From an uncultured Gemmatimonadota bacterium (lineage in GTDB: Bacteria > Gemmatimonadota > CAZMKB01 > CAZNLH01): 42,515 nt of DNA. Under the pieces are notes generated by a model. That model was not told where the DNA came from and made no database searches. It was given only the letters and a program-made list of their open reading frames with translations. Where the stretch lies: the NCBI GenBank assembly GCA_964442125.1, contig CAYTWO010000006.1, positions 1 through 42,515 on the forward strand, in the 5' to 3' direction. The translations under genes were made by a program, and so were the position numbers. Shown here piece after piece: positions 1 through 42,515 of this stretch. Positions within the stretch are counted from its first letter, which is position 1. Each line of letters starts with the position of its first letter.

Positions 1-759
1 TTCCATTCCCTCCTCCGTCATCCACCCGACCTTACCGTCATCCAGGCGAATTTGAATCCACTCCCCTACTCTGTCAGTTATCTGCACTTTCGTCCCTCCA
101 TGGAGCAGGAAGGTGTCAGGTCCCTCACGATCAGGGGAGTTCTTCACCTCTACTACTTCGGAGATTACTATACCATAGGACTGACTCGACAGCCTGGAGG
201 TCCTGGCGATAACGAGGACGACCAGAAGGGCAACGACTATCGATGCGCCGGTTCCGGACAAGAGGCTGTAACGCCTGGTCCTGAAGCCGCTCTTGAGAGT
301 AAAAAAGAGAATGGAAGCCAGCATTACCAGGTATCCAATATATGCCAGGACTATCATGATCGAGACCGAAAGCGAATCGACCAGGATTTCCCAGTATCTC
401 TTTATTATCAGGCTCGGAACAGGCTCTATCCTGTCGACCGCCATCAACCTCGCCACATCCAGGTTATGAGCGACATCCTCATCGTCAGGTAACCATCGAA
501 GCGCCCTTTCGTAATTCAGAATAGCCCGGGCGATATCCCCCTGACGGTAATAAGCGTTCCCGAGGTTATAGAAGAGGGGACCAGACACATACCCGTCACC
601 TATCAATCGCTGGAATACCCGGATTGCATCGCCATAATTCCCCTGCTGGAAGGATGTATTCCCTTCCCGAAAGGCACTTTCAGCTTCATCCAGCGACTGC
701 GTTGGTAATAAGGGAAATACGTTCAGCAGGAGAAAAGACAAGACCAGTATTGCCTTCAT
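1..759 (-). CDS. batE: BatE-like TPR + SH3 domain membrane protein (C-terminus runs off the window)
   Basis: Absent from the ORF track. The minus frame is open from ATG 759-757 (overlapping the batD stop as ATGA) to base 1. That is 253 codons, and I checked by hand that there is no tta/cta/tca in the plus triplets. The translation begins MKAILVLSFLLLNVFPLLPTQS. It has TPR-like YNLGNAYYRQGDIARAILNYERAL, a TM stretch, and an SH3-like GTKVQITDRVGEWIQIRLDDGKVGWM. The position after batD matches the Bacteroides bat operon order. Confidence 0.6.
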   Translation of the reverse strand, partial: MKAILVLSFLLLNVFPLLPTQSLDEAESAFREGNTSFQQGNYGDAIRVFQRLIGDGYVSGPLFYNLGNAYYRQGDIARAILNYERALRWLPDDEDVAHNLDVARLMAVDRIEPVPSLIIKRYWEILVDSLSVSIMIVLAYIGYLVMLASILFFTLKSGFRTRRYSLLSGTGASIVVALLVVLVIARTSRLSSQSYGIVISEVVEVKNSPDREGPDTFLLHGGTKVQITDRVGEWIQIRLDDGKVGWMTEEGME

Positions 760-2588
760 TGCAACTCCCTGTCCAGTTTATTCACAACGTCTTTTCCCTT
801 TCCAAATATCTCTTCCATCGCGGCCTTATCCGCGCTTCCCGGAGAATAACTCGCCATCGAACATGTCTCGAGTATCTCATGAAGCAGATCGACTATCTCC
901 GTTGAGATACCTTGTCCGGTGAGAAATGCCTTTGTTTTATCGAGGGAATATTCTCCCGGTTCGATATTTAACATGTCTCCGATATAACTCCACATCACCT
1001 GGGAGAGCTTCCCGTAAAACTCCTCTGTCTGATCGGCCTGTATTACACGACGAACCTCTTTAAATCCCCTTTGCGCATTCTTCGAGGCCCGCCTTTTCCT
1101 GAAGAGGGCTATGTTTCCCCTCGATCGCTTCACCCTTTTACCGTAAATCAGTACACCGATAAACCCCAGAAAGGGGAAAATGACCAGGGTAATGAACAAC
1201 GGGTGGTTGAAGAGATAATCTCCTCGCCGTTTCAGATCGAGATCCGTTAGCTTGATAAAACGGATATCCTTGCTCAACAACTCTACATCCATACGTGAAA
1301 TTTCTCCAGAGCCCCCAGCAGCCGCATAAGCCGACGGTTCTACCTGAAATTCATATGATGAAGATTTGATAGCGGAATATTTTTCAACCGATGGATCGAA
1401 GAAACTGTAACGGATCGGAGCTAAACGCACACTACCCTGTATTCTCGGAATCAGGAGATATTCGAATGTCTTAGTTCCTGATACAGTAGTATCTCGACGT
1501 TCGATTTTGTCCGTTACCTTGGGAGGATAGCTCTCTATCCCCGGAGGCAGCTCTATTTCAGGTGCTTCGAGGAGCTTGATGTTTCCCTCTCCGGAAATGG
1601 ACACCTTGAGGCTGACCGGCTCTCCCGTCTTTACCCGTGATTTGTCGATCGATACGTCCATGCGGTATTTTCCGACAGCCCCTTTGAAGTCGTCAGGAGC
1701 CCCCTCCGGTAGAGGATCGACGGTGACCGTCACGGGGTTGCTCCTCAGAATGTATTTTGCGGTCCTCCCAAACGGGTCCCTGAAAAGGGGGTCTTTGAAA
1801 AGAGACTCGAAGGGGTCTCTTCTCCCCCCGCGCTTTACCTGGATCAGTACCTGGAGCTCCATCGGATTTATCACGAGCTCACCTGTCTGTGTAGGGAAAA
1901 GGGCGATCTGCCGGACTATGCCGGTCGTGAATTGCCTCCCGTCAACAACTTCGTCTTTGACGTCAACGATCTCTCCCGACTGAAGGTCCTCACTCCAGAA
2001 ACCCGTGAGGGTCGGTGCCTTATGAATGGCGTAGTCATTTAAGCGAAAACGTGTGTATATCTTATATGTCAGAGTGATCTGCTCTCCCCGGACAGTCCTC
2101 TTCCTGTCGACAAAGGCCTCGAGAAAGATATTGTCGGCTATCTGGTCATCGGTTCCCGACCGTTCCGTTTTTTGCTGCTTCCGGGGCGGCTTTGACTGAA
2201 GGACATCGATCCGGATTGGTCGAGAGGAATAAGTTTTTCCATCAACCACTATCGACGCGCTTCCGATCGTGTAATTCCCTTCCGATTTCGGCTGAAGGAT
2301 ATAACTGTAAGTGACCGAAGACGACATCCTGCCGTTGACGAACTCGAAACTCGATGACTGGTTAGGGCCGGAAAGGACATAGAAGTCGCTCAGGTCTGGA
2401 AGTCTCAGGTCTTCCCCCCCGCCCATTCCTGCATTCTTCAGGACGAACGACAGGTTCAGTCGCTCTCCAACTGCCGGTTTTGTCTTATCGACAGAAGCCG
2501 AAAAAGAGACCTCAGCCGCCAGCGCATAGGCTTGTGTCGCTATAAAGGCGCAACCAACAAGAACAGCGCTTCTGAGGATTCTGATCAT
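756..2588 (-). CDS. batD: BatD-like oxygen-tolerance protein (signal peptide, C-terminal TM)
   Basis: 610 aa ORF with the signal peptide MIRILRSAVLVGCAFIATQAYA. It has the BatD-like repeated Ig-type architecture and a late TM segment (LFITLVIFPFLGFIGVLIY). It sits after batA/B/C. Confidence 0.75.
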   Translation of the reverse strand: MIRILRSAVLVGCAFIATQAYALAAEVSFSASVDKTKPAVGERLNLSFVLKNAGMGGGEDLRLPDLSDFYVLSGPNQSSSFEFVNGRMSSSVTYSYILQPKSEGNYTIGSASIVVDGKTYSSRPIRIDVLQSKPPRKQQKTERSGTDDQIADNIFLEAFVDRKRTVRGEQITLTYKIYTRFRLNDYAIHKAPTLTGFWSEDLQSGEIVDVKDEVVDGRQFTTGIVRQIALFPTQTGELVINPMELQVLIQVKRGGRRDPFESLFKDPLFRDPFGRTAKYILRSNPVTVTVDPLPEGAPDDFKGAVGKYRMDVSIDKSRVKTGEPVSLKVSISGEGNIKLLEAPEIELPPGIESYPPKVTDKIERRDTTVSGTKTFEYLLIPRIQGSVRLAPIRYSFFDPSVEKYSAIKSSSYEFQVEPSAYAAAGGSGEISRMDVELLSKDIRFIKLTDLDLKRRGDYLFNHPLFITLVIFPFLGFIGVLIYGKRVKRSRGNIALFRKRRASKNAQRGFKEVRRVIQADQTEEFYGKLSQVMWSYIGDMLNIEPGEYSLDKTKAFLTGQGISTEIVDLLHEILETCSMASYSPGSADKAAMEEIFGKGKDVVNKLDRELQ

Positions 2589-2589
2589 T

Positions 2590-3465
2590 TTACCAGTCCT
2601 TCTCCACTCGGACCCTTCCTCCTGGTTTTTCCCTGAGCTTTTTTTGAACCTCTCTCTCGTCTTCCCTCAGCGCCTGCAGGATCCTTTCCGCCTCTGACCG
2701 GGATATCCGCTCATCTTCAGGTTCAACAGGAGGACCTTCATCGGTACCCTGTTCGCTCTCATCCTTCTCACCCTGACCCGAAGACCCACCCTCCTCTTCA
2801 CTACCCTGATCACCCTCATCCCGGGATCTCTCCTGCTGCCCCCGCTCGTCATCTCCCTTTTCTTCGCCCTGTGACTGCTGATCCTGTCTGCTCTGCTGAT
2901 CTTCCATCTCTTCACGTTTTCTCATCGCATAGAGGAGGTTATATTTTGCGTCCAGGTCGTCAGGGTTTATTTTCAGTGATTCTATATACGACTGGATACT
3001 CTGATCGTACATCTGTTGTTTGAAAAGGGCGTTCCCACCGTTGAAAAAGGCCTTTGCAGCCATTTCATCGTCTTTTGAGACGGCAGCAGCCTTTTCGAAA
3101 GTACGGGTCGAGCCATCGAAATTTCCCTGCCTGTAAAGGGCGTCCCCCAGGTTGAAGCTCCCCTCCACAAGGTCTTTGTCTACCTCCAGGACCTTGCGGT
3201 ATTGCACCTCGGCTCCGGTGAAATCTTCCTCCTCATATGCCCTGTTCCCCTCCTTTATCAGGGAACGGGCAGACTGTGCCAGAAGAGAGCTCCATGGTGT
3301 GACCAACAGGGTCATCAATAGAGGTATAGCCAGGAACCTCATTCCTGAGGATTTATCGCGCATGCCCTTTGTCCTGATTTTACCCGGAACCTCGATAATA
3401 GTCTCCAACATGCCGCCCCCGTTTATTTCCTGTACACGATCCGTTTCTATTCCGTCTTCAGCCAC
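2590..3465 (-). CDS. batC: BatC-like TPR protein with acidic C-terminal tail
   Basis: TPR-like repeats (GNRAYEEEDFTGAEVQYRKVL, GDALYRQGNFDGSTRTFEKA, GNALFKQQMYDQSIQSYIESL) followed by a D/E/Q-rich tail. The true start may be an internal Met (MRFLAIPLLMTLL signal, near 3342). Confidence 0.7.
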   Translation of the reverse strand: MAEDGIETDRVQEINGGGMLETIIEVPGKIRTKGMRDKSSGMRFLAIPLLMTLLVTPWSSLLAQSARSLIKEGNRAYEEEDFTGAEVQYRKVLEVDKDLVEGSFNLGDALYRQGNFDGSTRTFEKAAAVSKDDEMAAKAFFNGGNALFKQQMYDQSIQSYIESLKINPDDLDAKYNLLYAMRKREEMEDQQSRQDQQSQGEEKGDDERGQQERSRDEGDQGSEEEGGSSGQGEKDESEQGTDEGPPVEPEDERISRSEAERILQALREDEREVQKKLREKPGGRVRVEKDW

Positions 3466-4487
3466 TTTTCAATCCACATAATTCGCCTCTCGGAAATCAG
3501 GAGCTCAACAAGGAGGAGAAGCAGACCGGCTGCAACGAAATATTGAAAGCGGCTTTCGTAGTCAGTAAACTGCTTCGTGCCGAACTCACGTTTCTCGAGC
3601 ACATTGATATCTTCGTAGATCTCGTTTAACTCATCCTGGGTGGTCGTTCCCTGAAAATACTTCCCCTTACCGTATGAGACCATCTTTTCCAGAGATAGAC
3701 GATCGAGCCGACTCATGACAACTTCACCCTTTCTATCTCTCTTGAAATCCACGCGTTGGCCCCTTGCGTCATAGATCGGTATAGGAGCCCCAGCTGATGA
3801 CCCCATTCCAATCACGTAAATAATTATGCCCTTACCGCTTGCCTCCTCGGCCGTCTCGAATATTTCACCTTCTGTGTTCTCGCCATCGGTAATAATGATG
3901 AGCACCTTGGTTGTCGACTCCTCGAAATCAAATGATTTCTCTGCCTGCTCAATGGCTCTCCCGATCGCTGTTCCCTGGACGGGAACGATATCCGTATCGA
4001 CAGCATCTATAAATAGTTCAGCAGCCGCGTAGTCTGTCGTAAGGGGGAACTGGGTGTACGCTTCACCCGCAAAAATGATCAATCCGATCCGGTCACCGGA
4101 AAAACGCTTGATAAGGTTCCGGATCTCCAGTCTGGCCTTTTCAAGCCTGTTTGGCCTGATATCCTCGGCCTTCATGCTGTTAGAAACATCGAGCGCGATG
4201 AAGATATCTACCCCCTCCAGCTTGACCTCTTCCAGCCTTGTTCCGATCTGGGGATTGGCCATGCCGATAAGGAGAATAACCATGCCTGCGATTAGCAGCA
4301 CAAACTTCCATAATGGTTTTGACCTGCTGGCCGTCCGGGAAAGTCGCCCGAGGAGATCCGGGTTCCCCAATCGTTTCACGGCACGCTTCTCCAACCTCCG
4401 GAAAAGCAGGTAGAAGACCACGAGAAGAGGCAGAGACATCAAGGCGTAGAGATATTCCGGATGAGCGAAACGCATCATCTCCGTCAT
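3447..4487 (-). CDS. batB: VWA domain protein, BatB-like
   Basis: N-terminal TM segments. VWA MIDAS motif (IFIALDVSNSM) and LIIITDGENT. Confidence 0.85.
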   Translation of the reverse strand: MTEMMRFAHPEYLYALMSLPLLVVFYLLFRRLEKRAVKRLGNPDLLGRLSRTASRSKPLWKFVLLIAGMVILLIGMANPQIGTRLEEVKLEGVDIFIALDVSNSMKAEDIRPNRLEKARLEIRNLIKRFSGDRIGLIIFAGEAYTQFPLTTDYAAAELFIDAVDTDIVPVQGTAIGRAIEQAEKSFDFEESTTKVLIIITDGENTEGEIFETAEEASGKGIIIYVIGMGSSAGAPIPIYDARGQRVDFKRDRKGEVVMSRLDRLSLEKMVSYGKGKYFQGTTTQDELNEIYEDINVLEKREFGTKQFTDYESRFQYFVAAGLLLLLVELLISERRIMWIEKWLKTE

Positions 4488-4521
4488 CGCAGAGGACCTC
4501 TCTCAGAAATGAATATCAGGT

Positions 4522-5520
4522 TCATGGTATTTTCCTGAACAACGTATTCGACAATCCAAACTCCAGCACCACGAGGAAGAGGGCAAGTCCGATCCAGCCA
4601 TAGAAAAGCTCCGCGTATTTCCTGTAGACACGTACCTCCATCTCCGTCTTCTCCAGCTCGTCGATCTCGGCATAAATGGCTTCAAGCTTCCTGTTATCGG
4701 TCGCCCGGTAGAACCTGCCTCTCGTCATTGCGGCTACTTTTTTGAGCGTCTCTTCATCTACCTCCACCGGGACGTTCTGATACCGGGTACCAAAGGGGGT
4801 TTGTACCGGATACGGAGCCGTTCCCATCGTTCCCACCCCCACCGTGTAGATCTTTATGCCGTAATTCCGTGCAATCTGTGTGGCGGTAAGCGGATCTATC
4901 TCACCGCGGTTGTTGACACCATCTGTAAGCAGGATCATCACCTTACTTTCAGCCTGGCTATCCTTGAGCCGGTTCACCCCGTTGGCGATGGCCATTCCTA
5001 TCGCGGTACCATCCTCGAGCAGGCCGCTTTTTACCCCGCTCAGCAACTCTTTAAGTACGCGGTAATCCATGGTCAGGGGGCACTGAGTGAAACTTTCTCC
5101 CGCAAAGACAACGAGCCCGATCCGATCGCTGATCCTCCCGTCGACGAATGACGCCGCTACAGATTTGGCCGCACCGATCCGATTGGGCTTGAAATCCTCG
5201 GCAAGCATGCTTCCGGATACGTCGAGAAGGAGCACGATATCTATCCCCTCTGTCGTGATCTCTTCGTCAATCGATACAGACTGTGGTCTGGCCAGGGCGA
5301 TTACGAGCACGCAAAGGGCAACCATGCGAAGTGAAAAGGTGAAATGACGGCCGCGCTCACGCCAGGTCTTCCTGATGTGCTGGAAAGGGGCAAGTGTGGG
5401 ATATCGATATTCACTCGTCCCCCTGTCATGACGCCATATATACCGGAATACGAGTACCGGGACGATCAGGAGGAGATAGAGAAACTCGGGATTCGCAAAG
5501 GTCACGTTATTCTGAAACAT
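4522..5520 (-). CDS. batA: VWA domain protein, BatA-like
   Basis: N-terminal FANPEFLYLLLIVPVLV. VWA MIDAS motif (IVLLLDVSGSM), MILLTDGVNN, and a C-terminal TM segment. Confidence 0.85.
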   Translation of the reverse strand: MFQNNVTFANPEFLYLLLIVPVLVFRYIWRHDRGTSEYRYPTLAPFQHIRKTWRERGRHFTFSLRMVALCVLVIALARPQSVSIDEEITTEGIDIVLLLDVSGSMLAEDFKPNRIGAAKSVAASFVDGRISDRIGLVVFAGESFTQCPLTMDYRVLKELLSGVKSGLLEDGTAIGMAIANGVNRLKDSQAESKVMILLTDGVNNRGEIDPLTATQIARNYGIKIYTVGVGTMGTAPYPVQTPFGTRYQNVPVEVDEETLKKVAAMTRGRFYRATDNRKLEAIYAEIDELEKTEMEVRVYRKYAELFYGWIGLALFLVVLEFGLSNTLFRKIP

Positions 5521-6517
5521 TTACCCTCACCTCCTGATCTTCCTGATCCGCCCGTTCATCTGCGACCTCGGCCGTATTTTCAACAACCGAAAATGCCAGC
5601 CTCAAAGTATCGGTGTTCTCATCGGGCAAGGGCTTGTATCTGGCGAATTTAACCAGGTCTGCCAGATTAAGCATCGATTCGAGATCACTTCTCGTCCCCG
5701 AAGGCATATCTATCGATTCTATATCATCCAGGATTTCATCTGTGGTCAGTTCCAGCGCTTGTATCCCGTACCGGCCATCGAGATATCCGCGAATGACCTC
5801 CGTGACCTCTGAATGGTAAGGCTTGATAAGTCCCTGTTGCCACAAACGTTTCTCCTCTATGATGTCCAACCTCTCTTTCGCGACGATATGAGGAGGTCTT
5901 GTCTCGATCACTTCTACAGGGGTTCGTTTTCTCCTCCCCCGCACTTTCAGGTACCTGAAGAGCAACCATGCAGCGACAATTATCGCGATGACAATGCCGA
6001 CCGGTGTCACCATTTCCTTCCAGGTCAATGCGAGACTCACCGGCTGCTTGATATCCTTGATATCGCGCGTGGTATCGACAGGGATAGAATGGATCACCAG
6101 GTCGATTGGAGAGGTCTCTATCTCCTTAAGAGTGGAGTCGCCCGGGAGGGAGTAAATAAACCTGAAGGGGGGTACGGTTACCTGACCGGTATCATAGGCA
6201 GCTATCCTGAAACCCGCTACCGATTCCTCTGTCGACAACCTGTGAACGGGATCCCTCTTGAGGACCAGTAGAGGACCGAGTGTGTCCCCTGTCAAAGACG
6301 TAAACGATGTCCCCTCCGGATGCTCGAGCCGCACCTCCACGTCGATCCAGTCACCTATCAGGTAGGCCGATGTATCGATCGATGCCTTGGCGGTAACGGG
6401 TCCTGACAAGCAGGAGACATCGGTTGAGTGTACCAGCAGAACCAGCAGGCCAAGCGGGCCGATGCGAACAAGAAATATTTTCAGGATTCGACTGATCTTG
6501 TCGGTAATGGCAACCAT
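5507..6517 (-). CDS. Bat-operon membrane protein of unknown function
   Basis: 336 aa ORF with an N-terminal hydrophobic segment and a central TM (VGIVIAIIVAAWLLF). It lies between the DUF58 and batA genes. No motif was recognised. Confidence 0.45.
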   Translation of the reverse strand: MVAITDKISRILKIFLVRIGPLGLLVLLVHSTDVSCLSGPVTAKASIDTSAYLIGDWIDVEVRLEHPEGTSFTSLTGDTLGPLLVLKRDPVHRLSTEESVAGFRIAAYDTGQVTVPPFRFIYSLPGDSTLKEIETSPIDLVIHSIPVDTTRDIKDIKQPVSLALTWKEMVTPVGIVIAIIVAAWLLFRYLKVRGRRKRTPVEVIETRPPHIVAKERLDIIEEKRLWQQGLIKPYHSEVTEVIRGYLDGRYGIQALELTTDEILDDIESIDMPSGTRSDLESMLNLADLVKFARYKPLPDENTDTLRLAFSVVENTAEVADERADQEDQEVRVNVSE

Positions 6518-6527
6518 ACCTTAATTC

Positions 6528-7406
6528 TCACCCAAGCCGGCGCTCTCGAAGACGGAAAAAATCTATGATCGGCTTGATATAGGGCCTGTCAACCGGGATG
6601 GTGATGTTGTCGATCCGGTTCCGGACCAGCAGCTTCCGGTATTTCCTGCGGTGTTCATTCCAGAATTCCCGGAAACTCTCCCTCACGCTTTCACTGCAGG
6701 TGTCGACCCACCGCTCTTCACTGCTCTCCGCATCGCGCAGTTTGACCAGACCCACTTCCGGCAGTTCCTCCTCCCTGGGATCGATAACCTCGACCGCAAT
6801 CAGGTCATGTTTACGGCTCAGGGTTCCGATAATCTTGTCATATCCCCAGTCCACGAAATCTGATACGAGGAATGCGATACATCTTTTGTTTATGACGTGA
6901 TTGAAGTATTCGAGCGCACCACGGATATCCGTTCCCACTCCTTCCGGCTCGAAGGAGACCAGCTCCCTGATTATGCGGAGGATATGCGCTCTTCCTTTTT
7001 TTGGCGGGACGAATTTTTCGATCCGGTCGGTGAAGAGGATCAATCCAACCTTGTCGTTGTTCTTGATCGCCGAGAACGCCAGCACAGCGCATATCTCGGT
7101 CGCTATTTCGTTCTTGAACTGTCGAACGGTACCGAATTCTCCGGAACGGCTGTAATCGACGATGAGCATAACGGTCAGTTCACGTTCCTCTTCGAAGACC
7201 TTCAGGTAGGGCTGGTCGAACCTCGCCGAAACCTTCCAGTCGATGTTTCTGACATCATCCCCGTACTGGTACTCCCGTACCTCCGAAAAATCGATCCCCA
7301 TCCCCTTGAAGACACTGTGGTACTCACCGGAAAAGACCTGATTTACGAGCCCCCGGGTCTTGAGTTCCACCATCCGGACCTTTTTCAGTATTTCACGTGT
7401 GTCCAT
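6528..7406 (-). CDS. DUF58 domain protein (MoxR-associated)
   Basis: Typical DUF58 N-terminus (VFSGEYHSVFKGMGIDFSEVREYQYGDDVRNIDWKVSAR). It lies immediately downstream of the moxR-type ATPase. Confidence 0.85.
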   Translation of the reverse strand: MDTREILKKVRMVELKTRGLVNQVFSGEYHSVFKGMGIDFSEVREYQYGDDVRNIDWKVSARFDQPYLKVFEEERELTVMLIVDYSRSGEFGTVRQFKNEIATEICAVLAFSAIKNNDKVGLILFTDRIEKFVPPKKGRAHILRIIRELVSFEPEGVGTDIRGALEYFNHVINKRCIAFLVSDFVDWGYDKIIGTLSRKHDLIAVEVIDPREEELPEVGLVKLRDAESSEERWVDTCSESVRESFREFWNEHRRKYRKLLVRNRIDNITIPVDRPYIKPIIDFFRLRERRLG

Positions 7407-7408
7407 TT

Positions 7409-8398
7409 TTAAGGGACTTCGATCTTGTTCAGGATATCGAGGACGAGCTGTTCAGGCGTCACCTCTTCGGCCTCCGCTTCATATGTCAAAGCTACGCGAT
7501 GCCTCAAGACATCCATGCATATTGCCCGGACGTCCTCCGGAATCACGTACCCCCGACGTTTGATGAACGCGAAGGCCTTTGCACCAAGCGCCAGATTGAT
7601 CGACGCGCGCGGTGAGGCGCCGTATTTGATCAGTTGTTTTTGGTCAGGGAGGCCGTACTTCGCCGGTTCTCTGGTGGCGAATACGATGTCGAGGATATAG
7701 CGCTCGATCTTTTCATCCATGTATATCTCCTGGACGACTTCCCGAGCCCGTATAATATCATCGGGTGACGCGACACGATTTGGCGGATCGGGCACCCCGC
7801 CAACGTTCCGGCGGAGTATCTCGAGCTCTTCTTCCTTGCTCGGATAATCGATCTTGACCTTCAGCATGAACCGGTCGATCTGAGCCTCCGGGAGCGGATA
7901 GGTCCCTTCCTGCTCGATCGGATTCTGCGTGGCCAGGACAAGAAACGGATCGGGGAGCAGGTAAGATTCCTCCCCGATCGTCACCTGACGTTCCTGCATA
8001 GACTCCAGGAGGGCGCTCTGCACCTTTGCCGGGGATCGGTTGATCTCATCTGCCAGGATGAAGTTGGCAAAGATCGGCCCTTTCCTGGTCTGGAATGAAC
8101 CGTCCCTGTGATTGTAGATCATCGTTCCGATCAGATCTGCGGGCAGAAGGTCGGGTGTGAACTGGATGCGCTGGAATTTCGCCCGGAATGTCGCGGCAAG
8201 CGAGTGAACGGCAAGTGTCTTTGCCAGTCCCGGGACTCCTTCCAGAAGAATATGCCCATTGGCCAGGAGACCAACCAGGAGCCGCTCGACCATCTCCTTC
8301 TGACCAACAATGACCTTCCCCATCTCCAGAAGGATGGCATCGACAAACGCGCTCTCTTTCTCGATCTTTTTGTTGATTTCTTGAATGTCCGTAGCCAT
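7409..8398 (-). CDS. moxR: MoxR-family AAA+ ATPase
   Basis: Walker A LLEGVPGLAKT and Walker B ILADEINR. Also VLATQNPIEQEGTYPLPEAQIDRF. Confidence 0.9.
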   Translation of the reverse strand: MATDIQEINKKIEKESAFVDAILLEMGKVIVGQKEMVERLLVGLLANGHILLEGVPGLAKTLAVHSLAATFRAKFQRIQFTPDLLPADLIGTMIYNHRDGSFQTRKGPIFANFILADEINRSPAKVQSALLESMQERQVTIGEESYLLPDPFLVLATQNPIEQEGTYPLPEAQIDRFMLKVKIDYPSKEEELEILRRNVGGVPDPPNRVASPDDIIRAREVVQEIYMDEKIERYILDIVFATREPAKYGLPDQKQLIKYGASPRASINLALGAKAFAFIKRRGYVIPEDVRAICMDVLRHRVALTYEAEAEEVTPEQLVLDILNKIEVP

Positions 8399-8456
8399 TG
8401 ATTCGATTAAACCTCCTTCGCTCTGTTCTCTCCCATCGGTTGATTTGCTTATACCT

Positions 8457-8507
8457 AAGTGCTGCGTTTCGTAAGTTCGATGACGTATCGAGTGAAACGC
8501 AGCACTT
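8457..8507. repeat. perfect 14-bp-stem inverted repeat (AAGTGCTGCGTTTC-N23-GAAACGCAGCACTT) in a 400-nt noncoding gap
   Basis: The arms at 8457-8470 and 8494-8507 are exact reverse complements. The loop contains a nested TCGAT/ATCGA stem. Confidence 0.8.
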
Positions 8508-8663
8508 CCATAGGGGCACTGCCCCTATGGCGGTTCCGAAAGCTCCCAACCGGTCGCTTCCGGCACCTGTCACCCCTCGGGGGGCCTGCCGTGGCCCCCC
8601 AAACCCCCCACGGCAGCGGGCCACGGTTCTTGAGATACGTCACCATAAATGCGAGCAGGCCCA

Positions 8664-8679
8664 CTAAGTTGAGCGATTC
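8664..8679. repeat. partial copy of dispersed element CTAAGTTGAGCGATTC
   Basis: A 16-nt string identical to those at 16327-16342 and 21611-21626. Confidence 0.8.
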
Positions 8680-8796
8680 GATCGCTAAATCCACTGGAAA
8701 ACATAGATAAGCGAACTCCTTTACTATTTCCAGGGGATAAAATACCGTTACAGAATAAAATTGTTCCGTCAATCAGGCAGATTATTCACAGCAGTT

Positions 8797-8824
8797 AGTT
8801 AAATAGGGACAGTTAAATAGGGAC
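8797..8824. repeat. perfect tandem duplication of a 14-bp unit (AGTTAAATAGGGAC x2)
   Basis: Read directly from the sequence. It spans the stop codon and last codons of the NifU-like CDS. Confidence 0.9.
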
Positions 8825-9173
8825 AGGCACCATTTAATTGATTTAAGCACCACGGGTAGATTCCCGACGCGCTGATCTCCGATCGGCTTGCGGGAATGAC
8901 GGAGAAGGAGGTCATTACGGCTTGTAAGGCTTCCGCCTGTTCCAGGGTCTTCCCCTTGATCCACTCAGTGGCAAGGGCAAGTGCAGCCAGGCCAAAACCA
9001 CAGCCGGTGGTCGTGAACGATGCGTCCACGATGACACCTTCCTCGATCCTGAGATAGATGACGTAAGCGTCCCCGCAGGCCTCGTTTTTGAACGATCGCA
9101 CCGTCGAGGGAGACTCCATGACGCCTACATTCCGCATTTCATCGTTAATCGACTTGAACCTGTCAAAGTCCAT
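8799..9173 (-). CDS. NifU/IscU-like Fe-S cluster scaffold protein
   Basis: Three Cys lie in IscU-like contexts: EACGDAY, TTTGCGFGLAALALATEWIKGKTLEQA and YPWCLNQL. Confidence 0.7.
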   Translation of the reverse strand: MDFDRFKSINDEMRNVGVMESPSTVRSFKNEACGDAYVIYLRIEEGVIVDASFTTTGCGFGLAALALATEWIKGKTLEQAEALQAVMTSFSVIPASRSEISASGIYPWCLNQLNGACPYLTVPI

Positions 9174-9265
9174 ACTGGAGCCTCCCGGATTAAACAGGCA
9201 AATCGTCGATATAGGTCAAAGGGGAGATACCCGGTCTGCCCGTCGAATCACGGTTGAAAAGTCGT

Positions 9266-9451
9266 TCACTCGCTATCGATCAGGCTGTTGAGCGCCTCGA
9301 CAAGCATATTGCTGTCGACACCGTATCCTGCCGTGACCTCTTCGATCGTCTCCTGCTCATTGATGACACAATGAGAGCAGCCACCGAGATGGAAAGCGGC
9401 AAAGACCTCTCCAGCCCTCGGATGCAGGCGCAGTGCATCACCGATCGTCAT
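9266..9451 (-). CDS. DUF1858 (hybrid-cluster-protein-associated redox disulfide) domain protein
   Basis: MTIGDALRLHPRAGEVFAAFHLGGCSHCVINEQETIEEVTAGYGVDSNMLVEALN matches the DUF1858 pattern. The internal ATG at 9451 is preferred over the ORF-track start at 9529. Confidence 0.6.
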   Translation of the reverse strand: MTIGDALRLHPRAGEVFAAFHLGGCSHCVINEQETIEEVTAGYGVDSNMLVEALNSLIDSE

Positions 9452-9710
9452 TTTGCCCTCAAACTTCTTTGTTTCCTGCGTCACTCTAATCCTCCTTTTA
9501 CTCGCTCTCCTCAGCCCAGTACGATTCAAACTCCTTCAGATATGGGTTGACTCAGGTTTTGTTTAATAAATACCGCATTGAATTCCTACCTTCGTTTATT
9601 CTATATAGTCAAATCAGAGAGGGAAGCAATCCCCCTACGTATTTTTTCGAAATATCGGTCTCATGTCCCGGCAGGACACCTGGTAGGTATAGTAGAAGAA
9701 GAAATAGTGC

Positions 9711-9739
9711 AGGGAAAAATCGATAGCACGGGCTATCGA
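9711..9739 (-). terminator. intrinsic terminator after the SGNH hydrolase gene
   Basis: The minus-strand RNA reads UCGAUAGC-CCGU-GCUAUCGA followed by UUUUUCCCU. It lies about 20 nt after the stop at 9761. Confidence 0.6.
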
Positions 9740-9760
9740 CAAGATAGCGACACAAACGGC

Positions 9761-10876
9761 TCAAGATCCAAGTTGGGAGAGGAGAGACCCGCTTTCTATT
9801 AAACATCGTCCAATCTCACTCGCTGCCAGGGTATACCCCTCTGGTGTAAGATGCACGTGATCTATAAATAAACCTGCATCCTTATTCGCAAGAAACAATG
9901 GGAGGAGATCGACACACAAAACCCCATGATTCTCACAGAACTCCTTTAACCTTCTCTGGGGCCTATCGGGAGTTGGTATCTCTTCAAGCTGCAATCGTAC
10001 CGGGAAAACCACCAGGACCATCTCAACACCATTGTCATGTAAGAGTGTAGCCATCTTACCCAGCTCTTCTACCCCTACCATCCAACCTTCCTCGATAACC
10101 TCTTTTTCACTATACAGAAGATCTTTGTAATGCGAGTACTCCTGTTCTCGACGAGCCTCTGCCCCTTTCCCACTTTTGATCCTGAGTATAATTGTCCTGA
10201 TATATGGCGAAACAAACCTGACCAAGTGCGACCTGTGGATTGGCTCGAGAATATCTATCCATCTAATGTTCGATCGACTACTCTGTGTAATCCGCTTTCC
10301 AAATCGATTTAAATAGTACCGACTGGCAAGTTGCCAGACATCATTAAGGACAAAGCCAACAATGACAACATCGGGTTCATATGTCATTCCTTTTTTCCGG
10401 AGGAACATTAATTCCTCTCTCGTCGAGTAGGCGTTCACACCTCCATTGATCACCCTGAGTGAGACATCGGGGAGCCTCTCATCGAGATATTTCTGCAAAA
10501 GTTGAGGATATGCCTCTCCTTCCGCTACTCCATGCCCCATTGTAACGGAATCTCCAATCGTCAGGATCCGCTTTTCGCCGCCAGGCTTCTTCAAGGGGAA
10601 ATCCGGGCACCTCAATCCATGTGAATTTATGACATATTCGAACTCAACGTGCGGTTGCGCATCGGTCTGGGTCGGAACCATATGCCAGAGCGTATCGGGA
10701 TCGACAGTATATTCAAACCCCGTTTCACGGGCCGGTTCCTTGGAATCAAGCAGGTATCGGCAGAGTAACTCGAGGGTTGAAAATAAGAGGACGATCAGGA
10801 TCAATGAGAAGCAGATGTTCTTTAGATATGATCCTTTAACAATCAAAGGCTTCCTCCAGGTACTTTCTCGCCGCAC
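9761..10876 (-). CDS. SGNH/GDSL-family hydrolase, membrane anchored
   Basis: N-terminal TM segment. Block I is LTIGDSVTMGHG, and the C-terminal block is DHVHLTPEGY (the catalytic D-x-x-H). Confidence 0.6.
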   Translation of the reverse strand: MRRESTWRKPLIVKGSYLKNICFSLILIVLLFSTLELLCRYLLDSKEPARETGFEYTVDPDTLWHMVPTQTDAQPHVEFEYVINSHGLRCPDFPLKKPGGEKRILTIGDSVTMGHGVAEGEAYPQLLQKYLDERLPDVSLRVINGGVNAYSTREELMFLRKKGMTYEPDVVIVGFVLNDVWQLASRYYLNRFGKRITQSSRSNIRWIDILEPIHRSHLVRFVSPYIRTIILRIKSGKGAEARREQEYSHYKDLLYSEKEVIEEGWMVGVEELGKMATLLHDNGVEMVLVVFPVRLQLEEIPTPDRPQRRLKEFCENHGVLCVDLLPLFLANKDAGLFIDHVHLTPEGYTLAASEIGRCLIESGSLLSQLGS

Positions 10877-11450
10877 GAAAGGCGAGATAACGATGGCTGA
10901 TCCTGTTTTTGAGCGACCGGCTCATTTCTCCGAATGTCTTTCCTGATGGCGGGTAGTAGAAGACCGGATCATAGCCGAAACCTTCCGTTCCCTCTATTTC
11001 AGTAGTAATGATACCCGCAACTTCTCCCCGGAAGAGTTCAAATCCCCCATCCTCGAATACAAGCGCGACCACGCAGACGAAACTGGCTTCCCGCCCCTCC
11101 CATGGTATTCCCTCCATCTGACCTAACAGTTCGGTATTGTTGTCGAAATAGGTGGCACCATCGCCGGCGAAACGTGAGGAGAGGACACCCGGCTTCCCGT
11201 CCAGTGCCTCTACGAAGAGTCCGGAATCATCGGCTATTGCCCAATACCCAGTCGATTCACTGGCAGACCTCGCCTTGAGGAGCGCGTTCTCCTCGAGTGT
11301 CTTTCCTGTCTCTTCCACCTCGGGAGCCAAAGGGAATTCCTCCAACCCGAAGAGTGGAACGGGAAATCCATCGAAAATAGCCCTGATCTCGACCGCCTTG
11401 TCCCGATTCCTGGTAGCGAGGACGATCCTGGGGGGCATTTCAGCCTGCAT
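10836..11450 (-). CDS. rdgB: RdgB/HAM1 non-canonical purine NTP pyrophosphatase
   Basis: IVLATRNRDKAVEI, FGYDPVFY and KNRISHR motifs. It overlaps the rph stop. Confidence 0.85.
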   Translation of the reverse strand: MQAEMPPRIVLATRNRDKAVEIRAIFDGFPVPLFGLEEFPLAPEVEETGKTLEENALLKARSASESTGYWAIADDSGLFVEALDGKPGVLSSRFAGDGATYFDNNTELLGQMEGIPWEGREASFVCVVALVFEDGGFELFRGEVAGIITTEIEGTEGFGYDPVFYYPPSGKTFGEMSRSLKNRISHRYLAFRAARKYLEEAFDC

Positions 11451-12174
11451 CCAAGCTTTCCCTCTGGATCCTTACGATCTCCTTTATTCCCTTCTCACCC
11501 ATTTCCAGAAACGTATCCAGGTCATCACGACTGAAGGCCTCCCCCTCGGCAGTCCCCTGTATCTCCACGAACCTCCCCGATTCGGTCATGACCAGGTTGA
11601 AATCGACATCTGCCCGGGAATCCTCTTCATAGGCGAGGTCGAGGAGCGGGAAATCGGAGATAATTCCGACGCTTACGGCACCAATGAGTTCATTCATCGG
11701 CAACTGCCTGATCATTTTCTCTTCTTTCATCTTATTCATGGCATGGCAGAGGGCAACGGAGGCGCCGTTTATCGACGCGCTTCTTGTCCCACCATCTGAC
11801 TGAAGCACGTCACAGTCGACCCAAACTGTTCTCATCCCCAGGAGACTGAGATCGGTAACCGCCCTGAGCGACCTGCCTATCAGGCGCTGGATCTCGAGGG
11901 TCCTGCCCGAGGTCATCATTCTGTTTCTCTCCCTGATGGACCTGGCTTGACTGCTTCCCGGAAGCATTTCATACTCTGCCGTAAGCCAACCGGAGTTCTT
12001 TCCCCTCAGGAACGGGGGCACTTCCTCCACTATGTTGACCGTACAAAGGACGATTGTCTTCCCCATCGTCACAAGGCAGGAGCTGTAGGGTTTTTCGAGG
12101 TATCCCAGATCAAACGTGATCTTCCTCAGCTCGGAAGGACCTCTACCATCGACGCGTCTCGACTGCTTTTTCAT
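11440..12174 (-). CDS. rph: ribonuclease PH
   Basis: RVDGRGPSELRKI, GWLTAEYEMLPGS and CDVLQSDGGTR motifs. Confidence 0.9.
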   Translation of the reverse strand: MKKQSRRVDGRGPSELRKITFDLGYLEKPYSSCLVTMGKTIVLCTVNIVEEVPPFLRGKNSGWLTAEYEMLPGSSQARSIRERNRMMTSGRTLEIQRLIGRSLRAVTDLSLLGMRTVWVDCDVLQSDGGTRSASINGASVALCHAMNKMKEEKMIRQLPMNELIGAVSVGIISDFPLLDLAYEEDSRADVDFNLVMTESGRFVEIQGTAEGEAFSRDDLDTFLEMGEKGIKEIVRIQRESLDAG

Positions 12175-12252
12175 TAATGGGATTAACCTCTTGATATTTT
12201 ACCTGGATAAAAAGGCTAGTGTCCTGTCATGCAACAACCGACAACCCGTTCC

Positions 12253-12789
12253 TCAGTGGTCCACTTCACCTCTCACCGCAGGACCAGCTTTTTGGACGAC
12301 CAGGCGAATGAAATCGGAGGTGGAATAGCCCGGGAGAAATGGGATGATAACAACCCTGCCACCATCCCCCTCGACGATATCCCTTCCCACCACATCTCCT
12401 GCCTCATAGTCTCCTCCCTTTACCAGGATATCCGGTCTCAATTCACCTATCAGTTGATACGGTGTTTCTTCCTCGAAGATAACGATCCCGTCGACCCATC
12501 TGATAGAAGCCAGAATCTCAGCCCTGTCTTCCTGCGACACGAACGGCCTTCCTTCCCCCTTGAGGCGTCTGACCGATCGATCCGAGTTGAGTCCAAGTAT
12601 CAGGAAATCCCCAAGACAGGAAGCCTGCCTGAGCAGCACCACATGCCCCCTATGGATTACATCAAAACATCCATTCGTGAATACCAGGCGTTTTCCTTCT
12701 CTCCTGGCCTCTCTCCTCAATTCGGCCGCCTCCTGAAGCGTCAGAAGACCCGATACTTCTTTTTTAAGGTTACCGCTCATACAGTGCAC
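12253..12789 (-). CDS. D-beta-D-heptose 1-phosphate adenylyltransferase (RfaE domain II type, stand-alone)
   Basis: Cytidylyltransferase motif FTNGCFDVIHRGH. It overlaps the preceding kinase gene. Confidence 0.8.
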   Translation of the reverse strand: MHCMSGNLKKEVSGLLTLQEAAELRREARREGKRLVFTNGCFDVIHRGHVVLLRQASCLGDFLILGLNSDRSVRRLKGEGRPFVSQEDRAEILASIRWVDGIVIFEEETPYQLIGELRPDILVKGGDYEAGDVVGRDIVEGDGGRVVIIPFLPGYSTSDFIRLVVQKAGPAVRGEVDH

Positions 12790-13801
12790 CGTGTCTCTGC
12801 ATCGCCCTGATTACTTCCTCCTGACTGACCGTGCTCACGCCGCTTCTCTGGATCTCGACGCTGGCGGCATAATTGGCGATGATAGAGCTTTCCAGTATCT
12901 TTCTCCCGGAGGCCAACGCAAGCGTCACGGTACTTATTACCGTATCTCCCGCCCCCGATACATCATAAACCTCGCGGCTGATCGCTGGTATCCTGATGAA
13001 TTTCCCCTCCTCATCGATAAATGACATCCCTTCCTCTCCACAGGTCAGGAGGACAATCTCACTGTCGAGCCTTTCCTTCATTCCCACCATCATCTTCTCG
13101 AGATTTCGACTGTCTGCATCGATGGATCCGAACGCGTATTCCATCTCCCTGATATTCGGTTTGAAAAGAGTCACTCCCTGATATTCGAAAAAATTGTGAA
13201 ATTTCGGATCCACGGCTATAATTTTTCCCGCTTCCTTCGCCATGGAGATCACCGATTTGATGACATTTTGCGGGAGCACACCCTTGTTGTAATCTTGAAG
13301 AAGAAGCGCATCCGAGGACACGATTTCCTTTTCGACGACCCGTAAGAGTTCATCCACCACGTGACCATCTATGTCATGACTCGCCTCCCGATCGACCCTG
13401 ACAACCTGCTGCTTGCTGGCAAGGACCCTTGTCTTTCTTGTCGTGGGACGGGAGTTGTCCACGACCAGGCCGTCGGCACCGGGTCCCATTTCATTCAGCT
13501 TTTTCCTGAGCTCCATCCCCGCCTCATCTTCACCGATAACCCCTACCAGGACAGGAAGCCCCCCCAGCGCAGAGATGTTGCCAGCCACGTTTGCCGCTCC
13601 GCCAAGCATGACTCGTTCACTCGACACTCTCATCACGGGAACAGGGGCTTCCGGGGAAATACGATCCACGGATCCGTTCAGATACACGTCAAGCATGACA
13701 TCTCCGAGGACCAAAACGCGAGTTGACTTGAACTCTTCGAATATCTCCTGAACCTTTTCGAGCGAAATCCAGGGAATTGAATCGTGTGAATCTGATATCA
13801 T
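12770..13801 (-). CDS. D-beta-D-heptose 7-phosphate kinase (RfaE domain I type, PfkB family)
   Basis: VLVLGDVMLDVY, GGAANVAGN and DVSGAGDTV (PfkB signature). Confidence 0.8.
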   Translation of the reverse strand: MISDSHDSIPWISLEKVQEIFEEFKSTRVLVLGDVMLDVYLNGSVDRISPEAPVPVMRVSSERVMLGGAANVAGNISALGGLPVLVGVIGEDEAGMELRKKLNEMGPGADGLVVDNSRPTTRKTRVLASKQQVVRVDREASHDIDGHVVDELLRVVEKEIVSSDALLLQDYNKGVLPQNVIKSVISMAKEAGKIIAVDPKFHNFFEYQGVTLFKPNIREMEYAFGSIDADSRNLEKMMVGMKERLDSEIVLLTCGEEGMSFIDEEGKFIRIPAISREVYDVSGAGDTVISTVTLALASGRKILESSIIANYAASVEIQRSGVSTVSQEEVIRAMQRHGALYER

Positions 13802-15288
13802 GGGGTCACCTCAAGAATTGGTTTACCTGCCAGCAGTTCCTTGTAAAGCTCCACATACCTCCCAGCGGAGGATTTCCACGAATAATCTCCTTCCATCCCT
13901 GTCCTCATGATCTCCAACCACTCCTCACTATGTTGAAATGTCTTTAGAGCCCTGTCATAGGCCTTGAGGAAGGAGTCAACCTCATACTCTCGAAAAAGGA
14001 ATCCGTTACGCCTCCCATTTTCATCCTGAATGGTGTCTGCCAATCCTCCGGTTTTTCGCGCGACCGGCACGGTTCCGTACCGCATTGCAATCATCTGTCC
14101 CAGGCCGCACGGCTCATAGTGTGAAGGCATCATGAAAATATCGCTACCTCCGTAAATCATGTGAGCAAGTGTGTTGTCGAAGGCGAAATTTACAAATACC
14201 TTTCCTGGGTAATCCTTTCGAAGTTTTTCGAAGAGGTTCTCGTACCTCTCTTCTCCTATACCAAGGACGACCAACTTGATCTCCTCCTTCATCATCTCGT
14301 CGGCAGCTTCCTCTATCAGGTCGAAGCCCTTCTGCGCAGCAAGTCTTGACACGATCCCAATGACAGGGGTTTCCTCCAGATAGGCCAGGCCGCATTCCGT
14401 CAGCAAAGCCTTCTTCACTCGCTCCTTCTCCACCCGTGAGCCCGTTTGAATGCCCTCCGGCAGGTTGGTATCCATGGAGGGGTTCCACTCTATAACGTCG
14501 ATGCCGTTCAGGACCCCCTTGAGATCCGATGACCGGCTCCTCAATATTCCCTCCATGCCAAACCCGTATTCCTCGGTCTGGATCTCCCTGCTGTACGTTG
14601 GACTGACCGTTGTAATCAGGTCAGAAAAGACTATACCGCCCTTGAGGAAGGAAACCTTTCCATAGAACTCCAGCCCACCTTCGGTAACAATAAGTTCATC
14701 GGGAAGATGTACTTTAGAAATAATTTCCGCCGGAAACGTTCCCTGGTACGCGACATTGTGGACCGTGAAGACCACACGTGTATCTTTGAAAAATGGATCT
14801 CGGCCATAGACCGACTTAAGGAATACGGGGATCAGGGCCGTTTGCCAATCATTGCAGTGAATGATGTCCGGAGGGTATTCATCCTGTCTGACGAGTTCGA
14901 TCACCGCTTTCGAGAAAAATGCAAACCTCTCAGCATTGTCCGCGTACGCAATCCCACCGGCATCATATATCCCTTTTCTGTCGAAAAAATAGGGCTGATC
15001 GATCGACCTGACCGTGACACCAGGTATAGCATTGGATCTAAGAACTCCCGCGCTCATTTCCGTATCACCTATAGGGATCTTCAGGACGATCGGCTCTGAC
15101 AGTAGTGGATACCTGTCCCTGTCGATCCCTCTATAGGCAGGAAGGATAACCGTAACGTCATGACACAAATCCGCCAAAGCGGGGGGAAGGGCCCCTGCCA
15201 CGTCCGCAAGACCTCCCGTCTTTGCCAGCGGGACTACCTCAGACGATACAAAGATGATTTTGAGTCTATCTTTCACTTTCAAAGTCAC
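13798..15288 (-). CDS. glgA: glycogen synthase
   Basis: SSEVVPLAKTGGLADV N-terminal KTGGL motif. Also CNDWQTAL and PSHYEPCGL. Confidence 0.9.
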   Translation of the reverse strand: MTLKVKDRLKIIFVSSEVVPLAKTGGLADVAGALPPALADLCHDVTVILPAYRGIDRDRYPLLSEPIVLKIPIGDTEMSAGVLRSNAIPGVTVRSIDQPYFFDRKGIYDAGGIAYADNAERFAFFSKAVIELVRQDEYPPDIIHCNDWQTALIPVFLKSVYGRDPFFKDTRVVFTVHNVAYQGTFPAEIISKVHLPDELIVTEGGLEFYGKVSFLKGGIVFSDLITTVSPTYSREIQTEEYGFGMEGILRSRSSDLKGVLNGIDVIEWNPSMDTNLPEGIQTGSRVEKERVKKALLTECGLAYLEETPVIGIVSRLAAQKGFDLIEEAADEMMKEEIKLVVLGIGEERYENLFEKLRKDYPGKVFVNFAFDNTLAHMIYGGSDIFMMPSHYEPCGLGQMIAMRYGTVPVARKTGGLADTIQDENGRRNGFLFREYEVDSFLKAYDRALKTFQHSEEWLEIMRTGMEGDYSWKSSAGRYVELYKELLAGKPILEVTP

Positions 15289-15304
15289 CCTTCAGGCAAG
15301 GGGA

Positions 15305-16303
15305 TCAGATATCGAGGTCCCTCATAAACATCGCAGCTTCTTCAGGAGGTGTCGGATTGATGTAAAATCCGGAGCCCCATTCGAAACCTGCAACCTTCGT
15401 CAACTTGGGCATGATCTCGATATGCCAGTGGTAGAAAGAGTAATCGCTATCCTCCAGCGGAGAAGAATGGATTATCAGGTTGTACGGTGGTGAATTAAGA
15501 GACAGGCTTATCCTTCTCAAGGTATCCTTGAGAATCGACGCCAGAGGTTGAATTTCTTCCTCGGTGATTTCGCCAAATTGATAACTGTGCTGTCGTGGGA
15601 TGATCCATGTCTCAAATGGGAACCTCGAAGCGTAAGCTTCCATAGACAGGAAATGATCATTGAAACTTACGATGCGTTCCTGATCGTTCAATTCCTGGTG
15701 TATGATATCGCAGAAAATACAGCGCTCCTTGTAGGCATCATACCTCTGAGATCCCTCGAGCTCCTCCATAACCCTTTTGGGGACGGTTGGTGTGGCAATC
15801 AACTGGCAATGCGTGTGTTCGAGAGATGCCCCGGCTGCCTGGCCATGGTTCTTGAATATGAGGATGTGCTGGAACCTCATGTCTTTCCTGAGATCTGCAA
15901 TCCTCTCCCTGAAGATCTTTATTATTTCGCAAATTTGATCGACAGAGAGGTCGACAAGATCACTCTGATGATCGGGGGTCTCAATTATAACCTCGTGAGC
16001 TCCAACACCGTTCATTCGATCATAAAGACCTACACCCCTTTTGTCCAGGTCTCCTTCGACCTGCAGGACCGGATACTTGTTCGGTACAACCCTTATAGAC
16101 CAGTCCGGCGAGTTGGGTTTTGCTCCATTGGACCGTATCGCTACAATTTCAGGGGGCGTTTTGTCTTCATTGCCAGGACAAAACGGGCAGAATCCCCCCA
16201 TCTTTTTCTCCTCGACCGTCCCGAAATCAGACGGTCGTTTCCCCCGATCTGTAGAAATTATTACCCATCTGCCGACAACTGGATCTTTCCTCAATTCGGG
16301 CAT
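15305..16303 (-). CDS. galT: galactose-1-phosphate uridylyltransferase family (HxHxQ) enzyme
   Basis: RKDPVVGRWVIIS, CPFCPGNE and SLEHTHCQL. Start placed at ATG 16303 because the upstream extension in the ORF track is occupied by the dispersed hairpin repeat. Confidence 0.8.
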   Translation of the reverse strand: MPELRKDPVVGRWVIISTDRGKRPSDFGTVEEKKMGGFCPFCPGNEDKTPPEIVAIRSNGAKPNSPDWSIRVVPNKYPVLQVEGDLDKRGVGLYDRMNGVGAHEVIIETPDHQSDLVDLSVDQICEIIKIFRERIADLRKDMRFQHILIFKNHGQAAGASLEHTHCQLIATPTVPKRVMEELEGSQRYDAYKERCIFCDIIHQELNDQERIVSFNDHFLSMEAYASRFPFETWIIPRQHSYQFGEITEEEIQPLASILKDTLRRISLSLNSPPYNLIIHSSPLEDSDYSFYHWHIEIMPKLTKVAGFEWGSGFYINPTPPEEAAMFMRDLDI

Positions 16304-16325
16304 ACTACACTCCAGATTACTTGAG

Positions 16326-16394
16326 CCTAAGTTGAGCGATTCTTTCACTCGAATTGAATGGACATTTCTTCCCGACAGAATCACTCAAATTAGG
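16326..16394. repeat. dispersed inverted-repeat element, long-loop version (CCTAAGTTGAG-N47-CTCAAATTAGG)
   Basis: The 11-nt arms are the same as at 21610-21638, with one mismatch between arms. It lies in the gap between the CDP-alcohol phosphatidyltransferase and galT genes. Confidence 0.75.
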
Positions 16395-16439
16395 TTGAAC
16401 AATCATACCGGGTCGTTCATATCATCAGTACACAGGGTA

Positions 16440-17039
16440 TCAGACTTTTTCCCAAAACGTTTCTTCCTGTTGTCGGGAATAGAGATGATGATACATTGTA
16501 ATCCCATAACTCGTCGTTGAAACAACGAGGAAAAACAATCCGCCGGCAATTATGTAAGGCATAACCCAATACCATTCGATTGTGTAGGCTATTATCAATA
16601 AAGCCATGAAATGTGTCGTTAATTTGCCCCACTTGTTTGAGGAGAGAACGATATTCCTCTTGCCGATCAATATCATCCCACCCATAAGGACTAAAATATC
16701 ACGAAAAAGAATAATACAAACGAGCCATATCGGGAATCCCCTTAAATCGACCAGGATGATAACCATTGCGGCAATACAGATCTTATCCGCCAAGGGATCC
16801 AATATCTTGCCAAGGCTCGATTCCTCACCCTTCCTTCTGGCAATGAGTCCATCGAGAATATCCGTGATTGCCGCGAGGATCAGGAAACTCAAGGCGATCG
16901 AATCGTTCCGGCTTCCACCTTTCTTCAGGAAGTGATAGATCACCGGGATGAGAAGGATCCTCGAAATCGACATGAAGTTAGAGATCGTCCAGACTCTGAG
17001 CTTATCGATTCGAGTCGACGCTGTCAGTTCACTCTTCAT
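16440..17039 (-). CDS. CDP-alcohol phosphatidyltransferase family protein
   Basis: DILDGLIARRKGEESSLGKILDPLADK matches D-G-x2-A-R-x8-G-x3-D-x3-D. Multiple TM segments. Confidence 0.8.
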   Translation of the reverse strand: MKSELTASTRIDKLRVWTISNFMSISRILLIPVIYHFLKKGGSRNDSIALSFLILAAITDILDGLIARRKGEESSLGKILDPLADKICIAAMVIILVDLRGFPIWLVCIILFRDILVLMGGMILIGKRNIVLSSNKWGKLTTHFMALLIIAYTIEWYWVMPYIIAGGLFFLVVSTTSYGITMYHHLYSRQQEETFWEKV

Positions 17040-17076
17040 CCGATCTTCCTATGTGGTTCTGAGCCGCTTGAACGTG

Positions 17077-18750
17077 TCAGTTAGGGATATTTAAGAGTTC
17101 ATGGGCGTGCTGCCGCGAAACCTCGCTCTTCATATTCCCGCCCATCATCCTGATAATTTCTCTCAGTCTGCCCTCTTTGTCCAGTTCGGTTATCCTGACT
17201 TTCGCTCGATCCCCCTCGACGGATTTTTCGACCGAGATGTGATGGTTAGCTCGGGCGGCTATCTGAGGGAGGTGAGTGATGACAAAGACCTGTCGTCTTT
17301 GGGAAACCGTAAGCAATCTCTCTCCAACCGCATGAGCAACCTGTCCTCCTATCCCTGAATCGACCTCATCAAAGATAAGGGTCTGGACATGATCCTTTTG
17401 TGCCTGCAACGCCCTCAGCGCCAGCATGATCCTGGAGAGTTCCCCGCCTGAAACGACCTGGGAAAGTGGCTTCTCTGTTTCCCCTGGATTGGTGGCTATC
17501 AGGAAAGAGGCTCTCTCCGCTCCCAGGCTGTCGATCTCTCCACCGGGAGCTTTTTCAAAAACAATCCGGAAGGTGGCCTTATCCATTCCCAGCTCTTTCA
17601 AACCACTTGTAACCTCACGCTCCAGTCTCCTTGACCCTTTTGCCCTCAAATCGGACAATTCTGCGGCTCTCTGGACCAATTCTTTTTTCAGTGTTTCATG
17701 TCTTGTTTCCAGTTCTTCTATCCTGACGTCATCGTCTGAAAGAGATTCAAGCTCTACAAAGGCCTTTTCCCGGTAATCCAGGATATCATTGATCGAGGTC
17801 CCATACTTCGCTCTCAGTCTGCGTATAAGCTCTCTTCGCTCCAGGAGCTCATCGAAACGGACTGGATCATAGACCAGCTTTTCAATGTACTCTCTCATCT
17901 TTCCCGACAGTCCTTCGAGCTGGAAATAGCAGTTCTTCGCATGTTCCACCTCCTCCGTCAGCGATGGATCGATCCGCGTTGCCTCATCCAGATCTGACAG
18001 TGAGGCACCGAGTGACTCGATGATCGAACCCTCCTCACGACTCAGCCTGTCGATGACACTGCCATAAAGAGAATGAAGTCGCTGGTAATTCTGCATGATC
18101 TGTATCTCTTGTTCCAACACTTCATCTTCTCCGGGACTGAGATCGGCCTTATCGATCTCATCGACCGAGTACTTCAGGTCACCGATTTTCCTCTCCCTGA
18201 TCTCTCTCCCTTGATGGACACCATGGAGCCTCCTTTCAGTTTCCTTTAGCTCCCTGAAATATCTCCCCACTTCCGCTCTGAGATCGTGAGCGCCAATGTA
18301 GCCATCCAGGAGATCAAGCTGCTTTGTGATTTTCAGGAGAGTCTGATGGAGATGCTGTCCGTGAATATCGCAAAGTAATTCCCCGATCTCGGCCAGGGTC
18401 GAAGAACTCGACATACGACCGTTAAAATAGCAACGACCTGTCCCTGATGCATATATGTCCCTTCTCAAGACCAGTTCGCCGTCCGCAATGTCATAACCCC
18501 TCTCAGTGAGTTTTGACAAAAGTTCATCGTTGATCCGATCCAGCTCGAATAACCCCTCTATTACCGCCTTCTCCGCACCTGACCTTACCTTATTAGTAGA
18601 AGCCCGCTCACCCATAAGTATCGAAATGGCATCTATGACGATCGATTTCCCGGTACCCGTCTCGCCGGTCAGGACATTTAATCCCTCTCTGAACTCGACC
18701 TCGAGATCGTCCAGGATGGCAAAATTTTCGATATGAAGGGCCTTTAACAC
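17077..18750 (-). CDS. recN: DNA repair protein RecN
   Basis: LTGETGTGKS Walker A, a long coiled coil, SGGELSR signature and LIFDEVD. Start moved to GTG 18750, giving a canonical MLKALHIENFAI N-terminus after a GGAAGGAAG SD. It shares 1 nt with the nadK stop. Confidence 0.9.
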   Translation of the reverse strand: MLKALHIENFAILDDLEVEFREGLNVLTGETGTGKSIVIDAISILMGERASTNKVRSGAEKAVIEGLFELDRINDELLSKLTERGYDIADGELVLRRDIYASGTGRCYFNGRMSSSSTLAEIGELLCDIHGQHLHQTLLKITKQLDLLDGYIGAHDLRAEVGRYFRELKETERRLHGVHQGREIRERKIGDLKYSVDEIDKADLSPGEDEVLEQEIQIMQNYQRLHSLYGSVIDRLSREEGSIIESLGASLSDLDEATRIDPSLTEEVEHAKNCYFQLEGLSGKMREYIEKLVYDPVRFDELLERRELIRRLRAKYGTSINDILDYREKAFVELESLSDDDVRIEELETRHETLKKELVQRAAELSDLRAKGSRRLEREVTSGLKELGMDKATFRIVFEKAPGGEIDSLGAERASFLIATNPGETEKPLSQVVSGGELSRIMLALRALQAQKDHVQTLIFDEVDSGIGGQVAHAVGERLLTVSQRRQVFVITHLPQIAARANHHISVEKSVEGDRAKVRITELDKEGRLREIIRMMGGNMKSEVSRQHAHELLNIPN

Positions 18751-19616
18751 TAAGATTCTTCCTTCCGGGCAACCCACTTCAATTTGCTCTGCAGCAGTGA
18801 GAAGAAACTCCGTCCAAAAGGCTTGACAAGACGTATCTGGTACTCTCCGCGTGAAATGACGACCCTCTTCCCAATCCTGAGCGTCTCGCCAACCTGGCCA
18901 TCCACGGTCAACATGACATCTTTGCTTCGCCCTCCGAGATCGATCGTGATGGGCCAGTCATCCTGGATGACGAATGGGCGGACGGCAAGGGTATGCGGGC
19001 AGATCGGTGTGACCAGGATAACTTTCATGGTCGGGAAAATCACGGGACCTCCAGCCGACAGTGAATAAGCGGTCGATCCTGTGGGTGTCGAGGTTATGAT
19101 ACCGTCTGCCTTGAACCTTCCGACTTCCTCATCACGTACAAATACGGTCAGGTCAATAATCCTTGAAAAGGCTCCCTTACTGATGACCACATCGTTCAAG
19201 CCGTATAGAACCCGTTTCTCTCCTGCCTCGGACCGCGCTTCTACTTTGAGTACCATTCTTTCTTCGATTGAAAAATCACCCTCGAGTATTTTATCGAGAC
19301 TCGGAAAGAGCTCAGGGAGTGAAAAGGTCGTGAGAAATCCCAGACCGCCGAGGTTGACCCCGAATATCGGTATCCCCGAATCCCCAACCCTGCGCGCAAC
19401 AGAAAGAAGGGTTCCATCACCGCCAAGCGAGGCCACCATATCGACATCATCGATTTTATCAGTCGAACTGAACGTGGGGTATCTCTCCCCCAACCTACGA
19501 TAAAATTCGCTGTCGACTACAACATCGACTCCCTTCACGTTACACCATTCGAGGAGTTCCTCGACTACCCGTGATATCTTTTTCTGGCTGTAATTAGCAA
19601 TGATTCCAAGTCTCAT
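18750..19616 (-). CDS. nadK: NAD+ kinase
   Basis: GGDGTLL motif, NLGGLGFL and TPTGSTAYSLSAGGP. The MRLGIIAN start at 19616 is preferred; the ORF-track start is 19649. Confidence 0.9.
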   Translation of the reverse strand: MRLGIIANYSQKKISRVVEELLEWCNVKGVDVVVDSEFYRRLGERYPTFSSTDKIDDVDMVASLGGDGTLLSVARRVGDSGIPIFGVNLGGLGFLTTFSLPELFPSLDKILEGDFSIEERMVLKVEARSEAGEKRVLYGLNDVVISKGAFSRIIDLTVFVRDEEVGRFKADGIITSTPTGSTAYSLSAGGPVIFPTMKVILVTPICPHTLAVRPFVIQDDWPITIDLGGRSKDVMLTVDGQVGETLRIGKRVVISRGEYQIRLVKPFGRSFFSLLQSKLKWVARKEES

Positions 19617-19708
19617 CCGTCGTTTTCCCCCATCGAAAAAGGTCAACAACCGGTTGAAACGAGTCGAAGGTGTACACCGACAGGACCCGTGGAAAATAAC
19701 TTTATGAC

Positions 19709-21595
19709 TTACCCGATTCCAGTCTTGATGAACTCAAGCACCGACTCGGCAATACGATCAGATGTCAGGCCAACAATATCGAGCAACTTCGCTCGTGGAC
19801 CGTGCGGAACAAAATGATCCGGGAGTCCAATGTTTAAGACCTGTCCGCTAAAACCGCCAATCCCCTGTACGGCAGCTCCAATCTGTGCACCAAACCCGTT
19901 TACGCTTGAGTTTTCTTCTACCGTAACGAGACCATGATAGTGGTTTACGAGGTCTTTGAGGAGCTCTCTATCAAGCGGTTTAACGAACCTGCAATTAATC
20001 ACTCCCGCACTGATTCCGGCCGTTTTCAAGGTTTCACTCGCCGCCATTGCCTGCTCAACCATGGAACCTACCGCCAGGATGGCAACGTCCTCGCCGGAAA
20101 TCAGGCTCTCCCATGAACCGATAGGGATCTCGTCGAGGGTGATGCTTTCCTTTATCTTGACGACTTTGTCCCTTGGATACCGTATGGCAAATGGACCTTG
20201 CTCATAGCGAATTGCCGTAAAGAGGAGGTTTTTTAGCTCAGATTCATCTTTCGGAGAAGAGACGATAAAGTTCGGGATCATCGAGAGGTAAGAAAGATCG
20301 AAGACACCATGATGCGTAGGTCCATCCTTTCCCACAAGCCCGCTCCTGTCTATGACGAAGACAACGGGAAGCGACTGGAGACCGACGTCATGTATCAACT
20401 GGTCACACGCTCTCTGAAGGAAGGTTGAATAGATACCTACGACAGGCTTCAGGCCAGATGCAGCCAATCCGGCGGCGAACGTCACGGCATGAGCTTCGGC
20501 TATCCCAACGTCATAGAACCTGTCCGGGAACTTCTCCTTGAACAGGTTCAGGCCGGTCCCGGAGGGCATTGCCGCGCTGATGGCGACTATCTTTTCATCA
20601 GCTGAACCAAGCTCGACCAGTGTTTCTCCCATTACCTTCGTATACATCACACCGGTCGGTTTTGAATTGCTCTTTCCCGTCACCTTGCAAAATGAGCCGA
20701 CACCGTGGAACTGTGCCGAATCTTTTTCGGCCTGTGGGAATCCCTTCCCCTTGACTGTGAGGACATGCACGAAGTTAGGTCCCGGAATGGCCCTGACACT
20801 CCTCATGGTGCGAAGAAGCTCACTTAAGTTATGCCCGTCAATTGGTCCGAAATACCTGAAACCCAAGTCCTCGAACAACATCCCTGGCGTGATCAGCTTT
20901 TTCAGACTCTCCTCCAGGCGCCTGGCCAATACGCGTACACTCTCCCCGAAGGAGGGGAATTTCCCGGTCAAGTTCCAAATTTCACTCTTTATCCTGTTAT
21001 AGACAGGATTTGTTATGATGTTCGTCAAATAACGCGATATAGCCCCGACATTCGGTGAGATCGACATATTGTTGTCGTTCAGGATGACGGTGATATCCGT
21101 CCCCGAGGCACCCGCGTTATTCAAACCCTCGTAAGCCAGACCCCCGGTAAGGGCACCATCCCCAACCACGGCAACGACTTTATCGTGACGGTTCATCATA
21201 TCCCTCGCCACCGCAAACCCGAGAGTGGCAGAAATAGAGGTGCTCGCGTGACCCGTCCCGAACGGGTCGTACTTGCTTTCGAAAGGGCTGGGGAAACCCG
21301 ATATCCCCCCGTGCTGCCGGAGTGTCTTGAATTCCTCCCTCCTGTTGGTCAAGATCTTATGAGCATAGGATTGATGCCCGACATCCCAGATAATGACGTC
21401 ATCGGGCATATTATAAAGATAATGGAGGACCACTGACAGTTCTACGACGCCCAGGCTGGGAGCAAGGTGGCCTCCTGTCTCTGAAACCACTGCGATAATA
21501 TACTCCCTGAGTTCATCGCAAAGTGAGAAGAGCTCCTCAATAGATAATCTCTTTACGTCTGTCGGGTCCTTTATTCTGTCAAGAAGTTCTCCCAT
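19709..21595 (-). CDS. dxs: 1-deoxy-D-xylulose-5-phosphate synthase
   Basis: GGHLAPSLGVVEL, GHASTSIS, VVGDGALTGG and IAEAHAVTFAAGLA. Confidence 0.95.
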   Translation of the reverse strand: MGELLDRIKDPTDVKRLSIEELFSLCDELREYIIAVVSETGGHLAPSLGVVELSVVLHYLYNMPDDVIIWDVGHQSYAHKILTNRREEFKTLRQHGGISGFPSPFESKYDPFGTGHASTSISATLGFAVARDMMNRHDKVVAVVGDGALTGGLAYEGLNNAGASGTDITVILNDNNMSISPNVGAISRYLTNIITNPVYNRIKSEIWNLTGKFPSFGESVRVLARRLEESLKKLITPGMLFEDLGFRYFGPIDGHNLSELLRTMRSVRAIPGPNFVHVLTVKGKGFPQAEKDSAQFHGVGSFCKVTGKSNSKPTGVMYTKVMGETLVELGSADEKIVAISAAMPSGTGLNLFKEKFPDRFYDVGIAEAHAVTFAAGLAASGLKPVVGIYSTFLQRACDQLIHDVGLQSLPVVFVIDRSGLVGKDGPTHHGVFDLSYLSMIPNFIVSSPKDESELKNLLFTAIRYEQGPFAIRYPRDKVVKIKESITLDEIPIGSWESLISGEDVAILAVGSMVEQAMAASETLKTAGISAGVINCRFVKPLDRELLKDLVNHYHGLVTVEENSSVNGFGAQIGAAVQGIGGFSGQVLNIGLPDHFVPHGPRAKLLDIVGLTSDRIAESVLEFIKTGIG

Positions 21596-21609
21596 GAGTT
21601 TTCCTTTTA

Positions 21610-21638
21610 CCTAAGTTGAGCGATTCTCTCAAATTAGG
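21610..21638. repeat. dispersed inverted-repeat element, compact hairpin (CCTAAGTTGAG-CGATTCT-CTCAAATTAGG)
   Basis: Lies in the 45-nt ispA-dxs intergenic gap. 11-bp arms with one mismatch and a 7-nt loop. Confidence 0.8.
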
Positions 21639-21640
21639 TT

Positions 21641-22609
21641 TTACTGACTGGCAGAGCCTTGGCGGGCGGTTTGATGACCCAACCCCCTGTCAAGAGTATA
21701 TGTCAGGACCTGTTCGAGAACCAGGTTTGAAACCCCCGTACGATCGAGCGCATCCCTCGCTTTCTCGATCTCTTCCTTGAGTCTTTTCTCCGATCTCTTC
21801 TCGTCAAAGAGAGCCAGAAATGTGGCCTTTTTCCTGATTGCATCACGACCAGTGGTCTTTCCCATCCTGTTGAAATCCGACCTCTGGTCAAGCAGATCAT
21901 CAGCGGTCTGATAGGCAAGACCGAGGTGAAGGCCATACTCCCCGAACATGTCTACTTCTCCCCCCCTTACACCTCCCAATACCGCACCCATTCTAATCGA
22001 GCCCTCTATCATCTTAGCGGTCTTCATGTGGTGAATCGTTTCGACCGTAGTAGTATCAAACTCTTTCCCTTCCCAGTACAGGTCCATCATCTGTCCCCCG
22101 ACCATTCCCCCGAAGCCGGAAGAATCATCTATAATGCTCATAAGGGAAAACGCCAAGGAATCAGGAAGATCATAATCCCGAATCATTTCCAGCATAAACT
22201 CAATAGAGTAACAGAGGAGATCAAATCCGGTCAGAATAGCCGCTTTCGTCCCGTACAATACATGCAGGGTCGGCTTTCCCCGCCGGTAAGCATCGTCGTC
22301 CATAATCGGCAGATCATCGTGGACAAGAGAGAAATTGTGGAGTATCTCCCAGATCAGGGCGAAAGGATAGATGAAGTCCTCCTTCCCTCCGACCGAACGG
22401 TAGGTACTGACGCACAATATCGGCCTTAGACGCTTTCCTCCGGAGGTCATTACATATCTCATCCTGCCGGCAGGATCCCCGGCATTTTCATCACCTGAGA
22501 AGCACTCTTCGATCAGCCCCTCCAACCGTTCCCCTTCCCTGCCAACAACCTTTTTGAAGGTTATATTTCTATCAGCCCCTTCCATCTTCCTCGCTACCCT
22601 CGGTGTCAA
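21641..22609 (-). CDS. ispA: polyprenyl (farnesyl/geranylgeranyl) diphosphate synthase
   Basis: GGKRLRP, the first DDxxD (LVHDDLPIMDDD) and the second DDxxD (QTADDLLD). Confidence 0.85.
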   Translation of the reverse strand: MTPRVARKMEGADRNITFKKVVGREGERLEGLIEECFSGDENAGDPAGRMRYVMTSGGKRLRPILCVSTYRSVGGKEDFIYPFALIWEILHNFSLVHDDLPIMDDDAYRRGKPTLHVLYGTKAAILTGFDLLCYSIEFMLEMIRDYDLPDSLAFSLMSIIDDSSGFGGMVGGQMMDLYWEGKEFDTTTVETIHHMKTAKMIEGSIRMGAVLGGVRGGEVDMFGEYGLHLGLAYQTADDLLDQRSDFNRMGKTTGRDAIRKKATFLALFDEKRSEKRLKEEIEKARDALDRTGVSNLVLEQVLTYTLDRGLGHQTARQGSASQ

Positions 22610-22853
22610 TCAGAAAATCTTCGAGGATCAAATCGCCATCTTCCTCACCCAGGATTTTTTGGACCTTCAATTGACTTTCTTTCAACTTTCTCTGGGCCGA
22701 TTTTACGATTGCCGTCCCTTCCTCGAAGAGATCCAGGGCTTTATCGAGCGTCACTTCTTCTGATTCGAGCTTACCGACGATCTCTTCGAGCCGTTTCAAC
22801 TGCTCCTCGAAACCAGCCCTACTTTTATCCGGTTTCTTTCCCTTTTTTGCCAT
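22572..22853 (-). CDS. xseB: exodeoxyribonuclease VII small subunit
   Basis: FEEQLKRLEEIVGKLESEEVTLDKALDLFEEG is a typical XseB helix-hairpin sequence. It follows xseA. Confidence 0.85.
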   Translation of the reverse strand: MAKKGKKPDKSRAGFEEQLKRLEEIVGKLESEEVTLDKALDLFEEGTAIVKSAQRKLKESQLKVQKILGEEDGDLILEDFLIDTEGSEEDGRG

Positions 22854-24079
22854 TATTTACCCACCTCCATCACTTCACTTTTGATCTCACCCCTGTGAAG
22901 ACGTACCCTGATCTTATCTCCACGACGGAGGGTACCCGCGTCACGTACGATGATCCCTTCCGGAAGTTTGTAAGTGAGAGAGTAACCTCGTCCCATGGTA
23001 GCAATAGGACTCAAGATGTCGAGCTTTCCACACAATTCCTCGAGCTTTCCGGCCATTCTGCTCAGGAGATAGACCATGTTTCTTCTCATTGTCATCTGAT
23101 TTTGGTCGATGGCCTGCATCGCTCCCTCCAGCATCGACGGGACCCTTTTCAGGCCATGGTGAGACGAGAGAAATTCAAAGCGCTTTACTATCCTTTCGAG
23201 GACCATGGTCAATTCTCTGCGCATCTTATCCGATATCGCGGTCAGTGTGGATAGCAACCTTCGTATGTCTGGAACTACGAGTTCAGCGGCAGCGGATGGT
23301 GTTGGTGCCCGAAGATCCGCGACGAAGTCGGATATGGTGAAATCGATCTCATGACCAACTGCCGATACGACGGGCAACTGTGAATTAACGATCGCCCGTG
23401 CGACGACCTCTTCATTGAAGGCCCACAGGTCCTCAAGTGAACCACCACCCCTTCCTACGATAAGGAGATCAGGTTTCCCCCACCGGTTCATGGTCTCGAT
23501 TGCCCCGGCAATCTCTGTTGAGGCTCCTTCACCCTGAACCCTCACCGGGTACAGGACAATCTCGGCCAGAGGATACCTCCTGCCTATTATCGATATAATA
23601 TCACGCACCGCAGCCCCTTTCGGTGACGTAACAACTCCAATCACTCGTGGGAATTCAGGCAACGCCTTTTTCCTGGAGTCATCGAAAAGTCCCTCTCCTG
23701 CCAACCGTCCCTTCAGCTTTTCGAACTCCAGGTACAGAAGCCCTAAACCGAGTGGTTTTATTTCGGAAACTATCAGCTGATAACGGCCGGAAGGGGGATA
23801 AACCGATACCCTTCCACTGGCAAGGACCTTCATTCCATCTTCGAGCTCGAAATCAAGTCTGGAATTGTCTCCACGAAACATCACCGAGTTGAGCTGAGCT
23901 TTTTCGTCTTTGATCGAGAAATAGAGATGACCCGACGCAGCCCTGACCAGATTGGATATTTCTCCCTCCACCCACACCGAAGGATATTCCTTTTCGAGCA
24001 TATCCTTAATTAGAAAGGTAAGTTCACTCACCTTGTAGACTATAGCGCTCTCAGTCTCCCCTGTCATGGCAAATCCCAT
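22853..24079 (-). CDS. xseA: exodeoxyribonuclease VII large subunit
   Basis: VWVEGEISN, GHLYFSLKD-like, IGVVTSPKGAAVRD and RGGGSLEDLWAFN. Confidence 0.9.
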   Translation of the reverse strand: MGFAMTGETESAIVYKVSELTFLIKDMLEKEYPSVWVEGEISNLVRAASGHLYFSIKDEKAQLNSVMFRGDNSRLDFELEDGMKVLASGRVSVYPPSGRYQLIVSEIKPLGLGLLYLEFEKLKGRLAGEGLFDDSRKKALPEFPRVIGVVTSPKGAAVRDIISIIGRRYPLAEIVLYPVRVQGEGASTEIAGAIETMNRWGKPDLLIVGRGGGSLEDLWAFNEEVVARAIVNSQLPVVSAVGHEIDFTISDFVADLRAPTPSAAAELVVPDIRRLLSTLTAISDKMRRELTMVLERIVKRFEFLSSHHGLKRVPSMLEGAMQAIDQNQMTMRRNMVYLLSRMAGKLEELCGKLDILSPIATMGRGYSLTYKLPEGIIVRDAGTLRRGDKIRVRLHRGEIKSEVMEVGK

Positions 24080-24086
24080 CCGGATC

Positions 24087-24305
24087 TCAGGTCTTCTTCG
24101 ACTCTTCTTTTACTTCTTCGAGTGGGACAATAAAAAGGGCAACGATATATACAAAAATACCGCCCCCACCAATGAAAATCGAAAGTACGAACAGGAGGCG
24201 TATCACAGTTGAATCGATCCCGAAAAATTTCCCTACTCCCCCGCAAACACCCCCGATCATCCTGTCGTCAACGGACCTGTGGAGTTTTCTAATTACATCA
24301 GCCAT
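24087..24305 (-). CDS. PspC domain membrane protein
   Basis: KLHRSVDDRMIGGVCGGVGKFFGIDSTVIRLLFVL is the PspC domain, followed by a TM segment. Confidence 0.7.
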   Translation of the reverse strand: MADVIRKLHRSVDDRMIGGVCGGVGKFFGIDSTVIRLLFVLSIFIGGGGIFVYIVALFIVPLEEVKEESKKT

Positions 24306-24335
24306 ATCTTATCTTCGCTCCTCGTTTGCCTGACA

Positions 24336-25223
24336 TCAGTTTAATTCCTGTGAGAATCTTGCAGCAGTAACCGTATTCTTCATCAACATGGCTATCGTCA
24401 TCGGTCCAACCCCCCCCGGTACAGGGGTTATTGCGGCGGCCACTTCCTTGACCTCATTGAAGTCGACATCTCCAACCAGTCTATACCCTTTTTCCGTGGA
24501 GGAATCGTCGACCCTGTTGATCCCGACATCAATAACAATCACACCAGGTTTGACCATTTCGCCCCTCACAAACTCTGGTTTGCCGATTGCCACGACCAGG
24601 ATATCAGCCATGCGCGTAAAATATGAAATATCCGGTGTCGCGCTGTGGCACACCGTTACAGTGGCATTTGCCCCTTCCTGCTTCAACAGGAGGAGGTTAG
24701 CCAGGGGTTTGCCCACGATATTGCTCCGACCGACGATCACAACATGTTTTCCGCCAACCGATACACCGATCTTCTCGAGCAAGACCTGTATCCCATAGGG
24801 AGTACAGGGTTTGAGCAGAGAACTGCCCTTTACAAGTCTTCCCATGTTGACGGGGTGAAAACCATCTACATCTTTTACCGGATCGATCGATGATATGACA
24901 ATCGTTTCATCGATATGGCCTGGAAGGGGTAACTGAACCAATATCCCGTGCACAAGCGGGTCTCCATTGAGATCCGAAATGAGCTTCAGGAGATCCTCTT
25001 CCCTCGTATCGCCGGGAAGGGTATGGGTAATCGAATGTATGCCGAGTTCTTCACATGCCCTGTTCTTCATCCTGACGTAGACTTTCGATGAAGGGTTGTC
25101 CCCCACCAGAACAAATGCCAGGCCCGGTTTATTATCTGCCGAGATCATCTCTTCGATGTCCGCCTTTAATCCCTCCTTTATTGAGGCGGCAATCTCAGAA
25201 CCTTTAATGATTTGAGCTCCCAT
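24336..25223 (-). CDS. folD: bifunctional methylene-THF dehydrogenase / methenyl-THF cyclohydrolase
   Basis: LAFVLVGDNPSSKVYVRMK, GILVQLPLP, VVGRSNIVGKP and PVPGGVGPMT. Start at ATG 25223 (MGAQIIKG) with GGAG upstream. Confidence 0.9.
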   Translation of the reverse strand: MGAQIIKGSEIAASIKEGLKADIEEMISADNKPGLAFVLVGDNPSSKVYVRMKNRACEELGIHSITHTLPGDTREEDLLKLISDLNGDPLVHGILVQLPLPGHIDETIVISSIDPVKDVDGFHPVNMGRLVKGSSLLKPCTPYGIQVLLEKIGVSVGGKHVVIVGRSNIVGKPLANLLLLKQEGANATVTVCHSATPDISYFTRMADILVVAIGKPEFVRGEMVKPGVIVIDVGINRVDDSSTEKGYRLVGDVDFNEVKEVAAAITPVPGGVGPMTIAMLMKNTVTAARFSQELN

Positions 25224-25286
25224 TGTTCGGGTCTCCATTTCTACCGGATTGTTGAAGGCTGCACGAAGCGTCTGCACCCGACATGA

Positions 25287-26063
25287 TTATTCATGAGAGA
25301 TCCGCTGGATAGAATCAGCTTCTCCAGTTTTCTCATCGATCCCGATAATCACTGCCATCATTCTGACATCCCCCGAAACGGGTACGAAACGTTTGGGTAA
25401 TTGTGTCATGAACTTCTGTATGGCTTCCTTTTTCCTCATCCCGATGACTCCGGAGATAGATCCGGTCATTCCAACATCGGTAATGTATGCTGTACCTCCC
25501 TCGAGAATCCTTTCATCGGCCGTCTGAACATGAGTGTGGGTGCCAACCACCCCGGTAGCTCTTCCTGCAAGGAACCAGCCCATCGCCAGCTTCTCAGCTG
25601 TCGCCTCGGCATGAAAATCCACAATAGTAATCTTCGTTTCTTTTTTTAGCCTGTCGAGAGAATGTTCAGCCGCTCTGAAGGGACAATCGATAGCCTGCAT
25701 GAAAGCCCTTCCCTGAAGGTTGATGATGCCGACAGTTACTCCACTCCTCGTTTGGAAAAGGAGCTCCCCTTTTCCCGGATTCCCTGGCGGGTAATTCAAG
25801 GGTCTCAACAACCGATCTTCGTCGTCGAGGAAGGGCATGATGACCTTGCGATCCCAGATGTGGTTCCCTGAGGTCAGAACGTCGATTCCCGCCGTGAAAA
25901 GTTCCTTTGCCGTGTCCGGCGTCAGACCAAATCCCCCCGATCCATTTTCAGCGTTGGCTATACACAGATCGATCTCCTCGCTCTGTCTGAATTCCGGGAG
26001 CATATCTTTCAGGAACTGGCGACCCGGTCTACCAATAATATCACCAATGAATAATATCCTCAA
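25287..26063 (-). CDS. ymdB: YmdB-like (TIGR00282-type) metallophosphoesterase
   Basis: MRILFIGDIIGRPGR, ANAENGSGGFG, DFHAEATAEK and GTHTHVQTAD. Lies downstream of rny, as in Bacillus. Confidence 0.85.
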   Translation of the reverse strand: MRILFIGDIIGRPGRQFLKDMLPEFRQSEEIDLCIANAENGSGGFGLTPDTAKELFTAGIDVLTSGNHIWDRKVIMPFLDDEDRLLRPLNYPPGNPGKGELLFQTRSGVTVGIINLQGRAFMQAIDCPFRAAEHSLDRLKKETKITIVDFHAEATAEKLAMGWFLAGRATGVVGTHTHVQTADERILEGGTAYITDVGMTGSISGVIGMRKKEAIQKFMTQLPKRFVPVSGDVRMMAVIIGIDEKTGEADSIQRISHE

Positions 26064-26078
26064 TATTTTTCCTTCTCC

Positions 26079-27647
26079 TCACCTCGCGTAATTTATAGAC
26101 CTGGTCTCCCGGATAACCGAGATTTTGATATGGCCGGGATATTCCAGCTCCCGCTCTATCTTTCTCGCGATTTCATTCGAAAGATGATCGGCGTTCGCAT
26201 CATCCAGCTCTCCTGGTTCGACGATTACACGAATCTCTCTTCCCGCCTGTATGGCATAGGACTTCTGGACCCCATCAAATGAATCTGCAAGCTCCTCGAG
26301 CTTTTCCAGACGCCTTATGTAGGTCTCAAAGGTCTCACGCCTCGCCCCTGGCCTGGCTCCGGACAGGGCATCGGCGGCCTGAACCAGGACCGCGATGGCT
26401 GATTTTGGTTCAGTATCATCGTGATGAGCATCTATCGCGTTAACAATAACCGGGTCCTCTTTGTATTTTTTGACCAATTCCACACCGAGCTGAACATGTG
26501 TCCCTTCACTCTCATGCGTCAATGATTTGCCAATGTCATGCAGGACCGCGGCTCTCCTCGCGAGTTTATCATCGAAACGGAGCTCTGTGGCCATCAGGCC
26601 CGCGATAATCGCTGATTCCTTCAAATGCTGGAGGACGTTCTGGCCATAGCTCGTACGGTATTTCAGCCGCCCGAGGAGGTAAATGAGCTCTGGATTGAGT
26701 CCGTGGATGCCGATCTCATACACGGCCTCTTCCCCGGTTTGCTGAATGATTTCGTCTATCTCCTTGCGGGCTTTTTCGACGACATCCTCGATTCGACCTG
26801 GATGAATTCTCCCGTCGGAAATGAGTTTTTCGAGGGCAATCCTCGCGGTTTCCCTGCGGATCGGGTCGAAAGCCGACAGGATAACGGCTTCAGGCGTATC
26901 GTCAATAATTACATTGACACCGGTCGCCATTTCAAAGGAACGGATGTTCCTTCCCTCCCTCCCGATGATCCGACCTTTCATTTCATCATTTGGCAGCGAG
27001 ACGACCGAAACCGTCGATTCCACAACCTGGTCTGCCGCGCATCTCTGTATCGCGTTGATGATAATCTTTTTGGCTTCCTTCTCAGCGATTCGTTTTGTTC
27101 TCTCTTTGATTTCCTTGAGTGTTTGGGATGCCTCCAGTCTGGCTTCTTCTTCAAGATTGCCTATGAGTTCCCGTTTCGCTTCATCAGCACTGAGTCTCGC
27201 TATTCTTTCCAATTTCCGGTTCTGTTCCTGGATCAACTGGGACAGGCGTGACTCCTTTGCTTTCAATGCCTTTTCCCTGCCGATAAATTCCTCGCCTTTC
27301 CGCCGTATTTCACGTTCCTTCTTCTCGATCAGATCGAACTTTTTGTTGAAGGTCGCTTCCTGTTCCTTGAACTTCCAATCCATCTCTTCGAGTTCTTTGC
27401 GTTTTGCTGAGGCCTCTTCCTCGAATTTGACCTTGGCCTTATAAAGGCTTTCCTTCATTTCAAGGGCAGCGGCCTTCTTTATGTTTTCTCCCTCACGCGT
27501 AGCGTCTTTAAGGGTCTTTTCAGCTTCCCTTTCCGCTTCTCGTAAGGCCTTCACGGCGATTTTCTTCCTCATTACAAAACCAAGTAAAAAACACAGACCC
27601 CCCGAGAGTAAAAGCACTAAGACAATAAAGACGGATTTCCCGATCAT
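26079..27647 (-). CDS. rny: ribonuclease Y
   Basis: N-terminal TM, a long K/E coiled coil, a KH domain ([12 protein letters not shown]) and an HD domain (LHDIGK). Confidence 0.95.
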
Positions 27648-27679
27648 TTATCTCTCTCCAAATTCAAATCCTGATTAAT

Positions 27680-27867
27680 AAAAAATCCCCGCACCCGGCG
27701 AGAGAAAAGAGATCTTTTGAACCTGACGCAATAGGGTGGGTATCATCCCGTTGGCATCTCGCTTCCCGTCTACGCGGGCATGCAGTCAAACAACGGAGAT
27801 AGATTCCCGGTCAGTTAGTGTTGGCTCAAAATTACTCTTTTCGCCACGCACAGAGCAGGGATTTTGT
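27680..27867 (-). ncRNA. ssrS: candidate 6S RNA
   Basis: A transcript of about 188 nt. The 5' end AAAAUCCCUGC pairs with the 3' end GCGGGGAUUUU. Further rod-like pairing follows: GGCGA/UCGCC, AAAGAG/CUCUUU, UUUUGA/UCAAAA and CUGAC/GUCAG. There are an unpaired central region and an apical CCCG-N6-CGGG hairpin. It has its own promoter at 27874-27902 and a terminal U-run. It lies immediately downstream of zapA, as ssrS does in E. coli. Confidence 0.6.
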
Positions 27868-27873
27868 ACTATC

Positions 27874-27902
27874 AGTATAACAGATTTTCCACCTTAATAC
27901 AA
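27874..27902 (-). promoter_or_regulatory. sigma70-type promoter for the 6S RNA candidate
   Basis: Minus strand TTGTAT-17 nt-TATACT, with a predicted start about 7 nt downstream at the first base of the closing stem. Confidence 0.5.
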
Positions 27903-27911
27903 GGGAAATTA

Positions 27912-28253
27912 TCAAGCATCCCCACTTCCCACTCCCTCCCTACTTTTTTGCAGAGCCAGAATGACCTCCTTGATCCGAACCTCCCAGTTTTCACCTTTCT
28001 TGCCGGCTCTATCCCTTGCCTGGAAAAATTCGTCGGTAATGGACATCGCTGCCAGAATAGCGATCTTGTGGACATCCGTGATCTTAGTCACTTTCCCCAC
28101 CTGTTTCATCGCCTTGTCCACATAGTCAGCCACCTGTCGTGTGTACTCTGGAGAGGCCTGACTCTTGATTCCCAACTCTTCTCCAAAAATATTCACCTTT
28201 GTGCTCTTTGCAGCTTCTCTGTCCATTTTCCCTCGAGTGTGCGGTCGTTTCAA
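27912..28253 (-). CDS. zapA: cell division protein ZapA
   Basis: VNIFGEELGIKSQASPEYTRQVADYVDKAMKQV...KIAILAAMSITDEF fits the ZapA pattern. Confidence 0.8.
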   Translation of the reverse strand: MKRPHTRGKMDREAAKSTKVNIFGEELGIKSQASPEYTRQVADYVDKAMKQVGKVTKITDVHKIAILAAMSITDEFFQARDRAGKKGENWEVRIKEVILALQKSREGVGSGDA

Positions 28254-28313
28254 ATTGAATCCAACGGTGCTATCGATCCTAACTGGCCAGGCCGATCTCT
28301 ATCTTTCGCCAGT

Positions 28314-28631
28314 TCACCCTTCCTCGATCACCTCCAGTTTTTTCAGCACCTCTCTTGCTTTAATTGTAATTCTTTCCATCTTTTCCCGTAATTCACGGTT
28401 TTCTCCCTCCAGCCTCTTCAACTCATCATCTCCCTGTCTCTTCTCTAAAGCCTCCTCAAGTCTTTTCACCCTTGTTCTCAGCCTGGTCGTCTCTTCCCTG
28501 GACTGCATCAGTTCGTCCAGAACAAGCCTGACCTCCCGCTCTAATTGATCAAGGATGGTAAGTTGTTTACTTCTGCTTACTGTTTCCTCAGGAATTTTCC
28601 TCCTCCTGTTCCACACCTCATTCAGTATCAA
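28314..28631 (-). CDS. coiled-coil protein, ZapB-like position upstream of zapA
   Basis: The E/R/L heptad-rich sequence is fully helical in character. The start is uncertain, since the ORF overlaps the pheT end by 14 nt. Confidence 0.45.
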   Translation of the reverse strand: MILNEVWNRRRKIPEETVSRSKQLTILDQLEREVRLVLDELMQSREETTRLRTRVKRLEEALEKRQGDDELKRLEGENRELREKMERITIKAREVLKKLEVIEEG

Positions 28632-31035
28632 TTTCAGGCCTAAGTGTCACACTGAATTCTTTCTCTATCTCCTTGGTAACTTTCGCCATTATGCTATCGA
28701 CTTCCTCGTCCTTGAGGGTCTTATCCCTGGACCTGAAGATAAGTGCAAAGGTCAAGGCACTCTTGTCGTCCGGCACCTGAGGTCCCCGATATATGTCATA
28801 TAAGGTGTTGTCTTCTAGTAAATCACCGCAGGTCTGCCGAAAACTTTCTTCCAGATCTGCATGAGTAATCCCCTTTGGGACGAGAAGCGACAGGTCTCGC
28901 TTGATGGAAGGGAACGGAGACATCTCGACGAACCGTTGTTTCCACTCTATCCGATCGAAGAAATGCCCATCGAGCTCGAAGAGGAGTGGTGGATCCTCAA
29001 GGTAAAAAGACTTGAGAAGTGAGGGATGCAGTTCCCCAAAGGATCCAATCTCTTCCCCATCCACCTCGATAGCGACGTGCTTTCCCGGATGAAATGAGTC
29101 CCTTTGGGTCTTTATATATTTCGCACGATGGCACCCCATCCCTCTCAGAAGTGTACTCATAACACCTTTCATGTCATAGTAATCACAACGATCGGGAGAA
29201 CCATCCCTCCAGTGAACAGGGTTTCTTTTCCCCACCATCAATCCTGCAAGGTTGATTGACTCATGCGGGACTTTCTTGTCTTCAACAGCCGGGCCGAATA
29301 CCGTTCCCATCTCAAAAATCCTGAGGTCGGAATTATTCCGGCTTACATTTAGTTTTAACACCCTGAGAAGTCCGGGTAGGAGAGACCGCCTGAGGACTCG
29401 AGCGTCATTGGAGATCGGATTTAGGAGACACCACATATCAGATCGATCCGACTCCGGGAATAGCAGAGATAATTCATCCTCGCTCAGGAATGAGGTCGTA
29501 TAGACCTCACGGAACCCATGAGCAACCAGGTGGGTCTTCAGCAGATCCCTCCTCCAGGACTGCCAGTCAACTCCTGCAATAACCTCCGAACCCGATCCAG
29601 CAGGAACCTCAAACTTGTTATATCCCAATAAACGTGCGATTTCCTCTATCAGATCGACTTCTCTTTTCAAATCCTGACGAAAAGTCTGCACCTCGACATC
29701 GATGAAGTCATCTTTCACACTTGCCGGGAGATCTATACTCTCGAGATACTCGACCATCTGTTCCGTTCCGATCTTCATGCCAAGAAGTTTTTCCACACGC
29801 TCAGGATGAAGGCTGATCGAGACCTTCTTAACCTCCTCTGGATACCTGTCGATCCACCCCGCCATAATCGTCCCACCGGCAATTTCCTGTAGCAATGCAG
29901 TAACCCTGTCGAGGGCAAAGGGCAGAGAGTTGGGATCAACCCACCTTTCGAACCTGTATGAAGCCTGAGAAGGCAAACCAAGCCTTTTTGAAGTCTTACG
30001 AATGCTGAGTGGATCGAAGTGAGCGGCTTCTATCAAGATATCTTTCGTCTCATCGGTGACCTCGGTATCGAGACTTCCCATAATCCCCGCGATGGCCACC
30101 GCTTTGTCGGGATCCGCAATCACGACATCTTCTTCGGTAAGGATTCTTTCTTCCTCGTCCAGGCTGACGATCCTCTCTCCGTTCGAGGCACGCCTTACAA
30201 TTATCTTTCCATCCGTCAGCAAATCCAAATCAAAGGTGTGCAGAGGATGGCCAAGCTCCATCAGGACGTAATTGGCCGCGTCGACGACATTATTAACCGA
30301 TCTCATTCCAACAGACTCTAACCGGCGGGACAACCAGAGGGGTGACGGCCCCACCTTCACTCCCCTGATAACCCTTGCCATATACCTGGGACATCCAACT
30401 GGATCGGCCAGATGCACGTCCGCCAGGGTCTCAATCTCCTCGCCCCCCTCATTCACTTCGTTGCTGGGATACCTCAGGTGATACCCTGTTATGGCTCCAA
30501 TCTCTCTCGCTACACCGATGTGTGAGAGGAGGTCGAACCTGTTTGCTGTCACTTCGATATCGAAAACGTGATCTCCGAGACCCAGTTCATCCACCAGTGA
30601 AGAGCCAACCTTCAGCGTCTTATCCAGTTCAAGGATCGTGTCGCCATCCGATGATATTTCCAGCTCCTTGCCGGAACAAAGCATCCCGTTTGACTCCTCC
30701 CCGCGGATTCTCACTTTTTTGATCTTCGCGCCTCCCGGCAAACGTGATCCAATTGGCGCGAACGGATAAATGCCGCCCTTCACGACGTTTGGAGCACCAC
30801 AAACGACCTGAACGGACACATCTTCCCCCGTATCGACCCGGCAGATGACAAGCTTGTCAGCGTCAGGGTGTTTGCTGACTTCGGTAACTCGAGACACGAC
30901 TATGCCACGGATATCAGGCACAACGTGCTCTATCCCCTCTACCGCCAATCCCTGCATTGTTAAACGATCGGCCAGTTTCTCGAAATCAGCAGGTATGTCG
31001 ATGTAATCACTAAGCCAGTTAAGACTGACCTTCAA
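28618..31035 (-). CDS. pheT: phenylalanine--tRNA ligase beta subunit
   Basis: MKVSLNWLSDYIDI N-terminus. tRNA-binding, B3/4 and B5 regions and a C-terminal FDX-ACB-like region. 805 aa. Confidence 0.95.
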   Translation of the reverse strand: MKVSLNWLSDYIDIPADFEKLADRLTMQGLAVEGIEHVVPDIRGIVVSRVTEVSKHPDADKLVICRVDTGEDVSVQVVCGAPNVVKGGIYPFAPIGSRLPGGAKIKKVRIRGEESNGMLCSGKELEISSDGDTILELDKTLKVGSSLVDELGLGDHVFDIEVTANRFDLLSHIGVAREIGAITGYHLRYPSNEVNEGGEEIETLADVHLADPVGCPRYMARVIRGVKVGPSPLWLSRRLESVGMRSVNNVVDAANYVLMELGHPLHTFDLDLLTDGKIIVRRASNGERIVSLDEEERILTEEDVVIADPDKAVAIAGIMGSLDTEVTDETKDILIEAAHFDPLSIRKTSKRLGLPSQASYRFERWVDPNSLPFALDRVTALLQEIAGGTIMAGWIDRYPEEVKKVSISLHPERVEKLLGMKIGTEQMVEYLESIDLPASVKDDFIDVEVQTFRQDLKREVDLIEEIARLLGYNKFEVPAGSGSEVIAGVDWQSWRRDLLKTHLVAHGFREVYTTSFLSEDELSLLFPESDRSDMWCLLNPISNDARVLRRSLLPGLLRVLKLNVSRNNSDLRIFEMGTVFGPAVEDKKVPHESINLAGLMVGKRNPVHWRDGSPDRCDYYDMKGVMSTLLRGMGCHRAKYIKTQRDSFHPGKHVAIEVDGEEIGSFGELHPSLLKSFYLEDPPLLFELDGHFFDRIEWKQRFVEMSPFPSIKRDLSLLVPKGITHADLEESFRQTCGDLLEDNTLYDIYRGPQVPDDKSALTFALIFRSRDKTLKDEEVDSIMAKVTKEIEKEFSVTLRPEIDTE

Positions 31036-31050
31036 GGTAGAACCCTTTCA

Positions 31051-32076
31051 TCAAAATTGAGAGAGAAACCGGACGTCATTCTCATAAAATGTCCGAATGT
31101 CATTGATACCATATTTTAACATGGCTATCCTTTCGACACCGAGCCCGAAGGCATAGCCGGTATAAAATTCCGAATCGTAACCCACGGCCTCGAAAACAGC
31201 CGGATTGACCATCCCCGCACCTAGTATCTCAAGCCAGCCGGTATTCTTACAAATCCTGCATCCGGATCCATCGCAAAAAATGCATGATATATCGACTTCT
31301 GCGCTCGGTTCCGTAAAGGGGAAGTAGCTCGGCCGGAAACGCGTTCTGACCTCCTGTCCGAAAATCCCCTTCGCAAAAGAATCGAGGCAGCCCTTGAGAT
31401 GAGGAAAGGTGACGTTTTCGTCGACGTATAATCCCTCGACCTGATGAAATACAGGGCTATGAGACGCGTCTGGTGAATCACAACGGAAAACTCTCCCTGG
31501 TACGATTATCCTCACGGGAGGCTGGACCTTCTCCATCACCCTGATCTGCACAGGTGAGGTATGGGTTCGCATGACGACATCTTCGGAAAGATAGAACGTG
31601 TCCTGCATATCCCTGGCAGGATGATCTCTTGGTACGTTAAGTGCTTCGAAGTTATAATAATCGAGTTCGGCTTCAGGTCCCTGTTCTACAGAAAACCCCA
31701 TTCCGTGAAAGATCTCGATGATCTCCCTGAAGACGAGACTGATCGGATGAAAACTCCCCGTCCATGGCTCGACTCCGGGCAGGGTCGTGTCGAGTTCTTC
31801 CTCGCTGAGTTTTCGGTTCAGAGAATCCTCATCGAGAGCCTTCTTTTTCGCCTGCAGGGCATCATTGATTATGCTTTTGGCAGAGTTCGCCTTTTTACCC
31901 GCTTCTGGCCTCTCTTCCAGGGGAACATCTCCAATCTTCTTCACAAACTCCGTGAGCTTCCCCTTGCGCCCGAGATAATCGACACGTAACTTTTCAAGGA
32001 CGTCCTGGCTAGTCGCGCTCTCAATCCTCTGGAGGGCATCGACCTCTAGCTTCTTCAGATATTCAACGCCTTCCAT
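31051..32076 (-). CDS. pheS: phenylalanine--tRNA ligase alpha subunit
   Basis: HPARDMQDTFY, FRPSYFPFTEPSAEVD and GFAFGLGVERIAML-like motifs. Confidence 0.95.
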   Translation of the reverse strand: MEGVEYLKKLEVDALQRIESATSQDVLEKLRVDYLGRKGKLTEFVKKIGDVPLEERPEAGKKANSAKSIINDALQAKKKALDEDSLNRKLSEEELDTTLPGVEPWTGSFHPISLVFREIIEIFHGMGFSVEQGPEAELDYYNFEALNVPRDHPARDMQDTFYLSEDVVMRTHTSPVQIRVMEKVQPPVRIIVPGRVFRCDSPDASHSPVFHQVEGLYVDENVTFPHLKGCLDSFAKGIFGQEVRTRFRPSYFPFTEPSAEVDISCIFCDGSGCRICKNTGWLEILGAGMVNPAVFEAVGYDSEFYTGYAFGLGVERIAMLKYGINDIRTFYENDVRFLSQF

Positions 32077-32081
32077 CTGCT

Positions 32082-32441
32082 TTAAGACTTGAGGTTTTTC
32101 TTGGCTAGCTCGGCCAGGCAGGTAAACTCTTCCGGATGACTCACGGCCAGGTCAGCAAGGAGTTTCCTGTTGATCTCTACGTCAGCCTTCTGGAGTCCCT
32201 CCATGAAACGATTATACGAAAGGCCATTATTCCTGGCAGCGGCGTTGATTCGAACGATCCAGAGCCTACGGAAATCCCTTTTTCTCCGTTTTCTATCCCT
32301 GTAAGCGAAGGCAAGGGCACGATTCACGCTTTCCTTAGCCGTTCGATACAGTTTACTCCTTCCTCCCCTGTAACCCTTTGCCGCTTTAAGTATTTTCTTT
32401 TTCTTCCTGTGTACTGCGGGCCCGCTTGTTATCCTGGGCAT
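32082..32441 (-). CDS. rplT: 50S ribosomal protein L20
   Basis: [15 protein letters not shown]...[23 protein letters not shown]. Confidence 0.95.
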
Positions 32442-32503
32442 CGAAGAACCTCCTTAGGTGTCTCAAAAAGAAACCTGAATCCGATAAAACAAAATAAATA
32501 CTT

Positions 32504-32692
32504 CTATAACATCCGCTTTACCTTTTTCAAATCACTGCCATCGACAAGCTTTCCCTTTCTGAGCTGCCTCTTCCTTTTTCTCGTCTTTTTCGTCAGGATA
32601 TGGCTGTGGTGGGAACTCAACCGCTTGACCTTCCCTTTGGCAGTCAATTTAAAACGCTTCACTGCACCTCGATTGCTTTTTACTTTTGGCAC
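32504..32692 (-). CDS. rpmI: 50S ribosomal protein L35
   Basis: MPKVKSNRGAVKRFKLTAKGKVKR...HILTKK. Confidence 0.95.
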   Translation of the reverse strand: MPKVKSNRGAVKRFKLTAKGKVKRLSSHHSHILTKKTRKRKRQLRKGKLVDGSDLKKVKRML

Positions 32693-32763
32693 CGCGCAAA
32701 AACCTCCTAAATTACTTTAAGTAAACATGCTAACCCTTAAACATACTATCACTTATAAGCCAT

Positions 32764-33282
32764 CTATTGCTTGCGACCCCTCGGACCAATCACCGTCACC
32801 AGGTTCCTTCCCTCTTTTTTGATCGGTGATTCGACAATACCATCCTCCTCTAAATTCTCCACGAATCGTTTCATTAATGCGATCGCGAGATCGGCATGAG
32901 TTATCTCCCTGCCCCTGAACATCAGGGTTACCTTCACTTTGTTGTTTTTAGAGAGAAACTTCCTGGCATGTCGAAGCTTGAATTCAAAATCGTGATCTTC
33001 GATTTTGGGTCGAAGCTTGATCTCCTTCACCTGGATAACATGCTGTTTCTTTTTCGCCCTCTTTGCCTTCTGGCTCTCCTCGTACTTGTATTTGCCGTAA
33101 TCCATTATCCTGCAAACCGGTGGATTTGCCTGCGGGGCGACCTCCACCAGGTCAAGTCCTTCTTCCTCGGCTAGTTCGAGTGCTTTTTCTGTTGGTACAA
33201 TTCCAATCTGTTCGCCATCCGGACCGATCACCCGAATAGGCGATATCCTGATCTGGGTGTTAACTCTCGCTCTTTTTTGAAT
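32764..33282 (-). CDS. infC: translation initiation factor IF-3, AUU start
   Basis: The ORF track begins at GTG 33231, but the frame stays open upstream to a TAA at 33306-33304. ATT at 33282-33280 is preceded by CAGGAGGAGGAAGAG. This gives IQKRARVNTQIRISPIRVIGPDGEQIG, a canonical IF-3 N-terminus. Confidence 0.9.
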   Translation of the reverse strand: MQKRARVNTQIRISPIRVIGPDGEQIGIVPTEKALELAEEEGLDLVEVAPQANPPVCRIMDYGKYKYEESQKAKRAKKKQHVIQVKEIKLRPKIEDHDFEFKLRHARKFLSKNNKVKVTLMFRGREITHADLAIALMKRFVENLEEDGIVESPIKKEGRNLVTVIGPRGRKQ

Positions 33283-33487
33283 CTCTTCCTCCTCCTGAAC
33301 CGGTTAATAGTGACTACCCCTTGAGTGGGGAGTTGCAGCCATATTTTGTGCAGGGTTGGATGATACACGGGCGTGAATCCCGGTATGCAGATCAACCCGC
33401 CAGTACATAAAAAGACCAACCAGGTGAGGGGCTGACATGCCCCTTCTTTGCAGTTGGGGGGAATTCCTCACATGATTTATATAGTAA

Positions 33488-33516
33488 CATATACTGCAAT
33501 AGAGTGGTTGTGTCAA
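33488..33516 (-). promoter_or_regulatory. candidate sigma70 promoter for infC-rpmI-rplT
   Basis: Minus strand TTGACA-17 nt-TATATG, directly after the thrS stop. Confidence 0.4.
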
Positions 33517-35430
33517 TCATTTTCTACTCCTTACTTCTTCCATCATATCCTTGATCAACTTTTCGACCTGCCGTGGACCCATATCCCCCTTCCCCTTCCT
33601 TCTCACCGACACGGTATCTCCTTCCACCTCTCTCGCACCAACGATCAGCATATATGGAATTTTCTGTAATTCGGCCTCTCTTATCTTGAGCCCGATTTTT
33701 TCACTCCGGTCATCTACTTCCACACGAAAATCGTTCTCCTTCAACTTTTCGAGAACCGCCCTTGCATACTCTCTCTGATCGTCTGTGACGGGAATGACCT
33801 TGACCTGCACAGGGCTGAGCCACAATGGAAAATCTCCCCCGTAGTGTTCGATCAAAACCCCGAAAAATCTCTCGAGGGAACCCAAGAGAGCACGATGGAT
33901 CATGATTGGACGATGAGACCCTCCGTCAGAGCCTATGTAACGAATATCGAACTTTTCAGGAAGATTGTAGTCGACCTGTATGGTGGTGCACTGCCAGACA
34001 CGCCGAAGTGCATCGCGGATCTTGATATCGATCTTCGGGCCGTAAAAGACCCCCTCTCCGGGATCGATTTCGTAATCCAGACCGCTGCTTACCAGAGAAT
34101 CCTTCAAGGCTCCGGTCGCCATATCCCAGTTCTCTTCGGTACCAACATATTTTTCCGGTCTCGTGCTCAGATATACCTCATACTCGTCGAAGCCAAACTC
34201 CCGCAGGAAGAAGAGGGTAAAATCGATGAGTCCTTCGATCTCTTCACGAAGTTGATCCGGCCGACAGAATATGTGTGCGTCGTCCTGTGTGAAGCCTCTA
34301 ACACGCTTCATCCCATGAAGGACCCCGGATCTCTCGAACCTGTAGACGGTACCCAACTCCGCCCATCGCAGGGGGAGATCCCGATAACTCTTCATACCGT
34401 CCTTGAAGATGAGAATATGGAAAGGGCAATTCATCGGCTTGATCAGATAATCCCCCTCCTCGAACTCCATTGGCGGATACATGTTCTCCCTGTAGAAATC
34501 AAGGTGCCCGCTCTTCTGCCAGAGAAGACTCCTGGCTACATGAGGGCTGTAGACCAGATCATATCCTCGACGGTAATGGGCTTCTTTCCAGAAATTCTCG
34601 ATGATATTTCTGATAACCGAACCCTTCGGGTGCCAGAAAACCAGACCTGGTCCGGCTTCATCATGAATACTGAAGAGGTCGAGCTGCTTACCGAGGACCC
34701 GGTGGTCCCTCTTTTTTATATCTTCCAACCTGCTCAGATGGTCGTCCAGTTCTTCCTGCACGAAAAAAGAGGTCCCGTAGATACGCTGGAGCATCGGGTT
34801 TTTCTCGTCCCCACGCCAGTAAGCGCCTGCAATAGACGTGAGTTTATATGCACTGATCCGTCCAGTAGAAGGGAGATGAGGTCCTTCGCACAGGTCGATG
34901 AAATCCCCGCACCGGTATATGGAAATGGCCTCACCCTCCGGGATCTCCTTGATCAGTTCCACTTTATAGTTCTCGCCTCTATCCCGGAAAAATTCTATTG
35001 CCTTTTCTCTTTCCCACTCTTCTCGATCGAATCGATAGTCCTGTGATATAATCTCCGCCATCTTCCCCTCGATCGATTCGAGGTCATCAGGGTTAAATGG
35101 TTGCGGTGAGTCGAAGTCATAGTAGAAGCCATCCTCGATCGGAGGACCTATCGTCACCTTTGTGCCGGGAAAAAGGGTCGTTACGGCATAAGCCATGATA
35201 TGAGAGGTGCTGTGCCGTAGAACGTCGAGAGCATCAATATCCTCCGAAGTAATTATCTTAACGTCACAATCCTTGAGCAGAGGACTGCTCAGGTCAACCA
35301 TTCTCTGATCTACCATCGCAACCAATGCGTCTTTTGCCAGTCGTGGGCCAATGTTACCGGCCATTTCCGCCACCGTAGTCCCTCTGGCGATTTCCATAGC
35401 AGAACCATTCGGCAGTTTTACTTTTATCAT
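33517..35430 (-). CDS. thrS: threonine--tRNA ligase
   Basis: MIKVKLPNGS TGS N-terminus and HSTSHIMA editing motif. Class II motifs FRDRGE..., RGFTQDDAHIF and GPKIDI. Anticodon domain present. ATG 35430 preferred; the ORF-track start is 35502. Confidence 0.95.
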   Translation of the reverse strand: MIKVKLPNGSAMEIARGTTVAEMAGNIGPRLAKDALVAMVDQRMVDLSSPLLKDCDVKIITSEDIDALDVLRHSTSHIMAYAVTTLFPGTKVTIGPPIEDGFYYDFDSPQPFNPDDLESIEGKMAEIISQDYRFDREEWEREKAIEFFRDRGENYKVELIKEIPEGEAISIYRCGDFIDLCEGPHLPSTGRISAYKLTSIAGAYWRGDEKNPMLQRIYGTSFFVQEELDDHLSRLEDIKKRDHRVLGKQLDLFSIHDEAGPGLVFWHPKGSVIRNIIENFWKEAHYRRGYDLVYSPHVARSLLWQKSGHLDFYRENMYPPMEFEEGDYLIKPMNCPFHILIFKDGMKSYRDLPLRWAELGTVYRFERSGVLHGMKRVRGFTQDDAHIFCRPDQLREEIEGLIDFTLFFLREFGFDEYEVYLSTRPEKYVGTEENWDMATGALKDSLVSSGLDYEIDPGEGVFYGPKIDIKIRDALRRVWQCTTIQVDYNLPEKFDIRYIGSDGGSHRPIMIHRALLGSLERFFGVLIEHYGGDFPLWLSPVQVKVIPVTDDQREYARAVLEKLKENDFRVEVDDRSEKIGLKIREAELQKIPYMLIVGAREVEGDTVSVRRKGKGDMGPRQVEKLIKDMMEEVRSRK

Positions 35431-35544
35431 CCCGTTACGTGCCTGTTTTATCATTTTTCTTCTCGATCGAAGGTCGATTAAACCTCTGTAGATCGGCTCC
35501 AAGCCCGCTCTATCGGACCGGTGAAGATCTCTTTTATCTGAAAA

Positions 35545-35573
35545 AATCTACGGTTTCCGACCAACAAAGTCAA
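35545..35573 (-). promoter_or_regulatory. candidate sigma70 promoter for thrS
   Basis: Minus strand TTGACT-17 nt-TAGATT. Confidence 0.3.
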
Positions 35574-35701
35574 CACATCGATGATTGCTGTTCTCAACGT
35601 CTGCCTATTTTCAGGGTCAGTTCATTGACATTATATGTGACTCCTTCTATTTTTTCCTTCGACCATTCTCCATCTTAAATAATATGACCGAGGTGAATAC
35701 A

Positions 35702-36508
35702 ATGAACCTATGGAAAACAACGATGCTCGCAGCCGTGACTCTTGCCCTGGGTTTCATCCTTGGAGGATCACGTGGTGAGGAACCGTATGGGGGTTCAATA
35801 GGTACAACGTTCCACGATGAGACCGAGCTCACTTTCGGCGAAGTTATCTCATCCGTTCTGAGATGGGGTGAGGAACCGAAAAAGGAAAAGTATTATGAAG
35901 GAGCGAGGGTGATCGACCTTCCAGATATGACTGCAGGCGACACAGGTGTCGAAGATGCAATCGCAAAGAGGAGGAGCGCGAGGAATTTCTCCAGGGGTTC
36001 TCTCTCGCTCCCTCAACTCTCCAGACTTCTGTACTCCTCATCGGGTATAACAGGGAAGAGTGGGAAAGATTCCGGTTTCAGAGCGGCACCTTCTGCTGGA
36101 GCGCTCTATCCGATCGAGACCTATGTCGTGGTCTTTGACGTCGACGGAATGGACCCCGGGATATACCATTATGTTCCTTCGAGGCACAAGCTGGAACTCG
36201 TCAGGGAGGGAAATTTCCATAACGATTTTATCTCGGCTGCTCTATATCAGGATATGGCCGGGAGGTGCGACCTGCTCTACGTGCTGACGGCGGTCTTCAG
36301 GAGGGTAACCTGGAAGTATGGCGATAGAGGATATCGTTATGCATATATCGAGGCAGGCGCCATATCCGAGAACATCTATCTTCAGGCGACCTCTCTCGGA
36401 CTGACTTCGGTTCTGATCGGGGCATTCTTCGATGACAAGGTATCAGAATTGATCGGAATCGATGGCAGAAAAGAAGCCCCTATTCTGCTGCACGCGGTGG
36501 GAACTTAG
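35702..36508 (+). CDS. SagB/ThcOx-type (nitroreductase superfamily) dehydrogenase with N-terminal TM/signal anchor
   Basis: RRSARNFS...LSLPQLSRLLYSSSGITG...FRAAPSAGALYPIETYVV...GIYHY.P is the SagB-type dehydrogenase signature. The N-terminus MNLWKTTMLAAVTLALGFILG is hydrophobic. Start at ATG 35702 after GAGGTG. Confidence 0.75.
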   Translation: MNLWKTTMLAAVTLALGFILGGSRGEEPYGGSIGTTFHDETELTFGEVISSVLRWGEEPKKEKYYEGARVIDLPDMTAGDTGVEDAIAKRRSARNFSRGSLSLPQLSRLLYSSSGITGKSGKDSGFRAAPSAGALYPIETYVVVFDVDGMDPGIYHYVPSRHKLELVREGNFHNDFISAALYQDMAGRCDLLYVLTAVFRRVTWKYGDRGYRYAYIEAGAISENIYLQATSLGLTSVLIGAFFDDKVSELIGIDGRKEAPILLHAVGT

Positions 36509-36514
36509 TTTAGT

Positions 36515-36715
36515 ATGAATGATGTCAGATATATTATCAGTTTCCTGTTGATCCTGTTCGTCTTTACAACAGGGATCGCCGGTTTGATCCAGGCGAAACT
36601 CGATCTTCATCACTTCCTCTACCACAGATACCTGGCATATGTTACACTTATTCTGAGTGCTCTCCACGTAGCTCTGAATTTTAAAAAACTATACCGTTAC
36701 CTGACCCGTCGTTAA
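36515..36715 (+). CDS. 66-aa two-TM, His-containing membrane protein
   Basis: Starts 6 nt after the SagB-type stop. Two hydrophobic helices (YIISFLLILFVFTTGIAGLI and YLAYVTLILSALHVALNF) carry H32, H33, H37 and H51. No family recognised. Confidence 0.45.
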   Translation: MNDVRYIISFLLILFVFTTGIAGLIQAKLDLHHFLYHRYLAYVTLILSALHVALNFKKLYRYLTRR

Positions 36716-37008
36716 TCAGGGACGACACAGAGACATTGCCAATCCTGGGAGTAATTGTTACAGCAGTCGAGCCAGCCTGGATACTGGGCGAGCCCCGGGA
36801 CTGAAGCTCCACCCCACCAGCAGATAAAAGCGGCACACAGGGGTAGATCACTGATCCAGGGGCACGGGTCGATGTTTCCGCACTGGCCAGTCTCCCAGCC
36901 GGGTAAAAAAACCATTCCGCAGTCAGAGCAGGCGTAACCGGACACATCCTTCCCACCTGACTTCTCTATACGTTTTGCGCTCCAGTTGATCGGCGTGAGA
37001 TGCTTCAT
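36712..37008 (-). CDS. Cys10/Trp7-rich small protein, paralog 1 (QhpC-like gamma-subunit / rSAM substrate candidate)
   Basis: 98 aa with an ATG start after GAGGGG. By hand alignment, 84/99 aligned positions are identical to paralog 2. All 10 Cys are conserved. Confidence 0.85.
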   Translation of the reverse strand: MKHLTPINWSAKRIEKSGGKDVSGYACSDCGMVFLPGWETGQCGNIDPCPWISDLPLCAAFICWWGGASVPGLAQYPGWLDCCNNYSQDWQCLCVVPD

Positions 37009-37170
37009 AATGAACCCCTCTTTCTGAACTTGAGTCGAGGGGTTTTATCATGAGAGGACTATTACAGGGGGTCTTTCACGAGGGGTTCACTGCGTAGTGT
37101 CACTGTTTACCAGCAGAGCTAACCATCGCTTGACAGATTTTCTATATCTCTTTAACTACATGACCCGTCA

Positions 37171-37323
37171 TCAGTCAGGGACCACGCAGAGACATTGCCA
37201 ATCCTGGGAGTAATTGTTGCAGCAGTCGAGCCGGTTCGGGTACTGGGCAACACCTTGGATCGATGCTCCACCCCAGGAGCAAATGAATGCGGTACATGCC
37301 GCTAGGTCTGCAGTCCAGGGACA
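37171..37323 (-). pseudogene. truncated, leaderless fourth copy of the Cys-rich gene (C-terminal half only)
   Basis: My translation of the minus frame ending at TGA 37173-37171 gives CPWTADLAACTAFICSWGGASIQGVAQYPNRLDCCNNYSQDWQCLCVVPD. Upstream, the frame has no ATG/GTG/TTG and no leader-like sequence before a stop at 37380-37378. Confidence 0.7.
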
Positions 37324-37373
37324 CCGCTCGTGATCTGGTCGACCTTCGAGTCCTTTGCAGGTACTCTTCCGTC

Positions 37374-37673
37374 TCAGTCAGGAACGACGCAGAGACACTG
37401 CCAATCCTGCGAGACATTGTTGCAGCAATCGAGCCAGCCAGGATACTGGGCAACTCCTGGAACCGACGTTCCGCCCCACCAGCAGATAAAAGAAGCACAC
37501 GCCGGGAGGTCTGAGGTCCAGGGACATGGATCGATGTTTCCGCACTGACCGGTCTCCCAGCCGGGTGCAAACATAGTCCCACAATCCGAGCAAGCATACC
37601 CGGACACATCGAGTTTAGATCCGGAACTTTCGATCCTCTTAGCTTTCCAGTTAAGGGGTTTGAGGTGTTTCAC
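37374..37673 (-). CDS. Cys10/Trp7-rich small protein, paralog 2
   Basis: 99 aa with a GTG start after GAAGGAGAG. Confidence 0.85.
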   Translation of the reverse strand: MKHLKPLNWKAKRIESSGSKLDVSGYACSDCGTMFAPGWETGQCGNIDPCPWTSDLPACASFICWWGGTSVPGVAQYPGWLDCCNNVSQDWQCLCVVPD

Positions 37674-37798
37674 TGTTCAACTCTCCTTCTCTATGCGTTT
37701 ATCCTTCTGTCCAGAACTCCCGGACGGATTTGATCACGATTCCCATATACCCGGCACTCACCTTCACAAAGGAGGGGATTTAGTTTACTATCGTGTCT

Positions 37799-38098
37799 CT
37801 AGTCAGGGACAACACAGAGACACTGAAAATCCTGCGAGACATTGTTGCAGCAGTCCATCCAGGCCGGATACTGGTTAATACCGGGGACCGAAGCCCCTGA
37901 CCACCAGCACGATGCCCAGTAGCAAGCGGGCAGATCAGCTGCCCAGGGACACGGGTCGATGTTCCCGCAGGCGCCTGTCTCCCAACCGGGTGCAAAACTC
38001 AATCCGCAGTCCGAGCAGGCATAACCGGACACGTCATTCTTCGAGCCCGAAGTCTCGATTCTTTTTGCCTTCCAATTGAGGGGTTTGAGGTGTTTCAA
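37799..38098 (-). CDS. Cys10/Trp7-rich small protein, paralog 3
   Basis: 99 aa with a TTG start after AAAGGAGAT, 35 nt after the propeller gene stop. 81/99 identical to paralog 2. Confidence 0.85.
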   Translation of the reverse strand: MKHLKPLNWKAKRIETSGSKNDVSGYACSDCGLSFAPGWETGACGNIDPCPWAADLPACYWASCWWSGASVPGINQYPAWMDCCNNVSQDFQCLCVVPD

Positions 38099-38133
38099 AA
38101 CAAGATCTCCTTTCCAATCTATTCACTCTTCAA

Positions 38134-39180
38134 TCATGAACCCGCGCGCGCTGCTTGGTCTTCTGTGTCCTCAACAAGATTATCCCGTACGGCAATCACG
38201 TTCAGTGGCGTCGGGACTTTGACCTCCCTGATCAGATTTCCCTGGGTGTCGACACATGTGATTTGACCCTCATCCTCTCCGGTGTCGGCCGAAAGGTAGA
38301 TCATATCCGCTTTACCGTTCAATGTGATCCACCTGTGTTTGACTCCGAGATCCGTTCTCGAGATCTCCTCCCCATTCGAATCCATGATAACCAGTTCTGT
38401 CAAGCCATTGGCGAAGATTCTCGATCCATCTGGAGAGGTTACCATGCCCTGTATCTTGACCTTTTCATCCAGGCAGGTCCTCTTCTTCTCTCCGGTATCT
38501 GGAAAATAGTGCCAGACACATGTTGGATTATTTTCGCCCTGCTCCAGAAGATAGAAGTCTGAACCACCCCCGGAAAAAGCGATATGGCGGAGGATCACCA
38601 TGCGTCCTTCCCACTGCCCGCCTTCTCCGAACCATAACTTCTCTGAACCCGCAAAATCATCTGTTGGGACCTTCATAACTTCTCTGCCAGCCATATGGGT
38701 GACGTAGATATTGTCTCCAGAAGGATCCAGGAAGATCTCGTACGTCCATGGTTCGAGGTAAAAATCTTCGAGTTGACTGTAGTCACCTCCCGACAGCTTG
38801 AGGATCTTATGGGGTCCGTTCGACATGTCCGGTCTGTCTCCAGGATGATGCAGGACATAGATCTGGTCTCTCGTTCCTTCATACCTTACCGAATCGAGAA
38901 TGCCGAGCGGAACCGTCTGAACAATCTCCATGATGGAGGTGTCCACGACGAGTAGCCCCCGTGTCGTCGCGAGAAAGAGTCTGCCATCTTCCGCCAGTTC
39001 CAGGCCATTTATCTGCGCCCCAACGGAGACCTTCTCGACGATCTCCCCCGAACCCATATCTATCACGAAGAGATCGTTCCATCCTGCGTAAACAATATCG
39101 CCTGATCCCCCGTGACGTGAACAGCCGGGAAGGAACATGATAGGAAGCAGCAAAATAAGAGCCGACTTAAATCTCCACAT
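38134..39180 (-). CDS. beta-propeller lipoprotein (YVTN-type repeats), QhpB-sized
   Basis: Lipobox MFLPGC at the N-terminus. Repeated ~40-aa blade-like units (DGRLFLATTRGLLVVD, GDNIYVTHMAG, DGSRIFANGLTELVIMD). 348 aa. Confidence 0.7.
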   Translation of the reverse strand: MWRFKSALILLLPIMFLPGCSRHGGSGDIVYAGWNDLFVIDMGSGEIVEKVSVGAQINGLELAEDGRLFLATTRGLLVVDTSIMEIVQTVPLGILDSVRYEGTRDQIYVLHHPGDRPDMSNGPHKILKLSGGDYSQLEDFYLEPWTYEIFLDPSGDNIYVTHMAGREVMKVPTDDFAGSEKLWFGEGGQWEGRMVILRHIAFSGGGSDFYLLEQGENNPTCVWHYFPDTGEKKRTCLDEKVKIQGMVTSPDGSRIFANGLTELVIMDSNGEEISRTDLGVKHRWITLNGKADMIYLSADTGEDEGQITCVDTQGNLIREVKVPTPLNVIAVRDNLVEDTEDQAARAGS

Positions 39181-39198
39181 CTCTGATCAACAACCCGA

Positions 39199-40221
39199 CT
39201 AATGGCCTACCGCGATGGTAAACGGAGACGCGTCCGGAACGAGGATCCTGTATAGAGGAGCGAGCGTTTTCGCGTTAAATATGGCCATGCTTCCGCCCGT
39301 ATCATAAACAGGATTGATCAGATAGAGTTTCTCGCCTCTATCACCGATTTCCATACCCTGGTAAGGTACATCAAGCGGTACCCAGCTGATCTCGGCTTCC
39401 TTTTCGAGATCGATGACAGACAGGAATCTGACCGCGTTCAGGTAGAGCTTTTTCCCGTCAGGGGAAAGGACCCCTCCACGCCACTTTGCTTCGTGATCCA
39501 GCGCAATCCTCCTCACGCTGTTTGTGGTCGTTTCGACAACCAGCACACCCGCCTGGTTTCCACCCTGCGCGATATAAATCTTGTTACTGTCTTTATCGCG
39601 GATCATCCGCCACAACATTCCCTGGTTCTGGTCTTTATGCTCGTACCCATAATCTCCAAGATCAAGGGTCTCGATCTGAGCACCGGACGTCAACTGAACG
39701 ATCTTCAGCTCGCTGTCGAGCAGGTCGAGGCAGTACAGGCGATCCTGCTCCGGGACGATTTCGATGTCGAACACCATCCGGTTCAGCTCGATCGTCCTCA
39801 ACAGTGTCTTACTGCTCAGGTCGTAGACCAGAAGTTTCGAGGGGAAGGCCTCAGCGGTTCCATCAGGCATCACTTTCCGGTCGTTCGTGAGGACGAACAT
39901 CCGGTTGCTTTCCTTCTCGATCTCAACCGTAAAAGCCGGCTTGTCCATCAAAAGTCCCTGGATCGTTCTCGTCTCGACATCGATGATATTGACCCCGTTG
40001 GATGCTCCGGCATAAACAGTTTTTCCGTCCGGAGAAACTGAAATGTTGTAGATCCACCTGTCGATCGGGATCTCCCCGGCTATCTTCCCGCTTTCCTCAT
40101 CGAGCACATAAAGTGTCGTGGCTCCCACGTACACTTCCGCTCCGTGAAGGTAAGTGGACTGGGCGAAGAACCCAGCGAGGGCAAGGGCAATCAACAATAT
40201 ACTGGCTATTTTCATCTTCAC
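39199..40221 (-). CDS. secreted beta-propeller protein (YVTN-type repeats), QhpB-sized
   Basis: Sec signal MKMKIASILLIALALAGFFAQS. Blade motifs VSPDGKTVYAGASNGVNIIDV, DSNKIYIAQGG and LSPDGKKLYLNA. 340 aa. Confidence 0.7.
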   Translation of the reverse strand: MKMKIASILLIALALAGFFAQSTYLHGAEVYVGATTLYVLDEESGKIAGEIPIDRWIYNISVSPDGKTVYAGASNGVNIIDVETRTIQGLLMDKPAFTVEIEKESNRMFVLTNDRKVMPDGTAEAFPSKLLVYDLSSKTLLRTIELNRMVFDIEIVPEQDRLYCLDLLDSELKIVQLTSGAQIETLDLGDYGYEHKDQNQGMLWRMIRDKDSNKIYIAQGGNQAGVLVVETTTNSVRRIALDHEAKWRGGVLSPDGKKLYLNAVRFLSVIDLEKEAEISWVPLDVPYQGMEIGDRGEKLYLINPVYDTGGSMAIFNAKTLAPLYRILVPDASPFTIAVGH

Positions 40222-40248
40222 TTTACTCCCTCCTTCTGAGTTCTTGAG

Positions 40249-40770
40249 TTATCTACTCTCTTTGTCCGATCCAACTTTGCTCAGGTCCTGCCGAGGTACA
40301 TCCGGCAACCAGTCGGGAGGAATCACGGCAATTGAAGACAGATCCCTCATGAGAACCCATCCCTCTCCCTCCCGGAAGTGTCGGTAAAACGCACCCACAA
40401 GACCTTCACCACAATCGATAGAGACCGCAGCCGTGAATACCCCGGTACGTCTATCAATGGTTCCGAGTTCTGGTCCCACCCTGGTCCCCCAGAATGCATT
40501 GACCGGCCCCACCAAGATGTCATCGCCACCACCGTCCTCCGGAATACCGTTTGGACCATTATTCCAGCCATTCGCCCTGAACCGCGCATAATATTGCGGT
40601 AAGCCAGTTCCCTGCAGCCTTGTACAAGGACCGGGAACACGGTTATTCCCAGGCGGTTCTACGATCTTGATGTAGTCAATTTCCTGGGAGCAGGCTTCGC
40701 TTGTGAACCCCATGAAAGCAATCATGTAGATTGCCAGAAACGCGATTGCCTTCCACTTGATAAATCTCAT
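40249..40770 (-). CDS. secreted 173-aa protein of unknown function
   Basis: N-terminal hydrophobic signal (AIAFLAIYMIAFMGFTSEA). No CxxCH and no motif I recognise. SD GGAGGAGGGG lies before the ATG. Confidence 0.6.
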   Translation of the reverse strand: MRFIKWKAIAFLAIYMIAFMGFTSEACSQEIDYIKIVEPPGNNRVPGPCTRLQGTGLPQYYARFRANGWNNGPNGIPEDGGGDDILVGPVNAFWGTRVGPELGTIDRRTGVFTAAVSIDCGEGLVGAFYRHFREGEGWVLMRDLSSIAVIPPDWLPDVPRQDLSKVGSDKESR

Positions 40771-40886
40771 GCCCCTCCTCCTTTCAGATAACAGCTCTGA
40801 GATGTTTGATACATCTCATTGACTCCATGCCAAGCAACCGATATACATCCTTTCCTTTGCTCGACGACAACCAACTTACTAAACGA

Positions 40887-42302
40887 TCAACAGGTGAGAT
40901 CCTCACCCGCACACATATCAAGGAATGCCGGATTCTGACGCATAAGGTCAAAATAGACATGTATACCAAACTCGTACCACTGCAGAAGGAGCTTACAGGT
41001 GAGCGCGTGAGGTTTTTTCAGGTCTCCGTTGTGGAGGTCTGAAAGGTAGTAACAACCACCGCCACAGAGATGCTTCGCCCAGCATGACCTGCAAGCCGGT
41101 TTTGAATCTACAAGGAGTGATCTTAACAGTTCCTCCCTCCTCCGGTCGTCTATCCCCTCCCTGAGGTTGCCTATCCGCAACTCCTCATTTCCTGAAAATC
41201 TGTGACAGATGTAGAAATCTCCCTCGGGCGAGGCGGCCATCAGCTTGAGCCCCGCTCCACAGGGAAGAGGTTTGGTATCACCCCGTTGAAGGAGCTTCAT
41301 CAAATTGATGATGTTGGTGAAACCGTAAACCTTCCCGGCAGAGGATTGTTCCTGAAACCGTCTGGCAAGGACCTTGAATCCATCGAGAAGCTGCCCCATC
41401 TCTCCTTCATCGAGGGCAAACTCCTCATTGACCGTATCGACAGGGGCCAGACCCACCTGTCTAAAACCGAGTCCGAGCAGGTGATCGACAACAGCGACGA
41501 CATCGATGTTGTTTTTCGTCAACGTTGCCCTGGCCGGTACCTGTCTTTCCTTCATTAATTTCGAGAGGTTGGATACCAGGAAATCGTATGAGCCTCGACC
41601 ATCAATGAATTTCCGGTGTTCATCATGTGCTTCTCTCGTACCATCTATGCTTATGGAAAGCTGGATGTTGTGTGAGTTTGAATAGCGGATTATATCTTCG
41701 GTGAGAAGTGTCCCGTTCGTTGTCAATGAAAAATCGATCTCTTTCCCGATTTCACCGGCCCTCTCCTCCCCCCTGCTGATAGCTGCCCGGACCGCCTCGA
41801 AGTTCATCAGGGGTTCCCCGCCGAAAAAGGTGATCATCACCTTATCGTCTTCCGTGCCGTCGAGAAGAAAATCAACGAGTTCCACGGCCACCTCTGGTTT
41901 CATGAGCTCTCTCTTCCCCCTGTAGCTCCCACCATCCGCGTAGCAATAACTGCAGGAGAGATTACAGGAGTGGGCGACATTCATCACAATATGTGAAACC
42001 TTCGGGAGTGGAACCTGGTTCCCGGAGCTTACATCCGCTTCAGTTCTCATCTCTTCCGAACCATTCGACACAAAACCAGCCTGTTCGAGCTCATCGATGG
42101 CGGTCTGAATCCTTGCTGCATCGAAGTCCCCTGAAAGTGTCTCGACCACACGCTCCCGTGTCGAGGGACTGTTTTTATCGAGGAACTCGAGGATTGAAAG
42201 GGATGTCGTATCGGGTTGAAAGATACCACATGTCTTGGTTGAAAACAGGATATCTTCCTGACCGTTCCTGAATCTCTTATATTTAATAGGTTTTAAGGGC
42301 AT
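40887..42302 (-). CDS. radical SAM / SPASM peptide-protein maturase (QhpD-like) with N-terminal RRE-like domain
   Basis: CNLSCSYC (CX3CX2C, codons at 41966-41943) and GGEPL. The full SPASM signature is C-x12-G-x4-C ... CRSCWAKHLCGGGC (CX2CX5CX3C) ... C. About 100 aa of winged-helix-like sequence precede the rSAM core (LSILEFLDKNSPSTRERVVETLSG...IDELEQAGFV). Confidence 0.85.
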   Translation of the reverse strand: MPLKPIKYKRFRNGQEDILFSTKTCGIFQPDTTSLSILEFLDKNSPSTRERVVETLSGDFDAARIQTAIDELEQAGFVSNGSEEMRTEADVSSGNQVPLPKVSHIVMNVAHSCNLSCSYCYADGGSYRGKRELMKPEVAVELVDFLLDGTEDDKVMITFFGGEPLMNFEAVRAAISRGEERAGEIGKEIDFSLTTNGTLLTEDIIRYSNSHNIQLSISIDGTREAHDEHRKFIDGRGSYDFLVSNLSKLMKERQVPARATLTKNNIDVVAVVDHLLGLGFRQVGLAPVDTVNEEFALDEGEMGQLLDGFKVLARRFQEQSSAGKVYGFTNIINLMKLLQRGDTKPLPCGAGLKLMAASPEGDFYICHRFSGNEELRIGNLREGIDDRRREELLRSLLVDSKPACRSCWAKHLCGGGCYYLSDLHNGDLKKPHALTCKLLLQWYEFGIHVYFDLMRQNPAFLDMCAGEDLTC

Positions 42303-42432
42303 CGAAACAAATTCTCAACGATTGGAAGCATACTCATCCACGAAAAACGCTTTCAATTGACTCTCCCGTATGACGAGCATTAAGCAAGGGGGGCTTTCAA
42401 ACAGGGGATGGCAAATATAAAAGCATTGATTG

Positions 42433-42461
42433 AGTATACTACAGATCGCGGGATTTGTCAA
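42433..42461 (-). promoter_or_regulatory. near-consensus sigma70 promoter for the rSAM operon
   Basis: Minus strand TTGACA-17 nt-TATACT. The predicted start near 42426 gives a 5' UTR of about 120 nt before ATG 42302. Confidence 0.5.
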
Positions 42462-42488
42462 TTAAAATTTTATCCTGTAAGGAGTTGT

Positions 42489-42515
42489 ATGTTTCAAACC
42501 CTTCACCGGTTTACC
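42489..42515 (+). CDS. possible start of a divergent gene (only 9 codons in window)
   Basis: AAGGAG lies 4 nt before ATG 42489 (MFQTLHRFT...). Too short to evaluate. Confidence 0.2.

Follow-up and report, generated by a model that had tools for sequence, protein, structure and literature searches.

A minus-strand operon encoding QhpC-like small subunits, a QhpD-like maturase and two beta-propellers: a candidate heme-less relative of QHNDH

Organisation of the operon

The window analysed here is a stretch of 42,515 nucleotides from an uncultured Gemmatimonadota bacterium (assembly GCA_964442125.1, contig CAYTWO010000006.1). The open reading frame listing of the window reveals, on its minus strand, seven genes and the decayed fourth copy of a small gene, separated in operon order by 116, 27, 18, 35, 125 and 365 nt, with the remnant inside the final gap. 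An initial annotation had described a single minus-strand operon with these genes, including a secreted and a lipoprotein propeller, and the reading frames lie exactly where it placed them:

42433..42461, minus strand: promoter-like site TTGACA-17-TATACT, a consensus match only (11/12 positions), ~130 nt upstream of the radical SAM start codon
40887..42302, minus strand: QhpD-like radical SAM/SPASM maturase, 471 aa; TIGR03906 at 388 bits over residues 8-463
40249..40770, minus strand: truncated alpha subunit, 173 aa; hydrophobic N-terminal helix and a single QhpA domain IV homologue
39199..40221, minus strand: propeller A, secreted, YVTN-type, QhpB orthologue, 340 aa; TIGR03907 E = 2.3e-12
38134..39180, minus strand: propeller B, an extra YVTN-type lipoprotein, 348 aa; generic matches only (YncE, 1L0Q)
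37799..38098, minus strand: gamma-like small subunit copy 3, 99 aa; TTG start; NF037958 at 51.6 bits (cut-off 50)
37374..37673, minus strand: gamma-like small subunit copy 2, 99 aa; GTG start; NF037958 at 51.7 bits; dN/dS 0.03-0.05 against the other copies
~37171..37340, minus strand: degenerate 3' remnant of a fourth small-subunit gene (pseudogene), matching the final ~165 nt of the intact copies
36712..37008, minus strand: gamma-like small subunit copy 1, 98 aa; ATG start; NF037958 at 41.5 bits, under the cut-off of 50

The promoter proposed earlier is present as a site, but it matches only a consensus, and the region as a whole holds 8 promoter-like sites against 5.9 +/- 2.1 expected in shuffled sequence, which is no excess. 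CxxCH motifs are absent from the operon proteins, as first reported, and from all open frames of at least 100 aa across the whole window. The reported lack of QhpE, QhpF and QhpG genes in the window is correct but uninformative, because just 213 bp upstream of the radical SAM gene are covered. Within the window, no hydroxylase, protease or exporter is encoded, and the operon encodes no electron acceptor.

Small subunits, maturase and partner proteins

The three small proteins each contain exactly 10 Cys and 7 Trp and are homologues of QhpC, the gamma subunit of QHNDH. Besides NF037958, the NCBIfam QhpC model, they match the Pfam QH-AmDH_gamma model and the P. denitrificans gamma chain 1JJU_C (E = 3.3e-7), and copy 1 has all its Cys, Trp, Asp and Glu positions in common with copies 2 and 3. 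In copy 3, Cys59 and Trp66 are equivalent to Cys37 and Trp43, the CTQ residues of the known gamma subunit, while the pairs Cys31/Glu40 and Cys50/Asp55 are equivalent to the thioether pairs Cys7/Glu16 and Cys27/Asp33. Two of the three thioether pairs are retained; in the third, the acceptor Asp has given way to Gly or Pro, which rules out the canonical bond in its usual form. Together with a loop from the CTQ Cys to the CWW motif that is one residue longer than in solved structures, this loss indicates a different cofactor environment. Across 23-24 family members, from canonical to cassette class, Asp55, Cys59, Cys64 and Trp66 are invariant, and Cys31, Glu40 and Cys50 nearly so. Since the cofactor residues are conserved, we infer a quinone in the small subunit. 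The precursors carry a leader of ~24 residues that begins MKHLKPLNWKAKRIE, and the predicted structure of the small subunit reaches a pLDDT of 33.

The ten Cys noted initially hold for all three copies but are not a fixed feature of the family, because Cys83 and Cys93 vary as a unit (both or neither in 24/24 sequences); two relatives have eight Cys instead. Pairwise comparison of the intact copies gives dN/dS of 0.03-0.20 at dS >1, which marks them as old duplicates kept by purifying selection rather than the product of a recent, accidental triplication. The fourth copy is a genuine remnant, as had been proposed: its ~165 nt align to the 3' half of the intact copies and lie nearest to copy 1 at the 3' end, with frame-breaking changes, lost Trp codons, and neither 5' half nor start codon.

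The maturase scores best with the QhpD model TIGR03906, which it matches at full length, ahead of the models for PapB (308 bits) and the SCIFF maturase (294 bits); its 388 bits fall short of the equivalog cut-off of 453. It matches Radical_SAM, Fer4_12 and SPASM, with a faint PqqD-like match at residues 18-76, and its translation shows a CX3CX2C motif and a SPASM CX2CX5CX3C motif. Its predicted role is to cross-link the small subunits through Cys-Glu and Cys-Asp thioethers.

The 173-aa protein, to which the initial annotation assigned no family, is a stand-alone QhpA domain IV preceded by a hydrophobic helix (signal or anchor). It matches PF09100 at 25.9 bits (threshold 25), and among PDB entries its profile finds only 1JJU_A, residues 334-439 (E = 1.1e-9). 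Foldseek with its AlphaFold model (pLDDT 78.6) returned 1JJU_A as the sole significant match (E = 2.5e-4, probability 1.0). The protein has neither a heme-binding domain nor CxxCH. The alpha subunit is therefore truncated rather than absent, which amends the earlier statement that there is no QhpA-like diheme subunit.

Propeller A is, on profile evidence, an orthologue of the QHNDH beta subunit QhpB. Its match to the QH_beta model TIGR03907 is weak, at 46.7 bits and under the cut-off of 223; its profile also matches 1L0Q (1.9e-21) and the QHNDH beta chain 1JMX_B (1.6e-6), and in related loci with one propeller the lone propeller always scores better with the profile of propeller A than with that of propeller B. 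Propeller B is ~22% identical to propeller A. Its N-terminus, MWRFKSALILLLPIMFLPGC, bears a lipobox, with the consensus L-x-G-C common to five homologues. It is present in every class-1 locus, the class of this operon, and missing from the other loci.

Related loci and their U32 protein pair

The five-gene cassette of radical SAM enzyme, alpha domain IV, propeller A, propeller B and gamma recurs in about ten metagenomic loci, among them Glassbacteria and Gemmatimonadota MAGs. With one to three gamma genes it occurs in L001, L002, L004, L005, L006/L016 and L022, at 50-72% identity. In L004, L005 and L016, a QhpE-like S8 protease (NF049966, 116-128 bits in the relatives), an ABC exporter and a pair of U32 proteins adjoin the cassette divergently; in L008, L010 and L017 they are co-directional. 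In the closest long-contig relative (L022/L023), the protease/exporter/U32 operon lies 11 kb upstream of the cassette on one 158-kb contig. Relatives of the cassette do carry QhpE-like and QhpF-like genes, and the departure from the qhp layout first described does not extend to them. QhpG was seen in no related locus, and the window, L001 and L002 hold neither QhpG nor U32 genes.

U32a carries a Pfam Peptidase_U32 domain and scores best in NCBIfam with TrhP and UbiU, at 55-95 bits against equivalog cut-offs of 440-534. Its partner, U32b, is only faintly like it (hhalign probability 42%); seven Cys are invariant in U32a and four in U32b. In at least seven independent loci the pair belongs to one operon with QhpC-type genes. 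Among these loci is L019, a genuine QHNDH cluster by its scores (524 for QhpA, cut-off 274; 580 for QhpD, cut-off 453; 131 for gamma, cut-off 50). There, qhpADCB is followed by a U32 pair of the same type, with no FAD monooxygenase within 10 kb. In L023, a single operon contains the U32 pair, exporter and protease as well as DAHP synthase, DHQ synthase, EPSP synthase and two fusion proteins, one of shikimate kinase, dehydroquinase and shikimate dehydrogenase and the other of chorismate synthase and chorismate mutase; these biosynthetic enzymes make up a dedicated, complete shikimate-to-prephenate route. Other pairs from this family sit at sites without a QhpC gene nearby (L021, L025).

U32 was originally defined as a peptidase family. 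Fe-S motifs were reportedly described for UbiU and UbiV by Pelosi and colleagues in 2019, and the conserved Cys patterns of the pair resemble them. Prephenate is needed for UbiU/UbiV function and is the oxygen source of anaerobic ubiquinone hydroxylation, O2-independent hydroxylation of RNA has been linked to TrhP and RlhA, and no in vitro reconstitution of U32 hydroxylase activity has been achieved (PMC10990095). The comparison with UbiU/UbiV, TrhP and RlhA (PMC6747719, PMC10990095) covers the related loci only, the window itself having no such genes. Like these enzymes, the U32 proteins are paired, each with conserved Cys clusters, and in one locus they are co-operonic with a prephenate supply; they differ in that U32a falls far under the equivalog cut-offs, U32b is barely recognisable as U32, and the proposed substrate is a protein tryptophan rather than a quinone precursor or RNA base. 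A literature search found no paper tying U32 to tryptophylquinones.

Proposed pathway and alternative readings

The nearest known relative of the operon is QHNDH (QhpABC + QhpDEFG of Paracoccus denitrificans and Pseudomonas putida; 1JJU, 1JMX; PMC7876137). Common to both are a gamma subunit with conserved leader, CTQ Cys and Trp, Asp33-equivalent and two of the three Cys-Glu/Asp thioether pairs, a QhpD-type maturase, a beta-propeller partner and a QhpA domain IV homologue, and, in relatives of the operon, a QhpE-like subtilase and an ABC exporter. The operon lacks the diheme cytochrome domain and alpha domains II-III and adds the lipid-anchored second propeller. Cassette loci have one to three gamma paralogues against one, the altered third acceptor and longer loop, and four to six extra Cys, and in related gene clusters the U32 Fe-S pair stands in place of QhpG. 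The homologies of gamma, maturase, alpha domain IV and beta, and the recurrence of the cassette, count for a QHNDH-like reading. We consider it probable that the operon supplies the structural subunits of a heme-less QHNDH family member, together with its cross-linking maturase, and that this enzyme follows the pathway outlined below; the window would then hold the structural half of a new heme-less branch.

In this pathway, the maturase would bind the three leader-bearing gamma precursors and form two thioethers, Cys31-Glu40 and Cys50-Asp55. Trp66 would then be dihydroxylated and joined to Cys59 to yield cysteine tryptophylquinone. In canonical systems the Trp is hydroxylated by the O2-dependent flavoprotein QhpG; the heme-less branch may instead form its quinone by a hydroxylation that depends on prephenate and not on O2, with the U32 Fe-S protein and its partner, known from the relatives, as candidate catalysts and prephenate as oxygen donor. 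A QhpE-like subtilase would cut the leader and a QhpF-like ABC exporter deliver gamma to the periplasm, both encoded outside the window. Periplasmic gamma would assemble with the Sec-exported QhpA domain IV remnant, propeller A and lipid-anchored propeller B, its extra Cys probably forming the disulfides Cys28-Cys44, Cys83-Cys93 and Cys84-Cys95. The complex would oxidise a primary amine at the quinone, with Asp55, the equivalent of Asp33, as proposed catalytic base; since the complex lacks a heme domain, its electrons would have to go to a separate acceptor. If true, the cofactor would be cut from the enzyme's own small subunit and formed without oxygen by an enzyme family newly tied to tryptophylquinones.

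MADH (MauA/MauB) and aromatic amine dehydrogenase are heme-less periplasmic TTQ enzymes that pair a small, Cys-rich Trp-quinone subunit, stapled by disulfides, with a 7-bladed propeller and pass electrons to soluble amicyanin or azurin. They are our working model for electron disposal by a heme-less QHNDH relative. The operon resembles them only through generic propeller similarity (MADH heavy chain model 17 bits; PDB matches E ~0.3). TTQ is formed by the diheme MauG, not via a radical SAM-cross-linked precursor, and where gamma has a RiPP-like leader, the MADH small subunit has a signal sequence.

Two other readings of the operon were weighed. The small proteins could be RiPP precursors of large, ranthipeptide- or sactipeptide-like thioether peptides, made by the radical SAM enzyme, trimmed by the protease, exported by the ABC transporter and secreted free, with the propellers as immunity or accessory proteins. 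The maturase does belong to the radical SAM/SPASM clade of PapB and ScfB and scores well with both families, the substrate is Cys-rich and leader-bearing, RiPP clusters typically have their precursor genes in several copies, and the small proteins weakly match the Cys-rich RiPP model TIGR04118 (18-27 bits, cut-off 35). The protease and exporter of the relatives do not tell the two systems apart, because a leader, a protease and an ABC exporter are part of the canonical QHNDH system as well (PMC7876137). Against this reading, the maturase lies under the cut-offs of both families, with QhpD ahead of other families by 80 bits; the core of the small protein is a 75-residue enzyme subunit homologue, related to QHNDH gamma over its whole length, cofactor Cys and Trp included; and homologues of the partner subunits alpha domain IV and beta are always co-encoded. 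The gamma, maturase and beta profiles thus support the heme-less QHNDH-like quinoprotein that the initial annotation had put first, and a RiPP system is very improbable. We regard as unlikely, if less so, a quinone-less periplasmic complex derived from QHNDH, a branch without Trp hydroxylase in which the small subunit is only a scaffold stapled by thioethers and disulfides and serving, for instance, in binding, sensing or thiol redox. It would account for the joint absence of QhpG and U32 from the window, L001 and L002, the loss of the heme domain and one thioether acceptor, and the gain of four to six Cys. Yet Trp66, Cys59 and the Asp33-equivalent are invariant in all copies and relatives despite saturated synonymous sites, and the U32/exporter/protease operon adjoins the cassette in three loci and lies 11 kb from it in the closest long-contig relative.

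Within the preferred QHNDH-like reading, there is a lesser but appreciable chance that the U32 pair is not the hydroxylase but a leader-processing peptidase or chaperone, or part of an unrelated neighbouring pathway, the quinone oxygens coming from an unlinked QhpG-like or MauG-like enzyme. The definition of U32 as a peptidase family, the pairs in unrelated contexts, the fact that in vitro hydroxylase activity is shown for no member (PMC10990095) and the handful of loci compared all speak for it. On the other side, a QhpE-like leader peptidase already stands beside the pair, whose Cys patterns resemble the UbiU/UbiV Fe-S motifs; a bona fide QHNDH without nearby QhpG is among the at least seven loci in which the pair is co-operonic with QhpC-type genes; and in L023 the pair shares its operon with a complete prephenate supply.

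Predicted subunits and maturase encoded by the operon

Quinohemoprotein amine dehydrogenase (QHNDH), a textbook example of an enzyme whose cofactor derives from its own protein, is to our knowledge known in one architecture only, which joins a diheme alpha subunit with a propeller, beta, and with a gamma subunit that bears three cross-links. The minus-strand operon at 36712-42302 of the window had been read as a heme-less relative of this enzyme. Its seven closely spaced genes were confirmed as open reading frames, with intergenic gaps of 116, 27, 18, 35, 125 and 365 nt:

40887-42302 (-): rSAM/SPASM enzyme, 471 aa
40249-40770 (-): 173-aa protein, hydrophobic helix at its N-terminus
39199-40221 (-): propeller A, 340 aa, with a signal-like N-terminus
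38134-39180 (-): propeller B, 348 aa, with a lipobox (…FLPGC)
37799-38098 (-): gamma-like small protein, copy 3, 99 aa
37374-37673 (-): gamma-like small protein, copy 2, 99 aa
36712-37008 (-): gamma-like small protein, copy 1, 98 aa

Each small protein contains 10 Cys and 7 Trp, as first counted, and the decayed fourth copy was located inside the 365-nt gap as a frame-broken 3' fragment of ~165 nt. In the three intact copies, synonymous sites are saturated (dS > 1) and dN/dS is 0.03-0.20, so they are old paralogues maintained by selection. The G+C of the operon agrees with the remainder of the window. The TTGACA-17-TATACT site proposed as the promoter precedes the rSAM gene by 130 nt and stands as a consensus match only.

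The best family of the rSAM enzyme is the QHNDH maturase QhpD (TIGR03906), matched over residues 8-463 with 388 bits; the suspected relationship is thus full-length, but falls below the equivalog cut-off of 453. Other maturase models score lower, with PapB at 308 bits (cut-off 340), 80 bits behind QhpD, and SCIFF at 294 bits (cut-off 425). The 173-aa protein is a stand-alone domain IV of the alpha subunit, QhpA. It matches Pfam PF09100 with 25.9 bits against a threshold of 25, and a profile built from six of its homologues retrieved from the PDB only residues 334-439 of 1JJU_A, the alpha chain of a QHNDH structure (E = 1.1e-9). Foldseek with its AlphaFold model (pLDDT 78.6) gave one significant match, again this chain (E = 2.5e-4, probability 1.0, 28% identity). 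Whereas QHNDH alpha comprises an N-terminal diheme cytochrome c domain followed by domains II-IV, the window encodes domain IV only. The initial annotation, which saw no QhpA-like diheme subunit, was therefore right about the diheme domain but missed the remnant of QhpA. No CxxCH motif occurs in the operon, as had been stated, nor in any open frame of 100 aa or more across the window; QhpA of locus L019, a bona fide QHNDH cluster used as a positive control, has two.

The propellers had been likened to the beta subunit, QhpB, which probably applies to one of them. Propeller A, of the YVTN type, matches the beta model TIGR03907 with 46.7 bits (E = 2.3e-12), below the cut-off of 223, and the beta chain 1JMX_B with E = 1.6e-6; the bona fide beta subunit of L019 itself scores just 61.5 bits against that cut-off. 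Propeller B gave generic propeller matches only. MADH, the TTQ enzyme also raised for comparison, was rejected on profile scores: its heavy-chain model reached 17 bits (E = 0.0016), MADH heavy chains in the PDB gave E ~0.3-0.8, and no small protein matched the light-chain models.

Partner genes for the operon were sought in the remainder of the window, and none was found among its housekeeping genes (glycogen synthase, RecN, DXS, IspA, XseA, FolD, pheST, infC and thrS). The thrS-infC-pheST synteny is common to the window and L001, its closest relative. The window also carries a BatA-BatD-type aerotolerance operon (BatD, VWA/BatA domains; 756-8400 (-)) and a 6S RNA gene (27682-27864 (-); Rfam RF00013, 73.9 bits) beside an RNase Y-like gene (26079-27647). 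Converging on the last small-subunit gene, with a 4-nt overlap at its 3' end, are the gene for a membrane-anchored SagB-type nitroreductase-family protein (35585-36508 (+); TIGR03605, 155 bits, cut-off 78) and that for a His-rich membrane protein of 66 aa and two helices (36515-36715 (+)). This convergent pair also follows the small gene in one related locus, L002 (62-63% identity), and is absent from all the others; it may supply a redox partner or lie there by chance.

Predicted cofactor and cross-link residues of the gamma-like proteins

Comparison with gamma-subunit profiles, as initially suggested, placed the small proteins with the QHNDH gamma subunit, QhpC. They match Pfam QH-AmDH_gamma and the NCBIfam QhpC model NF037958 (cut-off 50), the latter with 51.6, 51.7 and 41.5 bits for copies 3, 2 and 1, respectively, and they align with the Paracoccus denitrificans gamma chain, 1JJU_C (E = 3.3e-7). 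From the structures 1JJU and 1JMX, we take the thioether pairs of QHNDH gamma to be Cys7-Glu16, Cys27-Asp33 and Cys41-Asp49. In the alignment (precursor numbering for the small protein), Cys31/Glu40 corresponds to Cys7/Glu16, Cys50/Asp55 to Cys27/Asp33, Cys59 to Cys37, and Cys64-Trp65-Trp66 to Cys41-Trp42-Trp43. The loop from the cofactor Cys to the CWW motif is one residue longer than in 1JJU_C. Cys59 and Trp66, which are invariant in 23 family members, thus occupy the positions of Cys37 and Trp43, the residues that form cysteine tryptophylquinone (CTQ) in QHNDH gamma (PMC7876137). Asp55 and Cys64 are likewise invariant across the gamma family, and Cys31, Glu40 and Cys50 nearly so. Between the three copies in the window, most differences fall at residues 53-54 and 60-63, beside the predicted cofactor Cys.

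Two of the three thioether pairs are therefore kept in the small proteins (Cys31/Glu40 and Cys50/Asp55), in contrast to the three of QHNDH gamma. The position of Asp49, the third acceptor, is Pro or Gly in all sequences of class 1, the loci with a window-type cassette, and Cys64 is retained. All class-1 gammas read SVPG where other gammas read QVPD, which indicates that the third thioether acceptor was lost in class 1. The additional cysteines covary. Cys28 and Cys44 are both present in every class-1 sequence; Cys83 and Cys93 occur together in ten sequences and are both missing in two class-1 loci, L005 and L022, and in every non-class-1 sequence; Cys84 and Cys95 are found in nearly all non-canonical gammas. 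From this pattern we infer three disulfides, 28-44, 83-93 and 84-95. Cys64, the equivalent of the QhpC thioether Cys41, is invariant, with its Asp partner replaced in class 1; the remaining extra cysteines can all be paired, and this scheme assigns Cys64 no partner. With two thioethers and with Cys pairs that covary, these natural cross-link variants lend themselves to testing the rules by which QhpD-type enzymes accept substrates.

The leader (MKHL+P+N.KA...) is conserved from canonical clusters through class 1, and alignment with the mature 1JJU chain puts its cleavage site near residue 24. An AlphaFold model of the small subunit, built on a 7-sequence alignment, had a pLDDT of 33 and was unusable.

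Related loci and maturation genes

A word-indexed search of 5.8 billion proteins returned four relatives of the small protein outside the window and ten of the 173-aa protein, and a profile search run exhaustively over 1.84 billion cluster representatives yielded 29 QhpC-family proteins in total (E <= 0.001). The family is rare. About 20 distinct loci were assembled from genome and metagenome scans and context look-ups, mapped by tblastn and profile scans, and fall into the architectures listed below. Gene neighbourhoods, which the initial annotation had proposed to compare, show that the window cassette recurs.

Table. Architectures of QHNDH-family loci (bit scores, with cut-offs in parentheses)
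Type (i), bona fide QHNDH: L019; qhpA-D-C-B; QhpA 524 (274), QhpD 580 (453), gamma 131 (50)
Type (ii): L003, L007, L017; truncated alpha, gamma, one propeller
Type (iii), class 1: window, L001, L002, L004, L005, L006/L016, L022; rSAM, alpha domain IV, propellers A and B, 1-3 gammas
Type (iv): L008-L010; rSAM, gamma, one propeller; flanks show no alpha

L004 comes from a Candidatus Glassbacteria MAG and L005 from a Gemmatimonadota MAG. Just one public contig carries the window's small protein, and this contig, L015 (JGI KVRMV2_100037439), is the window's own DNA and ends inside the rSAM gene; an exact record of the window's rSAM protein sequence was sought and none was found. The sole propeller of types (ii) and (iv) always favours the profile of propeller A over that of propeller B, which points to propeller A as the QhpB orthologue and to propeller B as a class-1-specific addition. 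The family thus ranges from the complete alpha-beta-gamma enzyme, through a truncated alpha accompanied by beta and gamma and, as in the window, one accompanied by two propellers and several gamma paralogues, to apparently just beta and gamma. This series indicates that the gamma/beta catalytic core is separable from the built-in cytochrome and raises the question of which external carrier takes the electrons. Genes for c-type cytochromes are missing from the heme-less loci, unannotated neighbours included, except at L022. There, an Alternative-Complex-III-like operon (13166-19659) starts 170 nt past the gamma gene; its products are a pentaheme cytochrome, a molybdopterin-type Fe-S subunit, two NrfD-like proteins and ActD. 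Upstream of the cassette, a 7-heme cytochrome is encoded as well. These hemes are the only ones near any heme-less locus, and both the operon and the 7-heme cytochrome are probably unrelated neighbours.

As initially reported, the window holds no QhpE protease, QhpF exporter or QhpG flavoprotein, and it reaches 213 bp upstream of the rSAM gene. At L004, L005 and L016, a divergent operon adjoins the cassette, with genes for a protein of 302-308 aa, a Peptidase_U32 protein of 347-349 aa, an ABC exporter and an S8 protease that scores best with QhpE (NF049966, 116-128 bits against a cut-off of 165). We refer to the Peptidase_U32 protein and its partner as the U32 pair (U32a and U32b). At L008, L010 and L017, the U32 pair, exporter and protease lie downstream of gamma and beta in the same orientation. 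L022, a class-1 cassette with the window's layout, has its four maturation genes (L023) 11 kb upstream on the same strand of a 158-kb contig; their absence from the window is therefore to be expected. In L001 (2126-5405 (-)), the genes upstream of the rSAM gene are two for BrxC/BrxD-like ATPases and one for an unassigned 287-aa protein; no maturation operon stands there. L017/L018 (6354-13677) combines a truncated alpha, two gammas, one propeller, the U32 pair, exporter and protease; a NosD-like beta-helix protein is encoded just upstream, and no rSAM gene lies within 10 kb on either side.

The operon probably encodes the subunits and cross-linking enzyme of a heme-less QHNDH-family quinoprotein, given the homologues of all three enzyme subunits that bear out the initial reading and the conserved cofactor residues. 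In such an enzyme, gamma would carry two thioethers, the quinone and the disulfides, the assembly would be periplasmic with a lipid-anchored second propeller, and amines would be oxidized with an external electron acceptor. The alternative of a RiPP family, offered alongside, was set aside as the primary explanation for the same reason, that all three subunits have homologues in the operon. A free RiPP product is very improbable; the rSAM enzyme and the small proteins fall below all cut-offs for ranthipeptide/SCIFF systems, the precursor model TIGR04118 reaching 18-27 bits against 35. A scaffold that never acquires a quinone deserves somewhat more credence and is still improbable, as Trp66, Cys59 and Asp55 are invariant and a maturation operon lies nearby in relatives. 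The kinship to QHNDH is itself not new, since the small protein's orthologue in Glassbacteria already goes by the NCBI name 'quinohemoprotein amine dehydrogenase subunit gamma'; the rSAM enzyme there is just a 'SPASM domain-containing protein'. The initial annotation did not recognise the architecture as a described system, and its combination of alpha domain IV, two propellers and gamma paralogues with altered cross-links was not found in the searched literature.

The U32 pair and a possible origin of the quinone oxygens

QHNDH uses QhpG for Trp dihydroxylation; in contrast, no QhpG-like FAD monooxygenase was found in any related locus, either in gene tables or in extra scans of unannotated neighbours. 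All tryptophylquinone routes we know of rely on O2 or H2O2. U32a matches PF01136 with 118.6 bits (cut-off 22.4), and its best NCBIfam matches, TrhP and UbiU, score 55-95 bits, far under their cut-offs of 440-534. Invariant Cys number seven in U32a and four in its partner. The partner had no match in Pfam or NCBIfam and aligned to U32a by hhalign with 42% probability only, so it is not claimed as a U32 member; PDB sequence searches with either protein gave no match. Six U32a homologues with identities of 31-70% were looked up. Four belong to QhpC-type loci or their surroundings (P0036 at L016, P0039 at L017, P0074 at the bona fide L019 and P0048 at L023), and two (31% and 36% identity) lie away from them. 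The link between U32 and QHNDH therefore extends beyond the heme-less branch. In the bona fide cluster (L019/L020, 4382-11050), qhpA-D-C-B, with all models above cut-offs except beta, is followed by the U32 pair, and no QhpG, QhpE or QhpF was found within 10 kb.

At L023 (5439-16706; JGI Ga0452208_000051, 5.4-16.7 kb), the U32 pair, exporter and protease share one operon with aromatic-pathway genes. Its tail encodes DAHP synthase, DHQ synthase, EPSP synthase and two fusions, shikimate kinase/dehydroquinase/shikimate dehydrogenase and chorismate synthase-chorismate mutase. All seven shikimate-pathway activities plus chorismate mutase are thus present, a complete route to prephenate that looks like a private supply. 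Prephenate has been reported as the oxygen donor in anaerobic ubiquinone hydroxylation, dependent on UbiU/UbiV (PMC10990095; PMC6747719), and such chemistry has been proposed for U32 proteins in general (PMC10990095).

Tentatively, and at somewhat less than even chances, the quinone oxygens may come from prephenate via the U32 pair without O2, replacing QhpG in the heme-less branch and in some bona fide clusters. A role of the pair other than hydroxylation, judged separately for this layer and compatible with the quinoprotein reading, is rather unlikely. The searched literature gave no description of U32 pairs systematically taking the place of QhpG. Searches that combined U32, UbiU or prephenate with tryptophylquinone or quinohemoprotein found nothing, and those on QHNDH in anaerobes returned only irrelevant matches; subscription journals lay mostly outside both.

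The recurrent, apparent exchange of QhpG for the U32 pair, once with a prephenate pathway in one operon, offers a concrete, testable cofactor route in anoxic habitats. If true, it would mark the first time that a tryptophan-derived quinone cofactor is made independently of O2 and provide the first protein substrate of the U32 hydroxylase family, widening prephenate chemistry from lipids and RNA to proteins; should this biogenesis chemistry hold, that part would be new in kind. At two of the one-propeller loci, a conserved M28-family peptidase gene lies divergently beside the rSAM gene (L008, 3454-4740 (-); L010, 1589-2815 (-)).

Follow-up and report, generated by a model that had tools for sequence, protein, structure and literature searches.

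A tandem array of QhpC-like gamma-subunit precursor genes in a heme-less qhp-like operon of an uncultured Gemmatimonadota bacterium

Three tandem genes (P1, P2 and P3) were found in a 42,515-nt stretch of DNA from an uncultured Gemmatimonadota bacterium (contig CAYTWO010000006.1; the window). They probably encode subunit precursors of the QhpC family that are matured by the radical SAM enzyme of their own operon. QhpC is the gamma subunit of quinohemoprotein amine dehydrogenase (QHNDH), the small subunit that carries the cofactor. A sequence-only reading of the window had treated the proteins as an unclassified family. Profile and PDB matches and the operon context identified them as gamma-subunit precursors of the QhpC family, encoded in an operon like qhp (Table 1). 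The family is known; the heme-less variant of the cluster and the multi-copy gamma array are not described, and a literature search found no paper on a qhp cluster without hemes or on qhpC in several copies.

Table 1. Gamma-gene array and adjoining genes in the window
Feature	Position	Strand	Remarks
QhpD-like radical SAM/SPASM peptide maturase (rSAM)	40887..42302	-	471 aa; heads the operon
alphaIV, secreted, like QHNDH alpha domain IV only	40249..40770	-	173 aa; PF09100 Qn_am_d_aIV 25.9 bits (GA 25)
beta1, distant QhpB (QHNDH beta) relative	39199..40221	-	340 aa; propeller and signal peptide
beta2, beta-propeller	38134..39180	-	348 aa; lipoprotein-type signal (…FLPGC); weak YncE/PQQ-type propeller matches
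P3, QhpC-like gamma-subunit precursor	37799..38098	-	99 aa; TTG start; class-B loop C-YWAS-C
P2, QhpC-like gamma-subunit precursor	37374..37673	-	99 aa; GTG start; class-A loop C-ASFI-C
R, remnant of a fourth gamma copy, 5'-truncated	37174..37326	-	C-terminal 51 codons (RCPW...CLCVVPD), then two stop codons
P1, QhpC-like gamma-subunit precursor	36712..37008	-	98 aa; ATG start; class-A loop C-AAFI-C; final gene of the array
Two-helix membrane protein, four conserved His	36515..36715	+	66 aa; weak DUF4405/ferric-reductase-TM matches only
SagB-type nitroreductase-fold dehydrogenase	35702..36508	+	N-terminal membrane anchor or signal; TIGR03605 155 bits (cutoff 78), PF00881 89.5 bits

All three paralogous ORFs were present where the sequence-only reading had placed them. 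The identities it had given were approximately borne out: with the start codon counted as Met, P1 and P2 were identical at 84/98 positions with one gap, and P2 and P3 at 81/99. P1 and P3 shared 75/98 residues, and the overall range was 75–86%. The three proteins each had 7 Trp, and their 10 Cys all fell in invariant columns, in agreement with the claimed constraint on the Cys framework. The DNA strings that had been quoted for the DVSGYACSDCG block were exact; they differed at 3–7 of 33 nt, and every difference was synonymous.

Pairwise Nei–Gojobori analysis, the dN/dS check suggested in that reading, gave a strong synonymous excess, with pS of 0.57–0.75 (saturated), pN of 0.11–0.19 and omega of about 0.03–0.2. 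The saturated pS and low pN supported the proposal of old paralogs under strong purifying selection.

A good SD preceded each start, as claimed (GAGGGG for P1, and AAGGAG for P2 and P3). The use of ATG, GTG and TTG had been taken as a sign of graded translation, which was not supported: TTG or GTG starts occurred in 9 of 11 family genes (7 loci). Such starts with a strong SD are the family norm, so the mixture is not peculiar to the array. Terminator-like sites were not found on the minus strand between the gamma copies, and the intergenic RNA folds were no better than those of shuffles (z = 0.94, -1.38 and 0.12). An 8-bp hairpin could occlude the SD of P1; the fold was not significant (z = -1.4). 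In an independent public record (L007), P2 is miscalled, a wrong-frame 144-aa ORF being annotated instead.

The array also contained the remnant of a fourth copy (R), which the earlier reading had overlooked. R directly adjoined the P2 stop. Its translation in frame 3 was identical to P1 at 39/51 residues, and likewise to P2, with pS of about 0.6 and pN of about 0.13 against both. R and P1 had a common 3' flank of about 14 nt, and tblastn with the L006 gamma protein (a relative described below) matched R at E 7e-11. Read-through or frameshifting from P2 into R was considered and rejected. R was treated as a pseudogene fragment, because it lies in another frame than P2 and has neither a start codon nor an SD.

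The placement in the QhpC family was examined with profiles and structures. NF037958 (QH_gamma), aligned over residues 1–97, gave 41.5, 51.7 and 51.6 bits for P1, P2 and P3 (cutoff 50), and PF08992 gave 16.8, 21.6 and 24.7 bits (GA 25). These scores at the threshold suggested a divergent branch of the family. With P2, phmmer matched the gamma subunit (QhpC) in two QHNDH structures of the PDB, 1JJU (chain C, E 3.3e-7) and 1JMX (chain G, E 6.7e-4).

Cys7, Glu16, Cys27, Asp33, Cys37, Cys41 and Trp43 of QHNDH gamma aligned to C30, E39, C49, D54, C59, C64 and W66 of P2, all of which were invariant in 13 family members. These include the cofactor residues Cys37 and Trp43 (CTQ) and the active-site Asp33, kept as C59, W66 and D54. 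The spacing from the cofactor Cys to Trp was +7 in P2 vs +6 in QHNDH gamma. Two of the three thioether pairs were kept (C30–E39 and C49–D54). Of the third, Cys41 was kept as C64, and the acceptor Asp49 aligned to an invariant proline (P72) in this clade; the more distant relatives P0005, P0006 and P0008 retained the QVPD motif. The cross-link pattern of the array proteins therefore cannot be canonical. Six Cys beyond the canonical QhpC set were also invariant.

The hydrophilic N-terminus had been described as leader-like. It proved to be a genuine leader, which aligned from residue 1 with the QhpC-precursor leader in NF037958 and also with the leader of TIGR04118, a radical SAM-modified RiPP family (E 3e-6). 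It contained no hydrophobic stretch and no Sec/Tat signal, and mature residue 1 of 1JJU_C mapped to about residue 25. By these alignments the leader of P1, P2 and P3 is of the QhpC type, and its removal before export is predicted. On the other hand, the leader was not invariant as had been stated: 6 of its 27 positions varied vs 19 of 72 elsewhere, so that its variability matches the average of the protein. The leader similarity is not due to recent gene conversion, which was rejected because the leader synonymous sites of P2 and P3 were saturated (pS 0.87).

Relatives were searched for in metagenomes. The first scan, with alignment A1, gave zero matches; the second, with a broader alignment (A2), gave 7 loci with 46–49% identity. 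There were 5 close matches in 5.8 billion proteins, one of them the window's own P3, and the profile of the whole superfamily found 29 clusters in 1.84 billion. The family is rare. The relatives (loci numbered from L001, the closest) occurred in Candidatus Glassbacteria and Gemmatimonadota MAGs. The order rSAM, alphaIV, beta1, beta2, gamma was kept in L001, L002, L005 and L006, each with a beta2 ortholog.

The operon partners pointed to the same family. Among 80 families, the best match of rSAM was TIGR03906 (quino_hemo_SAM; 388 bits, below the equivalog cutoff of 453), followed by PapB (309 bits), with the SCIFF maturase at 294 bits. The protein carried CX3CX2C and CX2CX5CX3C motifs. Beta1 matched TIGR03907 (QH_beta) at 46.7 bits (E 2e-12; cutoff 223), and 1JMX_B and 1JJU_B in the PDB at E 5e-5 and 2e-4; its identity to beta2 was only about 20%. 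AlphaIV scored 19.7 bits against TIGR03908 (cutoff 274). The CXXCH heme motif was absent from alphaIV and from its 313–319-aa homologs in L005 and L006, and no gene for a diheme alpha subunit (QhpA, ~60 kDa) was found upstream of rSAM in L001, L002, L005 or L006.

Neither the window nor the 20 kb surrounding the L001 cluster encoded the diheme alpha subunit, QhpE, QhpF or QhpG. In the distant relatives L005, L006 and L008, a QhpE-like S8 protease and a QhpF-like ABC exporter lay beside the cluster (the L006 protease scored 136.7 bits), and L009 gave an ABC match and a separate S8 match. A U32-family protein took the place of QhpG in L005, L006, L008 and L010. The S8, ABC and U32 proteins of L006, used as tblastn queries, had zero matches in the window or L001. 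Profile comparison of unk308, a tentative candidate for a UbiV-like protein partnering U32, gave a weak match only (hhalign probability 24%, E 8.5e-4). A Bat/MoxR operon at 756–8398 of the window was met in the search for maturation genes.

At the other end of the array, the gene of the 66-aa protein is convergent with P1 and overlaps it by 4 nt at the P1 stop. This arrangement recurred in L002 and L004, where the final gamma gene was again overlapped tail to tail by 4 nt. The SagB-type gene, co-transcribed with the 66-aa gene, lay beside gamma in L002 and L004, and not in L001, L005 or L006.

The full copies fell into two classes by the residues between C59 and C64, A-[AS]-F-I in P1 and P2 (class A) and Y-W-A-S in P3 (class B). 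In a core-only tree, P1 and P2 grouped with L001 and L004 (bootstrap 0.86) and P3 fell outside. Judged from loop and core sequences, P3 is a different, older isoform class than P1 and P2.

Substitutions had been said to concentrate at residues 53–81. Clustering was indeed present (13 of 25 variable sites; Fisher p = 0.005), but it was modest, with p = 0.085 after correction for the post-hoc choice of the segment. The most variable stretch was C59-x4-C64. Its position between the residues aligned to QHNDH gamma Cys37 and Trp43 makes a role as a specificity region plausible. Against this, the two gamma copies of L001 (pS 0.55) had diverged leaders and near-identical cores (69/72). A diversified centre is thus not general in such arrays. 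AlphaFold2 on P2 (7-sequence alignment) reached a pLDDT of 33.8, and the placement of the loop relative to the cofactor was therefore taken from the alignment alone.

The L001 copies bear on a rival explanation, in which the copies are dosage or regulatory redundancy: the small subunit would be needed in excess or in differing conditions, and the differences would be neutral drift. At least in L001, where two old copies are kept with such similar mature cores, dosage or regulation is favoured over specificity. The core differences between P1 and P2 (9/74 positions only), the marginal clustering after correction and the decay of one copy to R would also be expected from redundancy. For the window, however, we consider it unlikely, though with some weight. 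All four loop residues by the cofactor site differ in P3, and both loop classes recur in relatives (aromatic-x-A-S/A/T in L002, L005 and L006; A-[AS]-F-[IV] in L001 and L004), which disfavours neutral drift. We interpreted the copies instead as isoforms, whose two loop classes would most likely adjust either the redox properties or the substrate pocket. The specificity part of this interpretation, taken alone, is tentative and falls somewhat short of an even chance.

A second rival is that the peptides are precursors of free, secreted radical SAM RiPPs (ranthipeptide/SCIFF-like), each cluster encoding several variable cores, and not enzyme subunits. The PapB and SCIFF maturase scores of rSAM, the TIGR04118 leader match and the adjoining SagB-type dehydrogenase would fit such precursors, and a leader shared across several precursor genes is typical of RiPP clusters. 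This is nevertheless very unlikely. The QhpC homology spans the whole 75-aa core, including the cofactor Cys and Trp and the catalytic Asp; that long core is under very strong purifying selection; both propellers and alphaIV are encoded at every locus with context; and the SagB-like gene is missing from three of the loci, as noted above.

That the array is made of decaying duplicates or is an assembly artefact, with at most one functional gene, is scarcely credible in spite of R and of the missing P2 call in the public record, and is practically refuted by the dN/dS result (pN/pS far below 1) and the intact frames: the three full copies retain ORF, SD and all 10 Cys, their DNA identity of only 73–76% shows that they are not collapsed or duplicated reads, and the array is not an assembly artefact because the independent L007 contig, 99.64% identical, had zero differences across it.

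For the gamma-subunit reading, the following pathway is proposed. The data show homology, conserved residues, operon context, purifying selection and the two classes, and the chemistry, export, assembly and functional difference of the isoforms are inferred. P1–P3 would be isoforms of the precursor of the small catalytic gamma subunit in a QHNDH-related quinoprotein dehydrogenase of the periplasm. Each precursor would be synthesised in the cytoplasm, bearing a leader of about 24 residues but lacking a signal peptide. The leader would dock it on the single QhpD-like radical SAM/SPASM enzyme heading the operon, and this enzyme would install the Cys-to-Glu/Asp thioethers C30–E39 and C49–D54. W66 would be hydroxylated and cross-linked to C59, forming a cofactor of the cysteine tryptophylquinone type, and D54 would serve as the acid/base of the active site. 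The leader would be cut off, and the knotted peptide exported and then assembled with the secreted beta-propellers and alphaIV. Since all copies would pass one maturase, the leader and cross-link framework would be held fixed within the genome. The copies differ mainly in the four-residue loop from the cofactor Cys to the next Cys and in the flanking residues.

A broader reading may be offered as speculation, and its parts taken together are distinctly unlikely. The operon would belong to a heme-less branch of tryptophylquinone dehydrogenases in uncultured FCB-type bacteria. One scaffold (two propellers and the small alphaIV) and one maturase would serve interchangeable gammas of two ancient classes. 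The cross-links would have been rewired: the third thioether would be lost, and the six new Cys would form disulfides, new thioethers (e.g. C84–D90) or a metal site that assumes the electron-relay function of the hemes. A U32-family (UbiU/TrhP-like) enzyme would replace the O2-dependent flavoprotein QhpG and hydroxylate Trp without O2. A literature search found no paper combining tryptophylquinone with U32.

QHNDH is the textbook case of a RiPP-like enzyme subunit, with a leader, radical SAM thioethers and a protein-derived quinone. To our knowledge, a single gamma gene is the rule in all characterised QHNDH, together with a diheme alpha subunit and a hydroxylase that depends on O2. A branch without hemes, with rewired cross-links and up to three diverged gamma genes per maturase, would be informative, if true. 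It would be a natural experiment on maturase recognition, in which the core is swapped and the leader fixed within a genome, and it would suggest a modular swapping of cofactor subunits to diversify a dehydrogenase. Through the U32 genes in relatives, it would offer a testable route to anaerobic tryptophylquinone biogenesis.

In the canonical QHNDH pathway, the precursor has a 28-residue leader, QhpD forms the thioethers, and QhpE, QhpF and QhpG carry out cleavage, export and hydroxylation (PMC7876137). The present system resembles the qhp operon (qhpADCBEFG) in the small signal-less precursor with an N-terminal leader (~24–28 aa), in the equivalents of Cys7–Glu16, Cys27–Asp33, the cofactor pair Cys37/Trp43 and Cys41, and in the QhpD-like radical SAM/SPASM enzyme, the QhpB-like beta-propeller and the QhpA-domain-IV-like protein. 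QhpE-like and QhpF-like genes are shared in the distant clade members L005, L006 and L008. It differs in that the diheme alpha subunit is missing, its sole counterpart being a 173-aa protein that resembles domain IV and has no CXXCH, and in having two propeller paralogs instead of one QhpB. In the gamma protein, Pro replaces the third thioether acceptor Asp49, the spacing from the cofactor Cys to the Cys that follows is longer by one residue, that between the equivalents of Cys27 and Asp33 is shorter by one, and six additional Cys are invariant. The gamma gene occurs in 1–3 tandem copies per locus (plus one remnant). No QhpG-type flavin monooxygenase was seen, with the U32-family protein present instead in the four loci named above.

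The TTQ enzymes (methylamine and aromatic amine dehydrogenases) are heme-less complexes in which a heavy subunit of the 7-bladed-propeller type is joined by a small Cys-rich light subunit, which bears a tryptophan-derived quinone; electrons are passed to an external acceptor. The likeness to the present system is in architecture only. The gamma copies had no sequence match to TTQ light subunits in Pfam, NCBIfam and PDB searches. Here the small subunit lacks a signal peptide, and maturation would be by radical SAM rather than MauG.

With the ranthipeptide, SCIFF and CXXX-repeat RiPPs (PapB, ScfB, TIGR04115/TIGR04118), the system shares a homologous maturase, a leader motif (MKHLKPLN.KAKRIE) similar to that of TIGR04118 precursors, and the use of one maturase for several precursor genes. 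No bacteriocin-type export/immunity set was present within the window. Unlike in those systems, the core of about 75 aa is homologous to an enzyme subunit, and propeller and alphaIV partner genes are always present.

All three open reading frames of the array (P1, P2 and P3) were found where the sequence-only reading had placed them. Each copy contained the 10 Cys and 7 Trp it had counted, and the DNA strings it had quoted were exact, with only synonymous differences among the three. Amino acid identity was 84/98 for P1/P2 (one gap), 81/99 for P2/P3 and 75/98 for P1/P3, and DNA identity was 73-76%. Nei-Gojobori counts gave saturated synonymous differences (pS 0.57-0.75) and a pN of 0.11-0.19. 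This indicated that the copies are old and under strong purifying selection, upholding the earlier claim. An independently recorded contig, L007 (JGI 3300002231), 99.64% identical overall, showed zero differences across the array.

A fourth copy, overlooked in the earlier three-copy description, was present as a 5'-truncated remnant between P2 and P1, directly abutting the P2 stop. It matched P1 and P2 equally (39/51 residues each). Its pN against the intact copies was well under pS, so it was probably functional through most of its history. The remnant and P1 share a 3' flank of about 14 nt past the stop, and this flank in the remnant corresponds to the 3' end of the 66-aa gene convergent with P1. 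In the public JGI record a wrong-frame 144-aa ORF is called over P2 and the remnant. This accounts for the absence of P2 from protein databases, and hence from the matches of the homolog search.

Features of the gamma array and its surroundings
Feature	Position	Strand	Remarks
QhpD-like radical SAM/SPASM enzyme (rSAM)	40887-42302	minus	TIGR03906 388 bits, best of 80 families; under the 453-bit cutoff
alphaIV	40249-40770	minus	secreted, 173 aa; PF09100 25.9 bits; matches alpha-subunit domain IV only
beta1	39199-40221	minus	TIGR03907 46.7 bits; 1JMX_B E 5e-5
beta2	38134-39180	minus	second propeller; lipobox
P3	37799-38098	minus	TTG start, 99 aa
P2	37374-37673	minus	GTG start, 99 aa
Remnant	37174-37326	minus	C-terminal 51 codons, no start codon
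Wrong-frame ORF of L007:4639-5073	37175-37609	minus	144 aa
P1	36712-37008	minus	ATG start, 98 aa
8-bp hairpin	37009-37050	minus	pairs with the P1 Shine-Dalgarno sequence
SagB-type gene and 66-aa gene	35702-36715	plus	convergent with the array
Housekeeping block	28618-35502	minus	
thrS	33517-35502	minus	housekeeping block
Further ORFs	32764-33231, 32082-32441, 31051-32076, 28618-31035	minus	housekeeping block
Bat/MoxR-type operon	756-8398	minus	MoxR AAA ATPase, DUF58, unassigned 336-aa ORF, two BatA/VWA, TPR protein, BatD
Divergent QhpC-like clusters outside the window	L005:93-4595, L006:540-5082, L008:5171-9545, L010:6294-8711		

The family had gone unrecognised: the proteins match the QHNDH (quinohemoprotein amine dehydrogenase) gamma subunit QhpC. 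The alignment to NCBIfam NF037958 spanned residues 1 to 97, with 41.5, 51.7 and 51.6 bits for P1, P2 and P3 (cutoff 50), and Pfam PF08992 scored up to 24.7 bits (GA 25). Searching the PDB with phmmer returned the two solved QHNDH gamma chains, 1JJU_C (E 3.3e-7) and 1JMX_G (E 6.7e-4), and no other match. In the 1JJU_C alignment, gamma Cys7, Glu16, Cys27, Asp33, Cys37, Cys41 and Trp43 corresponded to P2 C30, E39, C49, D54, C59, C64 and W66, all invariant across 13 relatives. In QHNDH, Cys7, Cys27 and Cys41 are linked to Asp/Glu by thioethers, Cys37 and Trp43 form cysteine tryptophylquinone (CTQ), and a catalytic role has been suggested for Asp33 (PMC7876137, PMC11951088). The family is rare: close matches numbered five in 5.8 billion proteins, the window's own P3 included, and a profile search of 1.84 billion representatives gave 29 clusters (E < 1e-3).

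The gamma copies are the last genes of a minus-strand operon, and no CXXCH heme motif was found in its rSAM, alphaIV, beta1 and beta2 proteins. The order rSAM, alphaIV, beta1, beta2, gamma recurred in loci L001, L002, L005 (a Candidatus Glassbacteria MAG) and L006 (a Gemmatimonadota MAG), none of which had a diheme alpha gene upstream of the cluster. No QhpE-, QhpF- or QhpG-type gene was found in the window or in 20 kb around L001. We interpreted P1, P2 and P3 as predicted gamma-subunit precursors of the QhpC family in which the Cys framework is rewired, encoded in a heme-less qhp-like operon with two propellers.

The array faces a SagB-type nitroreductase-fold protein gene, its product bearing an N-terminal membrane anchor, followed by the gene of a two-helix protein of 66 aa that has four conserved His. 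The 4-nt stop-to-stop overlap of the latter with the last gamma gene was kept in L002 and L004, and the pair was absent in L001, L005 and L006. It may serve as electron outlet or maturation oxidase of the heme-less enzyme. The housekeeping block directly adjoins the cluster; L007 labels its four ORFs after thrS as infC, rplT, pheS and pheT, with rpmI in between, and L001 retains the order gamma array then thrS. The complete Bat/MoxR-type operon is unrelated to the array.

The N-terminus had been described as leader-like, which was right in kind. Mature residue 1 of 1JJU_C aligned at about residue 25 of the precursor, so this segment corresponds to the 28-residue QhpC leader, which is used by QhpD and removed by QhpE (PMC7876137). 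It also resembled the leader of the rSAM-modified RiPP family TIGR04118 (E 3e-6). Described as nearly invariant, it was in fact no better conserved than the remainder of the protein, as 6/27 leader positions varied against 19/72 elsewhere. In the full-length tree the three window copies clustered together, unlike in the core-only tree, because the leaders are genome-specific. Recent gene conversion as the source of their similarity was ruled out by the saturated synonymous sites of the leader (P2/P3 pS 0.87). This indicated selection, most simply for recognition by a single maturase.

The paralogs differed most in a four-residue loop flanked by C59 and C64 (AAFI, ASFI and YWAS in P1, P2 and P3), which falls between the residues aligned to the cofactor Cys and Trp. 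The reported concentration of substitutions at residues 53-81 was seen (13/25 variable positions, Fisher p 0.005), and weakened to p 0.085 when the post-hoc choice of segment was counted. P1, P2, the remnant, both L001 copies and L004 carried A-[AS]-F-[IV]; P3, L002, L005 and L006 carried Aromatic-x-A-[SAT]. In the core-only tree P1 and P2 joined L001 and L004 in a clade (bootstrap 0.86) that excluded P3, and support for monophyly of P1, P2 and P3 was just 0.04. L002, L004 and L006 have a single gamma copy, L001 and L005 have two, and the window has three plus the remnant. The gamma gene is tandemly amplified, and its copies fall into two old isoform classes. The two L001 cores were 69/72 identical although their pS was 0.55. 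This argues against a model based on specificity alone, and dosage or regulation may contribute as well.

Graded translation from three start codons was neither needed nor supported. TTG or GTG starts behind an AAGGAGG-type Shine-Dalgarno sequence were found in 9/11 gamma genes from seven loci, so non-ATG starts are a family trait and P1 is the exception. P1 has ATG, a weaker Shine-Dalgarno sequence and a possible occluding hairpin (AACCCCUC...GAGGGGUU); the whole P1 spacer did not fold significantly better than shuffles (z = -1.4).

In the four divergent clusters the rSAM, gamma and beta genes adjoin those of an unknown protein of about 308 aa and a Peptidase_U32 protein, the latter with invariant C-x6-C-x12-C and CGLC motifs and best NCBIfam matches to UbiU (59.8 bits) and TrhP (52.3 bits). 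L005, L006 and L008 additionally encode a QhpE-like S8 protease and an ABC exporter; the L010 contig stops within the U32 gene. None of these clusters showed a flavin monooxygenase of the QhpG type. Since U32 enzymes are O2-independent hydroxylases (PMC6747719, PMC10990095), this suggests an anaerobic quinone route with O2-independent Trp hydroxylation in these relatives, a lead rather than a finding about the window. Our literature search found no paper tying U32 to tryptophylquinone.

Compared with canonical QhpC, the third thioether acceptor, Asp49, is an invariant Pro in the window clade, while Cys41 (C64) is kept; the "QVPD" motif is kept in relatives more distant from this clade. The window proteins have six additional Cys (C27, C44, C83, C84, C93 and C95). 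C83 and C93 were lost jointly in L006 and in the homolog P0005, a hint that the two may be paired. C84 and D90 are spaced (C84-x5-D90) like a QhpD-type link, from which we infer that they may be so joined, and a C84-equivalent Cys occurs in many superfamily members without any later Cys. Near their C-termini, many QhpC-superfamily representatives (P0013, P0014, P0016, P0017, P0019, P0022 and P0027) have a C-x5/6-D-W motif whose Cys is the fifth of the protein and is followed by none that could be its partner. Parts of the superfamily could thus possibly carry a fourth thioether. This Cys is missing from the gamma proteins of P. denitrificans and P. putida, whose structures are solved.

Follow-up and report, generated by a model that had tools for sequence, protein, structure and literature searches.

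Quinohemoprotein amine dehydrogenase (QHNDH) is, to our knowledge, the only enzyme that joins radical-SAM thioether stitching with the biogenesis of a quinone cofactor, and the studies we know of concern two proteobacterial enzymes only (P. denitrificans, 1JJU/1PBY, and P. putida, 1JMX/1JMZ), each of which has a di-haem subunit and depends on O2 for its hydroxylase. The precursor of the gamma subunit, QhpC, carries a leader of 28 residues in P. denitrificans, which is required for the binding of QhpD and is cut off by QhpE, while the hydroxylase of canonical qhp operons, QhpG, is an O2-dependent FAD monooxygenase. For TTQ, the Trp-Trp tryptophylquinone in the light subunit of methylamine and aromatic amine dehydrogenase (MADH/AADH), synthesis takes place in the periplasm through MauG, a di-haem enzyme, with no radical-SAM step and no thioethers. 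The scaffold of the MADH light subunit is held by six disulfides; in canonical QHNDH, an ABC transporter exports the gamma subunit once it has been cross-linked in the cytoplasm, and the haems of the alpha subunit have been proposed to carry out the final oxidation to cysteine tryptophylquinone (CTQ) (PMC7876137).

The window, i.e. the whole stretch of 42,515 nucleotides from an uncultured Gemmatimonadota bacterium that was analysed here, carries a five-gene module, comprised of gamma genes and of genes for a QhpD-like radical-SAM/SPASM enzyme and for three further proteins, alpha-prime, beta and beta-prime (Table 1). Its small Cys/Trp-rich products are likely QhpC-type subunits of a CTQ amine dehydrogenase without built-in haem, which would be matured by the QhpD-like enzyme. 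Whereas a canonical operon has one gamma gene, the window holds three intact gamma paralogs and one 5'-truncated remnant, and no qhpE, qhpF, qhpG or qhpR is adjacent. A search for qhpE/F/G analogues across the 42.5-kb window found no leader protease, ABC exporter, QhpG or U32 hydroxylase, and the rest of the window consists of housekeeping genes (BatA-D/MoxR, dxs, ispA, xseA, folD, rny, pheST and thrS).

Table 1. Coordinates of the gamma genes, their predicted sites and the neighbouring genes in the window.
Feature	Coordinates	Strand	Description or support
Gamma paralog 1	36712..37008	-	98 aa, ATG start; NF037958 41.5 bits
Gamma remnant, 5'-truncated	37171..37323	-	C-terminal 50 codons and stop; 79% identical (blastn) with paralog 2, 3' half
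Gamma paralog 2	37374..37673	-	QhpC-like precursor, 99 aa; NF037958, PF08992 and 1JJU_C matches
Paralog 2, stop codon	37374-37376	-	
Paralog 2, core	37377-37601	-	Residues 25-99
Paralog 2, leader	37602-37673	-	Residues 1-24
C64...G73 (CWWGGTSVPG)	37455..37484	-	Cys41 equivalent; acceptor Asp49 replaced
C59...W66 (CASFICWW)	37476..37499	-	Predicted CTQ pair, Cys37 + Trp43; one-residue insertion
C50...D55 (CPWTSD)	37509..37526	-	Predicted thioether 2, Cys27-Asp33; one-residue deletion
C31...E40 (CGTMFAPGWE)	37554..37583	-	Predicted thioether 1, Cys7-Glu16; aligned columns
Gamma paralog 3	37799..38098	-	99 aa, TTG start; NF037958 51.6 bits, PF08992 24.7 bits
Beta-prime	38134..39180	-	Second beta-propeller, lipoprotein signal (LPGC); paralog of beta
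Beta	39199..40221	-	QhpB-like seven-bladed propeller, signal peptide; hhalign, 1JMX_B
Alpha-prime	40249..40770	-	173 aa, signal peptide and single QhpA domain IV; PF09100 25.9 bits (gathering threshold 25)
QhpD-like radical SAM/SPASM maturase	40887..42302	-	471 aa, CNLSCSYC at residues 113-120
Candidate accessory, SagB-type dehydrogenase	35702..36508	+	Membrane-anchored, nitroreductase-fold, FMN; TIGR03605 155 bits (cut-off 78)
Candidate accessory, two-helix membrane protein	36515..36715	+	66 aa, four His

Gamma paralog 2, whose ORF starts with GTG and is preceded by the ribosome-binding site GGAG, scored 51.7 bits with the NCBIfam model NF037958 (QH_gamma), just over the cut-off of 50 (E 6.5e-14 for this small Cys/Trp-rich protein), and 21.6 bits with PF08992, under the gathering threshold of 25; in a phmmer comparison it matched the P. 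denitrificans gamma subunit 1JJU_C with E 3.3e-7 and residue-level correspondence. Paralog 3 just reached the NF037958 cut-off and paralog 1 missed it, both staying under the PF08992 threshold (16.8 bits for paralog 1). An HMM built from 120 canonical QhpCs alone gave the three paralogs 32.8-42.8 bits across their whole length, whereas the top score among 3000 shuffles of matched composition was 9.1 bits, which rules out a chance resemblance. The homology includes the leader: residues 1-24 of paralog 2, which the first-pass annotation had described as leader-like in length, align with the QhpC leader (common motif MKHLKPLN.KA+RIE), being four residues shorter. Judged from these alignments, the proteins are genuine, if divergent, relatives of QhpC. 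No gamma paralog matched a methylamine dehydrogenase light chain in Pfam or NCBIfam (E<=1). A feature in common with MADH/AADH is a small Cys-rich subunit carrying a (here predicted) tryptophylquinone on a seven-bladed propeller. The AF2 model of paralog 2 (42-sequence alignment) was unusable, with pLDDT 42.5 and pTM 0.19, and no Cys-Cys proximities could be read from it.

The first-pass annotation had proposed that the Cys, Glu, Asp and Trp spacings of paralog 2 echo the cross-link sites of QhpC. The translation has Cys at 28, 31, 44, 50, 59, 64, 83, 84, 93 and 95 and Trp at 9, 39, 52, 65, 66, 80 and 91, exactly as it listed them; its spacings (C31 to E40 +9, C64 to W66 +2, C59 to W66 +7, C50 to D55 +5) are right, and the QhpC numbering it used agrees with the 1JJU_C sequence, which has C7, E16, C27, D33, C37, C41, W43 and D49. 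Aligned with authentic QhpC sequences, both pairwise and by profile, the PGWE and CWW motifs fall in homologous positions, C31/E40 corresponding to Cys7/Glu16, C50/D55 to Cys27/Asp33, C59/W66 to the CTQ pair Cys37/Trp43 and C64 to Cys41, and the two deviating spacings (+5 vs +6 and +7 vs +6) are single-residue indels. C31, E40, D55, C59, C64, W66 and D90 are invariant in the 120 canonical QhpCs and are all kept in paralog 2, which also shares the C-terminal DW motif; D55 is without variation in the 32-sequence alignment A2, and C59, W66 and D55 are strictly retained across all paralogs and all related loci. The residues of thioether pairs 1 and 2 and of the CTQ pair are therefore present, the bonds themselves being predicted.

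The third thioether had been questioned on the grounds that the residue at +8 from C64 is Pro. Its acceptor is indeed absent, but the Asp49 column is most likely not P72: it is probably G73, the canonical motif QVPD having become SVPG in paralog 2, or else a deletion, and by alignment it is non-acidic in both cases. Asp49 occurs in 120/120 canonical QhpCs and in intermediate sequences, while all members of the window clade have Gly there. Without this acceptor, the Cys41-Asp49 thioether, the third one of canonical QhpC, cannot be made.

Paralogs 1 and 2 are 84-86% identical (pN 0.09 vs pS 0.65), and among the gamma paralogs pN ranges from 0.09 to 0.22 vs a pS of ~0.6-0.7, values by which they are under purifying selection. 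They differ most in the loop beside the CTQ Cys (between it and C64, YWAS in paralog 3 and ASFI in paralog 2), and therefore probably yield isoenzymes. The remnant is devoid of the leader and of the C31/E40 segment, and shows changes at family-conserved positions (W65S, V71I, P72Q, G79N and W80R).

The neighbouring genes fit a QHNDH-type system. For the radical-SAM enzyme, TIGR03906 (QhpD) is the best NCBIfam model with 388.4 bits, under the equivalog cut-off of 453, and the enzyme shares 32% identity with Rhodovulum QhpD (E 2e-91). Canonical QhpA, of ~60 kDa, comprises domains II-IV and carries two c-type haems, whereas alpha-prime consists of domain IV only: it aligns with residues 339-412 of 1JJU_A (phmmer, E 1.3e-5), its AF2 model (pLDDT 78.6) has 1JJU_A as the sole Foldseek PDB match below 1e-3, and it scores 19.7 bits with TIGR03908 vs a cut-off of 274. 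Beta scores 46.7 bits with TIGR03907, far under the cut-off of 223, and is related to 1JMX_B (E 5e-5) and to two canonical QhpB sequences (hhalign probability 98.6%, E 1.3e-15, 315 columns). Beta-prime, a second propeller with no canonical counterpart, is 25% identical to beta (E 4e-17), aligns partially with canonical QhpB (hhalign probability 93.8%) and is retained in all loci. CxxCH motifs, of which canonical QhpA has two, were found in no alpha-prime, beta or beta-prime of the window and related loci. The SagB-like gene is convergent with the gamma genes and adjoins them in L004 and L011 as well, being absent from this position in L001, L007, L002, L003 and L008; it is always paired with the gene for the 66-aa protein (L004, L006 and L011), for which only weak Ferric_reduct and DUF4405 matches were obtained.

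The gene cluster is rare. About ten metagenomic loci have the five-gene module (the window itself, W/L006, and L001, L004, L007, L011, L002, L003, L008, L012 and L013), with one to five gamma copies per locus, and in each of them gamma is inherited together with alpha-prime, beta and beta-prime. These relatives come from uncultured non-proteobacterial lineages (Ca. Glassbacteria and Gemmatimonadota MAGs). L011, a 146-kb relative with 93% identity, was reached via the 90% cluster of the window's radical-SAM protein; gamma peptide patterns gave no match in a metagenome scan, and alpha-prime patterns led in a second scan to L012 and L013. The 10 kb upstream in L011 contain neither a hydroxylase of the QhpG or U32 type nor a leader protease or an exporter. 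L011, L001 and L004 show neither QhpG nor a U32 or haem protein within 10 kb, none of these three loci has QhpE, QhpF or QhpG, and QhpG is absent from all haem-less loci.

Four sister loci (L002, L003, L008 and L013) carry a QhpE-like S8 protease (NF049966, 136.7 bits), an ABC exporter and a U32-family protein. The first two agree with the published QhpE/QhpF route (PMC7876137). The U32 protein is over the PF01136 threshold with 122 bits, and its best NCBIfam matches, UbiU and TrhP, are far under their cut-offs (60 vs 440 and 52 vs 534). Its gene takes the place that the O2-dependent hydroxylase QhpG has in canonical operons, and it is tied to the module in two different gene arrangements. The conserved gene beside it in L002, L003 and L008 was considered as a UbiV-like U32 and rejected (hhalign probability 1.4% vs a U32 profile); its product had no Pfam, NCBIfam or PDB match and is taken here as a partner of no recognised family.

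From these homologies we infer the following modifications, assembly, activity and electron route. The leader of about 24 residues on the three gamma precursors would be recognised by the adjacent QhpD-like enzyme, which, by homology, would install the Cys-to-Glu/Asp side-chain thioethers C31-E40 and C50-D55. W66 would be dihydroxylated and then joined to C59, giving CTQ. After removal of the leader and export, the cross-linked core would assemble with secreted alpha-prime, beta and the lipoprotein beta-prime into a CTQ-dependent amine dehydrogenase; having no built-in c-type haems, this enzyme would have to pass its electrons to a separate acceptor, a trait it would share with MADH/AADH, in which the haem is not built in either and the electron carrier is separate. 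Since no hydroxylase, leader protease or exporter is found on the contig or nearby in L011, CTQ maturation in this organism is a prediction.

A wider reading, which we put forward tentatively and hold to be possible rather than probable, is that the loci belong to a lineage of CTQ amine dehydrogenases that does without haem and probably without O2, and in which a U32 protein hydroxylates the Trp, the second propeller and the domain-IV stub replace the di-haem alpha subunit, and, in the sub-branch of the window, a disulfide replaces one thioether. The U32 family includes the O2-independent hydroxylases UbiU/UbiV, TrhP and RlhA; we know of no precedent for a protein substrate. This likeness concerns the sister loci only, as U32 is absent from the window. 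The U32 (prephenate-type) protein would be an Fe-S enzyme standing in for the flavoprotein QhpG.

It could also be that gamma is still bridged and assembled into a cross-linked relic that is non-catalytic or has a different function, with no CTQ being formed because there is neither a hydroxylase nor a haem for the final oxidation. The absence of QhpG, U32 and haem proteins from the window and from the surroundings of the module in L011, L001 and L004 is in keeping with this, as is the loss of the haems to which the last step has been ascribed (PMC7876137). We nevertheless regard a quinone-less relic as unlikely, given that every paralog and locus retains the CTQ pair and D55, under strong purifying selection, and that a U32-family protein accompanies the module in the sister loci, in two different arrangements; moreover, accessory genes may sit elsewhere in the genome.

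Somewhat less probable still is that the gamma proteins are not enzyme subunits but stand-alone secreted RiPPs of the ranthipeptide type with several thioether bridges, made by a PapB/SCIFF-type maturase, the propellers being unrelated neighbours or immunity/receptor proteins. The PapB and ScfB maturases belong to the same SPASM radical-SAM subfamily and likewise form Cys-to-side-chain thioethers (predicted here); the window enzyme scores 308.6 bits with the PapB model NF047865 and 294.1 bits with the SCIFF maturase model TIGR03974, leader residues 1-32 match TIGR04118 (E 3.4e-6), whose members are Cys-rich RiPPs modified by rSAM enzymes, paralog 2 has two Cys-X3-Asp motifs (C44-D48 and C95-D99) like those of PapB substrates, and multiple precursor copies are typical for RiPP clusters. 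Yet both maturase scores are under their cut-offs (340 and 425) and rank behind QhpD, the precursors match QH_gamma and not SCIFF, and, unlike in ranthipeptides, the core spans 75 residues, its Cys/Trp quinone pair and Asp33 equivalent do not vary, and it is always linked to homologs of QHNDH subunits.

The CTQ amine dehydrogenase reading, which we prefer, has also to accommodate the additional Cys residues. The first-pass annotation had counted six (28, 44, 83, 84, 93 and 95) without a QhpC counterpart, which is the excess over the crystallised proteins; this fails for C84, a column that holds Cys in 112/120 canonical QhpCs, the two crystallised ones being exceptions, and C84 is, on this distribution, ancestral. 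C83 and C93 co-vary, being both present or both absent, and C44 is seen only in sequences where Asp49 is lost. The first-pass annotation took the additional Cys as a sign of a more heavily cross-linked fold; they may form further thioethers but could equally be disulfides, by analogy with the MADH light subunit, and C64 together with the clade-specific Cys (28, 44, 83, 93 and 95) would most likely form disulfides after export, giving a hybrid thioether/disulfide scaffold. In the wider reading the disulfide partner of C64 would be C44 or C28, the scaffold combining QHNDH thioethers with MADH disulfides. The number of Cys left over is odd (5 or 7) if all form disulfides and even if C84-D90 or C95-D99 is a thioether; parity was rejected as a test between models. 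That the Cys at 28, 44, 64, 83/84 and 93/95 instead ligate a metal or Fe-S relay in place of the haems is very improbable: the CxxC (28/31), CC (83/84) and CxC (93/95) spacings, the want of an internal redox relay after haem-domain loss and the odd count would suit it, but C31 is already assigned to the predicted Glu thioether, the set of additional Cys differs among haem-less loci (3-4 in L013/P0005-type sequences, 5 in L003/L007 and 7 in the window), and canonical gamma leaves the cytoplasm via an ABC transporter (PMC7876137), a route not known for Fe-S clusters.

Automatic pipelines will give paralogs 2 and 3 the name 'quinohemoprotein amine dehydrogenase subunit gamma', despite the predicted enzyme being without a haem protein. 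As a natural haem-less variant, in which one thioether has been lost and Cys pairs have been gained, the family makes it possible to test which cross-links the fold and the formation of CTQ really require, and to ask how CTQ is finally oxidised without the proposed haem oxidant. The sister loci offer a test of whether O2 is dispensable for making a tryptophylquinone and, if the wider reading is true, would provide the first protein substrate of a hydroxylase from the U32 family as well as an anaerobic pathway for tryptophylquinone synthesis.

The gamma genes of the window belong to a divergent, haem-less system resembling quinohemoprotein amine dehydrogenase (QHNDH), whose features are collected in the table. 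The NCBIfam equivalog NF037958 (QH_gamma, cut-off 50) matched the three gamma paralogs with 51.7, 51.6 and 41.5 bits, and Pfam PF08992 (gathering threshold 25) with 21.6, 24.7 and 16.8 bits. QHNDH gamma chains were the only phmmer matches in the PDB (1JJU_C, E 3.3e-7; 1JMX_G, E 6.7e-4). When a profile was built from 120 canonical QhpCs alone, the paralogs aligned end to end with 33-43 bits, while 3000 shuffled controls reached at most 9.1 bits. The pairwise and profile alignments to QhpC, which the first-pass annotation had proposed, were all concordant with homology.

Features of the window and accessory-gene spans of sister loci
Feature	Coordinates	Strand	Description
Bat operon	756-8398	-	BatD / TPR / BatB-BatA-type VWA / DUF58 / MoxR AAA+; aerotolerance-type Bat cluster
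SagB-type nitroreductase-fold dehydrogenase	35702-36508	+	flavoprotein, N-terminal membrane anchor; convergent to gamma genes
66-aa His-rich protein	36515-36715	+	two-helix; after SagB-type gene, convergent to gamma
Gamma paralog 1	36712-37008	-	intact, 98 aa
Gamma remnant	37171-37323	-	5'-truncated fourth copy; C-terminal 50 codons, C-terminal half only
Gamma paralog 2	37374-37673	-	99 residues, GTG start, GAAGGAG ahead of start
Gamma paralog 3	37799-38098	-	intact, 99 aa
Beta-prime	38134-39180	-	second propeller, lipoprotein, 25% identical to beta
Beta	39199-40221	-	propeller, QhpB homologue along whole length
Alpha-prime	40249-40770	-	secreted, 173 aa; QhpA domain IV, nothing more
QhpD-like radical-SAM/SPASM enzyme	40887-42302	-	upstream of gamma; best model QhpD TIGR03906
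Divergent gene start (MFQTLHRFT...)	42489-42515	+	very end of window
Four accessory genes linked to module	L002:99-4601, L003:543-5085, L008:1300-5972, L013:9873-14475		sister loci

In paralog 2, whose residue numbers are used here, the spacing of Cys, Glu and Trp had been likened to the thioether and cysteine tryptophylquinone (CTQ) sites of QhpC. All Cys and Trp positions listed for this protein match the translated ORF, and the QhpC numbering used for the comparison was right (the 1JJU_C sequence has C7, E16, C27, D33, C37, C41, W43 and D49). In the alignment C31 and E40 correspond to Cys7 and Glu16, C50 and D55 to Cys27 and Asp33 (with a one-residue deletion between them), C59 and W66 to Cys37 and Trp43 (with a one-residue insertion between C59 and C64), and C64 to Cys41; each of these columns is 100% conserved in the 120 canonical sequences. 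Residues 1-24 align to the canonical leader, with the common motif MKHLKPLN.KA+RIE, placing the mature N-terminus at G25, as had been guessed, six residues ahead of the Cys7 equivalent. The QhpC leader has 28 residues, plays a role in QhpD binding and is removed by QhpE (PMC7876137). The leader region (residues 1-32 of paralog 1, E 3.4e-6, and the other paralogs) also matches TIGR04118, the AC3_0185 family of rSAM-modified Cys-rich RiPPs. This leader type appears to be common to QhpC-like proteins and CXXX-repeat RiPP precursors.

The acceptor of the third thioether is missing, as the first-pass annotation had stated. The motif C-[WFY]-W-P-A-Q-V-P-D, ending in Asp49, is present in 120/120 canonical proteins and in intermediates (e.g. 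P0005-P0009 and the L013 gamma). In every member of the window's clade (the three window paralogs, L001 x2, L004, L007, L011 x5, L002 x2, L003, L008, L012 and P0003) its end is replaced by S-V-P-G, the Asp49 column being P72, G73 or a gap depending on the aligner. C64 and D82 have no acidic residue between them, so the Cys41-Asp49 bridge cannot form as in QHNDH. Locus L013 is haem-less, yet its gamma keeps the Asp49 equivalent ('QVAD'), which places loss of the haem domain first; loss of the third thioether is thus a later event within the haem-less lineage.

Six further Cys had been described as lacking a QhpC counterpart, which does not hold for C84, a column at which 112/120 canonical QhpCs (P0034-P0153) have a fifth Cys, always six residues ahead of the DW motif's invariant Asp (C-x5-D); the two crystallised QhpCs, which lack this Cys, are atypical. 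The spacing equals that of the Cys27-Asp33 thioether, so at this column most QHNDHs might form a fourth thioether or have an unpaired Cys. Among the others, C95 is shared with a broader 'LC.VPD' group, C28 is seen in a few non-clade sequences as well (P0005, P0011 and the L013 gamma), and C44 is restricted to the clade without Asp49. C83 and C93 are both present in most members and both absent in L003 and L007, the pattern that would be expected of a disulfide pair. The AF2 model of paralog 2 has a pLDDT of 42.5, too low to read Cys pairing.

Four related genes are located upstream of gamma in the same orientation. The radical-SAM enzyme scored 388 bits with TIGR03906 (cut-off 453), followed by PapB (309) and the SCIFF maturase (294), and is 32% identical to Rhodovulum QhpD. 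Alpha-prime matched PF09100 with 25.9 bits (gathering threshold 25) and residues 339-412 of 1JJU_A (E 1.3e-5), and 1JJU_A was the sole PDB match below 1e-3 when its AF2 model was searched with Foldseek. Beta aligned with QhpB in hhalign with a probability of 98.6% (E 1.3e-15). Across the window and the related loci no CxxCH was found in the radical-SAM enzyme, alpha-prime, beta or beta-prime; canonical QhpA of L009 and L010 has two. The canonical layout (QhpG / QhpA-D-C-B-E-F / AraC regulator) was confirmed in Rhodovulum (L010).

The module of radical-SAM enzyme, alpha-prime, beta, beta-prime and gamma is kept in all recovered loci, with a short alpha-prime (173-194 aa) in the window, the near-identical JGI contig L006, L011, L001, L004 and L007, and a long one (~300-320 aa, carrying an additional N-terminal domain) in L002, L003, L008, L012 and L013. 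The short proteins (window C-terminus, P0155-P0161) have a conserved low-confidence C-terminal tail, P.QDLSKVGSDKE, which is missing from the long proteins and QhpA. The QhpD-like gene of L013 (5721-7211) has an in-frame stop at ~6861, an assembly error or pseudogene. The family is rare: gamma relatives form 5 clusters among 5.8 billion proteins, compared with ~3800 clusters of the canonical QhpC family; alpha-prime forms 11 clusters; 29 profile matches of any QhpC type were found among 1.84 billion representatives, and 2/185,579 species-representative genomes carry the family (one Ca. Glassbacteria MAG and one Gemmatimonadota MAG).

Gamma copy number evolves fast, ranging from 1 to 5 in the recovered loci; L011 (14182-16263) has five intact paralogs in tandem, against the three plus remnant of the window. 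The intact window copies (pairwise pN 0.09-0.22; pS 0.6-0.75, near saturation) are old duplicates retained by selection. Variation among them is greatest at residues 60-63, which separate the CTQ Cys from C64 (ASFI, AAFI and YWAS), and this suggests isoenzymes. The remnant shares 79% DNA identity with paralog 2 and carries substitutions at otherwise conserved sites (W65S, V71I, P72Q, G79N and W80R). In L006 a spurious 144-aa ORF (37175-37609), read in a different frame of that strand, is called across it.

Four additional genes are linked to the module in the long-alpha-prime loci L002, L003, L008 and L013; the fifth such locus, L012, is a 5.5-kb contig beginning within the radical-SAM gene, its upstream region lying off the contig. 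They encode an S8 protease, for which QhpE is the best model (NF049966, 136.7 bits; cut-off 165), an ABC exporter of the MsbA type, a member of the U32 family (PF01136, 122 bits; top NCBIfam matches UbiU and TrhP) and its conserved partner without assigned family. Three loci (L002, L003 and L008) have these genes in divergent orientation and L013 has them co-directional, which favours functional coupling to the module over inherited synteny. No QhpG-type flavoprotein occurs in any haem-less locus, which, with the linked U32 and partner genes, suggests that Trp hydroxylation in the sister loci could be O2-independent. L008 has another U32 gene, more divergent than the first and accompanied by its partner, directly downstream of gamma (11036-12673). 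None of the four genes was found in the complete 42.5-kb window contig, nor within 10 kb upstream in the 146-kb relative L011, which shares 93% identity with the window in the radical-SAM protein.

L011 and the more distant L004, whose outer context differs, also have the SagB-type/66-aa pair next to gamma, unlike L001 and L007; the pair might act as a redox partner or be unrelated. The flanks of the L007 module (13436-19659 and 4693-8268) encode a cytochrome c7-like protein, a molybdopterin oxidoreductase with NrfD/ActD-type membrane subunits, a multihaem cytochrome and a B12-binding radical-SAM enzyme, which could be respiratory partners and are not conserved in other loci. The upstream block corresponding to the window edge (L001:2126-5405 and L011:6998-9632) contains an unannotated ~270-290-aa protein and two BrxC/BrxD-like ATPases, and in L011 also a DEAD helicase; it looks like a defence-type island outside the qhp-like cluster. 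Other window genes are housekeeping (dxs, ispA, xseA, folD, rny, zapA, pheST, rplT, infC and thrS).

The proposed route is modelled on the homologous pathway in the literature (PMC7876137), and its chemistry, the assembly and the activity are all inferred. Gamma would bind the radical-SAM enzyme through its leader, thioethers would form at C31-E40 and C50-D55, and W66 would be dihydroxylated and linked to C59; after leader removal and ABC export, the complex of gamma, alpha-prime, beta and beta-prime would assemble outside the cytoplasmic membrane. As in methylamine dehydrogenase (MADH), the predicted enzyme would pass electrons to a separate carrier. QHNDH has three thioethers, compared with six disulfides in MADH (PMC7876137), and the window gamma, with two predicted thioether sites, a CTQ site and possibly as many as three cystines, resembles a hybrid between them. 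The observation of the first-pass annotation is confirmed and its interpretation supported with three corrections: the Asp49 column is most likely G73 or a deletion rather than P72, C84 has a QhpC counterpart, and instead of heavier cross-linking the extra Cys could equally be disulfides.

A 2025 review names only QHNDH, LodA and GoxA as CTQ enzymes (PMC11951088), and the U32 family, most of whose subfamilies are uncharacterised, has been proposed to comprise prephenate-dependent, O2-independent hydroxylases (PMC10990095). Non-exhaustive full-text searches found no paper linking CTQ or QHNDH with U32 proteins and no description of a haem-less QHNDH. The most interesting implications are that CTQ biogenesis in the sister loci may proceed independently of O2 via U32 proteins and that a thioether may have been replaced by a disulfide.

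Follow-up and report, generated by a model that had tools for sequence, protein, structure and literature searches.

The first gene of the operon described here probably encodes a QhpD-type enzyme that cross-links three QhpC-like gamma proteins for a heme-less relative of quinohemoprotein amine dehydrogenase (QHNDH). QHNDH is among the few enzymes with a cysteine tryptophylquinone (CTQ) cofactor and, to our knowledge, QhpD was the first radical SAM enzyme for which formation of non-alpha thioethers within a protein was demonstrated. The operon lies in the window, by which we mean the whole stretch of 42,515 nucleotides that was analysed. Its features are listed in Table 1.

Table 1. Positions of the operon features and of the convergent neighbouring genes in the window
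Feature	Position	Strand	Remarks
Sigma-70-like promoter, TTGACA-17-TATACT	42433..42461	(-)	11/12 consensus match; ~130 nt upstream of maturase start
QhpD-like radical SAM/SPASM maturase, 471 aa	40887..42302	(-)	Opens the operon; lacks a Shine-Dalgarno site
N-terminal RRE, PqqD-like winged helix, residues 1-80	42063..42302	(-)	Fold matches and sub-threshold PqqD match
Radical SAM cluster motif, C113-x3-C117-x2-C120	41943..41966	(-)	Invariant in 74 homologues
SPASM domain, seven Cys (C348, G361-x4-C366, C404-x2-C407-x5-C413-x3-C417, C436)	40995..41261	(-)	Two predicted auxiliary [4Fe-4S] clusters
alpha', 173-aa secreted protein, homologous to QHNDH alpha domain IV alone	40249..40770	(-)	PF09100 25.9 bits (cutoff 25)
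beta1, 340-aa secreted YVTN-type beta-propeller, weakly QhpB-like	39199..40221	(-)	TIGR03907 QH_beta 46.7 bits (cutoff 223)
beta2, 348-aa beta-propeller, lipoprotein-type signal (LPGC lipobox)	38134..39180	(-)	Generic YVTN propeller matches alone
gamma1, 99-aa QhpC-like predicted substrate, TTG start	37799..38098	(-)	NF037958 51.6 bits (cutoff 50); 1JJU_C E 3e-7
gamma2, 99-aa QhpC-like predicted substrate, GTG start	37374..37673	(-)	NF037958 51.7 bits; 82% identical to gamma1
Truncated gamma pseudogene remnant, C-terminal 52 codons, leaderless	37171..37329	(-)	tblastn 75% identity to gamma2 and gamma3 residues 47-99
gamma3, 98-aa QhpC-like predicted substrate, ATG start	36712..37008	(-)	NF037958 41.5 bits (<50); 77% identical to gamma1
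66-aa two-helix His-rich membrane protein, convergent on operon	36515..36715	(+)	4-bp overlap between its stop and that of gamma3
SagB-type nitroreductase-family flavoprotein, 268 aa	35702..36508	(+)	TIGR03605 156 bits (cutoff 78); PF00881

Domains and family of the maturase

A preliminary description of the window had read the 471-residue open reading frame at 40887-42302 as a SPASM maturase. Both the frame, which lies on the minus strand, and the cluster motifs (CX3CX2C at residues 113-120; G-x4-C, CX2CX5CX3C and a trailing Cys in the SPASM block) are exactly as it gave them. The SPASM spacing is C348-x12-G361-x4-C366, in keeping with the CX9-15GX4C of the seven-Cys signature. All ten cluster cysteines and G361 are invariant in 74 homologues of 32-71% identity, showing that the motifs did not arise by chance. 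The protein scores 67.7 bits against PF04055 and, under the threshold of 21.5, 17.6 bits against the Pfam SPASM model PF13186; in a sequence alignment its SPASM motifs pair residue for residue with those of the SCIFF maturase CteB. The AlphaFold model of the maturase has a pLDDT of 92 and a pTM of 0.90.

The preliminary description had also assigned about 100 N-terminal residues to a PqqD-like RRE. The RRE fold is present over residues 1-80; residues 81-100 are a low-confidence linker in the AlphaFold model. In that model the N terminus has a beta3-alpha3 winged-helix topology with pLDDT >90, comprising strands 2-5, 8-13, and 16-21 and helices 32-44, 49-56, and 62-74. PqqD was the top match to this region in a Pfam search yet remained sub-threshold (E 0.0068, 17.2 bits versus 23.4). 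The matches in a fold search with the isolated domain were almost exclusively known leader-binding RREs: TbiB1, the CteB N terminus, lasso B1, McbB, ThcOx, TigE, MccB, and TruD, and the sequence alignment with CteB extends across CteB's own RRE.

The best-scoring family for the maturase is QhpD (TIGR03906; 388.4 bits, E 4e-116), at a score below the curated trusted cutoff of 453. Next are PapB (NF047865; 309 bits, cutoff 340) and SCIFF (TIGR03974; 294 bits, cutoff 425). Relatives in the same clade score 357-386 bits against TIGR03906 and canonical QhpD proteins 621-782. A Desulfuromonadaceae genome has a genuine qhpA-D-C-B operon (locus L045) whose maturase reaches 327 bits, indicating that the cutoff is conservative. 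Canonical QhpD is 32-40% identical to the maturase and was, among the matches listed, all that a scan of species-representative genome contigs returned; a scan of metagenome contigs with the maturase alignment gave one additional clade member among the matches listed (L093). The clade is rare and, among the matches listed, confined to metagenomes. It was monophyletic in 200/200 bootstrap replicates of a neighbour-joining tree and fell outside canonical QhpD, with non-canonical proteins as nearest neighbours in most replicates; the tree is a distance tree with a single outgroup (CteB, taken from the alignment) and leaves the deep branching unresolved. Two further cysteines, C25 and C471, are invariant within this clade and not beyond it.

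Judged by its sequence, the maturase is a divergent relative of QhpD. The QhpD likeness claimed in the preliminary description holds in that QhpD leads the other families by a wide margin; it needs amendment in that the score is below cutoff and the protein belongs to a clade of its own that excludes canonical QhpD. The family scores rule out PqqE-type and other SPASM families. Assignment as an anaerobic sulfatase-maturating enzyme (AnSME) making formylglycine, to which the preliminary description had preferred a QhpD-like protein modifier, is effectively refuted. The SPASM fold is common to both, and AnSME structures form the second group of fold matches (E 1e-20). However, the maturase scores only 99.7 bits against the AnSME model TIGR03942 (cutoff 349), or 100 bits as against 388 for QhpD, about 385 columns align, AnSME has no N-terminal RRE, and no sulfatase gene is found within the window. 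Neither the family scores nor the fold search, in which CteB is closest, groups the maturase with AnSME.

CteB (PDB 5WGG) is the closest solved structure, with an E value of 3e-66 by sequence and a fold E value of 1e-33 (TM 0.73-0.77). CteB and PapB resemble the maturase in having an RRE, a seven-Cys SPASM domain, and an open auxiliary cluster I site. Their chemistry, radical formation of a Cys-S-C thioether, would by analogy also be that of the maturase. The CteB substrate is a short six-Cys peptide, whereas that predicted for the maturase is a protein subunit of ~75 residues.

The gamma proteins and their predicted cross-links

The proteins encoded by the three gamma genes are QhpC homologues. 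Two of the three pass the cutoff of the QhpC model NF037958, and the gammas match PDB 1JJU_C and 1JMX_G. The pseudogene remnant is a fourth copy of the direct repeat in which the genes lie, and the number of gamma genes per clade locus ranges from 1 to 5. The substrates had been described as adjoining the maturase gene, which is wrong: the gammas are at the 3' end of the operon, with three other genes between.

Alignment shows that the leader motif MKHLxPxNxKAxRxE is common to the gammas and canonical QhpC, and this supports the earlier suggestion that the RRE would recognize a conserved substrate leader. Equivalents of QhpC C7, E16, C27, D33, C37, C41, and W43 are kept in the window gammas, as are two of the three QhpC Cys-Asp/Glu cross-link pairs; no residue corresponds to the third acceptor, Asp49. 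C59 and W66, the counterparts of the Cys37 and Trp43 that form CTQ, are kept in all six gammas aligned (three from the window and three from loci L001 and L002). The gamma cores have 10 Cys, six of them extra relative to QhpC; the six aligned proteins all retain four of the extra Cys, together with several additional Asp.

We infer the chemistry, the number of cross-links, the formation of the quinone and of the complex, and the substrate of the final enzyme along the following lines. The maturase RRE would bind the hydrophilic leader of ~24 residues (MKHLKPLNWKAKRIE...) common to the three gammas. The CX3CX2C cluster would cleave SAM to give a 5'-deoxyadenosyl radical, which would take a methylene hydrogen from an Asp (C-beta) or Glu (C-gamma) of the gamma core. 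A gamma Cys thiolate, which by analogy with CteB probably occupies the open site of auxiliary cluster I, would capture the resulting carbon radical, and the electron would exit via both SPASM clusters. In gamma1 numbering the predicted links are at least C31-E40 (QhpC Cys7-Glu16) and C50-D55 (Cys27-Asp33). Without an Asp49 equivalent the third canonical link cannot form as such: two links would be made, or C64 and the extra Cys would be joined to other acceptors. Once knotted, gamma would convert its conserved Cys59 and Trp66 into CTQ and assemble outside the cytoplasm with alpha' and the beta-propellers into the heme-less QHNDH relative.

A QhpD-related maturase might instead have an altered outcome, introducing extra or different cross-links via the four conserved extra Cys (C28, C44, C84, and C95) with the acceptors D30, D48, D82, and D90, and the cofactor chemistry may then differ from that of CTQ. 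The loss of Asp49, the conserved extra Cys and Asp residues, the clade-specific C25 and C471, and the distinctness of the monophyletic clade are consistent with this proposal. Nothing counts directly against it, but the extra Cys could simply form periplasmic disulfides, as in the small subunit of methylamine dehydrogenase, and the catalytic scaffold of the maturase is fully conserved. We regard an altered outcome as distinctly unlikely.

The copy number and composition of the gammas also bear on whether the maturase is a ranthipeptide/SCIFF-type RiPP enzyme. The gammas would then be multi-copy precursors of secreted, thioether-knotted, non-catalytic peptides with roles such as signalling, metal binding, or antagonism, and not quinoprotein subunits. 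PapB and SCIFF are the next-best families, the nearest solved structure is a SCIFF maturase, tandem gamma genes with a decayed remnant resemble RiPP precursor arrays, the 10 Cys make the gamma cores unusually Cys-rich, and a SagB-type "peptide dehydrogenase" is linked. However, the PapB and SCIFF scores are below their own cutoffs and below the QhpD score, and the gammas are homologous to QhpC over their full length, including the CTQ Cys/Trp and the Asp33 equivalent. Their genes moreover invariably occur together with genes for a QhpA domain-IV protein and QhpB-like propellers, an association for which a free peptide offers no rationale. No SCIFF- or Pap-type short precursor was found near the maturase, where the small open reading frames are QhpC homologues. 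A RiPP function is therefore unlikely. Assignment of the maturase as QhpD-type has its own points against it, namely the sub-cutoff score, the separate clade, the absent third acceptor, the six unexplained extra Cys, the weak propeller homology to QhpB, the lack of nearby qhpE, qhpF, qhpG, and U32 genes for processing, hydroxylating, and exporting gamma, and the presence of 1-5 gamma copies, a number more usual for RiPP precursors than for enzyme subunits.

Organization of the operon and of related loci

The maturase gene is, as previously described, the first of the operon, with a predicted promoter at 42461-42433. The close relative L090, whose maturase is at least 90% identical, has the same two promoter hexamers with a different spacer between them. 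No Shine-Dalgarno match is found in TTGAGAATTTGTTTCG-ATG, the sequence leading into the maturase gene. Sites of the AAGGAG/GGAGG type precede alpha', beta1, and all three gamma genes, and beta2 has no such site. The contrast that had been drawn between the maturase and the substrate genes is thus correct. It had been taken to fit catalytic amounts of the enzyme; contrary to this idea, published QhpD is a single-turnover enzyme that is co-expressed with its substrate (PMC7876137). An Rfam scan of 35000-42515 gave nothing at E <= 0.1, indicating that the 5' UTR lacks a riboswitch. A candidate divergent gene from 42489 on the plus strand (AAGGAG-N5-ATG, "MFQTLHRFT") was rejected: its ATG is AAG in L090, and the real upstream gene of L090 begins ~370 bp from the maturase.

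The sole PDB match of alpha' is QhpA (1JJU_A residues 339-412, E 1.3e-5); the protein has a signal peptide and no CXXCH heme motif. The top family for beta1 is TIGR03907 QH_beta, and its matches to QhpB structures are weak (1JMX_B, 5e-5; 1JJU_B, 2e-4). The second propeller, beta2, is present in every clade locus inspected. The 66-residue protein encoded convergently has faint, unreliable Pfam matches (Ferric_reduct TM, E 0.018). The 4-bp convergent overlap of its gene with a gamma gene recurs in L090, L091, and L092, in which the SagB-like gene also adjoins the gamma genes. The SagB-like flavoprotein has an N-terminal hydrophobic anchor or signal and is co-conserved with the 66-residue protein.

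All 13 clade loci inspected, with maturases as little as 53% identical, keep the module maturase-alpha'-beta-beta-gamma(n). The host of the window is an uncultured bacterium from marine or microbial-mat samples, with candidate phyla of the FCB group as nearest named relatives. No QhpE (S8 protease), QhpF (ABC exporter), or QhpG (FAD monooxygenase) is encoded in the window, which covers 40 kb on one side, and no U32 gene is found within the same 40 kb. None of the qhpE, qhpF, qhpG, or U32 genes lies within 10 kb on the other, upstream side in L090. Counterparts of qhpE, qhpF, and qhpG may be located elsewhere in the genome. QhpG is absent from all clade loci. In subtype-II relatives the module is accompanied by an ABC exporter and by an S8 protease that resembles QhpE (139 bits to NF049966).

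Related loci carry a U32 (UbiU/TrhP-like) pair where the O2-dependent QhpG would be. The U32 protein and its partner have four invariant Cys each and occur in clusters without QhpG. The U32 protein is distant from UbiU (57 bits, cutoff 440). For its partner, searches of Pfam, NCBIfam, and PDB found no match, and the connection to U32 is weak (hhalign probability 43%). UbiU/UbiV, TrhP, and RlhA are O2-independent, prephenate-dependent hydroxylases, and comparison with them concerns the related loci and not the window. The U32 pair in QhpG-less clusters parallels the replacement of the flavin monooxygenases UbiH/F/I by UbiU/V under anoxia, and its presence in place of QhpG hints at cofactor formation that does not require oxygen. 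No report of U32 hydroxylation of protein Trp was found in the literature searched.

Relation to the qhp system and implications

The QhpD proteins of Paracoccus denitrificans and Pseudomonas putida are, like the maturase, of ~470 residues with an RRE, a radical SAM core, and a seven-Cys SPASM domain. The maturase shares with them a QhpC-homologous substrate with the same leader motif and co-encoded proteins related to QhpA and, weakly, to QhpB. Of the qhp system (qhpABCDEFGR), the window shares a gamma that has the Asp33 equivalent and the Cys and Trp of CTQ, the radical SAM maturase, and a beta-propeller partner. The gene order is D-alpha'-beta-beta-gamma(n) in the window and A-D-C-B in canonical loci, and three substrate genes plus a pseudogene replace the canonical single one. 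Canonical loci carry a QhpA open reading frame of 520-570 residues (~60 kDa, two CXXCH); in contrast, the window has no diheme QhpA. The window also differs in having two propellers, one of them a lipoprotein, and in lacking QhpG, with a SagB-like flavoprotein and a small membrane protein present in its lineage. Canonical qhp hosts are aerobic proteobacteria, unlike the uncultured host of the window.

The described routes to tryptophylquinones all need O2 or heme peroxide chemistry, provided by QhpG with QhpA, by MauG, or by LodB/GoxB (PMC7876137; PMC11951088). We tentatively consider it possible, rather than probable, that the operon is one form of an undescribed O2-independent route for making and using a tryptophylquinone, serving a heme-less QhpC-based quinoprotein dehydrogenase in uncultured sediment and mat bacteria presumed to be anaerobic. 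The QhpD-like enzyme would start gamma maturation with no QhpG for Trp oxygenation. In the relatives a U32 (UbiU/V-like, prephenate-type) Fe-S hydroxylase pair would stand in for QhpG; in the window lineage this would fall to genes elsewhere or to the linked SagB-like flavoprotein. The 66-residue His-rich membrane protein and the flavoprotein would replace the diheme domain as electron acceptor.

The QhpC/QhpD core thus occurs in several undescribed architectures, with no heme subunit, no QhpG, and multiple Cys-richer gamma paralogues, that belong to uncultured lineages from marine and mat samples. With one acceptor lost and six Cys gained, the window is a natural test of the flexibility of QhpD cross-linking, and also of whether one presumably weakly translated maturase can serve 3-5 substrate genes, which would conflict with strict single turnover. 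The U32-containing relatives are a testable candidate for O2-independent hydroxylation of protein tryptophan.

A divergent QhpD-type maturase

The best NCBIfam match of the maturase is QhpD (TIGR03906), with 388.4 bits against a curated cutoff of 453. Lower scores were obtained for PapB (309 bits, cutoff 340), the SCIFF maturases (294, cutoff 425), the nif11 maturases (239, cutoff 518.7) and AnSME (99.7, cutoff 349). Canonical QhpD proteins from Terriglobus, Lautropia and P. putida score 621-782 bits on TIGR03906 and the other members of the maturase clade (relatives at least 53% identical) 357-386 bits. The maturase of a bona fide qhpA-D-C-B operon from Desulfuromonadaceae (locus L045) scores 327 bits, and therefore a sub-cutoff score does not exclude QhpD function. 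The preliminary description had favored a QhpD-like, protein-modifying SPASM enzyme over an AnSME. Both the family ranking and the QhpC matches of the small operon proteins support that reading, and the maturase clearly does not cluster with AnSME.

A search of 5.8 billion proteins returned a tight group of about 15 clusters at least 53% identical to the maturase, all metagenomic. Beyond this clade, identity falls to 41% or less, and it is there that canonical QhpD is found. In neighbor-joining trees rooted on CteB the clade lay outside canonical QhpD and was recovered as monophyletic in every one of 200 bootstraps; its commonest sister (93/200) was an "orphan" group without QhpC nearby. The orphan proteins (P0017-P0020, 38-41% identity) are QhpD-like maturases. 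At two of their loci, L003 and L004, no QhpC, propeller or alpha gene was found nearby, and a gene for a B12-binding radical SAM protein adjoins.

The motifs described previously are present: C113-x3-C117-x2-C120 and a full SPASM block (C348, G361-x4-C366, C404-x2-C407-x5-C413-x3-C417 and C436). These ten cysteines and Gly-361 are invariant in an alignment of 74 homologues of 32-71% identity. Pfam detected Radical_SAM (67.7 bits) and Fer4_12, with the SPASM model slightly below threshold. An AlphaFold model built with the 74-homologue alignment (pLDDT 92, pTM 0.90) matched the SCIFF thioether maturase CteB best (5WGG; E = 1e-33, TM 0.73/0.77, 472 columns), with AnSME ranking next (E = 1e-20) over about 385 columns that leave out the N-terminal domain.

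Fold and profile evidence identify residues 2-80, modeled as three or four β-strands followed by three helices, as the proposed PqqD-like leader-binding domain (RRE). For residues 1-100, Pfam PqqD ranks first yet sub-threshold (E = 0.0068). The matches of the isolated domain model (pLDDT 83) were almost exclusively characterized leader-binding RREs, namely TbiB1 with its leader, the CteB N terminus, lasso-peptide B1, McbB, ThcOx, TigE, MccB and TruD, with TM 0.53-0.69 and probabilities of about 1.0; E-values were marginal, as expected with a query of 100 residues. The phmmer alignment with CteB spans query residues 27-440 and takes in the crystallographic RRE of CteB. Confidence in this enzyme class, a divergent maturase of the QhpD type, is high.

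The operon and its QhpC-like proteins

The module maturase-alpha'-beta-beta-gamma(n) is present in every clade locus examined (L001, L002 and L085-L093). A promoter-like TTGACA-17-TATACT lies about 130 nt upstream of the maturase gene; in L090, a relative at ≥90% identity, the hexamers are kept and the spacer is altered. The maturase gene, described previously as lacking a strong Shine-Dalgarno site, has none; the alpha', beta1 and gamma genes carry AAGGAG/GGAGG-type sites. No CXXCH motif was found in the alpha' sequence. Directly upstream of the operon in L090 and L002, the closest relatives of the window, is a divergent block that resembles a defence-type island and falls just past the window end. 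It encodes two BrxC/BrxD-like ATPases, a DEAD/Cas3-like helicase and an unknown protein of 268-287 residues.

The three gamma genes at the 3' end of the operon encode proteins of 77-82% pairwise identity that match the gamma chains of quinohemoprotein amine dehydrogenase (QHNDH), 1JJU_C (3e-7) and 1JMX_G. Alignment with canonical QhpC from 13 genomes bore out the conserved leader, MKHLxPxNxKAxRxE being common to both groups. The gammas keep the equivalents of Cys-7/Glu-16 (C31/E40 in gamma1) and Cys-27/Asp-33 (C50/D55), of the cysteine tryptophylquinone (CTQ) pair Cys-37/Trp-43 (C59/W66) and of Cys-41 (C64). The third acceptor, Asp-49, is replaced, with the segment SGASVPG holding no acidic residue. 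Six cysteines are additional to canonical QhpC, and four of these (C28, C44, C84 and C95) are conserved in each of the six aligned clade gammas (window, L001 and L002). Among 1.84 billion representatives, a three-gamma profile matched only 19 proteins (E ≤ 1e-3), including intermediate forms retaining QVPD. Copy number is one in L001, two in L002, three in the window and five, all intact, in L090; the window also holds a decayed copy that lacks leader and start codon and ends CLCVVPD-stop. The paralogues diverge chiefly between two CTQ-region cysteines (PACYWASC, PACASFIC and PLCAAFIC), segment differences that may reflect different specificities. We have high confidence in the pairing of the maturase with the QhpC-like gammas of its own operon as substrates.

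Coordinates of the operon genes and of features in the window and related loci (L numbers)
Feature	Location	Strand	Remarks
Maturase	40887-42302	minus	471 aa
alpha'	downstream of maturase		173-aa secreted protein; relatives only QhpA domain IV (PF09100; 1JJU_A residues 339-412)
beta1	downstream of maturase		secreted YVTN beta-propeller; best family QhpB, weak match
beta2	downstream of maturase		second propeller, LPGC lipobox
gamma1	37799-38098	minus	NF037958 (QhpC) 51.6 bits, cutoff 50
gamma2	37374-37673	minus	NF037958 51.7 bits, cutoff 50
Truncated fourth gamma	37171-37329	minus	between gamma2 and gamma3; C-terminal 52 codons
gamma3	36712-37008	minus	NF037958 41.5 bits, cutoff 50
SagB-type and small membrane-protein genes	35702-36715	plus	
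Same, relatives	L090 16260-17273; L091 5175-6190; L092 4441-5453		
Bat/MoxR operon	756-8398	minus	complete
gamma genes, relatives	L090 14206-16263; L002 9347-10054; L001 14200-14508		QhpC-like
Upstream block	L090 4879-9632; L002 1473-4753		
Orphan maturase loci	L003 10001-13216; L004		
D-C-B variant	L095 4727-12404; L096 9941-17415; L097 2282-9587; L098; L101		
U32/partner loci	L085 4265-6231; L087 3872-5972 and 11036-12673; L089 6449-8316; L045 5833-7661; L068 13843-15782; L032 10862-13007; L079 10768-12701; L095-L097; L115; L118		
DUF362/possible electron-partner regions	L001 4886-8145 and 14693-21171; L087 135-1226; L089 2776-3861		

Accessory genes and U32 proteins in related loci

The canonical cluster is qhpABCDEFGR (PMC7876137). 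No QhpE, QhpF or QhpG gene was found in the rest of the window or in the 10 kb upstream in L090. The remaining window genes are housekeeping (thrS-infC-rplT-pheST, rny, folD, xseA, dxs, a Bat/MoxR operon and others). The evidence supports placing the maturase in a heme-less variant of the QHNDH system that is without QhpG and has not been described before; confidence is low for the route to the quinone and for the destination of the electrons.

Two accessory sets were distinguished. In subtype I (window, L090, L091 and L092) genes for a SagB-type nitroreductase-family protein and a small membrane protein converge on the operon. The window flavoprotein matches TIGR03605 (156 bits) and has an N-terminal hydrophobic segment; its companion is a His-rich, two-helix protein of 66-68 residues, and in 4/4 loci there is an overlap of exactly 4 bp between the stop of its gene and that of the last gamma. 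A role as electron acceptor or in a cofactor oxidation step is possible for these proteins. In subtype II (L085-L089), where alpha' has about 300 residues, a divergent operon encodes a protein without Pfam hits and a UbiU/TrhP-like U32 protein, each with four invariant cysteines, together with an ABC exporter, a QhpE-like S8 protease (139 bits) and a Tat-signal DUF362 protein. The DUF362 protein (58-72% identity) adjoins the system in three otherwise unlike contexts. In L001, multiheme cytochromes c and a molybdopterin/NrfD-type oxidoreductase are encoded on the flanks of the module; a heme-less dehydrogenase might use them as electron partners.

The U32 and partner pair also occurs inside canonical diheme qhp clusters (L045, L032, L051, L079, L115 and L118), in the order A-D-C-B-partner-U32-ABC in L045; these clusters likely belong to anaerobes or denitrifiers. 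A further heme-less variant, maturase-gamma-propeller-partner-U32-ABC-S8, was seen in L095-L097. No alpha subunit of any kind is encoded there, and the gammas of this variant combine traits of canonical QhpC and of the window type, with DCC, DPCPW and LCTVPD present and QVPD kept.

Among about 170 loci, many of them so short that having neither gene is uninformative, we detected a QhpG-like FAD protein at 47 and U32 at 15, with both solely in Aromatoleum (L068). This near-exclusive split, which mirrors that between UbiH/F/I and UbiU/V, suggests that the U32 pair is an O2-independent substitute for the O2-dependent QhpG in Trp dihydroxylation. U32 proteins are proposed to be prephenate-dependent, O2-independent hydroxylases, with most subfamilies uncharacterized (PMC10990095). 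A 2025 review of CTQ biogenesis lists QhpG/QhpA, LodB and GoxB only (PMC11951088), and no mention of U32 together with tryptophylquinone or QHNDH was found in the literature searched. As a lead, the pattern comes from the related loci; it does not describe the window.

Near-identical DNA to the window was found in marine and microbial-mat metagenomes. The DXS encoded in the window shares no more than 58% identity with named sequences, the nearest coming from Calditrichaeota, KSB1, TA06 and Zixibacteria; the host is accordingly an uncultured bacterium with FCB-group candidate phyla as its closest named relatives. The Bat/MoxR operon encodes a MoxR AAA+ ATPase, a DUF58 protein, an unknown protein, two BatA/vWA proteins, a TPR protein and BatD. 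Bat operons take their name from Bacteroides aerotolerance, and the operon thus suggests an oxygen-sensitive lifestyle.

Proposed mechanism

By analogy with QhpD and CteB biochemistry (PMC7876137; PMC10114670), the RRE would hold the gamma leader while the SAM cluster generates a 5'-dA radical that would take hydrogen from Glu C-γ or Asp C-β. A Cys thiolate, probably at auxiliary cluster I, would then form the thioether. At least the C31-E40 and C50-D55 links are predicted, and we place moderate confidence in thioether cross-linking as the chemistry. The earlier suggestion that a weak Shine-Dalgarno site reflects catalytic amounts of the maturase is speculative. QhpD has been reported to be single-turnover (PMC7876137), and given this, the provision of one weakly translated maturase for three to five substrate genes is notable.
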